Source of the DNA: Macrostomum lignano
Lineage: Eukaryota
Assembly (NCBI GenBank): GCA_002269645.1
Contig: NIVC01002718.1
Coordinates: 1-64,000, forward strand
Length of the DNA: 64,000 nucleotides
Direction: 5' to 3'
In this document: in pieces, positions 1-64,000 of the stretch
Position numbering within the stretch: position 1 is the stretch's first letter
How the letters are laid out: each line of letters begins with the position of its first letter
Position numbers and translations under genes: made by a program
The notes under the pieces: generated by a model
The model's database searches: none
The model's input: the letters and a program-made list of their open reading frames with translations, nothing else
Told to the model about the DNA's origin: nothing

Positions 1-795
1 GGTATAAACGCAAATGAGAATCAATCTTAGCTCTCGCTAGAAAAGACATTTATATTATTCGATGGGAAGTATCAGTCTTAATAAGTCTAATAGTGACATG
101 ATGTAGAACTTTAATGCATGTAGATAATGGTTTTGTAAAAAAGATACGGGCTTAGTGCCTAACCATCCACGCATACTGTTTTAAAGATACTTATAGCAGT
201 GGCTGAGGTCTAAGGTACACTCAGAAACTAGTATAAATTTTCCTTATCAAGCAGCAAGAATAAAGGTAAAAACGGGTAAAGTAAACGGGCTGCCGTGGTA
301 AGAATTAAAATCTATTTACATGCAGTTCCTTTCAAACGTGACGTTCCATTAATGCCGTTAAATTTTGTGTACTGTACGAAGCTATAGAAATTTATTTTGA
401 GTATAAAATTGAGCATTAAGCTTTTTCACGTAAGTTTAATTTATTTTTACTTTTTTTGTCATAATGTGTTGTAATAGCGCTACTTTAAAATTAAATTTAC
501 ATTTTAAGCTGACCGTCGTCTCGTCTCGTCACAGGCTGAGGGAACGCAAGACTGACAGACGCTTTGTATGTAACATTTGACATTCTTTTGATCTCAACGC
601 AGTATTATCGAAACAATTTTAGGAGCGAAACTATTCCTCTAAACTCTAGTTTCTTGGCATAAATAAATTTTACTAGTGCTTTTCTATAGGCCCCTACAAA
701 TTGTACGGTCTAGATTTACCATTTTCTATAGAAAATATATATCACTATCAGTCTCGTTTTATTTTATCTAAGAATCGATCAACGCCACAAGCATA

Positions 796-3700
796 ATGGC
801 GTTTAGTTCTGGAGTTGGGTTGAAGAGACGATCTTCAATGTTTCGTCTGACATCGGAAAATGATACAGAATTTGAGCTTTTTTACTTGGAAGGAAATGAT
901 GCCCTCCAAAACTACCAGAAAAGATGGGTTTTTGAAGTTGCATGGGAAGTTGTAAACAAAGGTAATTACAAGTAACAACCTAACTTTTTCATTCATGACA
1001 TTGCTATGCCTGGAATGATACTAATAGATCATTAAAAAAGCTAGCTAGCTTTAAGAAGAAATTAATTTAAAATAATATGTTTAAAGGCAATCTTTTACTT
1101 TACTGCATTTAATTTTTTTAATGGTTGAAGAAGTTGAACCAGTCCGTGGCAGTCCTGCTCAAGATGTGACACTCCCATTCAACTTAGTGAAGCAGCATGC
1201 CATGCATCCAGTGGTATACCAAATCCACTAGCTAGGTGATGATGAGGTGGGTGCCCTCAAAAAAGCTGCCCTTTATGATGCTTTTCTGCATCCTGCAGGT
1301 CGGACATGCCCAGGCATAGCCATCAACAAATTGGGCTCCATCCCGCCTCTGTAGCCGCATGGCTGGAGCCTCAAGGCATCGTTCATATGCCCAAGAATTT
1401 CGCAGTAGCCCGTAAGTGGCCAGCCAGTGAATAGTTTGCTGGCTGTTAGATGTCAACAGCACAAGCTCATGTAGCTTGACATCAATGTCGCATAGCTTGG
1501 CTGCTGGCCTTAGATTGGCCTTGGGCACAATCGTAGTGGGCGCAAAAGGCCTTCTAGCCATTAGTAAGTTGGCTGAAATGAGAAAAAAGTGAAAAATAAT
1601 TAAATGCAATAAAGTAAAAGATTGCCATTTTAAATGACTGCCACTTATAAATTTTAATTTTGGTAATGGCTAAAGTTCCAGCACCAGAACCTGTTCTCTA
1701 ATGGCTATAGATCTGGCAGTCTTCTGCAGGCAGTTATCTGATAAAGTCTGAACATTAGAAGTATCTTATTTTGAATATCATCATTTCATTTTGATCTTAT
1801 CTATTATCTTGAACAAAATCCCAATATCAACCACCTGTTAAAAAGTAAATGTTTCTGCTATATTGTACCCATAAACTGCACTACTAGAATCTATAGCCAT
1901 TAGAAAATGGGTTCTGGTGCTGGAACTCTAGCCATTGCTTTTAATTTTATATTTTTAGGCTAGGCCCACACTCTCGAATCTGTTATATGGTACGCCAGAA
2001 AAAATGACCCTTTACGCCATAAATTTAAGTTTTCGCCAGAAAAAAATTTTGTACATGATATGTACGCCGCAACAAAATTGCAACGTTATGCCAAATTGAA
2101 ATTCAAATTTTAGGTCCCTTTTCTTTTTGAGTAAAATTACCTTTTACTTTAATAAACACAAAAATCTAGGAATAAATAAATAGTAACTATGGTATAGTGT
2201 TTTTTGTTTTGTATTTTGTTTTAACATTTTGTTTGTAAAAACATTTTTAAATGTTTTTTGTATGTCAATTGAACATACAATAGGCGAATACCTCATTTTA
2301 TACGTCTACTGCCACGCCAGACATCTACGCTAGACACCAATATGCCGGCGCAGTGGCGCACAATTGGCATAGCTGTTGTGTTACGCCGGATGTTATACAC
2401 CAAGCATATTTTCAGGTCTACTGTACGCCGGAATTTTCCGGCGTATATGTAAGATTCGGGAGTGGGGGGCTAGGCCATTTTAATAAATGGCTGAAATAAT
2501 TGTCATAGTTTGCTAAAAAATTATTTACTTATTTATTATTTTATAGGTTATACTTAATATATTTATATCAAAGATAAAATTAATTTTGTTTGAAACTAAT
2601 AATAATTTAAAATAAGTTTTGAATGAAATAAAAAGATAAAATATGGATGTAAGCTTGCATCTTAAGCTTAAAAAATAAATGCAAATATGAAAACCAGGAT
2701 GCAACTTGCATCTAGGTCTAAATTTAGAGAAAGTTTTCAATGAAGTTTCAGAAAAGTATTGAAACAATATATTTATACATGATGTTTTGTTTGTAACTTT
2801 TGCTAAAAAATGATTTGCATGCATCTTGATTTAAAAAAATGCAGATGCACAAGTTGCATCTAGTGCCAAAAAGTGGGTGCAAATCTAAATTTCAGGGTAT
2901 AAACTAGCAATCTAAGCAATCTAGTGTGGCCCCCTTCAGGGTGTCCAATAAGCAAGGAGCAAAAATAGTTCATAGAAAAAAATTAAAAAAGCATATTTTC
3001 TTAAGAACCAATTCCTTCACTTTTAAAAATCACCTTATTCGTGTAAAATTGTCATATAATATGAACACACTAGACTACTAATACAGCAACCTAGGTTCAA
3101 ATCTTAGTAGTGTAAATGAAAGTAGTATATTTTTTTTAATTGAAAGTTTTTATTAAAGGACTAATTAAAAAGACCTGGATTATGGCCCTTGATAAACCAA
3201 GTATTATTGCACTTGATAAACCAAGGATTATTGCACTTGATAAGCCAATGATTATTGCACTTGATAAGCTAAGGATTATTGTACCAGGTACTTGATAAGC
3301 CAAGGATTACTGCACTTGATGATCCAATGATTATTGCACTTGATAAGCCAATGATTACTGCACTTTATAAACCAAGAATTATTGCACTTGATAAACTAGT
3401 GATGGACCGAATGTGGATTTTTGCAAGTTTCCGAAACCGAATCTGAATGTACAAAAAAAATCCGAATGTTTCCGAATATAAGCAAAAAGTGCAAGGTAAA
3501 CGGCGGGAGTAACTATGACTCTTTAAATTTATGAAAATGTCTTGTCATCTAATTAGTGCGCACATAAATTGACTGACAAGATTCCATCTCTCCTGGGCTT
3601 ATATTCGTACTCGTACTTTTATCTTAAAGGTCGGATGTTATAGGAGGTTACGCGCCTGTCGAGTTAAGCGGCTAAATATGTTTGCTTGCGCCTCCTTTTG

Positions 3701-6700
3701 ATTTCAATTAGCCTTTCAACTTTACTGGCTTTACTGTTCAATCGAAAGTTTAGAACACAAGTTTTTGTTCGAACGATAGTTGTTAGGCAGCCAGTTTGCT
3801 CGCTCGCAAGTTGGCCCATTTCTACTTTTCCGCACTTATATTTATACAACAAAATTTGCCTCAGTCAGCGTTATTTCAAACCAATAGCAATTGTAGCAAA
3901 AGAGTTCTAGATCAACGCAATTGCAAGAAAGTCTGGGAATTATTTTTTTTGGTGCGAAAGTTTGGATGCCTGCGTGCCAGTTTCATGTGAACAGCGAAAT
4001 CGGACAGCGCCGTTGTGCGTCATTCGGCGGCTCCACCAGTGTTGCAGCTGTATCGATGTCGCAATTTTGGGCGCTGATCTCAGCAGTTTTCGTGAGAGCC
4101 AGACGTTCAGATGTTCTTAGTGCAAGCCAATTTCAGCCGGCTAAACTTTTCTAACTTTCACTCGTGCAAACAATTGAGCGTTGGGAAGCACAATGAACTC
4201 CTGCTGAACTGGTCTTGCTGTCCTGAGCCGATCGGCTGATTGTTGCATACTGCTGAGATCGTTGATGCTGCTGCTGCTGATGGTGCGAGCCGAGCTACGT
4301 TGGGTGTCTTAGACAAAGGCTAGCGTCCGCAACGTTGGGGCCTACTTCATAACTTTGGTCCCCTCGCTCCAGGCTCACATTGGGTCCTCTCGTTGCCGTC
4401 CAGCCTCGCCAGGTGACTCGACCAGGTGACACGACCAGGTGACCTAGCCTATCCCCGTTCCTAGACTTATGAGCATTTTCTTATGGCTCATATCCGCCCC
4501 TTGTTGAAACGCAGACCACTCCTGGTCTGAAAATGATGGCGTCTTGATCAGTGCTGGATATCCTCATCACGTCATTTGATTTGAGTTATGCTCCTTCGCG
4601 ATAGTGTTGATTTTCTTGCTAGGGCTGTCGTCTTGGCGTCCACTTTTCACGCCTATGTCCCACCGCTAATCTAAAGGCCTAGTGCCTTACTACTGCCTAA
4701 GTTCAGTCACACGACACACAAGGGTTCTACTAACTATACCCTTAGTCAGGCAAACTGTCTCGCTTCGATCGCAGTGTTAGTCGAGACCAGGCAATCCCAC
4801 TTAAAGGTACTTGCACGTGGAATGGGCATTTATACTATAACTTTGCTTCACGTGTAATAACTTTGTCTTTCTAAACTGTTTTCTACTGCAGGCGTTTTGT
4901 GTCATTGTTATTCAATAGTTTGATGTCTCTTTATGACTTAACTCAACTTGCTTGATAATCCCATTTGGCGGACAGTAATACTCGTAGTTCATCTCAAAAT
5001 ATTGATAGCGTCGTAGATCTTCTCCATGGTAGGTCTCGTAATCAAACTCGTCCTCATACATGTACATTTTCGTCTGCTAATTCGCTTGGTGGTAAGTCCG
5101 TCGCCATGGATAGTCCATTCTGAACTATCCCTCTACCCTCCTGTTGCTGTTAGTGTTGGATTTTGTCCCTGCTCCGCAAGTTGTATGCATGAGCGGGATG
5201 CTCTTCCAGTTCATCCAAGACTTGCGTGCCAATTGTTCTATATAGCGGCTTCCTCTGCTGTAGTGCCATTCTTCTAGGGTCCATCGGTTGGAAATCGGGC
5301 AAGAAAACAGATTCCTCCGGGTTCTGCATCTTTTTTAATCTGTCGACGTGTACCAGCATTGGTTCTTTGTTATTGTCTTCCGATCGGATGGCTACATTCG
5401 TTTCGTTGAATTTCCGAATCACTCTATACGGTCCAAAAATCGTGGTTGATGTTTTGCAGTTCTTAGTGGTTCTTGTAGCATGACTCTGTCACCTACTTGT
5501 AGAGTCGTTTGCTGTCGCCCCTTGTTGGCTTGTTTGTGCGTTCGCTTTTGTGCTTGCTGTAGATTGTGTCTGGCGATTTCTCGAGCTAATCTTAGAGCTT
5601 CCGCCTTGTATAAAGTATACTTGTCTTCTGCACATGATGCATTCAGTTTTACTGGTCTCTGAAAGGTTAGCACATATGTCATATCTTCCGATTGAAACCA
5701 GTCCGTGTGCATGTATCCGACCAGTTGTCGTCCTTTCTAGTACTGGCATTGGTAATGTTCATGCACTGTCCATACCATCTGGTACAGTCTTGAACCTCGC
5801 ACTCAATATTCTCTGTCGTAGAAGTTTGTCACTGACCAAAGTCATTCTGGTAAAGTGCATTCTAGTGGCCATATTTTAAAATTTGCCGCTTTCTCGTCCC
5901 GTTGGCACTTGCTCTCCTTGTATTTGCATTTGTCTACTGGCACATACAACGAGTTCATTCCATTTCCCGAAACGTAGAATGGTACATTCGTCAACACAGT
6001 GCTGACTGTTATTTCTAATTTCTCTCCGGTCTTAGCCAGATTATCTAGGTCATTTCGAACCCATTTTTTCGTAGAGTATCGGCTGATGCAACCATCCACT
6101 TTGAGGTCTTCTTCCAATGTTCCATCTTCTGTTGTAGCTCCTGCATTCCACGAGTTACATTGTTCCACTGTGACTGTTTGTAGCTTAATTGCTACTGTCA
6201 AGTACACGAATACTGTTTTTCCTGCGATTTTGTACAGTTGCGCTGTGAAATTGTAGTCTTCTCTGTGGCATATCTTCATGACACTTTTATGTGTCTCGGC
6301 GTTCTCATGGTGTAAAGTTAATTTAAGCTTTATCCGTCCATCTTGTCCTTCCTTTGGAATTTTGCAGTCCTGTTGTTCCGGCAGCCGAATTGCTATGGGG
6401 GCTCTAATGTCGGTGCAAAATTTTGGACTGTCCACATATTGCGTGTGCATCGCTTCGATTTCGCAGAAACTTCCGGCAAAAATGAGCAGTCCCATCAGAA
6501 TCATTGGCCAGATTCGTAGGGTTTGTCTTGGCGCTATTGTTGTGTTTGCTCCAGGGTTTTTTTTGTGCGCAGAGTGTGCGTATGCACCCTAAATTTTAAA
6601 ATTGCACCCTGAAATTAAAAAAGTAGGTGCGGTTTAGGTGCGGTCTGTAAGATATTATAATATATGAAAAGTATATAAAAATCATTTGATCTTTGATCAC

Positions 6701-9700
6701 ATTAAATTTGGCCTTTTTAATCAATGATGAATGATGATAATTTTAATTGGGGCGCAACGTTGGGGCCTACTTCATAACTTTGGTCCCCTCGCTCCAGGCT
6801 CACATTGGGTCCTCTCGTTGCCGTCCAGCCTCGCCAGGTGACTCGACCAGGTGACACGACCAGGTGACCTAGCCTATCCCCGTTCCTAGACTTATGAGCA
6901 TTTTCTTATGGCTCATATCATTGTAACAAGTAGGATTTTGTGTCCATCCTGCCTGCACCTTCTGCTCACGTCGGACAACAAAGAATTGAACTCGAAGCAC
7001 AGTATTTCTGGGCCCAGGCTGCTGCGGCCTACAGCCCAGCCGAGGCAATGGCCATGCCTTTAGGCCCGCTGATGCGGGCGAGAGGAAAGTGAAGCGAGCG
7101 CCTCCACTACTGTCTCTCCTTTTATTTAAAACACAGCAGAACATGCGTGTGGGAACGTAAACTCTTATAGGCTACATAGAACAAAATGCAAATTACGCAG
7201 CAAGTTTTAGGTGCAGCCGTCCTTCGCAAATATGACTGCATTCTATGCAGCTCATATCCCTCCATGGTTGAAAAAACTTCGACACCTCAAAGTATAGTTG
7301 AAATTTGAAACGCGCTTGAATACACCAGCAATGAGCTATAGCAATGTCGGACTCCTCCAGCCGGGTCGCTACCATTCTTCAATTCGCGCTGCTCTAAGGG
7401 GGTCAACCTTGAAGTCCGCCACCTCGGAAACGAGCATGCAGTCCTCGTGAGCTATCTTAAGTAGCTTCACTGGCATGTCCCTTGCATGCACAGATCGTGC
7501 TCCGGTCTTCCTGCCGGATGCATCGCAAATTTCCCTCACAGTCTTCTTGCTGTGGGGAGGCGACTCTTGGCCTTTGGGCCGAAACACTGCTCCACTTTTG
7601 AGACGCATCGCCTCTCAGGGCAGGAAACTTGATCTGCATGCCAGTCGCCGAGACAGTGACGCTGGGGCTGACTCTCTTCTTGTCGATCCATCCGAACGGC
7701 TGTTGAACACGCGTCAGTTGGGGCGGCGGCTGCACCGTGGTGGCAGTTGAACTGAACCACCGTTGCGACTTAATGCCGTCAAGCACGCCAACGACGCAAG
7801 ATGTCCTCTGGTCGCCGGATCTCGATCTGCTGATGTTGTGCTGTCCTTCAACCGGCTTCTATTCAACCCTCTGTTATCCTTCGTGACAGGAACTTCGTCT
7901 AGCAGACTCACGCGGTCAGGGAACCATTGTAACAGGTAGGATTTTGTGTCCATCCTGCCTGCACCTTCTGCTCACGTCGGACAACAAAGAATTGAACTCG
8001 AAGCACGGTATTTCTGGGCCCAGGCTGCTGCGGCCTACAGCCCAGTCGAGGCAATGGCCATGCCTTTAGGCCCGCTGATGCGGGCGAGAGGAAAGTGAAG
8101 CGAGCGCCTTCACTACTGTCTCTCCTTTTATTTAAAACACAGCAGAACATGCGCATGGGAACGTAAACTCTTATAGGCTACATAGAACAAAATGCAAATT
8201 ACGCAGCAAGTTTTAGGTGCAGCCGTCCTTTGCAAATATGACTGCATTCTATGCAGCTCATAGATGTGATCACAATCGTGAATTCAGGACCATTTTTTCA
8301 CGATAGTGATTTTGTTGAAACCTGTTCCAACGGTTGTGAATTTCTGCTTACGTTTTTATTAGAAATATAACTTTTCTACTTGATTTACCAAAAAATGTGA
8401 ACACGAATGTGTAAAGAATTAATAAATTTTAAATTTGTTGACTTGACAGCATTACGGCCGAGTAGCTATTATCAATATACAAGTATGATTTCTTTTCTTG
8501 TTTGTTATTTTCAACACTTGTAACTTACGAGCTCAATATACATGTATGCTAATATAAATTCACGATCACGATCACGCCTGACTTTGAAAAATTCACGCAT
8601 GACCATCTTCTGCTTGTCCAACCTCTACTGACATCTATCGCGAAACCAAATTTAAAGAGATGGACTTAGATAGGAAATTCAGTTCTACTTCTACCGTGTT
8701 ACATGAACATCTAATTCTAGTACTACTGACTATTGCTAATGAGTGACATATATACAGTGCAATTATGATAATTTTACCGTACGTACGTACAGTCCATGTG
8801 ACCCATGCAGTTGCAATTTTGCATTTTGAAAAAACCTGTTATTACACTTAAACAATAATTACCAAAATATTTCCGTAACTTTAGGTTTATTGTCTTACAG
8901 GTCCCTAGGTTTAGTAAATTTACTTATTTAACTTTTTAAAACATATATTGCAGCTATTGCTGCAAAAATAGACAATCGTAGAAAAAAAGAATAACGTGAT
9001 AGATTTTGCTCTTTGCCTTTTAATTTTCTTTATTTTTAGTTTTTAGTTTCTTTATTTAACGGGTTGCATGCTTTGGTTTCTTGATTTGTAATATTTATTT
9101 TAGATTTGAATTTTAGAAGCACATTCGGAAATATTCAGAAAAAAAAATTTCCGAATCCGAAACATTCGGATTCCTATAAAAGTAAGACTTTTTTTCGGAT
9201 TCGGATTCCGAATCCGAATATTCGGATCCATCACTATGAAAAACCAAGGATTACTGCACTTGATTAGGCAATGATTATTGCACTTGACTAGCCAATGATA
9301 TTGCACTTGATAGACCAAGGGTTCTTGCACTTGATAAACCAAAGATTATTGCACTTGATAAGCCAAGGATTGCTACACTTGATAAACCAAGGATTATTGC
9401 ACTTAATAAGCCAAGGATTATTGCACTTGATAAGCCAAGGATTACTGCACTTTATAAACCAAGGATTATTGCACTTGATAAACCAAGAATTATTTTGCTT
9501 GATGAACCAAGGATTATTGCACTTGATTAGCCAATGATTATTGCACTTGATAAGCCAAGGATTTTTGTGCTTGATAAGCCAATGATTATTGCACTTGATA
9601 AACCAAGGATTATTGCACTTGATAGACCAAGGATTATTGTACTTGATAAACCAAGGATTATTGTATTTGAAAAGCCATGGATTATTGCATTTGATAAACT

Positions 9701-12700
9701 AAGGAATATTGCACTAGCTTAGAAATAGACTAATGCACTAGTGGAGACATCAATTTTGCACTTTATGAGTAAAGGATTATTGCACAAGCTAAGAATTGGA
9801 TTTTTGCGCTAGAATAAAAAGAGATTATTGTGCTAGATGAGACATGGATTAATGCACAACTTGAGAAAGCAATTATTGCATTAGCAGAGGAAATATTTGC
9901 ACCAGCTACTTGCTGTCTGATGGATGCTTGCTATTGTATCTGGGAAGGGGGTGCTTACTATTGTATTGGGGGGGGGTGCTTACTATTGGTGGATGCTTCC
10001 TCTTGATGGGGAGGGGGTACTTGCTATTTAGGAGAGAAGGGTACTGGCTATATGTATCTACATGTATGGGATTCTTTCTATCCAAGGATTCTTGCTATCT
10101 GGGTGGATGCTTACTATCTGGGTAGATGCTTGTTATCTAGGGGGATGTTTGCTTGCTATCTTGGGGATGTTTTATATTTAGGTGGAATGTCTATTATCTT
10201 TGTGAGAACTATATTTTGTTCTTTCTGTTAATTTTTAAAAAAGATTCATAGCAAACATTGTCCATGACAATTTTACTAAAATAAGTTGATTTATAAAACT
10301 GAAGAAGGAATTGTTTTTTTAAAGAAAATGTGCTTTTTTAATTGCTTTCAATGAATAATTTTTGCTCCTTGCTTATTGCATGCCTCAAAGTAGGGCACTA
10401 GATTGCTAGTATCTAACTATTATTATACTTGTAAATAATAAAATCAATAAACACTACAAATAGAAGCTCACTATGCAAAGCAAGGTTCACAAAACTCTTT
10501 AGCTTTGTTATAAATCTATATTCTATATAATACATTGGCCAAGGAGAGGCCTAAATGGCTAAACTAAACAGTTACATTATAAAATGGAAATATCCTTTTT
10601 GGCACAGTTGGTACAGTTATAGTAAGTTATTATAACAAGTATAATAATCAGCATATATTACTATGCCATTATCGTCAGTTCTTATTTTTGTTATTAATAA
10701 ACAATTTATTTTCCTATTTATTTCTTTATTTTTTCATGTGCCATTCTTTTAAAGAGTTCTTTACTCCTTGGGGTTAAGGATTTAGCAATATAGATAGAAA
10801 TTGTTTGCTTGGTAGCAGATATAATGTATATTAAGATTTAAAGGCAAAAAACTTTTTACAAAAATAGTTTTAAAATCATCAGAAATATAAATAAGGAATT
10901 ATATATCTAATTCCTTATGTACATATATATAACCATCTATTTTGTCATTGGGATGTCATTGGGATTTGTTGTCTTTTGATTTCATGCTAGTTAGCCCTTT
11001 GCTTTAACCAACAGAAAAGTTCTCCAATGATAATGAGTCAAAACAGGGATCATGTGATTTTTTGTTCAAAGATGGCCAATTTTACAGATCTGGCCAGGAA
11101 TGGTTTATAACGTGTTGGTACACACTGCTATTGCAGCTGAATGACTATTTTGCTTTTTGTTTTGACTAGTTTTAGTTTATAAAAAATGCAGTGGTTTCTG
11201 AATACTCTATTAAATATTTTACATTGCTACAATGCTATTCGCAAAATCTAAAAATGCTTTAAGGGTTTATACCTATTAGTATATTTCACCTAAAACTATA
11301 ATAATATAATTAATGTCCTATTGTGAGTAAATGGCGGGAGTATCTATATGCTGAAGTGCCTCGTCATCTAAATAGCTCACTGTGCCCCAATCTGACAGTT
11401 GGCGGAATCTACACTGTAATCCGCACCAAAGCTGGCGTCTCTGTTGATGAACTAAAAGATCACTATGTACTTTTGGGTCCATATAATGAGCACTGCTGCC
11501 GAACCGAGCTGGAGTATGGCGAGCCTAGCAACGAAGCGCTTCAACGAACTGTTCAAGCAATGAGATCCGCCGGCTGCAAAGTGGTCACCGGGCGCTGGCT
11601 TATCGAAGGCTATCCAAATGTTGTGCTGTTGGACGTTGGCACCAGCGCGCATCGTCTGGACGAATTCAAGCACGAGCTGTGGGAGAAGGTCTGTCTGTAC
11701 ATTTTCTAGCTAAGTAGCACCATTAATACATGCGCAACCCCCCCTCCGTGTTTTACACCAAAAATGCGACTTACCTCTGAAAGTGTTAAAGAAATAATCA
11801 AGTCTAATAAATCTGAGGGTTAGACTTTAACAAAAAACAGGTAAATGAGCCCTGTGGCTAAATTATTGCTTATATATTAAATCAAATCGATCTTCTCACT
11901 CCAACTCTCTGGCTCATCAACGCCTCACGCACATCAACCCCACCCCAACACCTCTGAGACGGGGACCGCCAAGTGTACACTGGCGACGCTACACATAGCA
12001 GAGGGTCGGTACGCAGGCACTCCAAATCCAACACAGAAAGAAACCCTAAAGCAAAAATTAACGCAATTTTGGGTAAATGGCAGGAGTAACTATAACTTTC
12101 TTATTAAGGGTAAAAGCCTCGTCATCTAATTAGTTTTATGTCTACTACTACGACAACCCCCTGCCGATTTTTTTGTATACAAGCTCCAAATGAGTGCGTT
12201 TGCTCACGGAACCGAACCAGTATTTTCTTGTTAGTGGTCACCAAACAACGAGTCGCGAAATAAAGTGACGCAGGTGTGCCTTAGGCGCAACTCAGTGATT
12301 TTACAGCGACTTTAGCACGCCTCAGATACGACTCATGCGGCCCCAGTGTCATTATAGAAGCACCCCCTATAGGCAATTTTTTGACAAATTTTTAGCGAAA
12401 TTGTCTCTGGGATGCTTCTTGGTCTAGGCACCGTTTGCTATCCTTTTTATTTCGTATTGTTAAAAGTATAATTTTAGCTGTTCCCTGTGTCTTTTCTAGC
12501 CTTTCATGCCTGTTCTCTGTTATCTATTTTCACCTCTATAAACAGCCAGTGCCGCGCCTTATCTATATAGAATCTGTCTAAAAAGCAAACCATTTGCAGG
12601 TGCAACAAAGCTAACGAAACCAAAGTGCTAACTGGAAGATTAAGCTAAGAGAGTTTACGCGAGAGCCATGGCCCTTGAAGAGAGAGCGGGCGCATTAGAT

Positions 12701-15700
12701 ATTTTGCAATACCAGATCAGACAGTTATTATGCAGTGTCTATTTAAGCGAAGCTAGAGATGTGATAGCAGTGTCTATTAAGGGTAGCTATGAAAGGGGTA
12801 TTATGGTGACTTAAACAGCCCGATTGAGTTTCGTACTAACCGCGACAAACTCTGCTTAACTCTAACTCTAGGCAATCCGATGATGCGCATTTCAAACAAT
12901 ATAAGCAAAGCCAGAACTCACGCGACCACCCCCCCCCCCGCAGGCGCACATCGGCATACCCTATCACCCAGAACTCACGCGACCCCCCGCAGGCGCACAT
13001 CGGCATACCCTATCACGATCGCGAGTCAAACGACGCCATCATTTTTGGCGCTCTAGTCGCCTGGTTTCTCGGCGAGTTCCGCAGCCAGCTGGCCAACCTG
13101 GGCGATGACCCGGCCTCTGTGCCCATTACAGCTCACTTCCATGAATGGCTGACTGGAGTCGGCCTCATCTTGGCCAGGTGCCGCCGCCTGCCAGTGTCCA
13201 CCGTGTTCACCACGCACGCCACGCTACTTGGCCGCTACCTGTGCGCCGGTCACGTGGACTTCTATAACAATTTGGACAAATTCAATATCGACAAAGAGGC
13301 CGGGGACCGCAATATTTATCATCGATATTGCATCGAACGGGCGGCGGTGCACTGCAGCCACGTGTTCACCACCGTATCAGAGATCACTGGCCTGGAGAGC
13401 CAGTTTCTGTTGAAACGGGTTCCAGATGTTATCACGCCTAACGGTCTGAATGTGGTCAAGTTTGCCGCTCTGCACGAGTTCCAGGTGCGCGTCCGGTGTC
13501 TCAAAATTGTCCTCCAGCTGACCTTATAAGAATCGCCCTCCAGCTGACCTTATACGAATCGCCCCTTGAATTTATAAGAATCGCCCTTTGGATTTCTAAG
13601 AATCGCCCATTGACTTTATAAGAATCGCCCCTTGACTTTATAAGAATCGCCCCTTGACTTTATAAGAATCGCCCCTTGACTTTATAAGAATCGCCCCTGA
13701 CCTTATAAGAATCGCCCTCCAGCTGACCTTATAAGAATCGCCCTCCAGCTGACCTTATAAGAATCGCCCTTCAGCTGACCTTATAAGAATCGCCCCTCGA
13801 ATTTATAAGAATCGCCCCTTGAATTTATAAGAATCGCCCCTTGAATTTTTAAGAATCGTCCCTGACCTTATAAGAATCGCCCCTTGACTTAATAAGAATC
13901 GCCCTTTGTTTTATAAGAATCGCCCCTTGACTTTATAAGAATCGCCCCTTGACTTTATAAGAATCGCCCTTGGTTTTATAAGAATCGCCCTTGGTTTTAT
14001 AAGAATCGCCCTTGGTTTTATAAGAATCGCCCTTGACTTTATAAGAATCGCCCCTTGGTTTTATAAGAGTCGCCCTTGGTTTTTTAAAAATCGCCCTTGA
14101 CTTTATAAGAATCGCCATCCAGCTGACCTTCAAATAGCCCTGCCCCATACCCCAACCTTAACAGAACCGGCATGCGATGGCCAAGGAGAAGATCAACAGG
14201 TTTATCCAGGGCCACTTTCACGGCCACTACGATTTTGACATGGACAAAGTGCTCTACTTCTTCATCGCGGGCCGCTACGAGTACTCAAACAAGGGCGCCG
14301 ATGTGTTCATCGAGGCCCTGTCCCGGCTCAACTTCTATCTGAAGGAGATCAACAGCGCTGTCACCGTGGTTGCTTTCCTGATCTTCCCGGCGCGCACCGC
14401 CTCCTTCAATGTGGAATCTTTTCGTGGACAGGCCATTGTGAAAGGCATGCGCGACACTTGCAAACAGATTGAACAGGATATTGGCAATAGGATGTTCGAG
14501 CTGTGCCTGCAGGTGAGCAGCTGGCTGGAGTCTGTGTGAACTTTGCTGAACTTTTGCCATCACCCATCCTCCTCCGACGTGCCCTCAACACCCGCCCCGC
14601 ACCCACTATCCTCCCCCAGTATCCGCCTGCACCCACTATCCTCTCCCCAAAATCCGCCTGCACCCACTATCCTCCCCCAGTATCCGCCAGCACCCACTAT
14701 CCTCTCCCCAGTATCCACCTGCACCCACTATCCTCCCCCAGTATCCGCCTGCACCCACTATCCTCCCCCAGTATCCGCCTGCACCCACTATCCTCTCCCC
14801 AGTATCCGCCTGCACCCACTATCCTCTCCCCAAATTCCGCCTGCACCCACTATCCTCCCCCAGTATCCGCCTGCACCCACTATCCTCCCCCAGTATCCGC
14901 CTGCACCCACTATCCTCCCCCAGTATCCGCCCCGCACCCACTATCCTCCCCCAGTATCCGCCTGCACCCACTATCCTCTCCCCAGTATCCGCCTGCACCC
15001 ACTATCCTCTCCCCAGTATCCGCCTGCACCCACTATCCTCTCCCCAGTATCCGCCCCGCACCCACTATCCTCCCCCAGTATCCGCCCCGCACCCACTATC
15101 CTCTCCCCAGTATCCGCCTGCACCCACTATCCTCTCCCCAGTATCCGCCCCGCACCCACTATCCTCCCCCAGTATCCGCCTGCACCCACTATCCTCTCCC
15201 CAGTATCCGCCTGCACCCACTATCCTCTCCCCAGTATCCGCCCCGCACCCACTATCCTCCCCCAGTATCCGCCCCGCACCCACTATCCTCCCCCAGTATC
15301 CGCCCCCCACCCACTATCCTCCCCCAGTATCCGCCCCGGACCCACCATTTTCCCCCAATTTCCACCCCAAACCCACTATCCTGTCCCCAATATCCGCCCC
15401 CAAAATCCGCCCCAAACTCAAAAACCGCCCCGCGCTCACTTTCCTCCGTAAATATCCGCCCCAAGCCGCCCTACTGGCCGCTCTCCAGCCTCTCCCTAAT
15501 GAATACAATTACCACAAAACTGTCGCGTCCCGTGCAGGGCCGCATACCCGAAGGCAAGGACATTCTTCGCCAAGAGGACGTTGTCCAGTTGAAGCGCTGC
15601 GTCTATGGCACAAACCGCACCCACCTGCCGCCAATATGCACGCACAATGTCATAGACGACAGCAAGGACCCCGTGCTAGCCGACCTTCGCCGTTGCCAGC

Positions 15701-17212
15701 TATTCAACAATCGCTCCGACCGCGTCAAAGTGGTGTTCCATCCCGAGTTTCTGAACTCCAGCAATCCGCTGCTGCCCATGGACTACGAAGAGTTTGTGCG
15801 CGGCTGCCACCTGGGCGTGTTCCCGTCCTATTACGAGCCGTGGGGCTACACCCCGGCCGAGTGCACCGTGCTGGGCATTCCGTCTGTGTCCACCAACCTC
15901 AGCGGCTTCGGCTGCTTCATGGAGCAGCACATCGAGGATCCGGCCAGCTATGGCATCTACGTGGTTGACAGGCGCTACCGGTCCGGGGAGGAGTCTGTTA
16001 GTGCTGCATCATTTTTTTATGATGATGATTATCGTCAGTAGCTGGGTCTATCTATCCACGTGTCCACCTTCATGGTTATCTATGATATTCACCCCCATGA
16101 TAATCAGCCTCCATGATAATCACCACCATGATCATCACCCCCCATGATCATCACCCCCCATGATCATCACCCCCATGATAATCACCCCCCATGATCATCA
16201 CCCCCCATGATCATCACCCCATGATCATCACCCCCCATGATCATCACCCCCCATGATCATCACCCCATGATCATCACCCCCATGATCATCACCCCCATGA
16301 TCATCACCCCCATGATCATCACCCCCCATGATCATCACCCCCATGATCATCACCTCCATGATCATCACCCCATGATCATCACCCCCATGATCATCACCCC
16401 CCATGATCATCACCCCATAATCATCACCCCCATGATCATCACCCCCATGATCATCACCCCCATGATAATCACCCCCCATGATAATCACCACCATGATCAT
16501 CACCCCCATGATCATCACCCCCCATGATCATCACCCCATGATCATCACCCCCATGATCATCACCCCCATGATCATCACCCCCCATGATCATCACCCCATA
16601 ATCATCACCCCCATGATCATCACCCCCATGATAATCACCCCCATGATCATCACCCCCATGATCATCACCTCCATGAATCAAAATTCTCACTTTAATAAAT
16701 CATATTTCTGACTTCAATAAATCATATGACTCATGATAATCATATCTGCACACAATAATCCACCCCATCGCCGCTCCCATTCCGGTCCGCAGGTGCAGCA
16801 GCTCGCCCAGTTCATGTTCGACTTCACCCAGTTGAACCGGCGCCAGCGCATCATTTTGCGCAATCGGACCGAGCGGCTCAGCGAATTGCTCGACTGGAAA
16901 AATCTGGCCATCTATTATCGCAAAGCCAGACTGGCGGCCGTGTCCGCCACCCACCCGGCCCTGTTCAAGGACTCAGTCCGCGAGGTCGGCGGCGCCGGGG
17001 TCGGCACCGGCAAAGGCCCGTCGTCGATCATCCTGAGCCGGCCGCTGTCGGCCGTGGCCAGCCCGATGGGCAGCCGGGCCTCGACTCCGCATCACAGCAA
17101 TCCTGGCAGCGACGACGAGGGCGACACCGGCACCGGGGCTGGCGCGGTTAGCAGCGAAGACGAAGTCGACGAGGACGCCGAACGGGCCGAGCTGTCGTCC
17201 CGGTCCAACTGA
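796..17212 (+). CDS. GYS: Glycogen synthase, 6 exons: 796-961, 11399-11688, 12993-13484, 14165-14512, 15538-15996, 16793-17212 (2175 nt, 724 aa)
   Basis: Motifs [10 protein letters not shown]|[66 protein letters not shown] and [13 protein letters not shown] are all present. Every junction is GT-AG and the phases (1,0,0,0,0) keep one frame from ATG 796 to TGA 17210-17212. Confidence 0.95.
1120..1500 (-). pseudogene. Merlin/ISXO2-like (IS1595-related) transposase N-terminal fragment with premature stops
   Basis: Reads [10 protein letters not shown]...[27 protein letters not shown] and continues past a stop as DLVYHW...[19 protein letters not shown]. This matches the Zn-ribbon/HTH start of eukaryotic Merlin transposases as I recall it. 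No DDE core is present. Confidence 0.7.
1662..1938. mobile_element. 277-bp MITE with about 55-bp imperfect TIRs and a 10-bp TSD (Mutator-like)
   Basis: Left AATGGCTAAAGTTCCAGCACCAGAACC..TAATGGCTATAGAT is inverted at 1885-1936. TTTTAATTTT occurs at 1652-1661 and 1939-1948. Confidence 0.75.
1966..2467. mobile_element. 502-bp MITE with 16-bp TIRs and an 8-bp TSD (hAT- or Merlin-type)
   Basis: TIR CCACACTCTCGAATCT versus CCCCACTCCCGAATCT (2 mismatches). GGCTAGGC occurs at 1958-1965 and 2468-2475. A TACGCC motif is repeated internally. Confidence 0.75.
3175..3396. repeat. 24-bp minisatellite (GATAAGCCAAGGATTATTGCACTT), left part
   Basis: About 9 tandem copies. The same array resumes at 9237. Confidence 0.9.
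3495..3585 (+). pseudogene. 28S rRNA-derived fragment (H69-H71, R2/I-PpoI target region), copy 1
   Basis: GGTAAACGGCGGGAGTAACTATGACTCT...GTCATCTAATTAGTG..CAT.AAT.GA...AGATTCC matches the conserved LSU segment. The central TTAAGGTAGCC is degraded. Confidence 0.85.
5150..5640 (-). pseudogene. Gypsy integrase C-terminal (SH3-like/GPY) region with one frameshift
   Basis: [14 protein letters not shown]...LQVGDRVML...KHQPRF/-GPYRVI...VHVDRLKK...YNLRSR. There is a 1-nt frameshift near 5420. Confidence 0.8.
5842..6504 (-). CDS. Truncated envelope-like glycoprotein ORF (signal peptide plus Cys-spaced ectodomain, class III fusogen-like)
   Basis: N-terminal hydrophobic [14 protein letters not shown], then [26 protein letters not shown] and [13 protein letters not shown]. 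The spacing resembles rhabdovirus G as recalled. It lies inside the LTR element. Confidence 0.5.
   Translation of the reverse strand: MILMGLLIFAGSFCEIEAMHTQYVDSPKFCTDIRAPIAIRLPEQQDCKIPKEGQDGRIKLKLTLHHENAETHKSVMKICHREDYNFTAQLYKIAGKTVFVYLTVAIKLQTVTVEQCNSWNAGATTEDGTLEEDLKVDGCISRYSTKKWVRNDLDNLAKTGEKLEITVSTVLTNVPFYVSGNGMNSLYVPVDKCKYKESKCQRDEKAANFKIWPLECTLPE
7913..7926 (-). promoter_or_regulatory. Primer-binding site complementary to tRNA-Glu
   Basis: TGGTTCCCTGACCG starts 1 nt after the LTR end TGTTACA. It is complementary to the metazoan tRNA-Glu(CTC) 3' end ...CGGTCAGGGAACCA. Confidence 0.85.
9237..9730. repeat. 24-bp minisatellite, right part (degenerates towards about 9900)
   Basis: About 20 copies of the same unit, in the same orientation as 3175-3396. 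Confidence 0.9.
11327..11375 (+). pseudogene. 28S rRNA-derived fragment, copy 2, just upstream of the GYS exon 2 acceptor
   Basis: GTAAATGGCGGGAGTATCTATA...GTGCCTCGTCATCTAAATAG, with the central target site deleted. Confidence 0.7.
12071..12133 (+). pseudogene. 28S rRNA-derived fragment, copy 3, in GYS intron 2
   Basis: GGGTAAATGGCAGGAGTAACTATAACT...TTAAGGGTAAAAGCCTCGTCATCTAATTAG. Confidence 0.75.
12911..13016 (+). repeat. Two-copy tandem duplication (57 + 49 bp) spanning the GYS intron 2/exon 3 acceptor
   Basis: CCAGAACTCACGCGACC(C)nGCAG|GCGCACATCGGCATACCCTATCAC occurs twice, with AG at 12942-43 and 12991-92. Confidence 0.9.
13510..14130. repeat. 22-23-bp minisatellite (GACTTTATAAGAATCGCCCCTT), GYS intron 3
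   Basis: About 27 tandem copies. Confidence 0.95.
14590..15345. repeat. 25-26-bp C-rich minisatellite (CCAGTATCCGCCTGCACCCACTATCCTC), GYS intron 4
   Basis: About 29 tandem copies. Confidence 0.95.
16090..16675. repeat. 15-16-bp minisatellite (CATGATCATCACCCCC), GYS intron 5
   Basis: About 38 tandem copies. Confidence 0.95.
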
Positions 17213-17324
17213 GCTGAGCTGAGCGGCGAGCAGGACTTCTGTGGAGCACTCAAAGAGAGAGGGCGGTTTTTTATAAATCATGGATCTTTTTGTATTGGCT
17301 TGGTTTGAAATTTGCAACGGGACC

Positions 17325-17770
17325 TTAGAGACGCTTAGCAACGGAAGTTTTACCTTAGAGACGCTTAGCAACGGAAGTTTTACCTTAGATACGCTTAGCA
17401 ACGGGAGGTTTTACCTTGGATACGCTTAGCAACGCAAAGTTTTACCTTGGATACGCTTAGCAACGGGAAGTTTTACCTTAGATACGCTTAGCAACGGGAG
17501 GTTTTACCTTGGATACGCTTAGCAACGGAAAGTTTTACCTTGGATACGCTTAGCAACGCAAAGTTTTACCTTGGATACGCTTAGCAACGGGAAGTTTTAC
17601 CTTAGAGACGCTTAGCAAAGAAAGTTTTACCTTAGATATGCTTAGCAACGGAAAGTTTTACCTTGGATACGCTTAGCAACGGAAAGTCTTACCTTGGATA
17701 CGCTTAGCAACGGGAAGTTTTACGTGTACGCTTAGAAACACGATTGTTTACTTTGGATACACATAGCAAT
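17325..17770. repeat. 31-32-bp minisatellite (GATACGCTTAGCAACGGAAGTTTTACCTTA) downstream of the GYS stop
   Basis: About 14 copies, possibly within the 3' UTR. Confidence 0.9.
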
Positions 17771-18783
17771 GGTTTCTTGTTTCGGTTAAATGTTTGTGCT
17801 AACATCACTGATTCGGCATTGGCTAAATATTTGTGGCTGGAATGTTTTGCTCACGTGTTGTTTATTTAGTTCTATTTTTAAATTTGCGAACCAACTGGCA
17901 TTAGCGCTGTTTAGTTAGTTGACAATTGACAGTTGGCGCCTACCGATTTAGTTAAGATCTATTGACTCTTTCTAGTTTTACAATTCCGCCAACAAAATAG
18001 ATGATGCACTTTAGTTTAGTGAATCTTTCTTTCTATTGTTTTTTCTTTAGATTTTCTATAGATCTTAATCAATTATAGTTGAAGCCTGCCCGCGCATAAC
18101 TGTCAAACTTTGATTGCTCTTTAAACGCTCCCCCCCATTCTTTACTAACAGGATTTTTGCTACCAAAAGTATGATCCCTCTTTATCATTATTTTCGCTCG
18201 ACCGTTGAGAAATGCTAGATAGACTTATTATTATTGAAATTTCTAATGCCTGTTTGCTGACGCACTACTTGCCACTTCGTTTTTTGTTAGTAGTGTGTTT
18301 GCGCATAAGTTGATAAATTTATCTGTTTTGCAGTGCAGGCCGAGTGTTTCTGGCGCGAAGTTGGCTTTTTTTATCTTTTATTCTGTTGATAGATTGATAG
18401 TTTTGCTTGATTGATTGATAATTTGAATTTTTCAGAGTGTACGCCATTAACCCATTAATAAGTCATTCATTTAGCGCACTTTTCCCTATTCATTAGCTTT
18501 GTACCAAATTGAGTCTGCAGTGTGCGTTCTGCAGTGTCACCCCGGCTCTCCCCCCCCCCCGCTTGCTAGCTGTAGCTCTTATTTGGAATGATATTGTTTG
18601 GTCTGAATAAAATAAAAATATAATAATCTTTCTTTGTAGCCAGCGGCGCGGTCCTTAGTTCGATTTGATTGATTGCGTTCGTAGATTTTCTTATACCGAC
18701 CTCTGATCGCTGTTAGAATTTGATTGAGTATTCAATTTGCTGCTGCCTTTGCTGCGTTGGTCATTTACTCTCAAATTATCCGC

Positions 18784-18827
18784 TGTCTGTGTGTCTGTGT
18801 GCGTGTCTGTGTGTCTGTGTGTGTGTC

Positions 18828-18858
<31 letters not shown>

Positions 18859-18867
18859 CTGTCTGTG

Positions 18868-18900
<33 letters not shown>
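18784..18900. repeat. (GT)n/(GTCT)n microsatellite
   Basis: Read directly. Confidence 0.95.
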
Positions 18901-20338
18901 GCAGGGTGCTCATGCTCTGTACGGTAAAAACCTTGAACACCTGGAATTTATTAAAACTCAATATTTGCGAAATACAGTATAAGAGCTAGAGCTATCCCAA
19001 CGATGCCAAAGCAAGGTTACAGAGAAAAAGAAGCTTCGGACAAAGGCTGGAAGAGGAGTTTTGAGAATGAGAACTTGTCAGAGTCAAAGGCTGGAAGAGG
19101 AATTTTGAGAATGAGAACTTGTCAGAGTCAAAGGCTGTCATATTGTTGCGCTGTTTGAAATTTTGAATTGCCGTGTGGTCCATTATTGACTTCTTTATAT
19201 TGAAACAATAGATGGACGATCAACGCTTCCATTTTATTTGTGCCAGTAAAAATGATCGGAGTCGCATTGTAGCTGCATGCAATGCCATGATAACGCGAAT
19301 TCAATTTAAAAATACTCTTGAACGGAAAAACAATACAGGCGCTGCCAGATCGCTCTCGAGTCTGCAGTCACGAGCGGCTGTCAGGCATATAATATCGATC
19401 TGACAGCAACTGCATGATCCCCTGCGAGTTGCGCCACTCCACCGCCTGTTTCTGTAGCTATCTCTCTATTCTTTCCCCACTCTCTATCTGCTAAGCCGAT
19501 CGGGGCGCTACAATTCACCTGTCATGCAGGCAGCTTGTGCAGTTCAACTTCCAACAAATTTCCAATTCTTTTTTGCCCGCCCTCCCCCTGCCAGCTCCAA
19601 GTTAATCCCTTAGAACTGCTTCGGGACTTGTTGGTTAGTGTTCTCCTCAACTCCAGCCCAGCCCGCTTCCCCAGGCCCTGCACTGCCTCCCTGTGTTCAG
19701 GACGGAACTGAGTTTCTCTACCCTGCCCTCTCAGTCCGGGGCAAGGAGTGCCAGAGCCAGAGGGCTGGGCTGGCAACTCAAGACACCTGAAGCCAGGCGT
19801 CGTGTTTTTACTCTCTATGTGTATTTTCGTGAAACTGGGAATCGGTGTCAAAACAACCTTGCGACGCTTATAGTTTGGAAGATTTCAATTTTTTGTGTGT
19901 AAACTGATAGACAGCATTTAAACTGACTGGAAGAGAAGTCACTCCAGACTCCTGCCCTGGTTCTAAGACTCCTTGGCTCAGCCGCTTGTGCCGCCAGCTC
20001 AATTCTCTTCCCATTTCCTCGCGTCCCAGCCAGCCAGCCAGTCAGCTCTCAACTTGTTGCAAGCGGCGCCTCAAGCGGCGGGACGGACAGACCTCAGAGG
20101 CCGAACTTGCCTTGCCCAGCAGGAGCCACAAAGACTGCACGGGCCTTCCAATTCCCTCAACACGACGCTGTCATTGGCTGGCTCTGGTTTCTGGAGGCAG
20201 CGCATCCGGGATAAAGCAGCGGCGCGGCGGCCTCTCGCTTCTCTAACTTCGCAACTTTCTCTGCCCCGCTAATCCGTAAGCTAAGGGGTTGAGCGCAAAA
20301 CTCCGGAAGGCACCGTGCTTGAGAACCGACTCCCCAGC

Positions 20339-31795
<11,457 letters not shown>

Positions 31796-33159
31796 CCTGC
31801 TCCAGCAGTTGCCAGATCAAAAGAATCTGGATAGCAACATATTTGAGCTAACTGGCTGCTCAATCCAGCGACTGTAACTCTGACTCTGACGGGAGGGAGA
31901 AAGCCATCTGTGCACTCAAAATTTAGCTGTAAAAATCGTCCAAAAGCCAAAACAGTGCGCATCGTTTCATCAAGTGTCATTTCCGTTTTTTTGCTGTCTT
32001 CGAATCATCAAATGCCTAAGCATATTCCAATTGAGATTGAGCACTGAGACATTTTTAACTGGCTTGATTTCCGCTCCTTTCGCTGCTTTAAACGCTTCAA
32101 AAAAGTCTCCAGAATCCCCGATGCAGTAGTAATTGCCTGACAGTCTGCCTGTACTGCTGTCTTTTGATCAGAACCACAGATACTAATAAAATAACTAGAT
32201 GGGCAACTCAGGCATGTATACTTAGTAAAACAGCTTTCTACTTCTGTTCAGTAGCAAAGAAGAATACATAAGCTATTTTATAAAAATCAAGGCAGCTGAA
32301 ATGACTTTGATAAGTTTAGAAGCCCAAACAAACTTGCAGGCGTAAACAACTTGCTAATTGGTTCAGCAATAATGTACATTAGCCAGTCCACTCAAATGTA
32401 CATGTCAGCTTTAGGCTGGAATTCCGAGAGAGGGAGGCAATAAAAATTGGGGCGGGGCGGGGGGTAGTGTGGAGAGGCGCGGTTGGAGGGTTTAAGCTGG
32501 AGGGTAATAAAATGAATGGGGTAATAAAACAGCCAATGAATGAGCCTTGGCTTTAAAAATACAGTAAAATGCTTCTGTTTAACTTACTATTGAACTGAAA
32601 GTAGCTTACACGCAAATGTGCTGAGTGGCCTATCTGGCTGTTCTAGTATCTGTGATCAGAACAAAAAATCCATAAATAAATAAATAAACTAAATAATTCT
32701 GGTCGTGCTGTGAGGCCTTTGCATAGCGCTGTGGGCCTGAAAAGAAAGTCTTTGACTTAGTTTTAATATCCTGGGTCTGGATCGCTTGAAAGCAACAAAG
32801 CAATTTTAATGTGTGCCTATTTATTTGCGAATATAATTGCACTTGTTTGACAGAATTACTTGAAATTCTTGTTAAATATAAAATTTTAATATTTCTACTG
32901 CAAGTAGTGAGTGAGATGAGTAGAAATAAACAATTTAAGTGCCTGTAGGATAACTGGATAAGTCTGTTGTCAATTCAAGCAAAGATTTGGCATGCAAAAG
33001 CGACTGGTGGATCTTTATGGTCTGTTATTAAAATATAATTTAATTAGAGAATTGTAGTAAGATTCTACCTTAAAATAAAGACACTTGGCTGAGATCATAT
33101 CTCCCATTCCAATCTCATAGGTGAGGTGTAACATCGTATATTTGATATAGGAGCCTTAT

Positions 33160-33770
33160 AGTTGAGATTATACCTCAGAATGGTGTCTCATAGGTGAGAT
33201 TCTACCTCAGAATGGGGTCTCATGGGAAAGATTGTACCTCAGATAGGATTCTAATGGGTGAGATTCTACCTCAGCTTGGAGTCTCAGGGGTGAGATTCTA
33301 CCTCAGCTTGGTGCTCGTGGGTGAGATTCAACCTCAGAATGGGATCTCATGGGTGAGATTCTACCTCAGAATGGGGTCTCATAGGTGAGATTCTACCTCA
33401 GATTGGGGCTCGTGGGTGAGATTCAACCTCAGAATTGGGTCTCATGGGTGAGATTCTACCTCAGAATGGTGTCTCATAGTTGAGATTCTACCTCAGAATG
33501 GGGTCTCATGGGTGAGATTCTACCTCAGATTGGGGCTCGTGGGTGAGATTCAACCTCAGCTTGGAGTCTCATCGGTGAGATTCTAATACAGATAGGAGTC
33601 TCATAGGTGAGATTCTACCTTAGAATGGGGTCTCATGGGTGAGATTATACCTCAGATTGGAGTCTCATGGGTGAGATTCTACCCCAGAATGGGGTCTCAT
33701 GGGTGAGATTCTACCCCAGAATGAAGACCTATGAGATTCGAACCTCAGGATGAAGTCATAAAGTTGAGAT
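33160..33770. repeat. 32-bp minisatellite (GGTGAGATTCTACCTCAGAATGGGGTCTCAT)
   Basis: About 19 copies between the convergent TIA1 and F-box genes. Confidence 0.9.
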
Positions 33771-33863
33771 TCTATTGTACCGTATAACAGGTTTAGATTT
33801 CACAACATAAGCGCTATTTAACCTTAAAACTTAAGTCCTTCTAGTGTTATTATCTGCGGGGCA

Positions 33864-36800
33864 TCAGTTGAACAGCAGGTTTCTGTAGCAGCTGAGCAGC
33901 TCCGTAATGCTCGTGGCGTAGCGGCTAAACGTCCGCACCACCCTATAGCGGTGCGCCCGTTCGAAGTTCGAATTGGCCATTTCATAGTACTCGCAGTCGG
34001 CCAGAGTCAGCGACTTAAGCAGCGGGCATTTGCTTCTGGAATTTAGAGAGAGAGAGACCTTGGCCTTGAAGTGAGAAAGCGTCGGTGGGGGAATCCCGCC
34101 TTCTTTGACTTTGAACGGGTCGGTGAGGGAATCCCACCTTCTTTGACCTTGAACGGGTCAGTGAGGGAATCCTGCCTTCTCTGACCTTGAAGTTAGGGGT
34201 TGGTGGGGGAATCCCGCCTTCTTTGACCTTGAACGGGTCGGTGGGGAAATCCCGCCTTCTTTGACCTTGAACGGAACAGTAGAGAATCTCTCCATGACCT
34301 TAAACGGGTCGGTGGAGGAATATCGCCTTCTTTGACCTTGAACGGGTCGGTGTGGAATCCCTTTTTATGACCTTGAATGGGTCGTTGGGATACCCACCCT
34401 GACTTTTAGGATGATGACTCACCGAATATCGTCGATAAACTTTCCGCTCTTATGGCTGAATCTAATCGTTGTCACGTCCCATTGGATCTCGAGCCTCTCG
34501 AGCTTCTGGCAGTTGCTAGCAAAGGCGTTAATGACCTGGTCAATGTGCACCTTCGTGTTGAGCTCAAAGTACCAGCCGTCGCGCTGGCCTAAAGTGCAGA
34601 TTCTGCGGGTAGAGGCAGATGCTGAAAATTTTGCGACTTAATTGTATTGAACGATACCATTACGGACTTCAAGAGCGATCTTAAGGGCTGAGAGGCGATT
34701 CTCAGGGGCGAAGAGGCGATTCTCAGGGGCGGAGAGGCGATTCTCAGGTGCGGAGAGTTAGGAGTCTCACTGCAGGTTTCTCAGCAGCGGTATGTTGGCC
34801 GTCCAGAAGAACTCATTGAGCAGCGGCTTGCCGTGCAGCATGAGGCCGCTGAGCTGCGGGCCGCACCTGCGGAGGAATCTCCCGATGGCTGCCTCGCTCA
34901 GGCTGGCCGTGTAGCTGATGTCTATGGCCCGGAGCTCGCGGAAACTGCCCTTCTGCATCAGCCGGTCCAGAATCTGATTGTTGCCAAGAGGAGAATGGTT
35001 GGGGTTATTGGTCAGTCATGATGTATGAATCATGAGCAATTCATGAGCGATTTACGAGCGATTCAGGAGTGATTCAGGAGTGATTCATGAGTGATGCATG
35101 AGTGATGGATGAGTGATGGATGAGTGATGGATGAGTGATGGATGAGTGATGGATGAGTGATGGATGAGTGATGGATGAGTGATTCATGACTGATTCATGA
35201 GTGATTCATGAGTGATTCACGGGTGATTCATGAGTGATTCATGAGTGATTCATGACTGATTCATGAGTGATTCACGGGTGATTCATGAGTGATTCAAGAG
35301 TGATTCACGGGTGATTCATGAGTGATTCATGAGTGATTCATGATTGATTCATGAGTGATTCATGAGTGATTCATGAGTGATTCATGATTAGAATTTCTAA
35401 TCGTTAGGCATGTACACTTCACTGTGCCTTAGGGGTTGGCCCTCAATTGCGTTAATTTCTCGAGCAGAGCCAAGCCGGGATTCCAATTTAGCCCCAAAAT
35501 AAATGTGACTGCACTTGGATCGAGCCTGGGCCGCAGGCACATAAGCTGCTACTACTTCGATATTGGCTGAAGTTGGAGTCATGATACCCATAGCCGGTAG
35601 AACAGCTGACCGGGTCAGTGAAGAAGTCGCAATAGCCGACTGCGAGGTACTGGAAGCTGACAATTCTTCCCAGCACATTGTCCAGGCAAGCCGATGATAG
35701 CTCCGTTGAGGTGATGTCCAGCTCAGTGACGTGGGTGGCGGCCCATTCAACCGCCATCATGTGCTCGTCTTTCAGGTCTGGCAAAGAGCAATTGGCAAGT
35801 TTGCACTGGTTTAGTGAGTAGCCTCGATATTGCTTTTAAACTGGTTGTATATGCCTTTTAATGCCTTTTATGTGGGCGATTCTCAATGCTAGTTTAGGGC
35901 GATTCTCACCGCTAGTTTAGGGCGATTCTCACCGCTAGTTTAGGGCGATTCTCACCGCTAGTTTAGGGCGATTCTCACCGCTAGTTTAGGGCGATTCTCA
36001 CCGCTAGTTTAGGGCGATTCTCACCGCTAGTTTAGGGCGATTCTCACTGCTAGTTTAGGGCGATTCTCACCGCTAGTTTAGGGCGATTCTCACTGCTAGT
36101 TTAGGGCAATTCTCAATGCTAGTTTAGGGCGATTCTTGCCGCTAGTTTAGGGCGATTCTCACTGCTAGTTTAGGGCGATTCTCACCGCTAGTTTAGGGCG
36201 ATTCTCACTGCTAGTTTAGGGCGATTCTCACTGCTAGTTTAGGGCAATTCTCAATGCTAGTTTAGGGCGATTCTTGCCGCTAGTTTAGGGCGATTCTCAC
36301 TGCTAGTTTAGGGCGATTCTCACTGCTAGTTTAGGGCGATTCTGATTTATGGATGTTTGCTCGTTTCTAGTTGAAGGGTAATTTAGATAAAGGGGTTCCT
36401 ACTTGTTTCTACCTGTGGTTCAGTAGGGGGGGGGCTATTTCCAACAGTGGATCAGTGGGGATTCCCAACAGTGGATCAGGGGGATTCCCAACAGTGGATC
36501 AGGGGGGATTCCCAACAGTGGATCAGAGGGGGGGGCGATTCCCAACAGTGGATCAGGGGGGGGAGGCGATTCCCAACAGTGGATCAGGGGGGGGGCGATT
36601 CCCAACAGTGGATCAGGGGGGGGCGATTCCCAACAGTGGATCAGGGGGGGGGAGGCGATTCCCAACAGTGGATCAGGGGGGGGGCGATTCCCAACAGTGG
36701 ATCAGGGGGGGGCGATTCCCAACAATGGATCAGGGGGGAGGCGATTCCCAACAGTGGATCAGGGGGGGGGCGATTCCCAACAGTGGATCAGAGGGGGGGG

Positions 36801-38827
36801 CGATTCCCAACAGTGGATCAGAGGGGGGGGCGATTCCCAACAGTGGATCAGAGGGGGGGGGGGCGATTCCCAACAATGGATCAAAGGGATTTTCTTGTTT
36901 CAGCAACTACACTGAGGCGATTTGCAAAATGCCAGCCCCAAGTCTCACCGCAATGATGCAGCAGCAGAGTTTTAATCTTCTTGCACTTTTCCAGCAGCAC
37001 TTTGAGCGAAGCGCCGGTCACTTTGATGCAAAAGTTGAGCGCGACGCACTCCAGATGGACGCAGTTGTAGGACAGCAGCTCCACGTGGGTGTCGTCTACG
37101 AACATCACGCCGTAGAGGTTCACCACCCGGAGGTTGGGTGTGTGGGACTTGATCTTGCTCAGATTGATCACCTCGTAGATCTCTTCCTCCTCTTCTGTGC
37201 TCTGCTCGAATGTGCCTGGGTGATGTTTTGTACGGTAGGGGAGTTGATACAACATGACAAACTGACCAATTGATAGATTGATACAGCATGACAAACTGAC
37301 CAATTGATAGATTGATACATCATGACAAACTGACCAATTGATTGATTGATACAGCATGACAAACTGACCAATTGATTGATTGATACAGCATGACAAACTG
37401 ACCAATTGATAGATTGATACAGCATGACAAACTGACCAATTGATAGATTGATACAGCATGACAAACTGACCAATTGATAGATTGATACAGCATGACAAAC
37501 TGACCAATTGATTGATTGATACAACATGACAAACTGACCAATTGATAGATTGATACAGCATGACAAACTGACCAATTGATAGATTGATACAACATGACAA
37601 ACTGATCAATTGATTGATTGATACAGCATGACAAACTGACCAATTGATAGATTGATACATCATGACAAACTGATCAATTGATTGATTGATACAGCATGAC
37701 AAACTGATCAATTGATTGATTGATACAGCATGACAAACTGATCAATTGATTGATTGATACAGCATGACAAACTGACCAATTGATTGATTGATACAGCATG
37801 ACAAACTGACCAATTGATAGATTGATACATCATGACAAACTGAATAATTGATTGATTGATACAGCATGACAAACTGAATAATTGATTGATTGATACAGCA
37901 TGACAAACTGACCAATTGATAGATTGATACAACATGACAAACTGATCAATTGATTGATTGATACAGCATGACAAACTGACCAATTGATTGATTGATACAG
38001 CATGACAAACTGACCAATTGATAGATTGATACAGCATGACAAACTGAATAATTGATTGATTGATACAGCATGACAAACTGACCAATTGATTGATTGATAC
38101 AGCATGACAAACTGAATAATTGATTGATTGATACAGCATGACAAACTGATCAATTGATTGATTGAAACAGCATGACAAACTGACCAATTGATTGATTGAT
38201 ACAGCATGACAAACTGACCAATTGATAGATTGATACAGCATGACAAACTGACCAATTGATAGATTGATACAGCATGACAGACTGACAAGTTGATAGACTG
38301 AATGCTCAGCCTCACCAATCAGATGCAGCACCTGCACACTGGACAGGCAGTGGTAAATCTTGCGCATGAGGCCCTCCATGAAAATTACGTCGCTAAGACA
38401 GACGCACAGATTCTCCAAATTCGCGGGGAAATCCACCAGATCAGTGTAATCGTGCAGCTGCATCGCTTTGCTGAAGTCCAGCGTCATGCAGCGCAGGTTG
38501 ACGCACTGCCTGGCCAGCTCCTCCAGCACCGGGACAATGATCAGCTCGCACGGCAGCTCGATGCTGCGCAGTCCGGTTGAGAAGCGGCAGCCGATCAGCT
38601 CGATGAACTGGTTCACGTTGCTCACGGATAAGCCGCCGTACTCAGGCCGTAGGCGGACATTCTTCCACAGCCGGGTGTCGTAGGCGAGCTCGCGCCAACG
38701 GCTGCACACCTGGCAGATCAGGCACAGGTCCTTGTGCGATAGGTAGCTGAACACGCGGAGGGCCAGCTTGCTGGGCAGGTCGTTGAAATTGAAGTTGCTC
38801 TGCGGGAACGACGCGGGCGAGAGGCGG
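33864..38827 (-). CDS. F-box/leucine-rich-repeat protein; exons 38827-38316, 37215-36949, 35777-35611, 34973-34771, 34602-34423, 34035-33864; 5' exons unresolved
   Basis: F-box FNDLPSKLALRVFSYLSHKDLCLICQVCSRWRELAYDTRLWK is followed by FBXL-type LRRs (PNLRVVNLYG, LECVALNFC, VTELDITST, LRAIDISYT, LERLEIQW). GT-AG phases 1,1,0,2,2 join into one frame ending ...YRNLLFN* at TGA 33864-33866. Confidence 0.9.
34085..34395. repeat. About 38-bp minisatellite (GGGAATCCCGCCTTCTTTGACCTTGAACGGGTCGGTG)
   Basis: About 8 copies in the last F-box intron. Confidence 0.9.
34695..34755. repeat. 21-bp repeat (GGCGATTCTCAGGGGCGGAGA) x3-4
   Basis: Lies inside a 168-bp intron. Confidence 0.85.
35020..35390. repeat. 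11-bp minisatellite (GAGTGATTCAT / GAGTGATGGAT)
   Basis: About 33 copies. Confidence 0.9.
35872..36345. repeat. 23-bp minisatellite (GGGCGATTCTCACCGCTAGTTTA)
   Basis: About 20 copies. Confidence 0.95.
36425..36890. repeat. About 29-bp minisatellite (GGGCGATTCCCAACAGTGGATCAGGGGG)
   Basis: About 16 copies with variable G-runs. Confidence 0.95.
37245..38300. repeat. 32-bp minisatellite (GATTGATACAGCATGACAAACTGACCAATTGAT)
   Basis: About 33 copies filling an F-box intron. Confidence 0.95.
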
Positions 38828-39434
38828 CTGTTCAGGGGTCGCATTGGGGTGGAACGGGAGTGTGAGAATGGTAGCTTGTACGAGTAGAACGGTAACTACG
38901 CTCGTAGCTGGCCAAAAAGCGTCATAGAGTCACGAGAGTCATTTCAGAATAGTTGCAGGTAACGCAAATAAGATAGGAAAGAAGCGACTCTACCGGTAGA
39001 CGATTCTAAAACGAGGAGTTGTCACGGTACAAGTCGTCAAAAAGTCGTTTAAGAGTCGCCCGGTTTGAGACGTTTGATTGACTGCGGCTCTTACCCAACT
39101 CCCAACTCTTGGGCGGTTCTATAACGACTTTGGGGGCCGTAAAGTCGAATCTCAGGCGTGCTATAGGGTCGCTGCAGCATCACCAAGCATCTGCGTCATT
39201 TTATGAATTAGAAGCGCATTTTGGATTTATCATATAACAACTCCATTTAGTCTACTTGAGTTAGTAGAAAACGACTATTGCAGAACGAGTTTTTCACGAT
39301 TCTACAACTCACGTGACGCGCTCGTGACTCAACAGTCGTCTCTCCATCGCATCACAGTCGTTAAAAAGTCATAAGAGTCGTCCCAGAATCACTTGTGAAT
39401 TCTTTTCAATGACTAGCGATTCTTGTCATGGTAA

Positions 39435-39786
39435 CGGGGTAGAACGGAAGTAGCTTTGTCAGGGAGACTGGGTAGAACGGAAGTAGCTTGTCCGGGAGAC
39501 GGGGTAGAACGGAAGTAGCTTGTCAGGGAGACGGGGTAGAACGGAAGTAGCTTGTCAGGGAGACGGGGTAGAACGGAAGTAGCTTGTCAGGGAGAGAGGG
39601 TAGAACGGAAGTAGCTTGTCAGGGAGAGAGGGTAGAACGGAAGTAGCTTGTCCGGGAGACTGGGTAGAACGGAAGTAGCTTGTCAGGGAGAGAGGGTAGA
39701 ACGGAAGTAGCTTGTCCGGGAGACTGGGTAGAACGGAAGTAGCTTGTCAGGGAGAGAGGGTAGAACGGAAGTAGCTTGTCAGGGAG
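39435..39786. repeat. 30-31-bp minisatellite (GGGTAGAACGGAAGTAGCTTGTCAGGGAGA)
   Basis: About 11 copies. Confidence 0.95.
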
Positions 39787-40746
39787 TGACTGCATTTCAC
39801 TGGCCACTTATATTACATGCACTCAGGTGCACGAGTTCAGCCACTGTACCAAGCATATTAATCATACATAATATCATAATTTTTGCTTTCAAACAACCTC
39901 GCGCACGAACAAGTTCGATATACATATATAAATCCTAATTTGAATCTTTTCAGAAAATTTCTGGAACTCAATTCTAACTACGATTGCGCACATTAACATG
40001 TAATATAGTAAGTAATAATATAACAGTAATACGATAAGCCTCATACTCATGATGAGGCTCTAGGTTATTCTTGACGAGATCGAATTGGCGAGCTGATCGA
40101 AGGCAGGAGTGGGAAGGGGGAGACGAGAGGGAGAGAGAGAACAAGGACCAGTTCAAGGAGCGATATCTTGTAGTTTCCATCTCGCCTCCTCCCTAACTGT
40201 ATAGGACGGCATTGGAAATCCCCAATATATCCTATATAGGCTACAATTAGTTTCTCCACCCCCAAATGCGGGGGCGAAACTGGCCCGCCCCTCATCAAGA
40301 AGCTGGATCTCTGGAATGCAGCTATAGTGACTCAGTGGGCCAGACTTGCGCATACAATATATTTACAGTAAAGTTAGTTATGACTGGAGCCTCCTGAATG
40401 GCCATGATGGAACACTTTCCCGACAATTCTCCTAGCCGGCACTAACGGGAGAAAAAGCTTTCCTTTTTTCAAAGGTCGACAAGCGCCAAAGTAGCAGCAG
40501 CAGCAAAGACAGCCGCTATTTTCTATCTTGCAGCGCTAGCAGGCAAACCAAATTAGACGCTTCTCCATCAGCTGTCATCCGAGCATGCATGCGCAGCACA
40601 CGAGCGGCCATACAGTACCCGGTACAGGACAGCGATGCGTTTGTCTTCGAAAGCAGAGTTGCTAATATTTTATCGAGCTGGATAGATTTTTGATTTATCA
40701 TTACTTAAGTACACTGTGTACTAAAACTGTGTGAACGCTAGCCTAC

Positions 40747-40827
40747 CGCGTATCTGTCCTCGAACGCCTGCTTGAACTCGTCGATGCCGCGCGTGATGTC
40801 GAACACCGTCATACGACGGGTGTCCAT
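40747..40827 (-). CDS. Candidate first coding exon of the F-box gene (MDTRRMTVFDITRGIDEFKQAFEDRYA)
   Basis: ATG in an A-rich context, GC3-rich codons and a GTAGGC donor. The link to downstream exons is not established; a second candidate exon lies at 40092-40047. Confidence 0.4.
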
Positions 40828-41284
40828 TATTTTCCTTTTTTGTGTCGATGACTTACAACACTCTATCCGGCAATTCAACACCAGCACGGGCAGAGGGCAG
40901 CAGCAGGGGAGAAGGAAGACGGTTGTATATTTATGCTACACCTGGAGGCGAAAATGAAATCATAAAGCTGTCCAATCTGCGAACGAGTCGGCTGTGCCGG
41001 TCTAATATAGGTCGGCACAAACCCATATGTACAGAGAAGATGCTTGTTACTCTACTGGCTACTGAGCAGGCCAAAATTAAGTAGCAATTAAAGTGCATTG
41101 TTTGAACAGTATAATTTCATTTTTTCGCTCAATTTCCTTAATCAAATAAGCCGAATTGGTTGTAATTTTTTGAAACAACTTCACTTTTATTATCATCAGA
41201 CTTTAATGATTTCGCAATAGAAGAAACGCAATTGCAAGGATCGCCGACAAAAAAATGACAACAAAAAATGCCTACAGTCGGAAG

Positions 41285-42955
41285 TTAGTTGGGTAGCGCC
41301 AGGCGCCAGACTAGCGCCATATTTCGCGCCGACTTGTCCACCAGCCAGCGGCCCCACTTGTGCTCCTGGCCGAGGCCGGCCGCCAGCCTCAGTTCGCCGC
41401 CTCCATCATCATCAGGCTCCTCATCTGCTGAGGCTGGCCAGAAAGCCAGCTGATTGACAAAGCCGGCAGCCGGCAGTTCGAGCAGCCGGCTCAGCGTCAT
41501 GCCAGAGGACCCGGGCTGGGCGGCCACGCGCCAAAGGCGCACCAATCCGTCCCAGGAGCCGCTGGCCAGCAGATCCGCATTCTTCACGGCGGCCAGAGCC
41601 GTCACCCAGCGGTCCGGGCCGTGCGCCGCCGCCACCTTGGCCACTGGCCGCTTCTTCTGCATCGACCACAGGCACAGGCTGCCGTCGCCTTGACCGCTGG
41701 CGAATACCTGCTCCGTAACCATGGCAACGCATTCGCAGCTATTCGGCCCGCCGCCGGGCGGCAATTCGAACACTAGCTGAGACTCTTCGGCCAGTTTCCA
41801 TAGTCGCAGAGACTTGTCCGGGCCGCCGCAGCTGATGCAGCGGTCCAGGCGCATGGCGTCCAGTCCCAGTACGGGGGCGCTGTGACCGAACAGGGCCTCA
41901 ATGAAGCCCAGGCCGCAGTCTGGCGCTCCGCCCAGGCCCCAGTGCCGCACCGTCTTGTCGTGCGAGCCGCTGAACAGATGCAGCCCGCCGCCGCTGCCGG
42001 ATCCAGGCGCCCGCCTACGAAATGCCAATGCGTTGACGGCCGCCCGGTGACCGCGGAACTGGTGCACCAGCTGCAGGCTGTCGGCCTGCCACACCAGCAC
42101 GAGGCCGTCGGCATCGCCGGTGGCCAACCGGGTCTGATCGGAGCTCAGCGCCATGCACAGCACGTGGCCGCGGTGCAGAACGGCGCCGTCCGCCTCCGCC
42201 AGCTGCTGCTCAGTCTTGGCCTTCGGCTTGGACTTTAAGGAATGCCGGCAACGCTGCCGGAGGCCGCCCGGCACGTGGGCTACTCGGCGAAGATGCCGAC
42301 GCTCGCTGTCGCCGTCTTTGATCAGCACAGCTTGCAGAGACCAGCGCGCCACGGAGCCGTCCTTGCTGGCGGTGTACAGAGAATTGTCGCCGAGCTGCAC
42401 GCAGGTGACAGCCAGGCGGTGCCAGTTCTTTGCCAGACTGACGCTGCCGCTAGCGGCGTCGGCGGCAACGGCGGCTCCCTCGGCGACGATGGCATCGGCG
42501 AAGCTGGCGCGCAGGCGGCCGGCCCGTCGGAGATTCGCCGACTGCAGCCGGGCGCTGACCGCGCCGGTCACGTGAGCCTCCTCGTCTTCGTCATCATCAT
42601 CTTCATCCTCGTCGCCATAGCCAAGTCGTTCGGCTTCGCGTGCTTTTAACTCGCCGATGAGCTGCTGGGCCAGGCGCACCCGGGCCTCCTGCGGCGTCTC
42701 CAGCGCGTTGTCGTCGTCGTTCATAGCGGCGCTGTCCAAGTCGGCGGCGGCGGCGGCGACATTGACGGGTTCGTCAATTTCCGATTCGCTGGTGATTTCC
42801 TCTTCAGCTTTGACCTTTTCGGGTCGCTTCTTCTGCTTTTTCGACGCCTGTTGAGACTTGCCGTTGATGCCGGGCGCAGCGGCTGCCGCAGCGTAACGCA
42901 AGCGTTTCGCAACGGAGATCTTTGCCGGCTTTGTCCGTTTGGTTGGATTCGGCAT
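41285..42955 (-). CDS. RRP9: U3 snoRNP-associated WD40 protein RRP9/U3-55K, intronless, 556 aa
   Basis: Basic/acidic N-terminus, ETPQEARVRLAQQLI, WD repeats GHRAAVNALAFR, EALFGH...LD, LWKLAEESQLVF and DLLASGSWDG, and the C-terminal GLGQEHKWGRW signature. Confidence 0.92.
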   Translation of the reverse strand: MPNPTKRTKPAKISVAKRLRYAAAAAAPGINGKSQQASKKQKKRPEKVKAEEEITSESEIDEPVNVAAAAADLDSAAMNDDDNALETPQEARVRLAQQLIGELKAREAERLGYGDEDEDDDDEDEEAHVTGAVSARLQSANLRRAGRLRASFADAIVAEGAAVAADAASGSVSLAKNWHRLAVTCVQLGDNSLYTASKDGSVARWSLQAVLIKDGDSERRHLRRVAHVPGGLRQRCRHSLKSKPKAKTEQQLAEADGAVLHRGHVLCMALSSDQTRLATGDADGLVLVWQADSLQLVHQFRGHRAAVNALAFRRRAPGSGSGGGLHLFSGSHDKTVRHWGLGGAPDCGLGFIEALFGHSAPVLGLDAMRLDRCISCGGPDKSLRLWKLAEESQLVFELPPGGGPNSCECVAMVTEQVFASGQGDGSLCLWSMQKKRPVAKVAAAHGPDRWVTALAAVKNADLLASGSWDGLVRLWRVAAQPGSSGMTLSRLLELPAAGFVNQLAFWPASADEEPDDDGGGELRLAAGLGQEHKWGRWLVDKSARNMALVWRLALPN

Positions 42956-44179
42956 TGTTTTGTAATTACAAAAAGCCTTACAGAATGATTAAATAATTCA
43001 AAAAGAATTACAGGCGGCTGGTTGCGTTGCCAAGCCGGCAGATGGGATCACAGGTGGCAGTTGGAGGCTGGAAATATCAGTTGTTTGTATCATTCATACA
43101 TACTTTCAATCAAGGCTATACTGTAAGACTTTGTTTTGTTTACTCAACATCTGCATCACAAAAAAGTGTAGGCAGCGCATTGACCCCCATTGAGATTTCG
43201 CCAAGATAACTGTCGGCTAGAAGCCAATTGACATTGCCCAATCGGCGCCGTTACAGAAGCAAGGCGCCTAATTGAGGCCGCCTGACTTAGCAGATTCACT
43301 CTCTGACAGAGTTGGTCCGGGGAGTTTGTCCCAGGGTAATTATACAGGGGCTACAGAAGAGCCCGTTGAGTGACCCCGATGCTTAGCCGCAACCACCTAC
43401 ACTGATCTAAGGGCCTACACAGCTATTTATACCCGCTACGAATGGTCTTCAATTTAATGAAAACCTAATTTTCGTAAGGTGAGCAGCAATTAAGCTATAA
43501 ATCAAGTGGCCATAATTTTTTTGCGAAAAACAAGTTAATACAGTTTAAGATAGTTCAAGATTACATCCTTCAAAATTTATCAATTAAATTTATAAAAATT
43601 TACGCTCGCACCCCACCCAAAACTAGCAAATAAGTGAGAGATAAAAAGCTAAACTATAGATCATACTACTTACACTAAGTAGGGGAATTGCGTATACAAA
43701 TAAAAAATTGCACATAATTTCTACGAATTTACAAAAATGAAAACACCTAATTCCTCTACAAGGCACAAGGATTATATGTATTTTGATGGTATTAATCTAC
43801 ATTTAGGTAAATTAATATTTCAGTTATTATAACCATTACGTTTAAGAACTGCCTACGATAATATTGAAGGTTTTACTATCAATCAAAGTTACTGAAAACA
43901 GGAATGTCTGTCATCAGACAGCTGAACTCAGTCCGTTTCGCTGACCCCTGAGCTGAACAAGCACACTGATACGTACGCAGTCACAGAAGGGTGTACAGCG
44001 GCACCTACTTTCTCATCGACAAGCATGTACATGTACACTACACGCAGCGAATCGGGGTGAGAGGTTGTGGCCGCGTGCGGATTCAAGCCCGGGGACTATA
44101 CCCACTCAAACAGCTGACAAGCATGAATATGCAAATGCAAATGAGAGCACAAGACAAGAGACAGGAGATAGGCTCTCAC

Positions 44180-44296
44180 CATAGCGGAGGAATCTTCCGC
44201 TAAAAATCCGTTATTAGCTGCCAAGGCCAAATTCCTGCGACTGCCGCTCGGTCGCAGACTGCTGCGTCTCTGTCCACCGGACACTGGGGCCAGCAT
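44180..44296 (-). CDS. Orphan candidate coding exon (MLAPVSGGQRRSS...DSSAM) with a GTGAGA donor
   Basis: Upstream acceptor TTCTATATAG, ATG at 44296 and a phase-0 donor at 44179. Its partner gene is unknown. Confidence 0.35.
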
Positions 44297-45049
44297 CTCC
44301 TCCTCTTTATTTAGAGCTATATAGAAGATTATAAGACCTTTGGGAAAAGGGGAAGTCGTAAAGAAAGTATCGAAATTCAACACCTCTCCAGGGGCAAATG
44401 GGATATTGAAAATAGATGCTAGCGCGCGCAGCAAGGGAACGGCAGATCAAATATAGCGCTGCCGCCTTAGAATATTTAACATTTTGCCTCCGCCGCTGGA
44501 TAGCTAGCGGCAAGAAAACCAAGGATGGAAAGTTCGGCGAACGGGAGAGACGGGAGGGGGAGAACTCCTAAGCCAAGCCAATAGAATCTGTTGCGATCTA
44601 TAATAGTGAACACCAGCTGCCTTACCTTCAGCTTCTAGAGCCTAATCTACCCTACACAGCCAAAGACGCTGCAAAGGCCCATAGTCTCGCATTTACCGAC
44701 TAACTAAAAGAATTGCGCAGTCAGGATGAAAAAAATGGATGACGACTGTTGGAGGCCGCGGTGTACAGCAACGAAGAAACAATGTACCTAATACTCGAAC
44801 TTATCTAATTTGCCTGTCGCCAGCAAGACACCAAAGTGTCTGCTGCGAACCCTACGCTGAATGGTGAGGGAGGAATCGAGATGGCAGCTGTTGCAGTACC
44901 TGTGCGCTTGTTATATTGTTATATTGGTGACAACTGGCTGCAAACACTTGAAAGTTGCTGCAAACTGTGCATCCATTTCTGCGAATATTCTACTGTTAAA
45001 CTGCTGGCTTAAAATCTCAAAAGTAAATACCTGTTTTATCGCCATGTCA

Positions 45050-45415
45050 AGCCACTAAAGAATCGCCATGCCAAACCATTAAAGAATCGCTATGTCAAGC
45101 CATTAAAGAATCGGCCATGTCAAGCCACTAAAGAATCGCTATGTCAAGCCATTAAAGAATCGCCATGTTAAGCCACTAAAGAATCGCCATGTCAAGCCAC
45201 TAAAGAATCGCCATGTCAAGCCATTAAAGACTCGGAATATCAAGCCACTAAAGAATTGCCATGTCAAGCCATTAAAGAATCGGCCATGTCAAGCCATTAA
45301 AGAATCGGCCATGTCAAGTTATTAAAGAATCGCCATGTCAAGCCATCAAAGAATCGCCATGTCAGACATAAAAGAATCGCCATGTCAGACATAAAAGAAT
45401 CGCATGTCAACTATA
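45050..45415. repeat. 24-bp minisatellite (AAGAATCGCCATGTCAAGCCACTA)
   Basis: About 15 copies. Confidence 0.95.
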
Positions 45416-46558
45416 AGACTCATTGAATCGCTAAGATGCTCATGAAGGATTGCTGAGTCATCAAGGCTTAGGAGATGTTGCTTATGAAGAGTTGCTGAGA
45501 TGTCAAGGCAGGGGGGCATTGCTAAAATACTGTAGCTCATGGAGAGTCACTCAGATGCTTTGAGCCAAATCTCATAGGGGGTCTGATATCTTTGGATTTC
45601 AGATACCTGGCTTTCAGGACAGATGCATTTTGCTTTACATATATTTTTTCTTAAAAATTTAAGTGACTTTACAAGGTTAAAACCTATATGTAGTTTATTT
45701 AAAAAATCCTTCCTTTGTTGTTTCCCCAATGGGGGCAAGATAGCTAATCTTAGCTATAACCAACTAAGTCCAACTTTAATACATATGCTGTCAATGGAGC
45801 AAAATATATAAACTTAAAGTTTTCATGTTTTGTGAAAGAAGATTCATTTTAATTTTCCAAGACTATACTAAAAATTTAAGCTAAAAAAACAAAAAAGTGC
45901 AGAAATCAACAAAGTTTTGCAATTAAGGTAAAAAAAAGGACAAGACAAAATAAAAAAAGTTAAAACTAATGCCTAAATAATAATGGGCCTATATATAAAT
46001 ACTACCTCTCATAAATATTTAGGTTTAACTAAAAACTATACCTATAAAGGATTTGCTAGCATAAGTAACTTTATACAAAATGAAGCAATTGCTAGCTTAA
46101 TAAAAAAAACTAATAAGCATAACCATATCACAATTGTCATTGTTAAGATGTATAAATATTGTATTTAGCTTTATAAATTTAGGATTTATAAATATAATGC
46201 ATTATAATGGTCTATAGTGTTCATTTTTTAATAAAAAAGCTATGGTTATATTAGAGCTTTATCTGAATGTTGAATATGCCTTTTAATTACTTTATTAATA
46301 CCAATAAAATATTAATCAACATAGACAAGCATATGGTATTATGAGCTAAGTTACATATCAAAATGTAATTTAATTGTCACAATAGACTAAGACCAAAAAT
46401 CAAGTGCTTATTTATTTTTAATCATTAAAAATAAAATCTATAAAATTATTTATAGTCCTACTTTGCTATTGTAAGCAACCTTTTATTATTTGAGGTAATT
46501 AAACTAGTACATTAGCTTGAATATATAATAAGATTGAGAGTAATATAATAGAGGCCAG

Positions 46559-46836
46559 AAGGTGTCCCAAAAAGGTTGATTTTTTTAACTGTCTGCTCCT
46601 ATTTCCTAGCAAGTGCATATGTTAATAGTCAATAATAAAAGTTTTGTTTCCTGCAGTTTTGATTTTGATTGGTGCTTTTATTCATGAGCAACAGCATTTA
46701 AAACTGGCTGAAATTGCCATTGCAAGAATGGGCAAATGCCATAAATAAGAAGTGTATTTCTTATTTTGATTGATTTAAAAAGTTGTAACAAGTTTTGCAC
46801 AGTTTTGTATTAGAATTCAACCTTTTGGGACACCTT
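46559..46836. mobile_element. About 280-bp Tc1/mariner-like MITE
   Basis: AAGGTGTCCCAAAA(A)GGTTGA is inverted at both ends. The termini are degenerate and no clean TA TSD is visible. Confidence 0.55.
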
Positions 46837-48785
46837 TTATAATTTATCAACTAGTTAATTTAGCTCTTAATAGCTTTGCCATCTTCATAAATTGCTTAAA
46901 AATGTATATATAACAAAAATTGGCTTTACAGAAACCCAGTGTAGTGTAGAAAATATAAGTATAGATAGAGATAAATGGTGGCAATGTGGTATAAAAATAC
47001 TACAATATTGAAAAAAAATTGCCAACATTGTGTGATATACCTAAAACTTAAACTATCTAATTAAAAATTAAACAAAAATTAAACAAAAAAAATTAATTAA
47101 TAATAAGCATCCTAACTTTGAATAATAACCTTAGTCTCAATTAGTAATTTGCCAGAGCCCAATGCCAATGCAATAAATTAAGCCTATTTTCATTTTTTTC
47201 AATTTATATACATGTAAAAACCTACTTATACCATAGCATAGAATATACATGTGCAACAGTTAGCCAAGTCAGCCAATCCGGCTGACCAATTTGATAGCCA
47301 ACCAAGGTAAGTTGCAAAAATGCCCACCAAATAAATATCCCAAGTAGTACTAAGTACATGACAAGGCATTTTGCCTTAATAAGACAAAATTGTCTTAGTT
47401 GTTTTGTCATAGTTACTCTTGCCATTTATCCAAAGTTGCATTAATTTTGCTTTAGGGTTTCTTTTACATGTAAGTCGCATTCTTGGCCAAAAACTACATT
47501 ACATTTTTGTTAAAACAAGTTGCATGACCAACCAAATTTTGGAGGTTGCACATGTATGGCATAGAAACAACTTTAAGGTTGTATTATAAACAAAATACAC
47601 ATAAGTATATTTATTTATACATAAGTAAAGGGAAAAAAATTGCTTATCTAACCTACTTGCTGATCCAAATAAAGAATATAATCTAAAGAAAGAAAAATCC
47701 AACATTTAGTGCTAAGATTAAGAAATTAAATAAATCACAATATACTATTATCATTATCAGGTTTTTATTCTTTCTTTAATTTAATGTGCTACCTTGAGAA
47801 AAATATTCTCTAATCCATTACTATGTTATATATGTCTTAATCAAAGTGACCTAGACAAAATTTTATTGGTTTATAAAAAATGGGCTTATTTTGATAATAT
47901 TAAATGCAACTTTAAATTTTATTAATATTAGATTATACTGACTCCTCTTTTCTACTTTTCAGATAAAGCCAACTTGTCTGCAAGTTGATAAGTTGGTAAT
48001 ATACAAAGTGACTGAATTTGGCCCTAAGCCTTTTATTATCCATTGAGTTATAATTTTTGTATTTTTATATAGAAAAAAAAACATTGTGTATATATACATG
48101 CATAATAATATACATGTGCATATATTTTATTAACAGTGTTGAACACTAATAATGAAAATCTTAACTTCTGTTAATGGCAAAAGTGTAAGCATTAAAACAA
48201 AAAATCTCAACTTATTAACTCTAAATTCCATTAAGTTAACTAAAAGTCAACTGATAATTGTTAACAAGCATTAATCCATTAAAGTTAACATAAAAAATAT
48301 AGAAATCTTGCACTTTTTTCAAACAGACTTTTATAATATATTGTCTTTGCTTTTCCACCTTTTTAGGCAAACACAAAGGTCATCTAAGAGATTTACAAAC
48401 TAAAAAAATTAATAAATAATAATTTTTAAATGTGTATGCATAATACTACTAAAGTAAGCATATAGTAAACGAAATAACTTGTTTATTTGAAATTTAAAAG
48501 CTAATTAGTTAATAATAAAATAGATTATTATTTTATTATTACAATTTACAACAAATACAAAGGTTGTTTCAGTATTAACAAGCACAGCAGAAAGTTACAA
48601 AAGATTTGGAAAGAAGTAAATCAAAGTGATCCATGCTCATGTGCAAATAATGTTATAACTTTTTATAAGACATATTTTTATTCTTTCTTTGCATCTTTGG
48701 TCATTGAAATTGCCATTAACATTGATGATGAGTTTGTTGTTAACTTACAAAATTATTAATGCAAATTTGTTAATCCATTAGTGCA

Positions 48786-49498
48786 GTCTTTAACAGGATT
48801 AGAATTGTCTAGACACCCAGTCACAGTACCATCCTAGACAACAAGCTCGCAGACTTTTTTCCAAAGAAGGCACAACTAGATGGCAACCACCATCTAATAA
48901 GGTTACCCATTCCTAGGTTGCAAGTCACCTGCCATATCAACAAGTGGCTCCACCAGCCAGCAATACCAGCTTTACTAGAATAGCTATACCAACTCCAAGC
49001 AAACCGGCTCTGCTATGCCTAGGGCCTAACTTAAACAAGAAAGTCTCTAAATATCTAATTTAACAAAACCAACCTTAGGGAGATATGCATAGTCCTAACT
49101 GGCCATGGTTTTTTCTAAAGACATCTTGTTGCAAACCAATTGCCCTCCTACCTGTCTTTTTTGTGGCATAAGAGAGGAGACTGGAAACTGTAGGCATCAT
49201 GTTACTTGCTCTTACTTTAATAAGGCGTGGCATAAATACCTCAGCCATCCTCAGCAGATGGACAAGCTGACAACCACCCTGGACAATAGGCCCTATCCAT
49301 GACCTTCGTGCCTTTGTCTAGGACTCCAGCTGGATGAGAGTTGCCGATGCTCTATTGCAAACCTGCCATCTACTGGCGGGGGCTAGCACTCCCAAGGGAA
49401 GGTTAATCCTTAACTCTTTTACCTTAGGTTGCAATAGGGACCTTGCAGCCTATTTGCAGTGCCTGCACCCCCTATCAGTCAGTAAGTAAGTAAGTAAG
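48786..49498 (+). mobile_element. 5'-truncated non-LTR retrotransposon 3' end with (AGTA)n tail and a 15-bp TSD
   Basis: TAATCCATTAGTGCA at 48771-48785 and 49499-49513. zf-RVT-like [10 protein letters not shown]...[11 protein letters not shown]. Tail AGTAAGTAAGTAAGTAAGTA. Confidence 0.85.
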
Positions 49499-51125
49499 TA
49501 ATCCATTAGTGCAAAAAATCCTAATAGCAGTCTGTTAATGACTTAGGCCTGCTGTTAATAAAAATCTTAATGCTTATTAACTCTTATTAATGGATTAACA
49601 TTTAATAATGGACTGGTGCCCAACATTGTTTATTAATCTGCCCCCCATTCAAAATTTTCTAGATCTGTACCTGTAGATATGTATATTTTAATGTCATACA
49701 TAGGGGCCTTATTAAATTAATAGACACCAAATACTAATAGGCCTAGTATAGTTCTAGTGGCAACGCAAGTGGCTCAATCTATTTTCCAGATTGCAGGTGG
49801 CGGCAGCAGGCCTATGGCAATATGATAGAATTAAAACATCTAGTCTCTAAACGAATGAAGAGTAGACAATTGTATAACACTAAATTAAAATAAAGGAAAG
49901 TTATTAAAAAGACCAATTGTCATTTGAGTTAAATTGAATGCATGCAGGCAGCTGAGGCAGGCGCAATGCAAGAAAATTTTGAGTAGGGGCCTGCATTTGT
50001 ATACTGTATACATAGACTTTAATCTACATGATCTACCTTAATCTCATAATTTCATGATAATTTATATAACCCATAGAAAAAAATCTATTTCTCTGCCTGC
50101 GGCCTGCCCGCTTGCCGGTGCCGGCGCTTGAGGACGCCTCTAAATCCTCTAACTGTGTACAGTGACAGTAACTCGGCTCTCTTTCTGCTTTGGATCCCAT
50201 TTCTTCTTTCTCTTTGGGTCCTTTTCGTCTTTTGACAGTTCATATCCGAATACGTGAACTACTACAAATCAGAGTCCAGACCTGCAAAATTTTGCAAGAT
50301 GATCGTCGAAGTGCACACCTTTAAACTCACGTAGTGATTTAAAAAAATCACAGTATGTTAAAACAAGTATTTAGAAAATATTCAATATACATTGATATAC
50401 ATTGATGACTAGATGTGACGATATATATCTTGAATTTCGGCTGTCGCCAGATTGCAGGAGTGGCTCTTGTTTGACAGAAACTCGCAAAGCTTACGAAGCG
50501 TCCGATTTTCTTGCACTTAGAACATACTTCGGCGTATTGTCTAATTGGCAAATTGCATACGATCCATCTCATTGAGCAGATCTCAATCCTGATCCAGATC
50601 CTGACTGAGTAAAAGCACCTGGAGTTCTTAACGTCTAATTGAGCCAGATCGTCCAACATGCTCTGCATAATTGACTCTCGCGCTGAATACGCTCGCCAAT
50701 CTCAGCGGAGGAGGCACCGACCACGTCTCCCTGTGAATGTATAGTAGACCACACCAATTCGTTCACCAGATGCCAATTCGTAGATCATGACTATGAGCTT
50801 TGGTATACAGAGTCCAAATATCCGTTCTTTCTGTTACATTGTCGCTAGTCAGTGCTTTTAGATAATGTTTTGTCTATGGTAAAAACTGTCGCAACTTTGA
50901 TTTCACTTAATAGCCTGTGGTTCTAGCGTCACTTCTGGATAATGTCCTTGAGTTCTGGATAATGTCCACGACTTGTGGATAATGTCCACAATTTATTTAG
51001 AAAACAGCATACCACACAGTAACAATAAAATTCAATACAACAATGCACAGTAACAAAAAGGTAACAAAAAACACTAGGAAATACTCTTGAAATTTTGGCA
51101 TATAGTGTCAGTTGCCCATAAATTC

Positions 51126-52275
51126 TCACAGACTGCATTGGTTGAACGTGCAGTTTTGCATAACGAAGATGTTCTTGCCATTTGAATGAACGTACGTTTG
51201 CGAAGTTGACCGCCTCCCATGGACCGTTGAGCTCTGGATATTGACTGGGCAGACGCTTGTGTTGACTACTGGGCTATCTGTTGTACTGGCTGATGGGCAC
51301 GCGCTCGTAATAACATGACCATCTAAATCCGGTGTAGTATTTTTCTCCATGTCCAGTACCTTGGTTACGGCGTCGCTGCACTTCTTTAGCACCTTGTCAC
51401 GTCTGATTGAGAGATATCGGCGAACGGTTTTTTCGCACTTCTGGCCAGTTATCGCCATGATGTCGGCCATGGAATGTCCAGCTGCTTCTAAGTCGCACAC
51501 CCTGCTGACTCTAAAATATTGGGCAAACGGTATTACACAATTGTAAGCATCTTGAGGCATTGCCTAAAGGCTAAATTAAGCTACACCTTTGGCAAAGGAG
51601 ATTTACCTGATGCAGTGGTTGGTGTAAACTTTGGATAGCTTGGCCTTCCCACTCAGCGTCTTCATAAAGTTGTTGAGATAGTTTACGCCTCTCTTCTGCT
51701 TAGCACAAAACCGCCGTGCTCCAGTCGGCGAATTTCTAATTAGCGGTCTTGGGAACAGAGAATTAATTGTCCTTCGTTTCACCAGGCAGGAGAGACAAAT
51801 ACTCATCTATAATTGCTGTGTCATATATCCTGGCCTGCTTGATTTCGACGTCTCTTTTGGCTTTCGCCGGATCAGCTGTCCTGTTCTTGGTCTTCGACGA
51901 TGATAGTGCGTAGTACATCCTTCCGTCTGAGTCGCTTTTCTTCTCTAACCAATCCTTTGTCTCCAAGCTCGCAAGGTGCTCTGTGCCTCGTTCTCCCAGT
52001 CCGTACAGCAGCCGAAACAGCATCTCGTCCTGTATAACTTCGGCAGTTGAGCGGTCAAAGTAAAGACGCAGCTTTTGCATGTCTCCTTCCTCAATTGGAG
52101 GAAACGGTCGAACCTGACCTCCTGAGGATTGCCACTCACGGACTTTGAACCGCAGTAGACGATTAGCTCCGGAAAATTCTTCTCCGCTAAGAATGTTAAT
52201 GTTGAGTCCCGCAATCATTGTCAAATAGCGTTGGATTCCAGCACGTATGCAGACTATACGCGCACTCGTGATCTA
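51126..52275 (-). mobile_element. Crypton-type tyrosine recombinase gene (DUF3504-like), with an intron at 51606-51511 and a 4-bp frameshift
   Basis: CIRAGIQRYL...LGERGTEHL...GVNYLNNFMK...YTNHCI|RVSRVCDLEAAGHSMADIMAITGQKCEKTVRRYL...MQNCTFN. A 96-nt GTAAAT..TTTTAG intron splits the HxxR motif. AATTAATT at 51761-51768 shifts the frame. Confidence 0.85.
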
Positions 52276-53091
52276 GGCGTTGCTGAATTCAGCACACTCG
52301 TGCCCCCACCCATTATCCTGAGTTCCGACCTTCGTCTAACCACCCATTGATTGAATCTTGAATGTTTCAATCCAAAAAATAGAATCAATTCACGTTGGTG
52401 ACAATTAATTTTTAAGACAAGAAAAGCGCTTTGTAAAAACACCATTCCCCTATCCAGTGGTATGATACATAATGCGCGTAACACGTTATATTTCCCATAA
52501 AGATGTGATCATGTGCCTTGGTTTACGTCCCACGCCCACAGGCCAACACTAACTCGTATAATGCGTTTTGTAATTGAGTCTGGAAAATTTTGTCATTGAT
52601 TTTTCACGTGCATGTCCTTTATAAAATAAAACTTGTTTTTTTGTTGATGAATTCTTATCATGCTTTTAGGTCAACAAGAGTCAAAATTTGCAGTTATAAC
52701 TTGCAAATGCTGAAAATGCAATGCAAACTTACGACTGCTGCCCTTATAGGCAGAACCGCAAAATTCAGCTATATTCTTACTGCAGAATTTGCTGAGTCAC
52801 GTTCAAACCCTCTGAATTGCTCTTTCAGTGCCGGTGTGGAATTCCCTTTTCAGTGTACATTTATCGTTGTACACTGATGGACTGCCGCTATTGGCTGGCC
52901 GCGACAAGCCCCCGCACCCCAAAAGATAGACAAACTCTGCCCCCAAACTCTTGCTATAAGGCATTTGCCTCTCATTCTATTCTGTCTACCCCGCGAAAAG
53001 CTCTCTGCCTAAATTAGGGCCATAGCTCGCGAACTGCTAAACTAAAGCATTTCTCTCGTTTAGCCAAACAAGCTTTGCAAGTTGCTAAATC

Positions 53092-53382
53092 ATGCCAGGA
53101 CCCGCTGCCAGTGCCACGTCTGTCGGTGCAGGACGGACCCCGTCGAAGGCCGTGTCGCCGCGAGGTGCCGCCGGCGGCGGCGTAAGACAGCGCAAATCTA
53201 CTAGCAGTTCAACGGCCACGTCAACCAGGCGATCAACGCAGAACAATGCCAGCATGTGGCGCTTCTACACCGAGGACTCGCCTGGCATCAAGGTCGGCCC
53301 CGTCCCAGTCCTAGTCATGAGCCTGCTATTCATTGCCAGCGTCTTCATGCTGCACATCTGGGGCAAGTATACCAGGGCTTAA
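53092..53382 (+). CDS. SEC61B: Protein transport protein Sec61 subunit beta, intronless, 96 aa
   Basis: MPGP...VRQRK...[42 protein letters not shown]. Confidence 0.97.
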
Positions 53383-54184
53383 TTTGGCGCAATCATTCAT
53401 CATTAATGATCTGCAATTCAGCGGCAGGGGTTACCTGGTTGCGTCAACTTGGTTACCTGACTTGGTTAGTTTCTCGCGGATGTTGACTATTTTAACAATG
53501 CTTTAGTAAAAATTTCTTGTTGTTGCATTAGCCATTGCTGAGCTCACACTTACTCAAATTTTCTGAAAGCATATTCTATGAACTGATTTGCATTCATTTC
53601 TCGAAATTGTTTTGTTTCTGCTCTGCCTCTGAGACTGACTCTGTTATATTCATGCAAAACAATGTGGGCTTTGTTGAGCTGAGTTCCTTCTTTGTAATAA
53701 ATAGGAATTTTAATAAGTCTATTCTAAACTAAATGCCCCACCATTGGCATTAGCCTCTTTAAGTTAAGACCATTATTAAAGTACATTACATTTACAAAAT
53801 CAATTTATTCTTATAAAATTCCTATTATGGTCTGTGTCACTGTGTTCCAAATATAGTCCAAGTAAAGCCATTAACTTTTAATATTTAATGTACTAATAAG
53901 TCAATAAAAACATCTTGTAAGCCAAGGTAAATTATAAGTTTTGACTGTTAAAATTATTGCACTATTTGCTCTTTAAATTTACCCTAGAACTGTTGACTAT
54001 GTTAATGAGCTGTCTTATTCACTATCTTGTACAAACAGAAGTACATGAATAAATTATACTTAATTAGCAGTGAACTATTAAACTATAAAGTACATTCATC
54101 ATATTGATCTTTCATTTGTTTTCATTTACTTATTTAAATGCTTATCAAGTAATAAAAATCTGTTTTTCTCAATACAGATTCTTT

Positions 54185-54570
54185 TACCTTCCAGAGAATC
54201 CCCTTCTACCTTATAGAGAATCCCCTTTTACCCTGTAGAGAATACTCTTCTACCCTGTAGAGAATCCCCATTTACTCTGTAGAGAATCCCCCTTTACCCT
54301 GTAAAGAATCCCCTTCTACCCTATAGAGAATCCCCTTTGACCTTGTAGAGAATCCCCCTTTACCCTGTAGAGAATCCCCTTTACCCTGTAGAGAATCCCC
54401 CTTTACCGTGTAGAGAATCCCCCTTTACCCTGTAGATAATCCCCTTTACCCTGTAGAGAATCCCCCTTTACCCTGTAGAGAATCCCCCTTTACCCTGTAG
54501 ATAATCCCCCTTTACCCTGTAGAGAATCCCCCTTTACCCTGTAGAGAATCCCCCTTTACCCTGTAGATCA
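54185..54570. repeat. 22-bp minisatellite (AGAGAATCCCCCTTTACCCTGT)
   Basis: About 17 copies. Confidence 0.95.
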
Positions 54571-55339
54571 GAGAACCATCTTTGACCATGTAGAGAGATC
54601 TCTTTTACCCTGTTGTGAATCCACTTTTACCATACCATGTACAGAATCCCCTTGAATAATTCATGAAGATAGTCCTTCTTTTACCCAGTCTATAGTATCT
54701 CTATACCCTGGACAATCTCCCTTATCCATTCGAGTCAAGAATCTTTTTTTGTATGCATTAGAGACTTTCATCACGCAACTATAACATCGCTATTGCATAG
54801 AAAGTTAGAAAAAAGTTATAGCATATATTTTCGCTCCTCCTACTGAACAGTAGTGATAGTGGGCTGCTACAAATTTTACGAGCAAACAAACATTTTCGTG
54901 TTGAAAATAAACATGTAAACTTTGAAAAAATATAGCTGAACATACAGTACTCTTGTGAAATGCAATGTGTGTGCATGTGCGAGCTTATGGATCTGAATGC
55001 AGTACATGCACATCACATAAGCCGCAACATAATGCAGGTTGTTGCTTGTAAGCTTGTGTAACTTTAATAGCACGCAGCAAATAGTTCTTTGACAAAAACT
55101 ATGGACTTTACTAATCACAATAATTCCGATGAACTTAATCCTAAAAGAACCAATTTGATCAATGGGAGCATCTCCGCTTGCATGTACTTTTACTTGCATA
55201 CTGTACCGGTACATGTAGACAACAACAACAAAATACGTTGTCAGCCGGTCAAGCGAGAGTCAGTCATGAGAGGAAAGGGCAGAGTCACAGAGCACGTTTC
55301 AGGGCCTAGGCGTAAACGTTAGGCCGCACCACCGGCAGT

Positions 55340-57790
55340 GTCCGGGGCGTCGGCATCAGCCAGCAGGCAGTCGACGAAATGCCCAGTGCACGCTCCTGTC
55401 CCCGCTTACCTGCACCGTCTGCGGACAGTAAGACGACTCGGCGCGGATGATACCGCCTGCCAGCTGGAATCGCCGACGGCGCAACAGTTCGCTGGGAATT
55501 GGGATAGGCTGGTGCGGCGATAGAGTGCCGCATTGGTGAGGTGCTCGCTGGGACTGCAGGACAGCCCTCACAGAACGGAAAGCAGCCCAGGCAAGTCTGC
55601 GGCGACTTCACAGATCCTCGGGAACGTCAGGGCACCAGACCGCCGAGGAAATTAAAACGAACTGCTGACAGTAAGTGTGGAAGCTTCCTCACCTTCGGGA
55701 AACCATCAGCGTCTCAGCAGAAAATCGCAGCCTCGATGTCTATAGCTGGCGCGCGCAAAGCACGACGGTCTTCTGAGTGTTGAACCACCAGGCCGACGAT
55801 CGCCGCAAAGCTTACCCTGCCTGTCTAGCTGGCGCTGGGCGCCCTCGACGGTCGAGGACAGCAGGGCGAGATCATCAGCGTAGCCACGCACGCTATAAGC
55901 CGCCTCTCTGGTTGGCGTCAACCCACGCGTCTCTGCAGCAGGAATAGGTCGTCGTCATCAGAGGGAAGAGTGGTCCACAGCTCTTCAAGGCCGTCCGGTG
56001 TCAACAGAACCCATGCAGTCAAGCACCAGGAAGAACAGGAGCGGCCCAAGCGCAGCTCCTTGAAGCACCTCAGAGGATGTCTCAAAGACATCCGACAGGC
56101 CGTCCGGTGTCAACATGCAGCAGCGCTCCGTGTCATGATATTGCGCCATGACGGCGGAAATCAGCTGCTCTGGTACGTTGTACGCACAAATCACCATTGG
56201 GAGCACGGCCCTCACAACCGAGTCAAAAGCCTTTCCCGAAGTCAATAAAGAGAGCAATAGGGTTCGACTGCGCTTAATTCCTCGATGATTTGGCGAAGAG
56301 CCAGGATCTGCGCCACTGTGCCGCGATGGTGCCGGAACCCGTTCTGCTCAGGCCGCAAATACGGATCCAGCTGCAACCGCGATACCAGCATCCGATTAAA
56401 CAGCTTCGGAGCGCAGGACTGCAGGCGGATGCCTTGGTGCTCTTCAAGCCGTGTGGTGTCCGGCGTCTTCAGAATAGCGACGATTTTCGCCGTGGTCCAC
56501 TTTTTGGGTGTTGCCTCACCGAAAAGCACTAGGTTCATCACACTGGCGACCTCGCTGGCCACACAGTGGAGTCGCAGCACCTTGATGTTTACCTCGTCCG
56601 GACCCAGCGCTTTTGCCGCCCGGAGTCTTTAGGGCGAGCATCACAACGTCGGATGTGTTGGCTGGGGCTACGCTCGTACATTGAAGCTCTTCTCTGCTGG
56701 CAAAAGCAGCTTCAGATCGCTTGGCAGCGCGGAGGCGGCGGCGAGTTGACAATGGCGGCGAAGGACTCGCGCAGCACATTTCTGTGCTCATCCGGAGTGT
56801 CGCCAGCCAGATTGAGCGGGATGTGCCAGAGCCTCCTCCGCCTCGCGAGTTGGCCGAGTGCTCAGACGGAGCAGCTCTCCAGCTCTGCCCTCGATTTCTG
56901 AATCGCAGGGTTCTCCTGTCTGGCCGGCTGCCTACGTTCGGCCGGTCGCATCAGCGGAACTGCTTGCTTCGTCGCGGCTCTAACCGCGGAACAATTACCT
57001 CCGTGCAGTCGGCGCGCCCGCACCTGTCGCCAAGCGCGCTGACAAAGGCGCTAGCAAAATAACTACGCGTCTGGGTGTCCTTGAGTGCATGCACGGTAGT
57101 AGCGCCGCGGTTGCCACTTCGGCGGACGGTAGAGCAGATCACATACACACAGAATGAAGACGTGGAGCCGATGGTCGGACCAGAGAGCTAGCATGCGTGA
57201 TGGTGCGGCTGTCGACGGCGCGGCGGGGCTCGCGAAGACGCACAAGCACGTAATTGAGCTGTGCCTGCCTCCGCATCGCATTTCATTGCCCCCGCTTGCA
57301 GCCCACGAGGGTCGCGAGCCTGCCGGGTGGCTTGCAGAAGTGGGTGTTGGCCGACACTATGTCCTGCCTCTCCAGGAAGTCCCCCAGCGCTCCGGTGATG
57401 TCGTTCTCGCCCGGTGTCACCAACAGCGACCTCTCAGACCTACGCAAAACTGCGTTCAGGTCTGAATGGACGATCATTGTGTTCACGCTGCGCCGTCTCC
57501 TTCCCCTGCGCTGCGCCGCGCCCAGGTCCTCACAATGAATTCCCGGGTCGGCCCTGATGGACACCTCAATTGCAGTGCGATAACGTTCGCAGCTTAAGTC
57601 AAGCGCTACCATATGTAGCTGCGCCAGCAGCCCTCTCCACCAAAGCGGCCTTGAGAGTGCGGCAGTTCAGCGTCCCGAACTGAAGTGTGCCCTGTGGTAC
57701 GGTTCAGCCTCATGTTCCCTGGCGCCATCCAGAATATCCGCATGGGCCAGCAGCAACTCGGCGGGCAGCACCTTGCCGACCTCGTCAGTG
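55340..57790 (-). mobile_element. Degenerate APE-RT non-LTR retrotransposon (RTE-like) with many frameshifts
   Basis: LQFGTLNCRTL (APE start), SDLNA, NTHFCKP..RL.T, SDHRL, WTTAKIVAI.K, EQNGFR..RGT..QILALRQIIEE, KAFDSV, VLQG..L.PLLF.LVLD and YADDLALLS, in the canonical order. Confidence 0.9.
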
Positions 57791-58019
57791 CAAATAGAAG
57801 TTTACAACATACTTACTTATAGAGTAAGTCTGGAACATAGACTATTGTCATGTAAAGGTAACGTGAAGGAGTCCTCAAGTATGCTCTTAAAGCCAAACAT
57901 TATAACCTCTCTCTCACACTAGTGAAGGAACAGAAAAAGGAAAAAATCCCCAAGATCCCCTAGGAACTTTGGCTTAAAGTAAGCCACTCTGGGGCGAGTC
58001 TAATGACTCTTTCGGGACC

Positions 58020-58790
58020 GTATAACCCGTATAAAACGAAACGGTCACAAAAAGGGGCTGTTACCGTGTTTTTTACCGTTACGGTCACCAGTTACCATTT
58101 TTTACCGTATTTGTGACTGTTTAGTTCAGGGTCACCAGGTGACTGTTCAATGTTACCGTACTTTGTGACCGTTTTGTTTAGGGTAACCCTGTGACTGTTC
58201 ATAGTTACCGTATTTTGTGACCGTTTTGTTTAGGGTCACATGTTACCGATCAATGTTACCGTATTTTGTGACCGTTTTGTTTAGGGTAACCATGTGACCG
58301 TTCAATGTGACCGTATTTTGTGACCGTTTGTTCAGGGTCACATGTTACCGATCAATGTAACCGTATTTTGTGACCGTTTTGTTTAGGGTAACCATGTGAC
58401 CGTTCAATGTGACCGTATTTTGTGACCGTTTTGTTTAGGGTCACATGTTACCGATCAATGTGACCGTATTTTGTGACCGTTTTGTTTAGGGTAACCATGT
58501 GACCGTTCAATGTGACCGTATTTTGTGACCGTTTGTTCAGGGTCACATGTTACCGATCAATGTGACCGTATTTTGTGACCGTTTGTTTAGGGTCACATGT
58601 TACCGATCAATGTGACCGTATTTTGTGACCGTTTTGTTTAGGGTCACATGTTACCGATCAATGTGACCGTATTTTGTGACAGTTTTGTTTAGGGTCACAT
58701 GTTACCGATCAATGTGACCGTATTTTGTGACCGTTTTGTTTAGGGTAACCATGTTACCGATCAATGTTACCGTATTTTGTGACCGTTTTG
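58020..58790. repeat. About 51-bp tandem array built of GT(G/T)ACCG subrepeats, with two alternating variants
   Basis: GTGACCGTTTTGTTTAGGGT(CACATGTTACCGAT|AACCATGTGACCGTT)CAATGTGACCGTATTTT, about 13 units. Confidence 0.9.
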
Positions 58791-59169
58791 TTCTGTTGTG
58801 GAGTTTACTACTTGTCGCTTTCTACCAACTGTTGTCGTCTTCACTGCATAATAGGCTGCTACTATGTTGCTTAATTTGAGTGCGGCGTGACGCACGTGTT
58901 ATTGTTGCCTGAATTTTTACTTTACAATTTTACAGAGTAGCCTCTCCTGAAATAGGTCACATGGATACCCAGTTATATATAGTTAGGTATGGACAAGTGA
59001 TAGTTATGAATAGGGAAGCAAATTTATTACCTATGCCCAGGGATACGTTCTCTTTCAAATCAGTATATAAGGAGAAGTGACGGTAACCCACGAAGCAACT
59101 GACTAATTTCTCATGAACGTTTGCCACTTTTGCAGAGGATAAGAATCATTAAGAACAAAAATCTCTATC

Positions 59170-60319
59170 ATGGAAGACCAGCAACGCCGCGCCATTATGA
59201 ATCGTTTAAGAGTGAAACGATTTCGAGAACGCAAGACAGTGCAGCTTCTATTTCAAAGGCGACAACAGTGGTTGCAATCTGGAACGACTGCAATGGGCGC
59301 CGCCATTGGAAATCCACAGACGAATCGTGGTAATAAGCGCCGTCATCCAGACGACGACATCGGTAGCGAAGGTACTCCACAACCGCCATCTACCGGCGAA
59401 GCTACTTCACAACCGCCATCTACCGGCGAAGCTACTTCACAACCGCCATCTACCGGCGAAGCCTCCACCAGCGAAACTGCCAGTGAAGCCGGCGATGCCA
59501 GCGAAGCTACCGAAAGCTCTGCCAGCGAAACTGCCAGTGAAGCCGGCGATGCCAGCGAAGCTACCGAAAGCTCTGCCAGCGAAACTGCCAGTGAAGCCGG
59601 CGATGCCAGCGAAGCTACCGAAAGCTCTGCCAGCGAAACTGCCAGTGAAGCCGGCGATGCCAGCAAAGCTACCGAAAGCTCTGCCAGCGAAACTGCCAGT
59701 GAAGCCGGCGATGCCAGCGAAGCTACCGAAAGCTCTGCCAGCCAAGCACCTAGCGACGATGCCGAATACAGCGATGACGGTGACGGCGATGATTATGATT
59801 CAGACGACGCTAAACTGCGTAACTTTTGCCAGTTGGCCGCCTATCCTGGCGCTACTGTCCGGCGCAGCAAATAGTGCGGCATCGGTTTGTCCATCGTGTG
59901 CACCACTGTGCGCCAATGGCTTTAACTGGCCAGCAGCCTGGATCGACATGGCGTCAGACAAAGCTGCAGAAAAAGCTGTGGTGGTCGACATGCTGCAGCG
60001 AGTGGCCAAGCAGCTACCGGCACGGGCCGAGGAGCCCAGCAAGATACACCGCTGCCGCATTGTCATCACGACAATGATTGCGTACCTGGCGCAACAAAGA
60101 TCAAAAGGCGCCAGCCATGGTGACACGCCCGCTGAGGCGCAAAAGGCAATGGCCAACTGCCTGCGCATGATGTGCGATCGATATGGCCAAACTGTACTGG
60201 AGTCCGGCGAGGCGGTGCAACGGTCCGCCAACGGGCCGCCGGTCGCCGTAGTGTACGGCAAAGCGGCGTGGTTTCGCGAGATGTCTCGGGCGGAGGCCAG
60301 CTTTTGGAAGGCCGCCTAG
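59170..60319 (+). CDS. Unknown protein: basic N-terminus, Ser/Ala/Glu repeat region and helical C-terminal domain; probably 59170-59818 + 59868-60319 (366 aa)
   Basis: ORF 59170-59874 (RRAIMNRLRVKRFRERK; 30-bp x3 and 54-bp x5 repeats) joins the +1 frame (CPSC...WFREMSRAEASFWKAA*) through a 49-nt GTAACT..GCAG candidate intron. Confidence 0.5.
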
Positions 60320-61409
60320 ACCGCCCGCGTCGTGCCGGAGCCCGAGCCGCTGTCCGCTCGCCGTTATAGGCCGCGTGGTGGTCGCTCTACCCGCCTGCGG
60401 CGATTGTTCACCGCCATGGCTGCACTACTGCATAGCCGACCGGTCTGCGCCTTCGGCATGGCGGACGCCACTTTGGCAATTTTACTGCAGTATTGGGACA
60501 TGTCCAGTTAGACCTATATAGGTGAAATTTCAAAGAGCATCCGAGGTGTGGCCAAAAGTTAACGAGAATGTAGAATTGAACGTCTCGAATATTAAACTTA
60601 AAAAACAAAATAATTGCCTAGAATAGTAGCATCATCTCTATAATACACTTCATGAAACAGCCATTGGCTTTTTAATTAAATAATACATCGTAAATAGTAA
60701 TAATAAATAAAATTAAATAAATGAATAAAATAATATTAGTAAATAGTAAATAGTACTTAAATAGTTCCAACTGTTCAATAACACATTCACGTTACACTTT
60801 TGGCCACGTCTCGTAGTTTAACGGCCAGCCAACACAGCTGCATTTATTTTGCCAGCGCCATTTATTTTGGCGATGACGCATTAATGCGCAGATATTTTTC
60901 TACCGCTGCCGCTTGACAGTCTACGCCTGTTAAGTCGTCAGCGTATGTTATTTATATATATGGCCATATATGGCAATGACGCATTAATGCGCAAATATTT
61001 TTCTTCCACAGCTTTTATTGTTCTTTCACACTATGTTCTTCCAATTATTAACCTAAGTAGTACTAATACTACCGTGTATGTACTGTGTGTTGCAATTAAT
61101 ATTCATAATTCTACTACTACTACTAATAATAATACATATAGCCCGGTGGCCGCAAGGTTGCTGCAAGTTATGCGGCGCCTATTTTGGTCAATTCTTTACT
61201 ATTACTCTGGTCACAGCTGCAGTGTGTGTGTGTGTTGCCTCCTTTGGAGTAACTAATATAAGCGTACAGGAAATATGCAGACTCTTCCCTATAGCCCGTT
61301 TGCGTACGCAGCTGTTGCTTTCATTCTGATCTGAAGCTTCAAAATTTTAAACTTTTTGCATCTTAACGCCTTGCAGCTCCGTACCTGTCCGAGTTTCTTC
61401 CCATCGTCG

Positions 61410-62204
61410 ATGTCGGATCACTGGTCTCACGCCGCAACATGCGAAATCTGCAAAGCGCTGGTTCACGAGAACTGGGCCTTGAGAGCGGAGGTGGAGCGCC
61501 TGCGTAGCGGACGACCGGGTTCGCCTGTGTTCGATACCAGCCGCAACGTGCGCTTCCATCGGGCTATCGTGCGTTCAGATGTAGTGCCCAGCACTCAAGT
61601 GACAAAGTCCGCATGGCCGTTCAAGGACACTCGCTACAGCGATATTGCCGCCAACCAGGCGCGTGACTGTGCGCAAGTCTGCGAATCGGAGACTATGGGC
61701 CCCGAGAGTCTGCATCACTGGTACGCCGACAACCAGGCGAGTCGGCGTCAGCTGAATCAGCCGGCCGCGCAGCTGGACAGTGAGGATGAGCAGCAGTCGC
61801 GTGACGGGCCTTTGGCAATGTCCACTGAAGCCATTCAAACCGGACCGGCTCAAATGGTGTTGTCGGACAGTTTCATAGCAGACTATAACCGACTGCCTGA
61901 GGCGAGGATTCCGCAAAACTGCGTTTTTAAGGCTCGAAAGCGGGATGAGCGCATGCAGCTCGAAGCGCACTGCTGCGTTCAATGCGAGGGTTGGTTTGCC
62001 AACCTATCGCCGGAGACGAAGAGGAAACGCCTGCAGGCGGCTGGCCGTCATCGGTCCAACCAACCGAGGCCAAACTACGACCCCAATTTTTTCCGCATAG
62101 AAATGCCGGACACACCCCCAGAGGCACCAATCGATGCGATGAAAGTTGGTAAGCGTCGTCGCAAACCTCTACAACTAAGAGGTCCGGAACCTCGCAATAA
62201 TTAG
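61410..62204 (+). CDS. RBBP8: Miniature CtIP/Sae2/Ctp1 (SAE2-domain) homologue, about 264 aa, single exon visible
   Basis: C-terminal RKRDERMQLEAHCCVQCEGWF...KRLQAAGRHRSNQPRPNYDPNFFRIEMPDTP matches the CtIP RKxxER..L..CxxC...RHR..P..P.NF(W)...P.T block as recalled. N-terminal CxxC plus coiled coil. Acceptor at 61376-77 and AATAAA near 62208. Confidence 0.75.
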   Translation: MSDHWSHAATCEICKALVHENWALRAEVERLRSGRPGSPVFDTSRNVRFHRAIVRSDVVPSTQVTKSAWPFKDTRYSDIAANQARDCAQVCESETMGPESLHHWYADNQASRRQLNQPAAQLDSEDEQQSRDGPLAMSTEAIQTGPAQMVLSDSFIADYNRLPEARIPQNCVFKARKRDERMQLEAHCCVQCEGWFANLSPETKRKRLQAAGRHRSNQPRPNYDPNFFRIEMPDTPPEAPIDAMKVGKRRRKPLQLRGPEPRNN

Positions 62205-62620
62205 ACAAATAAAGTGATGAAGGACTGCGCTACATCACTAAATTTCTAACCGTACTTAAAAACCGCACGTCTGCTATGTGTTTTGGTATAAAACTTTTTC
62301 TCGCTCACGACTGCGCTACATCACTAAATTATTACTAACGGTATTTTAAACCGTCCGACATACGTCTGTCAAGCCGTTGTTCCATTCATTTCAAATGTAC
62401 CATTGATCACCTTTAATCTTAGTACCTTGTGTAAAACACGGACTAACACTAAACTATAGTTAAACTAAACTAAACTAGCTAGTACTAGTACCTGCACGCT
62501 AAACACGGACTAACACTAAACTAGCAGCTGCACGTTTTTTCTACTATATCTGTACTTTGTAACACTCAGATTAAACTACATCCTCATTTGCAGCACTGCA
62601 GTATTACAATAGAAACCAAA

Positions 62621-64000
62621 ATGCCCAAACCAAGTGACGCTACTACAAAGCCAAAAGAGAAAGGCAGCAAAACGGGCGCCAAAGGGTCGCGAAAGAGGCC
62701 CATCGAGACGGAGCCAAACAATGAAAAAGCGGTAAAAAAGCGCAACAGTAAGTCCAACTTAGCCTCCGCCGCTGCTAGCGCTACTTCCGCCACTGGCGCA
62801 TCCACTAATGCTGATGGCGCTTCTATCCCCGCTGGTGCTTCTACCGCCGCTGGTGCTACTGCCGCCGCTGCAGCTGGCGCATGCGCTAACACTGATGGTG
62901 CTTCTACTCCCGCTGGTGCTTCTACCGCCGCTGGCGCGACTGCCGCCGCTGCAGCTGGCGCATGCGCTAACACTGATGGTGCTTCTACTCCCGCTGGTGC
63001 TTCTACCGCCGCTGGCGCTTCTAGCACCTCTGCGACTGGCGCCGGTAAAAAGCCAGCTTCCGGTGGCCCAGCAGCATACCGCTACTGGGTATTTGAATAT
63101 GCGCCGGAAGACGGCGGTCGGCTTGGAGTCTATGCCGACAAGTGTGTTGTTACTGACGGCTCAGTAGATTCGAGCAAACTGTCAGTTGACGATGATGTCA
63201 CCATTAGACCGGGAAAGACCGCCAATAGTAAGGCGTACCGCGTGCGAATATGCAAAGGGCCATACCGCACAAAGGCGGCTGCAGAAGCCGGTGCCAGTGC
63301 CTGTCAAGCGGTACACAGGCCGGGTGGCATTAACATGCCTAACGGTTGCGCCACCTGCCAGGCGCTCAGGCATGAGGTTTTAAACCTCCGGACATCCGCC
63401 GAATTGGCGCAGCAGACTGCCGACGGCTACAGGGAAAGCCTGCAACGGCAGAATGAAGACCTGGCCAAAAGACTCGAAGACGCTGAATTTGAGCGCAATG
63501 AGTACAAAGAGAAGTATGAAAGTGCAGCCAATAGAACACGCGAGTTGGAGTGCCAACTCGAGTACGCACAGATCGGTGCTAATCCTTCAAGTTCTGCTGA
63601 ACAATCGGTCGGTGTTCTCGCCAAATATGCTACGGTGTTGCAGGACGCCGTGTTTTCCGCCATCGGCGTTCTGCAAGGTGCGGTTTCGCAGGATATCGTA
63701 GTAGATTGCGTTGCTGACACGATCAGCAGCAGCAGTACGACTGCTGGTGGTGGCGCTTCTGCGGCCGCCTCGTCTGCAGCTCCGTTGCTGGACGACATGG
63801 ACCTGCGCGCTCAGATCCGAATGTCGTCAGTGAATCAGCGGAAACGTGAGCCCGAGACGAGGTCCTTGACAGCGCGCTGTCCCGACGTCGTCGTGTCGGC
63901 CACCGACTACGCAAAGATAAAGAATGCCGTGTCCGCCTATGTCAAGGGAGGTTACAGGAGTACCGACGCAGATAAATTGCTTCGGACCTTGTACTTAGCA
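62621..64000 (+). CDS. Unknown protein of more than 460 aa, open to the window edge (missing from the ORF track): basic NLS-like start, Ala/Thr repeats, CxxC-coiled coil, possible BEN-like domain beginning at the edge
   Basis: I translated ATG 62621 to 64000 by hand with no stop. It contains a 78-bp internal duplication, CATCQALRHEVLNLR plus a long heptad coil, and ends ..DYAKIKNAVSAYVKGGYRSTDADKLLRTLYLA. Confidence 0.8.
   Translation, partial: MPKPSDATTKPKEKGSKTGAKGSRKRPIETEPNNEKAVKKRNSKSNLASAAASATSATGASTNADGASIPAGASTAAGATAAAAAGACANTDGASTPAGASTAAGATAAAAAGACANTDGASTPAGASTAAGASSTSATGAGKKPASGGPAAYRYWVFEYAPEDGGRLGVYADKCVVTDGSVDSSKLSVDDDVTIRPGKTANSKAYRVRICKGPYRTKAAAEAGASACQAVHRPGGINMPNGCATCQALRHEVLNLRTSAELAQQTADGYRESLQRQNEDLAKRLEDAEFERNEYKEKYESAANRTRELECQLEYAQIGANPSSSAEQSVGVLAKYATVLQDAVFSAIGVLQGAVSQDIVVDCVADTISSSSTTAGGGASAAASSAAPLLDDMDLRAQIRMSSVNQRKREPETRSLTARCPDVVVSATDYAKIKNAVSAYVKGGYRSTDADKLLRTLYLA

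Follow-up and report, generated by a model that had tools for sequence, protein, structure and literature searches.

The sequence starting with CCC at position 58026 of the window, i.e. the 64,000-nt stretch of Macrostomum lignano contig NIVC01002718.1 that was analysed, constitutes one end of a DNA transposon that is present in multiple copies. The three genes that follow very probably lie inside this transposon, and one of them almost certainly encodes, judging from its sequence motifs, a short and divergent homologue of CtIP. From 58026 onward, the sequence was common to contigs of all four runs (X1, X2, X3 and X19), while the flanks differed. Summed contig depth in X1, X2 and X3 went from 21.7, 31.2 and 62.2 in the flank to 645, 778 and 2595 at positions 58041-58057, and differing flanks joined at 58023-58026 in at least 5, 1, 5 and 2 contigs of X1, X2, X3 and X19, respectively. 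Altogether, at least five distinct flanks were readable, including the window's own, which indicates that the terminus is dispersed at unrelated sites. The flank of the present insertion (57703..58025), which ends in ATAA, had a flat depth and was represented by one contig in X1 and X3; in X2, two haplotypes of this flank both ran into the terminus. Run X19 had zero cover over 57718-58023 and was excluded as evidence for the flank.

The terminus itself comprises 42 bp (58026..58067, + strand) and is likely to be a terminal inverted repeat. Each of the four runs showed loose ends at two places, before 58023-58026 and behind 58067. The latter reflect a second end type that has these 42 bp in common but diverges behind 58067, and that may be the end of a sister family. 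Neither an empty site nor paired ends were seen among the contig matches listed, nor was a target-site duplication, which in CACTA/EnSpm elements is 2 bp long; there was no closing inverted repeat within the window, and the terminal 23-mer had zero exact matches in metagenome or prokaryote contigs. A CACTA motif at 57917 was dismissed as a terminus, because depth is flat at that position and no loose end was listed there. The boundary had originally been placed at 57.8-58.0 kb; the exact terminus at 58026 was overlooked in that first reading.

Counts of repeats and motifs showed that the terminus is followed by subterminal repeats (58068..58792, + strand), which consist of degenerate units and then, as had been noted, an array of 51-bp units (58104-58792; 13.5 copies with 90% matches). 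GTKACC motifs occur in this array as direct and palindromic pairs at about 70 motifs per kb, compared to 0.4-0.6 per kb elsewhere. The terminus contains the array motif in inverted orientation at 58039-58051, and among the 21 arrays of the window that were tested, only the 51-bp array had such an inverted copy at its edge. Indeed, each array unit resembles the inverted terminus, which implies that the subterminal repeats are related to the terminus. The region between the array and the first gene (58793..59169, + strand) is likely to be a promoter or 5' region, as judged by sequence only, with a splice-acceptor-like site before the ATG of ORF1.

The description of the gene block as three co-oriented, GC-rich ORFs on the + strand with AT-rich spacers proved accurate, the ORFs having 57-58% GC and the spacers 36-39% GC. 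The spacers also contain the small duplications that had been noted (families D7, D12 and D13), and the spacer between ORF1 and ORF2 includes a possible nested MITE of 272 bp with inverted arms (I15; 60542..60813). Likewise, the outer two ORFs carry in-frame coding repeats (30 bp x 3.2 and 54 bp x 5.1 in ORF1, 81 bp x 2.8 in ORF3). Being intron-poor does not set the ORFs apart from genes of the host: elsewhere in the window, the WD40 gene (41288-42955) and the Sec61-beta gene (53092-53382) likewise consist of a single ORF each, and their exact translations have been deposited as proteins. ORF1 (59170..60319, + strand) encodes a basic N-terminus, acidic repeats and a 149-aa C-terminal exon. The length of 366 aa attributed to it applies only if a predicted 49-nt GT..AG intron (59819-59867) is spliced out; the unspliced ORF has 234 aa. 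The C-terminal exon could not be assigned to a family, with none of 606 candidates reaching an E-value of 1 or less.

ORF3 (62621..64000, + strand) is cut by the window end; at least 116 codons lie beyond it, and the full protein would have about 576 aa. Its product is likely to be a DNA-binding BEN-domain protein. It has a low-complexity N-terminus, a small stretch that looks Tudor/SH3-like by eye, a CxxC motif with a coiled coil, and a C-terminal BEN-like region for which a helical model of low confidence was obtained. The Pfam BEN profile scored 16.3 bits, below its cut-off of 23.2 (E 0.011), and the top Atlas matches were BEN at 0.81, which we treat as a lead only. A single-sequence fold of sequence P0005 (pLDDT 53.5) gave generic helical matches and no clear PDB match; the BEND3 BEN4 chain ranked 28th in Foldseek with an E-value of 2.7, which lends no support to a BEN fold. 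ORF3 is not the orphan-like gene it was first thought to be, since three near-identical relatives have been deposited (differing at 0, 0 and 5 of 222 aa), one of which is named a BEN-domain protein in UniRef. Among 1.84 billion representative sequences there were three matches, the sole real one being its own relative.

Since M. lignano has three subgenomes (PMC10733133), the existence of three ORF3 copies proves nothing by itself. However, the relatives of ORF3 are located on contigs of 136345, 60744 and 195105 nt, whereas the neighbouring WD40 gene is found on contigs of 146994, 136345 and 247842 nt. These sets differ, and two ORF3 copies are therefore on contigs without the listed neighbour. 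One ORF3 copy represents the sister haplotype of the window locus, whereas ORF3 is not represented on the sister contig of 247842 nt. The original prediction of a transposon arm with a subterminal array is directly supported, because one terminus joins several flanks and ORF3 copies occur on contigs without the neighbouring host genes. The proposed giant size, on the other hand, is unproven: the element accounts for 5,975 bp of the window plus the further codons of ORF3.

Two of the three deposited ORF3 gene models, P0001 and P0004, are fusions of the ORF1 N-terminus to ORF3 across a 12-bp microhomology (59846-59857 versus 62850-62861 or 62931-62942), which preserves the frame and skips ORF2. 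The span missing from these models (59846..62942, + strand) is bounded by the microhomology on both sides. An origin by splicing was dropped, because none of 13 equivalent placements has GT-AG, GC-AG or AT-AC ends. The reverse possibility, that the ancestral gene was fused and a block with ORF2 was later inserted into it, is less favoured, as the junction lies within the 81-bp repeat array of ORF3.

The element is probably of the animal CACTA/EnSpm ('TRC') kind, as indicated by its CCC terminus, by an array that is composed of the terminal motif and by flanks most of which are not TTAA. Within the 5,975 bp up to the window end, no ORF was found to encode a transposase, including the Transposase_21-type DDE kind. 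In the maize element En/Spm, the TnpA protein binds subterminal motifs, and to our knowledge no CtIP is associated with En/Spm. The present element resembles this TnpA plus TnpD system in having a second element protein beside a short subterminal motif array, but its end is CCC rather than CACTA, and its helper is likely to be a BEN protein with its own ORF rather than an alternative splice product. TnpA has been described as essential. According to the report on animal TRC elements (PMC1636069), these have CCC termini, and SmTRC1 of Schistosoma mansoni shares with our element a flatworm host, a CCC terminus of similar length (54 bp versus 42 bp here), a tandem-repeat region near one end and internally deleted copies. 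However, SmTRC1 is described there as a 4.5-kb element with one Transposase_21 ORF, whereas in the present element any transposase gene would come after at least three separate ORFs. Fungal TET/JBP DNA transposons (EnSpm, Plavaka and ESTA) are also CACTA-related and carry a host-type DNA-acting gene that is thought to serve the element, but their cargo counters methylation silencing, whereas the cargo described here is a break-repair cofactor (PMC12730594).

A transposon of the piggyBac superfamily, either Pokey-like or a large cargo carrier, would also be consistent with the CCC start, and three of the five readable flanks listed end in ATAA, TTAA or CTAA, all of which have been reported as Pokey duplications (PMC3849761). 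We nevertheless regard this as improbable. TTAA is found at 88% of Pokey sites (PMC3849761) but in only one of the five listed flanks; ATAA and CTAA are near-variants, and the remaining two, CAAG and ACCA, are unrelated and match no piggyBac site. Moreover, in X1 and likewise in X3, four of the five loose-ended contigs listed do not end in TAA. Still less probable, to the point of being nearly dismissed, is an endogenous DNA virus or Polinton-like element, the other option raised originally. Compact co-oriented ORFs would fit such an element, and BEN genes are present in some animal DNA viruses. However, there were zero relatives in viral contigs and no useful PHROG match, and the part of the element inside the window contains no gene for pPolB, capsid or packaging ATPase. 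Polinton terminal repeats are long and start with AG, unlike the CCC start and the shared end of just 42 bp observed here.

ORF2 (61410..62204, + strand) would encode a protein of 264 aa with an N-terminal CxxC motif and a predicted helix (residues 7-32, pLDDT about 50) that may correspond to the N-terminal coiled coil or tetramerisation region. The prediction that it is CtIP-like was upheld by an SAE2 (PF08573) match of 23.8 bits against a cut-off of 19.8, although this pass required trimming to the C-terminal 90 aa, the whole protein scoring 18.1 bits; Atlas gave SAE2 at 0.88, again as a lead only. As in CtIP, Ctp1, Sae2 and Com1, ORF2 has a CxxC...RHR signature: the ungapped offsets of C189, C192 and R213-H214-R215 equal those of human C813/C816, R837-R839 and H838. 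Thr235, the T859-equivalent, is also retained. In contrast, of the cysteines in the proposed C3H1 zinc site, the third (C835) is replaced by Ala211, with an extra Cys188 nearby, and the CDK site (T847/S267) is absent, Tyr223-Asp224 being found instead; this site is not universal, as Ctp1 has Ile. ORF2 further differs from these housekeeping genes in its short length and its location within a mobile element. The frame is intact across all 264 codons, with a GC3 of 0.62, an own acceptor-like site and an AATAAA motif. A single-sequence fold (pLDDT 43.6) gave generic helical matches and no clear PDB match. Word-based searches, which are weak, yielded no relatives among 432 candidates at E≤0.001 or among 8 longer candidates at E≤10, and no matches to PDB sequences or to viral and metagenome contigs. 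ORF2 is not among the deposited proteins, and only one copy was found.

CtIP is a cofactor of the host Mre11-Rad50 complex and not a stand-alone end-processing enzyme. Hairpin-ended breaks are processed by Sae2-MRX, and Ctp1, whose CDK site is occupied by a hydrophobic residue, is active without CDK (bioRxiv 2023.08.05.552090). In addition, CACTA transposases have motifs in common with Transib/RAG1 (PMC12730594), and RAG leaves hairpins on the flanking ends (PMC3894167). It is plausible that the element uses its own CtIP on hairpin or blocked ends, and we tentatively propose a CACTA/EnSpm ('TRC')-like transposon arm with a likely BEN gene and a CtIP homologue that would activate host Mre11-Rad50 at excision breaks. 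ORF3 would oligomerise via its coiled coil and use its BEN domain to bind the GTKACC repeats, the role of maize TnpA. A Transposase_21-type enzyme, encoded past 64 kb or supplied in trans, would then excise the element and leave hairpin-sealed donor ends. ORF2, lacking the CDK site as does S. pombe Ctp1, could stimulate host MRN without a cell-cycle switch, so that the donor site would be opened and resected, which would favour survival of the host and recopying of the element from a sister or homeologous template. Copies without ORF2, arisen by microhomology deletion, might ride along non-autonomously.

On the specific question of whether ORF2 is functional for the element, we lean slightly towards the negative. 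ORF2 could have been captured passively by this CACTA/TRC element, BEN helper gene included, and be a CtIP copy that is decaying and takes no part in transposition. CACTA elements do capture host genes, neither the third zinc cysteine nor the CDK site is left, and the single known copy of ORF2 is skipped in two of the three ORF3 gene models. Yet the frame with its acceptor-like site and AATAAA is intact, and the motif spacing is exact despite no close host relative among the deposited proteins in these weak searches, which suggests that ORF2 was long retained under selection. Passive capture of this sort is unlikely, but it deserves serious consideration. Rather improbable, in our judgement, is a decoy that binds MRN or DNA ends without activation and so shields the element ends or damps damage signalling. 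That RHR is retained while the CDK site and one zinc ligand have been lost would suit a decoy, and a published model requires the phosphorylated CDK site to complement an arginine on Rad50. However, a hydrophobic residue at this site is compatible with Ctp1 activity, Thr235 is kept, and Cys188 could substitute for the lost ligand. Lastly, there is a slim chance that the terminus and array form a short non-autonomous element abutting separate lineage-specific host genes, in which case ORF2 could be a host CtIP paralogue. No physical linkage of terminus and genes was seen at any other locus, and the resemblance of the array units to the inverted terminus could be read in the same way. Short host CtIP genes also exist (the Paramecium protein has under 200 aa), and three subgenomes inflate copy counts. 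Against this stand the absence of a closing inverted repeat from the window, the location of two ORF3 copies on contigs that lack the neighbours, and the sister contig that has no ORF3 member.

In the literature searched, which was accessible in part and lay mostly outside subscription journals, we found no description of a transposon-encoded CtIP or of a BEN gene combined with a transposase. A CtIP serving the element would thus be new so far as this literature goes, with passive capture being nearly as likely. After excision, DNA transposons rely on the host to repair the breaks, and both cell survival and copy gain are decided by this repair. An element with its own MRN activator would be a transposon that sets the repair pathway itself, and ORF2 would represent a natural minimal CtIP, free of the CDK site, for testing Mre11 activation by the CxxC-RHR domain. 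Even with a passive ORF2, the element is a young family in an animal that serves as a model of regeneration, and the candidate BEN protein and its repeats would provide a testable animal counterpart of TnpA.

Outside the element, on the - strand to its left, lies a broken RTE-like retrotransposon relic (55220..57702, left limit approximate). It had been noted as an RTE relic and is clearly a repeat, while its assignment to RTE depends on a weak RVT_1 match (E 0.068). Its homology to other copies stops at 57702 in all four runs.

Foreign flanking sequences were found joined to the window at positions 58023-58026 in all four sequencing runs whose contigs were compared over positions 57650-58150 (4 of 24 runs, four studies; at least 5, at least 1, at least 5 and at least 2 contigs). 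Positions 58026-58067 were, again in all four runs, common to further contigs that diverge afterwards. The contigs with other flanks and those diverging behind 58067 therefore mark position 58026 as the end of a transposon, with 42 bp shared by a second end type, which is probably the right end of the element. In three of the runs (X1, X2 and X3), summed contig depth, which is not equivalent to copy number, was flat over the flank and then rose about 25- to 40-fold from the bin 58024-58040. No empty site was seen: single contigs of X1 and X3 pass from flank into terminus without a break, and both X2 haplotypes enter the terminus. RTE homology ends at 57702; the GC-rich piece that follows (57703-57793) is single-locus and leads into the AT-rich flank.

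The 51-bp array that had been predicted is present at 58104-58792, and its motif recurs as a single inverted copy at 58039-58051. The array 13-mer had 16 matches in a window search versus 1.75 expected, and only this array, among 21 tested in the window, has an inverted motif copy at its edge. The three co-oriented ORFs of the original prediction were all found on the + strand (ORF1, 59170-60319; ORF2, 61410-62204; ORF3, 62621-64000, cut by the window end), as were their in-frame coding repeats and the duplicated spacer motifs. ORF1 itself is present, but its proposed length of 366 aa depends on a predicted 49-nt intron. Lack of introns, which had been taken as a mark of these ORFs, is not diagnostic, because two host genes of the window, encoding a WD40 protein (RRP9-like by eye; 41288-42955) and Sec61-beta (53092-53382), are likewise intronless single ORFs. 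Introns filled with minisatellites occur in host genes that by eye are glycogen synthase-like (11314-17212), TIA1-like (27505-30043) and F-box-like (35488-38895). Past the ORF1 stop, the same frame stays open for another 63 GC-rich codons (GC3 0.70; 60320-60511, +); ORF1 may formerly have been longer, or may be read through into this stretch. The ORF1-ORF2 spacer also holds 272 bp with inverted arms of about 26 bp (60542-60813), possibly a nested MITE.

Exact matches to the window's Sec61-beta and WD40 proteins are deposited on a contig of 146994 nt, presumably the window's own, and the named proteins that cluster with each of them are from M. lignano. M. lignano has three subgenomes (PMC10733133), and at most three copies of any locus are therefore expected. 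A search of 1.84 billion representatives found one real ORF3 relative, the cluster of which holds three deposited proteins with 0, 0 and 5 differences over 222 shared residues, reaching 116 residues past the window end. One of these, P0001, lies on a 136345-nt contig that also bears the WD40 gene, and which we infer to be the sister haplotype of the window locus. The other two, P0004 and P0005, are on contigs (60744 and 195105 nt) for which neither a WD40 nor a Sec61-beta member is listed, and no ORF3 member is recorded for a third sister contig (247842 nt). This evidence for ORF3 copies away from WD40 and Sec61-beta is indirect, as broken contigs or incomplete annotation could produce the same pattern. 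In P0001 and P0004, which differ in repeat counts, a 12-bp microhomology without spliceable ends marks the point where the open frame passes from the ORF1 N-terminus into ORF3. We favour internal deletions as the source of these fusions, or gene models from a deleted copy, although a template-switch artefact may be responsible instead. Whichever their origin, the fusions place ORF1 and ORF3 in one unit, with ORF2 between them.

As to the superfamily, a CCC start is found also in piggyBac elements. Animal CACTA-related elements are described as starting with CCC and making 2-bp duplications, and for SmTRC1 a region of tandem repeats is reported, along with copies that carry deletions (PMC1636069). 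CA..TG ends are given for most members of the wider CMCT clade (PMC12730594), and CCC therefore marks the animal subset. For Pokey, target sites are given as TTAA (88%), ATAA (5%) and CTAA (1%) (PMC3849761). The five readable flanks, read by adding matched bases to the loose letters of contigs, end in ATAA (window), TTAA, CTAA, CAAG and ACCA, so that three match the Pokey set and two do not. Among the loose-ended contigs listed, 4 of 5 in X1 and 4 of 5 in X3 do not end in TAA. We consider it likely that the element belongs to CACTA/TRC.

The SAE2 profile scored 18.1 bits on the whole of ORF2 (264 aa) and 23.8 on its C-terminal 90 residues, above the cut-off of 19.8. Human CtIP landmarks, namely RHR 837-839 and T847/T859 (PMC6344080) and the proposed zinc-site residues C813, C816, C835 and H838 (PMC11317151), fall without gaps on C189, C192, A211, R213-H214-R215, Y223 and T235. 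Of the four proposed zinc ligands ORF2 retains three, one cysteine being lost; the DNA-binding motif is retained as well, and the CDK site is lost. In S. pombe Ctp1 the CDK-site residue is hydrophobic and the protein is active without CDK; CtIP works through activation of Mre11-Rad50, and hairpin-ended breaks require MRX-Sae2 (bioRxiv 2023.08.05.552090). Homologue searches of proteins, PDB sequences, and viral and metagenome contigs found no ORF2 relative, and ORF2 is absent among deposited proteins; it therefore does not closely duplicate any annotated host gene.

The C-terminal part of ORF3 matched Pfam BEN below the cut-off (E 0.011), its UniRef relative is named BEN-domain, and in the Atlas, as a lead only, it draws BEN clusters (0.81). 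The quality of the predicted fold was too poor to confirm BEN. The ORF2 N-terminus (61440-61510) and the ORF3 coiled coil (63347-63420) each open with CxxC and continue as heptad runs that resemble each other; a common origin or a hetero-oligomer is possible.

Hairpin footprints are a feature of CACTA elements. GTKACC occurs about 70 times per kb in the subterminal part versus about 0.5 elsewhere, and the putative BEN protein would bind these subterminal pairs as a TnpA counterpart. The proposed CACTA-type transposase, of which no trace was found among the ORFs in the window's part of the element, would, judging from the RAG/Transib relationship, leave the flanks hairpin-sealed, and ORF2 would activate host MRN regardless of the cell cycle, resolving these ends. 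The mechanism as a whole is tentative, somewhat short of an even chance; passive capture of ORF2, its main rival, is somewhat less likely. CACTA-related elements with multiple genes and host-type cargo are already known (PMC12730594). No transposon-borne CtIP is described in the literature covered by our search, which did not extend to Repbase or most subscription papers; this family may already be listed in published repeat libraries.

A pyrimidine-rich AG site precedes each of the three ATGs by 25-45 nt, and AATAAA follows both ORF1 and ORF2. Trans-splicing affects 30% of M. lignano genes, and 15% belong to operons in which the gaps stay below about 1 kb (PMC8629364). Together, this makes it plausible that a single promoter near the array would feed an operon-like unit.

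Other relics occur on the - strand. A frame at 1232-1669 without a Pfam match resembles by eye the N-terminus of a Merlin/IS1016-type transposase. Two broken frames at 51126-52272, with no useful Pfam match, look by eye like a relic of a Crypton/DUF3504-type tyrosine recombinase. Positions 4405-6868 hold an LTR-retrotransposon relic with an integrase C-terminal domain (E 2.5e-10), where the integrase piece adjoins a possibly env-like frame of 248 aa, with a 13-bp repeat flanking on both sides.

Follow-up and report, generated by a model that had tools for sequence, protein, structure and literature searches.

A compact, probably single-exon CtIP/Sae2/Ctp1 paralogue in Macrostomum lignano with a replaced CDK-site residue

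Introduction

A 264-residue open reading frame (ORF) lies in the stretch of Macrostomum lignano DNA analysed here, 64,000 nucleotides of contig NIVC01002718.1 in assembly GCA_002269645.1 (hereafter the window). It raises the question of whether so short a member of the CtIP/Sae2 family is a genuine gene of its host and, if so, what has become of its regulatory sites. A sequence-only reading of the locus had described it as a miniature, intronless CtIP/Sae2 homologue that may have escaped cell-cycle gating and was possibly a captured copy. Its starting point, that T847 of human CtIP is a CDK site and T859 an ATM/ATR site, agrees with published work (PMC10706839; bioRxiv 10.1101/2023.08.05.552090). 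The CDK site of CtIP has been described as stringently conserved and is essential for mouse development (PMC10706839); across the family its S/T-P is highly conserved and not universal, S. pombe Ctp1 being without it (bioRxiv 10.1101/2023.08.05.552090).

A Sae2-like domain in the short ORF

The ORF runs on the plus strand from an ATG at 61410 to a TAG at 62202–62204 (CDS 61410–62204; 264 amino acids plus stop), and all features of the gene described below lie on this strand. These coordinates, and the motifs CEIC, CCVQC, RHR, NYDPNFF and PDTP that had been picked out earlier, were all confirmed in the sequence. A phmmer search of 1.84 billion representative proteins (E ≤ 1e-3) returned 42 matches, every one of them falling on a C-terminal SAE2 domain. 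Pfam SAE2 is present in nine of the ten best targets, and in three of these nine CtIP_N is present as well; vertebrate CtIPs with both domains were matched at E values of about 1e-5 to 1e-7. We also built a profile from 25 homologue domains, leaving out both Macrostomum sequences. It scored the ORF at 77.6 bits (E 5e-23; profile positions 7–113 of 119) and matched nothing else among 1141 six-frame pieces of the window. The proposed homology to CtIP/Sae2 is borne out by both searches.

The Sae2-like domain occupies residues 153–260 (61866–62189). Four residues are invariant in the family alignment (A2), both cysteines of a CxxC together with His and Arg in RHR, and the short protein keeps all four: the CxxC is C189/C192 within CCVQC (residues 188–192; 61971–61985), and RHR (residues 213–215; 62046–62054) follows at the family spacing. 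Further on, a basic KRRRK patch followed by P-L (62151–62165) is common to the long M. lignano paralogue described below (Mlig004387), to P0002 (a protein from a metagenome contig) and to many animal CtIPs. The published SAE2 model (PF08573) does match, at 18.1 bits (E 0.0057), a score below its gathering cut-off of 19.8, which is an operational and not a biological criterion; the alignment covers only the last third of the model. The annotated Mlig004387 scores lower still, at 13.4 bits. The shortfall of the short protein is attributable to divergence of the lineage, in which the S/T-P and a tryptophan have been lost. Judged from its sequence, the protein belongs securely to the CtIP/Sae2/Ctp1 domain family, even though its Pfam score falls short of the threshold.

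Neither is its size exceptional, contrary to what 'miniature' had implied. The family as a whole is reported to span from under 200 to over 900 amino acids (bioRxiv 10.1101/2023.08.05.552090), RBBP8 proteins of Trichinella and Trichuris have 210–299 residues, and P0002 has 315. The proteins of Trichinella spiralis, T. patagoniensis and T. britovi (229–299 residues) are of comparable size, and a Ctp1-domain protein of Trichuris suis (210 residues) is smaller; both sets have T-P at the T859-equivalent, as the M. lignano protein does, but unlike it they keep the S/T-P at the CDK position and an F-W aromatic pair. Vertebrate CtIP (RBBP8) shares with the short protein the Sae2-like domain, the CxxC, the RHR and the spacing of the two regulatory positions, whereas it is about 3.4 times longer and has the CtIP_N tetramerisation domain, for which the short protein gives no match. 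The vertebrate protein also differs within the domain, with T-P rather than Y-D at position 847, T-Q rather than T-P at 859, and tryptophan where the short protein has phenylalanine at a nearly invariant aromatic position.

Regulatory positions of the short protein

In an ungapped alignment from RHR, Y223 of the short protein takes the position of vertebrate T847 and T235 that of T859, the 12 residues between them being the same as in vertebrate CtIP. The pair Y223-D224 (62076–62081), within NYDPNFF (residues 222–228), thus stands at the position of human T847-P848 and yeast S267, and T235-P236 (62112–62117), within PDTP (residues 233–236), at that of the ATM/ATR site T859-Q860. Alignment upholds the earlier assignment of both: there is no TP at the first position, and T-P is found at the second.

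How unusual these residues are was judged from 63 family sequences, scored at both positions by offset from the aromatic pair. The T847-equivalent is S/T-P in 57 of them. The exceptions are the short protein (Y-D), two Mlig004387 sequences (Q-A) and a ladybird cluster of three (T-I). At the T859-equivalent, T-Q (28 sequences) and T-P (24) are both frequent, T-P being found in nematodes, mites and molluscs, in P0002 and in both Macrostomum genes. The change from T-Q to T-P, which had been singled out as a notable feature, is on this sampling ordinary among invertebrates. A missing CDK site is unusual, yet the two Macrostomum paralogues have it in common. Most likely the loss predates their duplication, so that the short copy would not itself have escaped anything. 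What stands of the suggested escape from cell-cycle gating is the missing CDK site; the Q-A of the long paralogue marks that absence as a trait of the lineage. Other candidate proline-directed sites in the short protein are S38-P and S200-P, in addition to T235-P.

A second, long CtIP gene in the same genome

The best match of the ORF is Mlig004387, present as g1 and g2 on the contigs NIVC01000176.1 and NIVC01002929.1, separate from that of the window. Both are annotated as hypothetical proteins (g1, PAA88737.1, 481 residues and partial; g2, PAA54340.1, 395 residues), and their loci are flanked by genes for acetyl-CoA synthetase and EMP24. Mlig004387 has at least three coding exons across about 3.3 kb and encodes an N-terminal coiled coil of about 70 residues followed by a long low-complexity linker. 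It answers to the separate long, intron-containing host CtIP that had been proposed as a check on the short gene. The ORF at 61410 is therefore not the single-copy CtIP of its host, since Mlig004387 is a separate gene in the same genome. The M. lignano genome holds two divergent CtIP genes, one long and intron-containing and one short.

The two proteins are about 55% identical over the C-terminal 108 residues only, and nothing else aligns. Within this domain both have N-Q after RHR and NFF in place of xFW; both lack S/T-P at the T847-equivalent and carry T-P at the T859-equivalent, and in both a basic K-R-R patch precedes P-L. They differ in their loci and neighbours and in the CDK position itself (Q-A against Y-D). 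Neighbour-joining analysis of the domain recovers the two paralogues as sisters with 98.5% bootstrap support. P0002 (JGI metagenome contig Ga0450804_1774655) is the next-closest relative, with 71.5% support for the clade. Like the short protein, P0002 is encoded by a short uninterrupted ORF, and it has a linker, a Sae2-like domain, N-Q, T-P and K-R-R-R-R-P-L; unlike it, P0002 has T-P at the CDK position, the F-W pair, a longer coiled coil and a Pfam SAE2 score above the cut-off (37.6 bits).

Over 103 aligned codons, dN/dS between the short and long paralogues is 0.18 (NG86) to 0.35 (LWL85), at a dS above 1.2 that is saturated; mismatches at the three codon positions are 0.33, 0.29 and 0.58. 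A low dN/dS together with saturated dS points to an old, lineage-specific paralogue under constraint. The duplication is far older than the recent M. lignano genome duplication, and the Sae2-like domain has been under purifying selection. Because no homologue was detected for the N-terminal 150 residues, this estimate of constraint is limited to the C-terminal domain. Compared with 24 other homologues, the short copy averages 27.9% identity and the long one 27.3%; by this measure, as by the Pfam SAE2 scores (18.1 against 13.4 bits), the short copy is no more degenerate than the long. Since P0002, the outgroup gene, is uninterrupted as well, intronlessness may be ancestral in the clade. The short, intronless gene may then represent the ancestral state and the long paralogue the elaborated one.

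Predicted architecture of the N-terminal region

AlphaFold2, given an alignment of 14 sequences, predicted the structure of the short protein with low confidence overall (mean pLDDT 55). The model has an N-terminal helix at residues 12–33, a middle region of low confidence and short helices at residues 178–211 (pLDDT about 80), and it places both regulatory positions in an extended tail. The N-terminal helix (about 22 residues; 61443–61508; pLDDT 73–79) is a candidate dimerisation element. L17, L24 and L31 have the heptad spacing of a leucine zipper, with N21 and V28 between them, and the helix ends in a Gly/Pro-rich stretch as do the coiled coils of the relatives P0043 and P0002, to whose ends it also bears a weak motif likeness (E-N-x-x-L-[KR]). 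The protein gives no significant coiled-coil or CtIP_N match; a scan with the N-terminal fragment returned only a faint match to HALZ (E 0.16). Nor does the N terminus have alignable similarity to those of Mlig004387 and the other relatives. The linker (residues 34–152; 61509–61865) is predicted with low confidence or as disordered, and a search for homologues of it found none.

The earlier description of a CxxC-bearing coiled coil is accordingly only half retained. The CEIC is there (residues 11–14; 61440–61451), but the coiled coil amounts to the single predicted helix. CEIC is also absent from Mlig004387 and P0002. As this N-terminal CxxC is not common to the two closest relatives, its homology to the CxxC of the CtIP coiled coil is unsupported. 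Tetramerisation is important for CtIP, whose tetrameric architecture has been linked to DNA bridging (PMC6344080). In P0043 and P0002 the coiled coils span 50–70 residues, against some 22 helical residues in the short protein. With an N-terminal helix so much shorter than the coiled coils of its relatives, tetramerisation of the short protein is doubtful.

Gene structure and the 5' end

The stop-to-stop frame around the ORF extends from 61335 to 62201 (289 codons). A frame of at least this length arose in 2 of 2000 mononucleotide shuffles of 60001–64000. GC content is 0.53–0.65 within the ORF, compared with 0.32–0.45 in the 600 nucleotides upstream and 0.34–0.41 in the 400 downstream. An AATAAA hexamer (62208–62213), which may serve as the polyadenylation signal, begins 4 nucleotides past the stop codon. 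Upstream, the open leader contains a single [T/C]TNCAG, the TTGCAG at 61371–61376, and an exon that began at 61377 would be in frame with the ATG. This motif is the one most enriched at spliced-leader (SL) acceptors of M. lignano, where about 30% of genes are trans-spliced to a 35-nucleotide leader with an ATG at its end (PMC8629364). The 33-nucleotide in-frame stretch that would result (61377–61409) could be a 5' untranslated region or, were the AUG donated by the SL to be used, an 11-codon N-terminal extension. The first coding exon of Mlig004387 comes straight after a TTCCAG, is in frame and has no ATG within it, which supports reading the 5' end of the short gene as a putative SL acceptor. 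In the P0002 ORF an acceptor-like TTTCAG lies in frame 12 nucleotides 5' of the ATG. The sharp GC island, the AATAAA after the stop and the in-frame acceptor motif together form a gene-like layout. The frame is uninterrupted and the short gene apparently has a single exon, in keeping with its earlier description as intronless, a term that here follows from the unbroken frame and the base composition. The simplest reading is a single-exon gene that is possibly SL-trans-spliced.

The same TTGCAG could instead be a cis-splice acceptor. The ORF would then be the last exon of a longer gene, whose upstream exon or exons, joined at 61376/61377, would supply a full-length N-terminal coiled coil and so return the protein to the usual CtIP architecture. 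The in-frame position of the motif, 33 nucleotides 5' of the ATG, and the far longer coiled coils of P0043 and P0002 are what this reading has in its favour. Four observations argue the other way. A tblastn search with 43 homologues found nothing CtIP-like elsewhere in the 64 kb, either as a second copy or as an upstream exon; the 1 kb upstream is AT-rich with stops in all frames; TTGCAG fits the SL trans-splice acceptor consensus equally well, in an animal where trans-splicing is so common (PMC8629364); and in both the long paralogue and P0002 the coiled coil shares an exon with the part downstream. We regard a longer gene as unlikely.

We favour the reading in which the ORF is a genuine host gene, probably a compact, single-exon and lineage-specific CtIP/Sae2/Ctp1 paralogue of M. 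lignano. The protein would combine a short zipper-like N-terminal helix with a disordered linker and, at the C terminus, a complete Sae2-like domain, and its transcript may receive a spliced leader at 61376/61377.

Annotation and searches of protein collections

NCBI's annotation of the contig does not include the ORF; for 43092–63382 it lists Sec61beta alone. A clear F-box gene at 37708–38844 is likewise missing from the annotation of NIVC01002718.1; with annotation this sparse, the absence of the short gene from it is weak evidence. Among 15 billion proteins, public-run assemblies included, no predicted protein matched the short one beyond the domain. Exact-protein look-ups found no record of the 264-residue form or of a 282-residue form (the TTG-start ORF from 61356). 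A word-indexed homologue search with the ORF returned nothing, and one with the domain alignment returned 13 distant SAE2 proteins, none of them from a flatworm. A PDB sequence search and NCBIfam gave no match, and literature searches yielded nothing relevant on CtIP or RBBP8 in Macrostomum.

These absences are also what a silent or decaying duplicate would leave, that is, an old copy that was constrained through most of its history and has since lost expression: it is unannotated, and no matching predicted protein appears in large collections that include assemblies of public runs. However, the 289-codon frame is still intact despite a saturated dS, every invariant residue of the domain has been kept, the domain is as well conserved as that of the annotated paralogue, and the annotation of the contig misses other clear genes too. 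A duplicate in decay is for us an improbable account of the locus. The short gene is by these measures real and constrained, an unannotated addition to the known CtIP/Sae2 family. In practical terms, the deposited annotation of a model organism for regeneration and stem cells lacks this gene.

Proposed role of the short paralogue

By homology, the C-terminal domain of the short paralogue would dock on Rad50/Mre11 and promote the endonucleolytic clip that MRN makes at blocked DNA ends; stimulation of the MRN endonuclease is proposed here from the domain homology only. The residue that carries the CDK phosphate in human CtIP (T847) and yeast Sae2 (S267) is replaced, by Tyr-Asp in the short and Gln-Ala in the long paralogue. 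In the short protein, Y223-D224 may provide an apolar, an acidic or a phosphorylatable contact. In the Macrostomum lineage the contact with Rad50/Mre11 would then probably be made without a CDK switch at the T847-equivalent, as in S. pombe Ctp1. Proline-directed control, if there is any, would have to act through T235-P, S38-P or S200-P.

The comparison with Ctp1 is drawn from its published description. Ctp1 is likewise a short family member, and at the CDK-site position it has the non-phosphorylatable I283, which contacts Rad50 L77, a leucine that stands in place of an Arg (bioRxiv 10.1101/2023.08.05.552090). Its stimulation of Mre11 is CDK-independent, and a 15-residue C-terminal Ctp1 peptide suffices to stimulate Mre11 without CDK phosphorylation (bioRxiv 10.1101/2023.08.05.552090). 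Unlike the short M. lignano gene, that of Ctp1 is a fungal single-copy gene.

CtIP is usually single-copy. Here one animal has two divergent paralogues, neither of them with the CDK site, which makes the pair a natural comparison to the Ctp1/Rad50 solution of S. pombe. Loss of the CDK site predicts co-variation in Rad50, and this is directly checkable. A bolder proposal is that the licence for resection has been rewired in Macrostomum: the CDK switch would have been lost in CtIP, the gene would then have duplicated, and a minimal Tyr-Asp paralogue would have been kept, which may act constitutively or under some other control and may serve neoblasts or the germline. We advance this with considerable reserve and think it distinctly unlikely in full. 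If true, it would link the short paralogue to the regenerative, DNA-damage-tolerant biology of Macrostomum.

The short protein might also be a modulator rather than an activator. With the C terminus that binds Rad50/Mre11 but no tetramerisation module, it would be a competitor of the long paralogue for MRN and so tune or restrict resection in particular cells. A truncated N-terminal helix beside a complete C-terminal domain, the presence of a full-length paralogue in the same genome and the link between the tetrameric architecture of CtIP and DNA bridging (PMC6344080) would suit such a role. The idea is purely inferential, however. C-terminal fragments of family members stimulate Mre11 (bioRxiv 10.1101/2023.08.05.552090), so that a missing tetramerisation module need not mean inhibition, and in other animals, such as Trichinella, a short CtIP is the sole copy. 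We give modulation a slim chance.

Genomic surroundings

Across 57500–64000 the ORF is not enclosed by LTRs, terminal inverted repeats or dispersed repeats, and its flanks recur neither elsewhere in the window nor in the 88 kb of further M. lignano loci that were compared. Nor does the gene have a poly(A) tract or direct repeats at its sides, though with dS saturated such marks would have decayed. The suggestion of a captured copy finds no footing here, as neither terminal nor dispersed repeats bracket the gene. We consider it highly improbable that a mobile or virus-like element captured the gene, or that it is a recent retrocopy and not a resident host gene. In favour of such an origin, the ORF is apparently intronless beside a paralogue with introns, and the decayed remains of a non-LTR reverse transcriptase sit some 4 kb upstream on the opposite strand. 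Against it, LTRs, TIRs, dispersed repeats and a poly(A) tract are all missing around the ORF, its divergence from the paralogue is ancient (dS > 1.2), RRP9 and Sec61beta in the window are intronless too, and the gene of the nearest outgroup, P0002, is likewise uninterrupted.

The reverse-transcriptase remnant has no visible connection to the short CtIP gene. Elsewhere in the window, the U3-55K/RRP9 gene, whose protein is matched at 100% identity by a database entry placed at these same coordinates of NIVC01002718.1, occupies 41285–42955 on the minus strand as a single intronless unit.

Start of the long CtIP paralogue and the repeats around it

In the annotation of the long CtIP paralogue (Mlig004387), the first coding exon, at 9992–10423 of the M. 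lignano sequence L001 (NIVC01000176.1), lacks an ATG and is immediately preceded by an in-frame TTCCAG. The spliced leader of M. lignano ends in ATG (PMC8629364). Provision of the start codon by the spliced leader would fit an ATG-less exon after TTCCAG, and would account for the deposited model being 'partial'.

A non-coding repeat of ~420 nt is common to the window contig (32173–32654) and both Mlig004387 loci (L001, 8525–8886; L002, on NIVC01002929.1, 7903–8309), with 80–89% identity between the window contig and the two loci. At both loci it lies immediately downstream of the acetyl-CoA synthetase gene. A search of Rfam matched it to no family. L001 and L002 also contain 60-nt stretches related to an isolated eukaryotic LSU rRNA-like fragment of the window (3439–3584, + strand; Rfam RF02543, 52.9 bits, model positions 2130–2335).

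The closest relative outside Macrostomum, the CtIP/Sae2-family protein P0002, is encoded on a 1.6-kb genomic contig (L005, JGI Ga0450804_1774655). The flanks are AT-rich and the contig has 20-nt-class tandem repeats at both ends (1–60 and 1440–1603), an arrangement that recalls the contigs of Macrostomum.

Other features of the window

Most of the window's longest 'ORFs', on both strands, arise from long tandem-repeat arrays (14503–15500, 23689–24618, 25706–26778, 27622–29401, 31164–31820 and 36371–38300), and do not count as evidence for genes. One of the arrays adjoins a glycogen-synthase exon (about 15520–16041; Pfam E 2e-88) and one is located within the region of an F-box gene. There, an ORF on the minus strand (37708–38844) contains an F-box-like domain with a strong score (58 bits), after which comes sequence derived from repeats; this ORF is missing from the annotated genes of the NCBI record for that interval, indicating that the deposited annotation is sparse.

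At about 55300–57600 (− strand) lies the remnant of a non-LTR-type reverse transcriptase, recognized by a YADD-containing piece and by weak RVT_1 matches that cover consecutive parts of the model. The remnant is broken up over several ORF pieces and contains one or more frameshifts as well as one or more in-frame stop codons.

Two long, overlapping ORFs in different frames traverse 30-nt and 54-nt tandem repeats at 59170–60319 (+ strand). They have no significant match in Pfam and are absent from the NCBI record's annotation. The N terminus is basic and the C-terminal part non-repetitive; the interval might represent a gene in which one exon is rich in repeats, or one with a frame change within the repeats.
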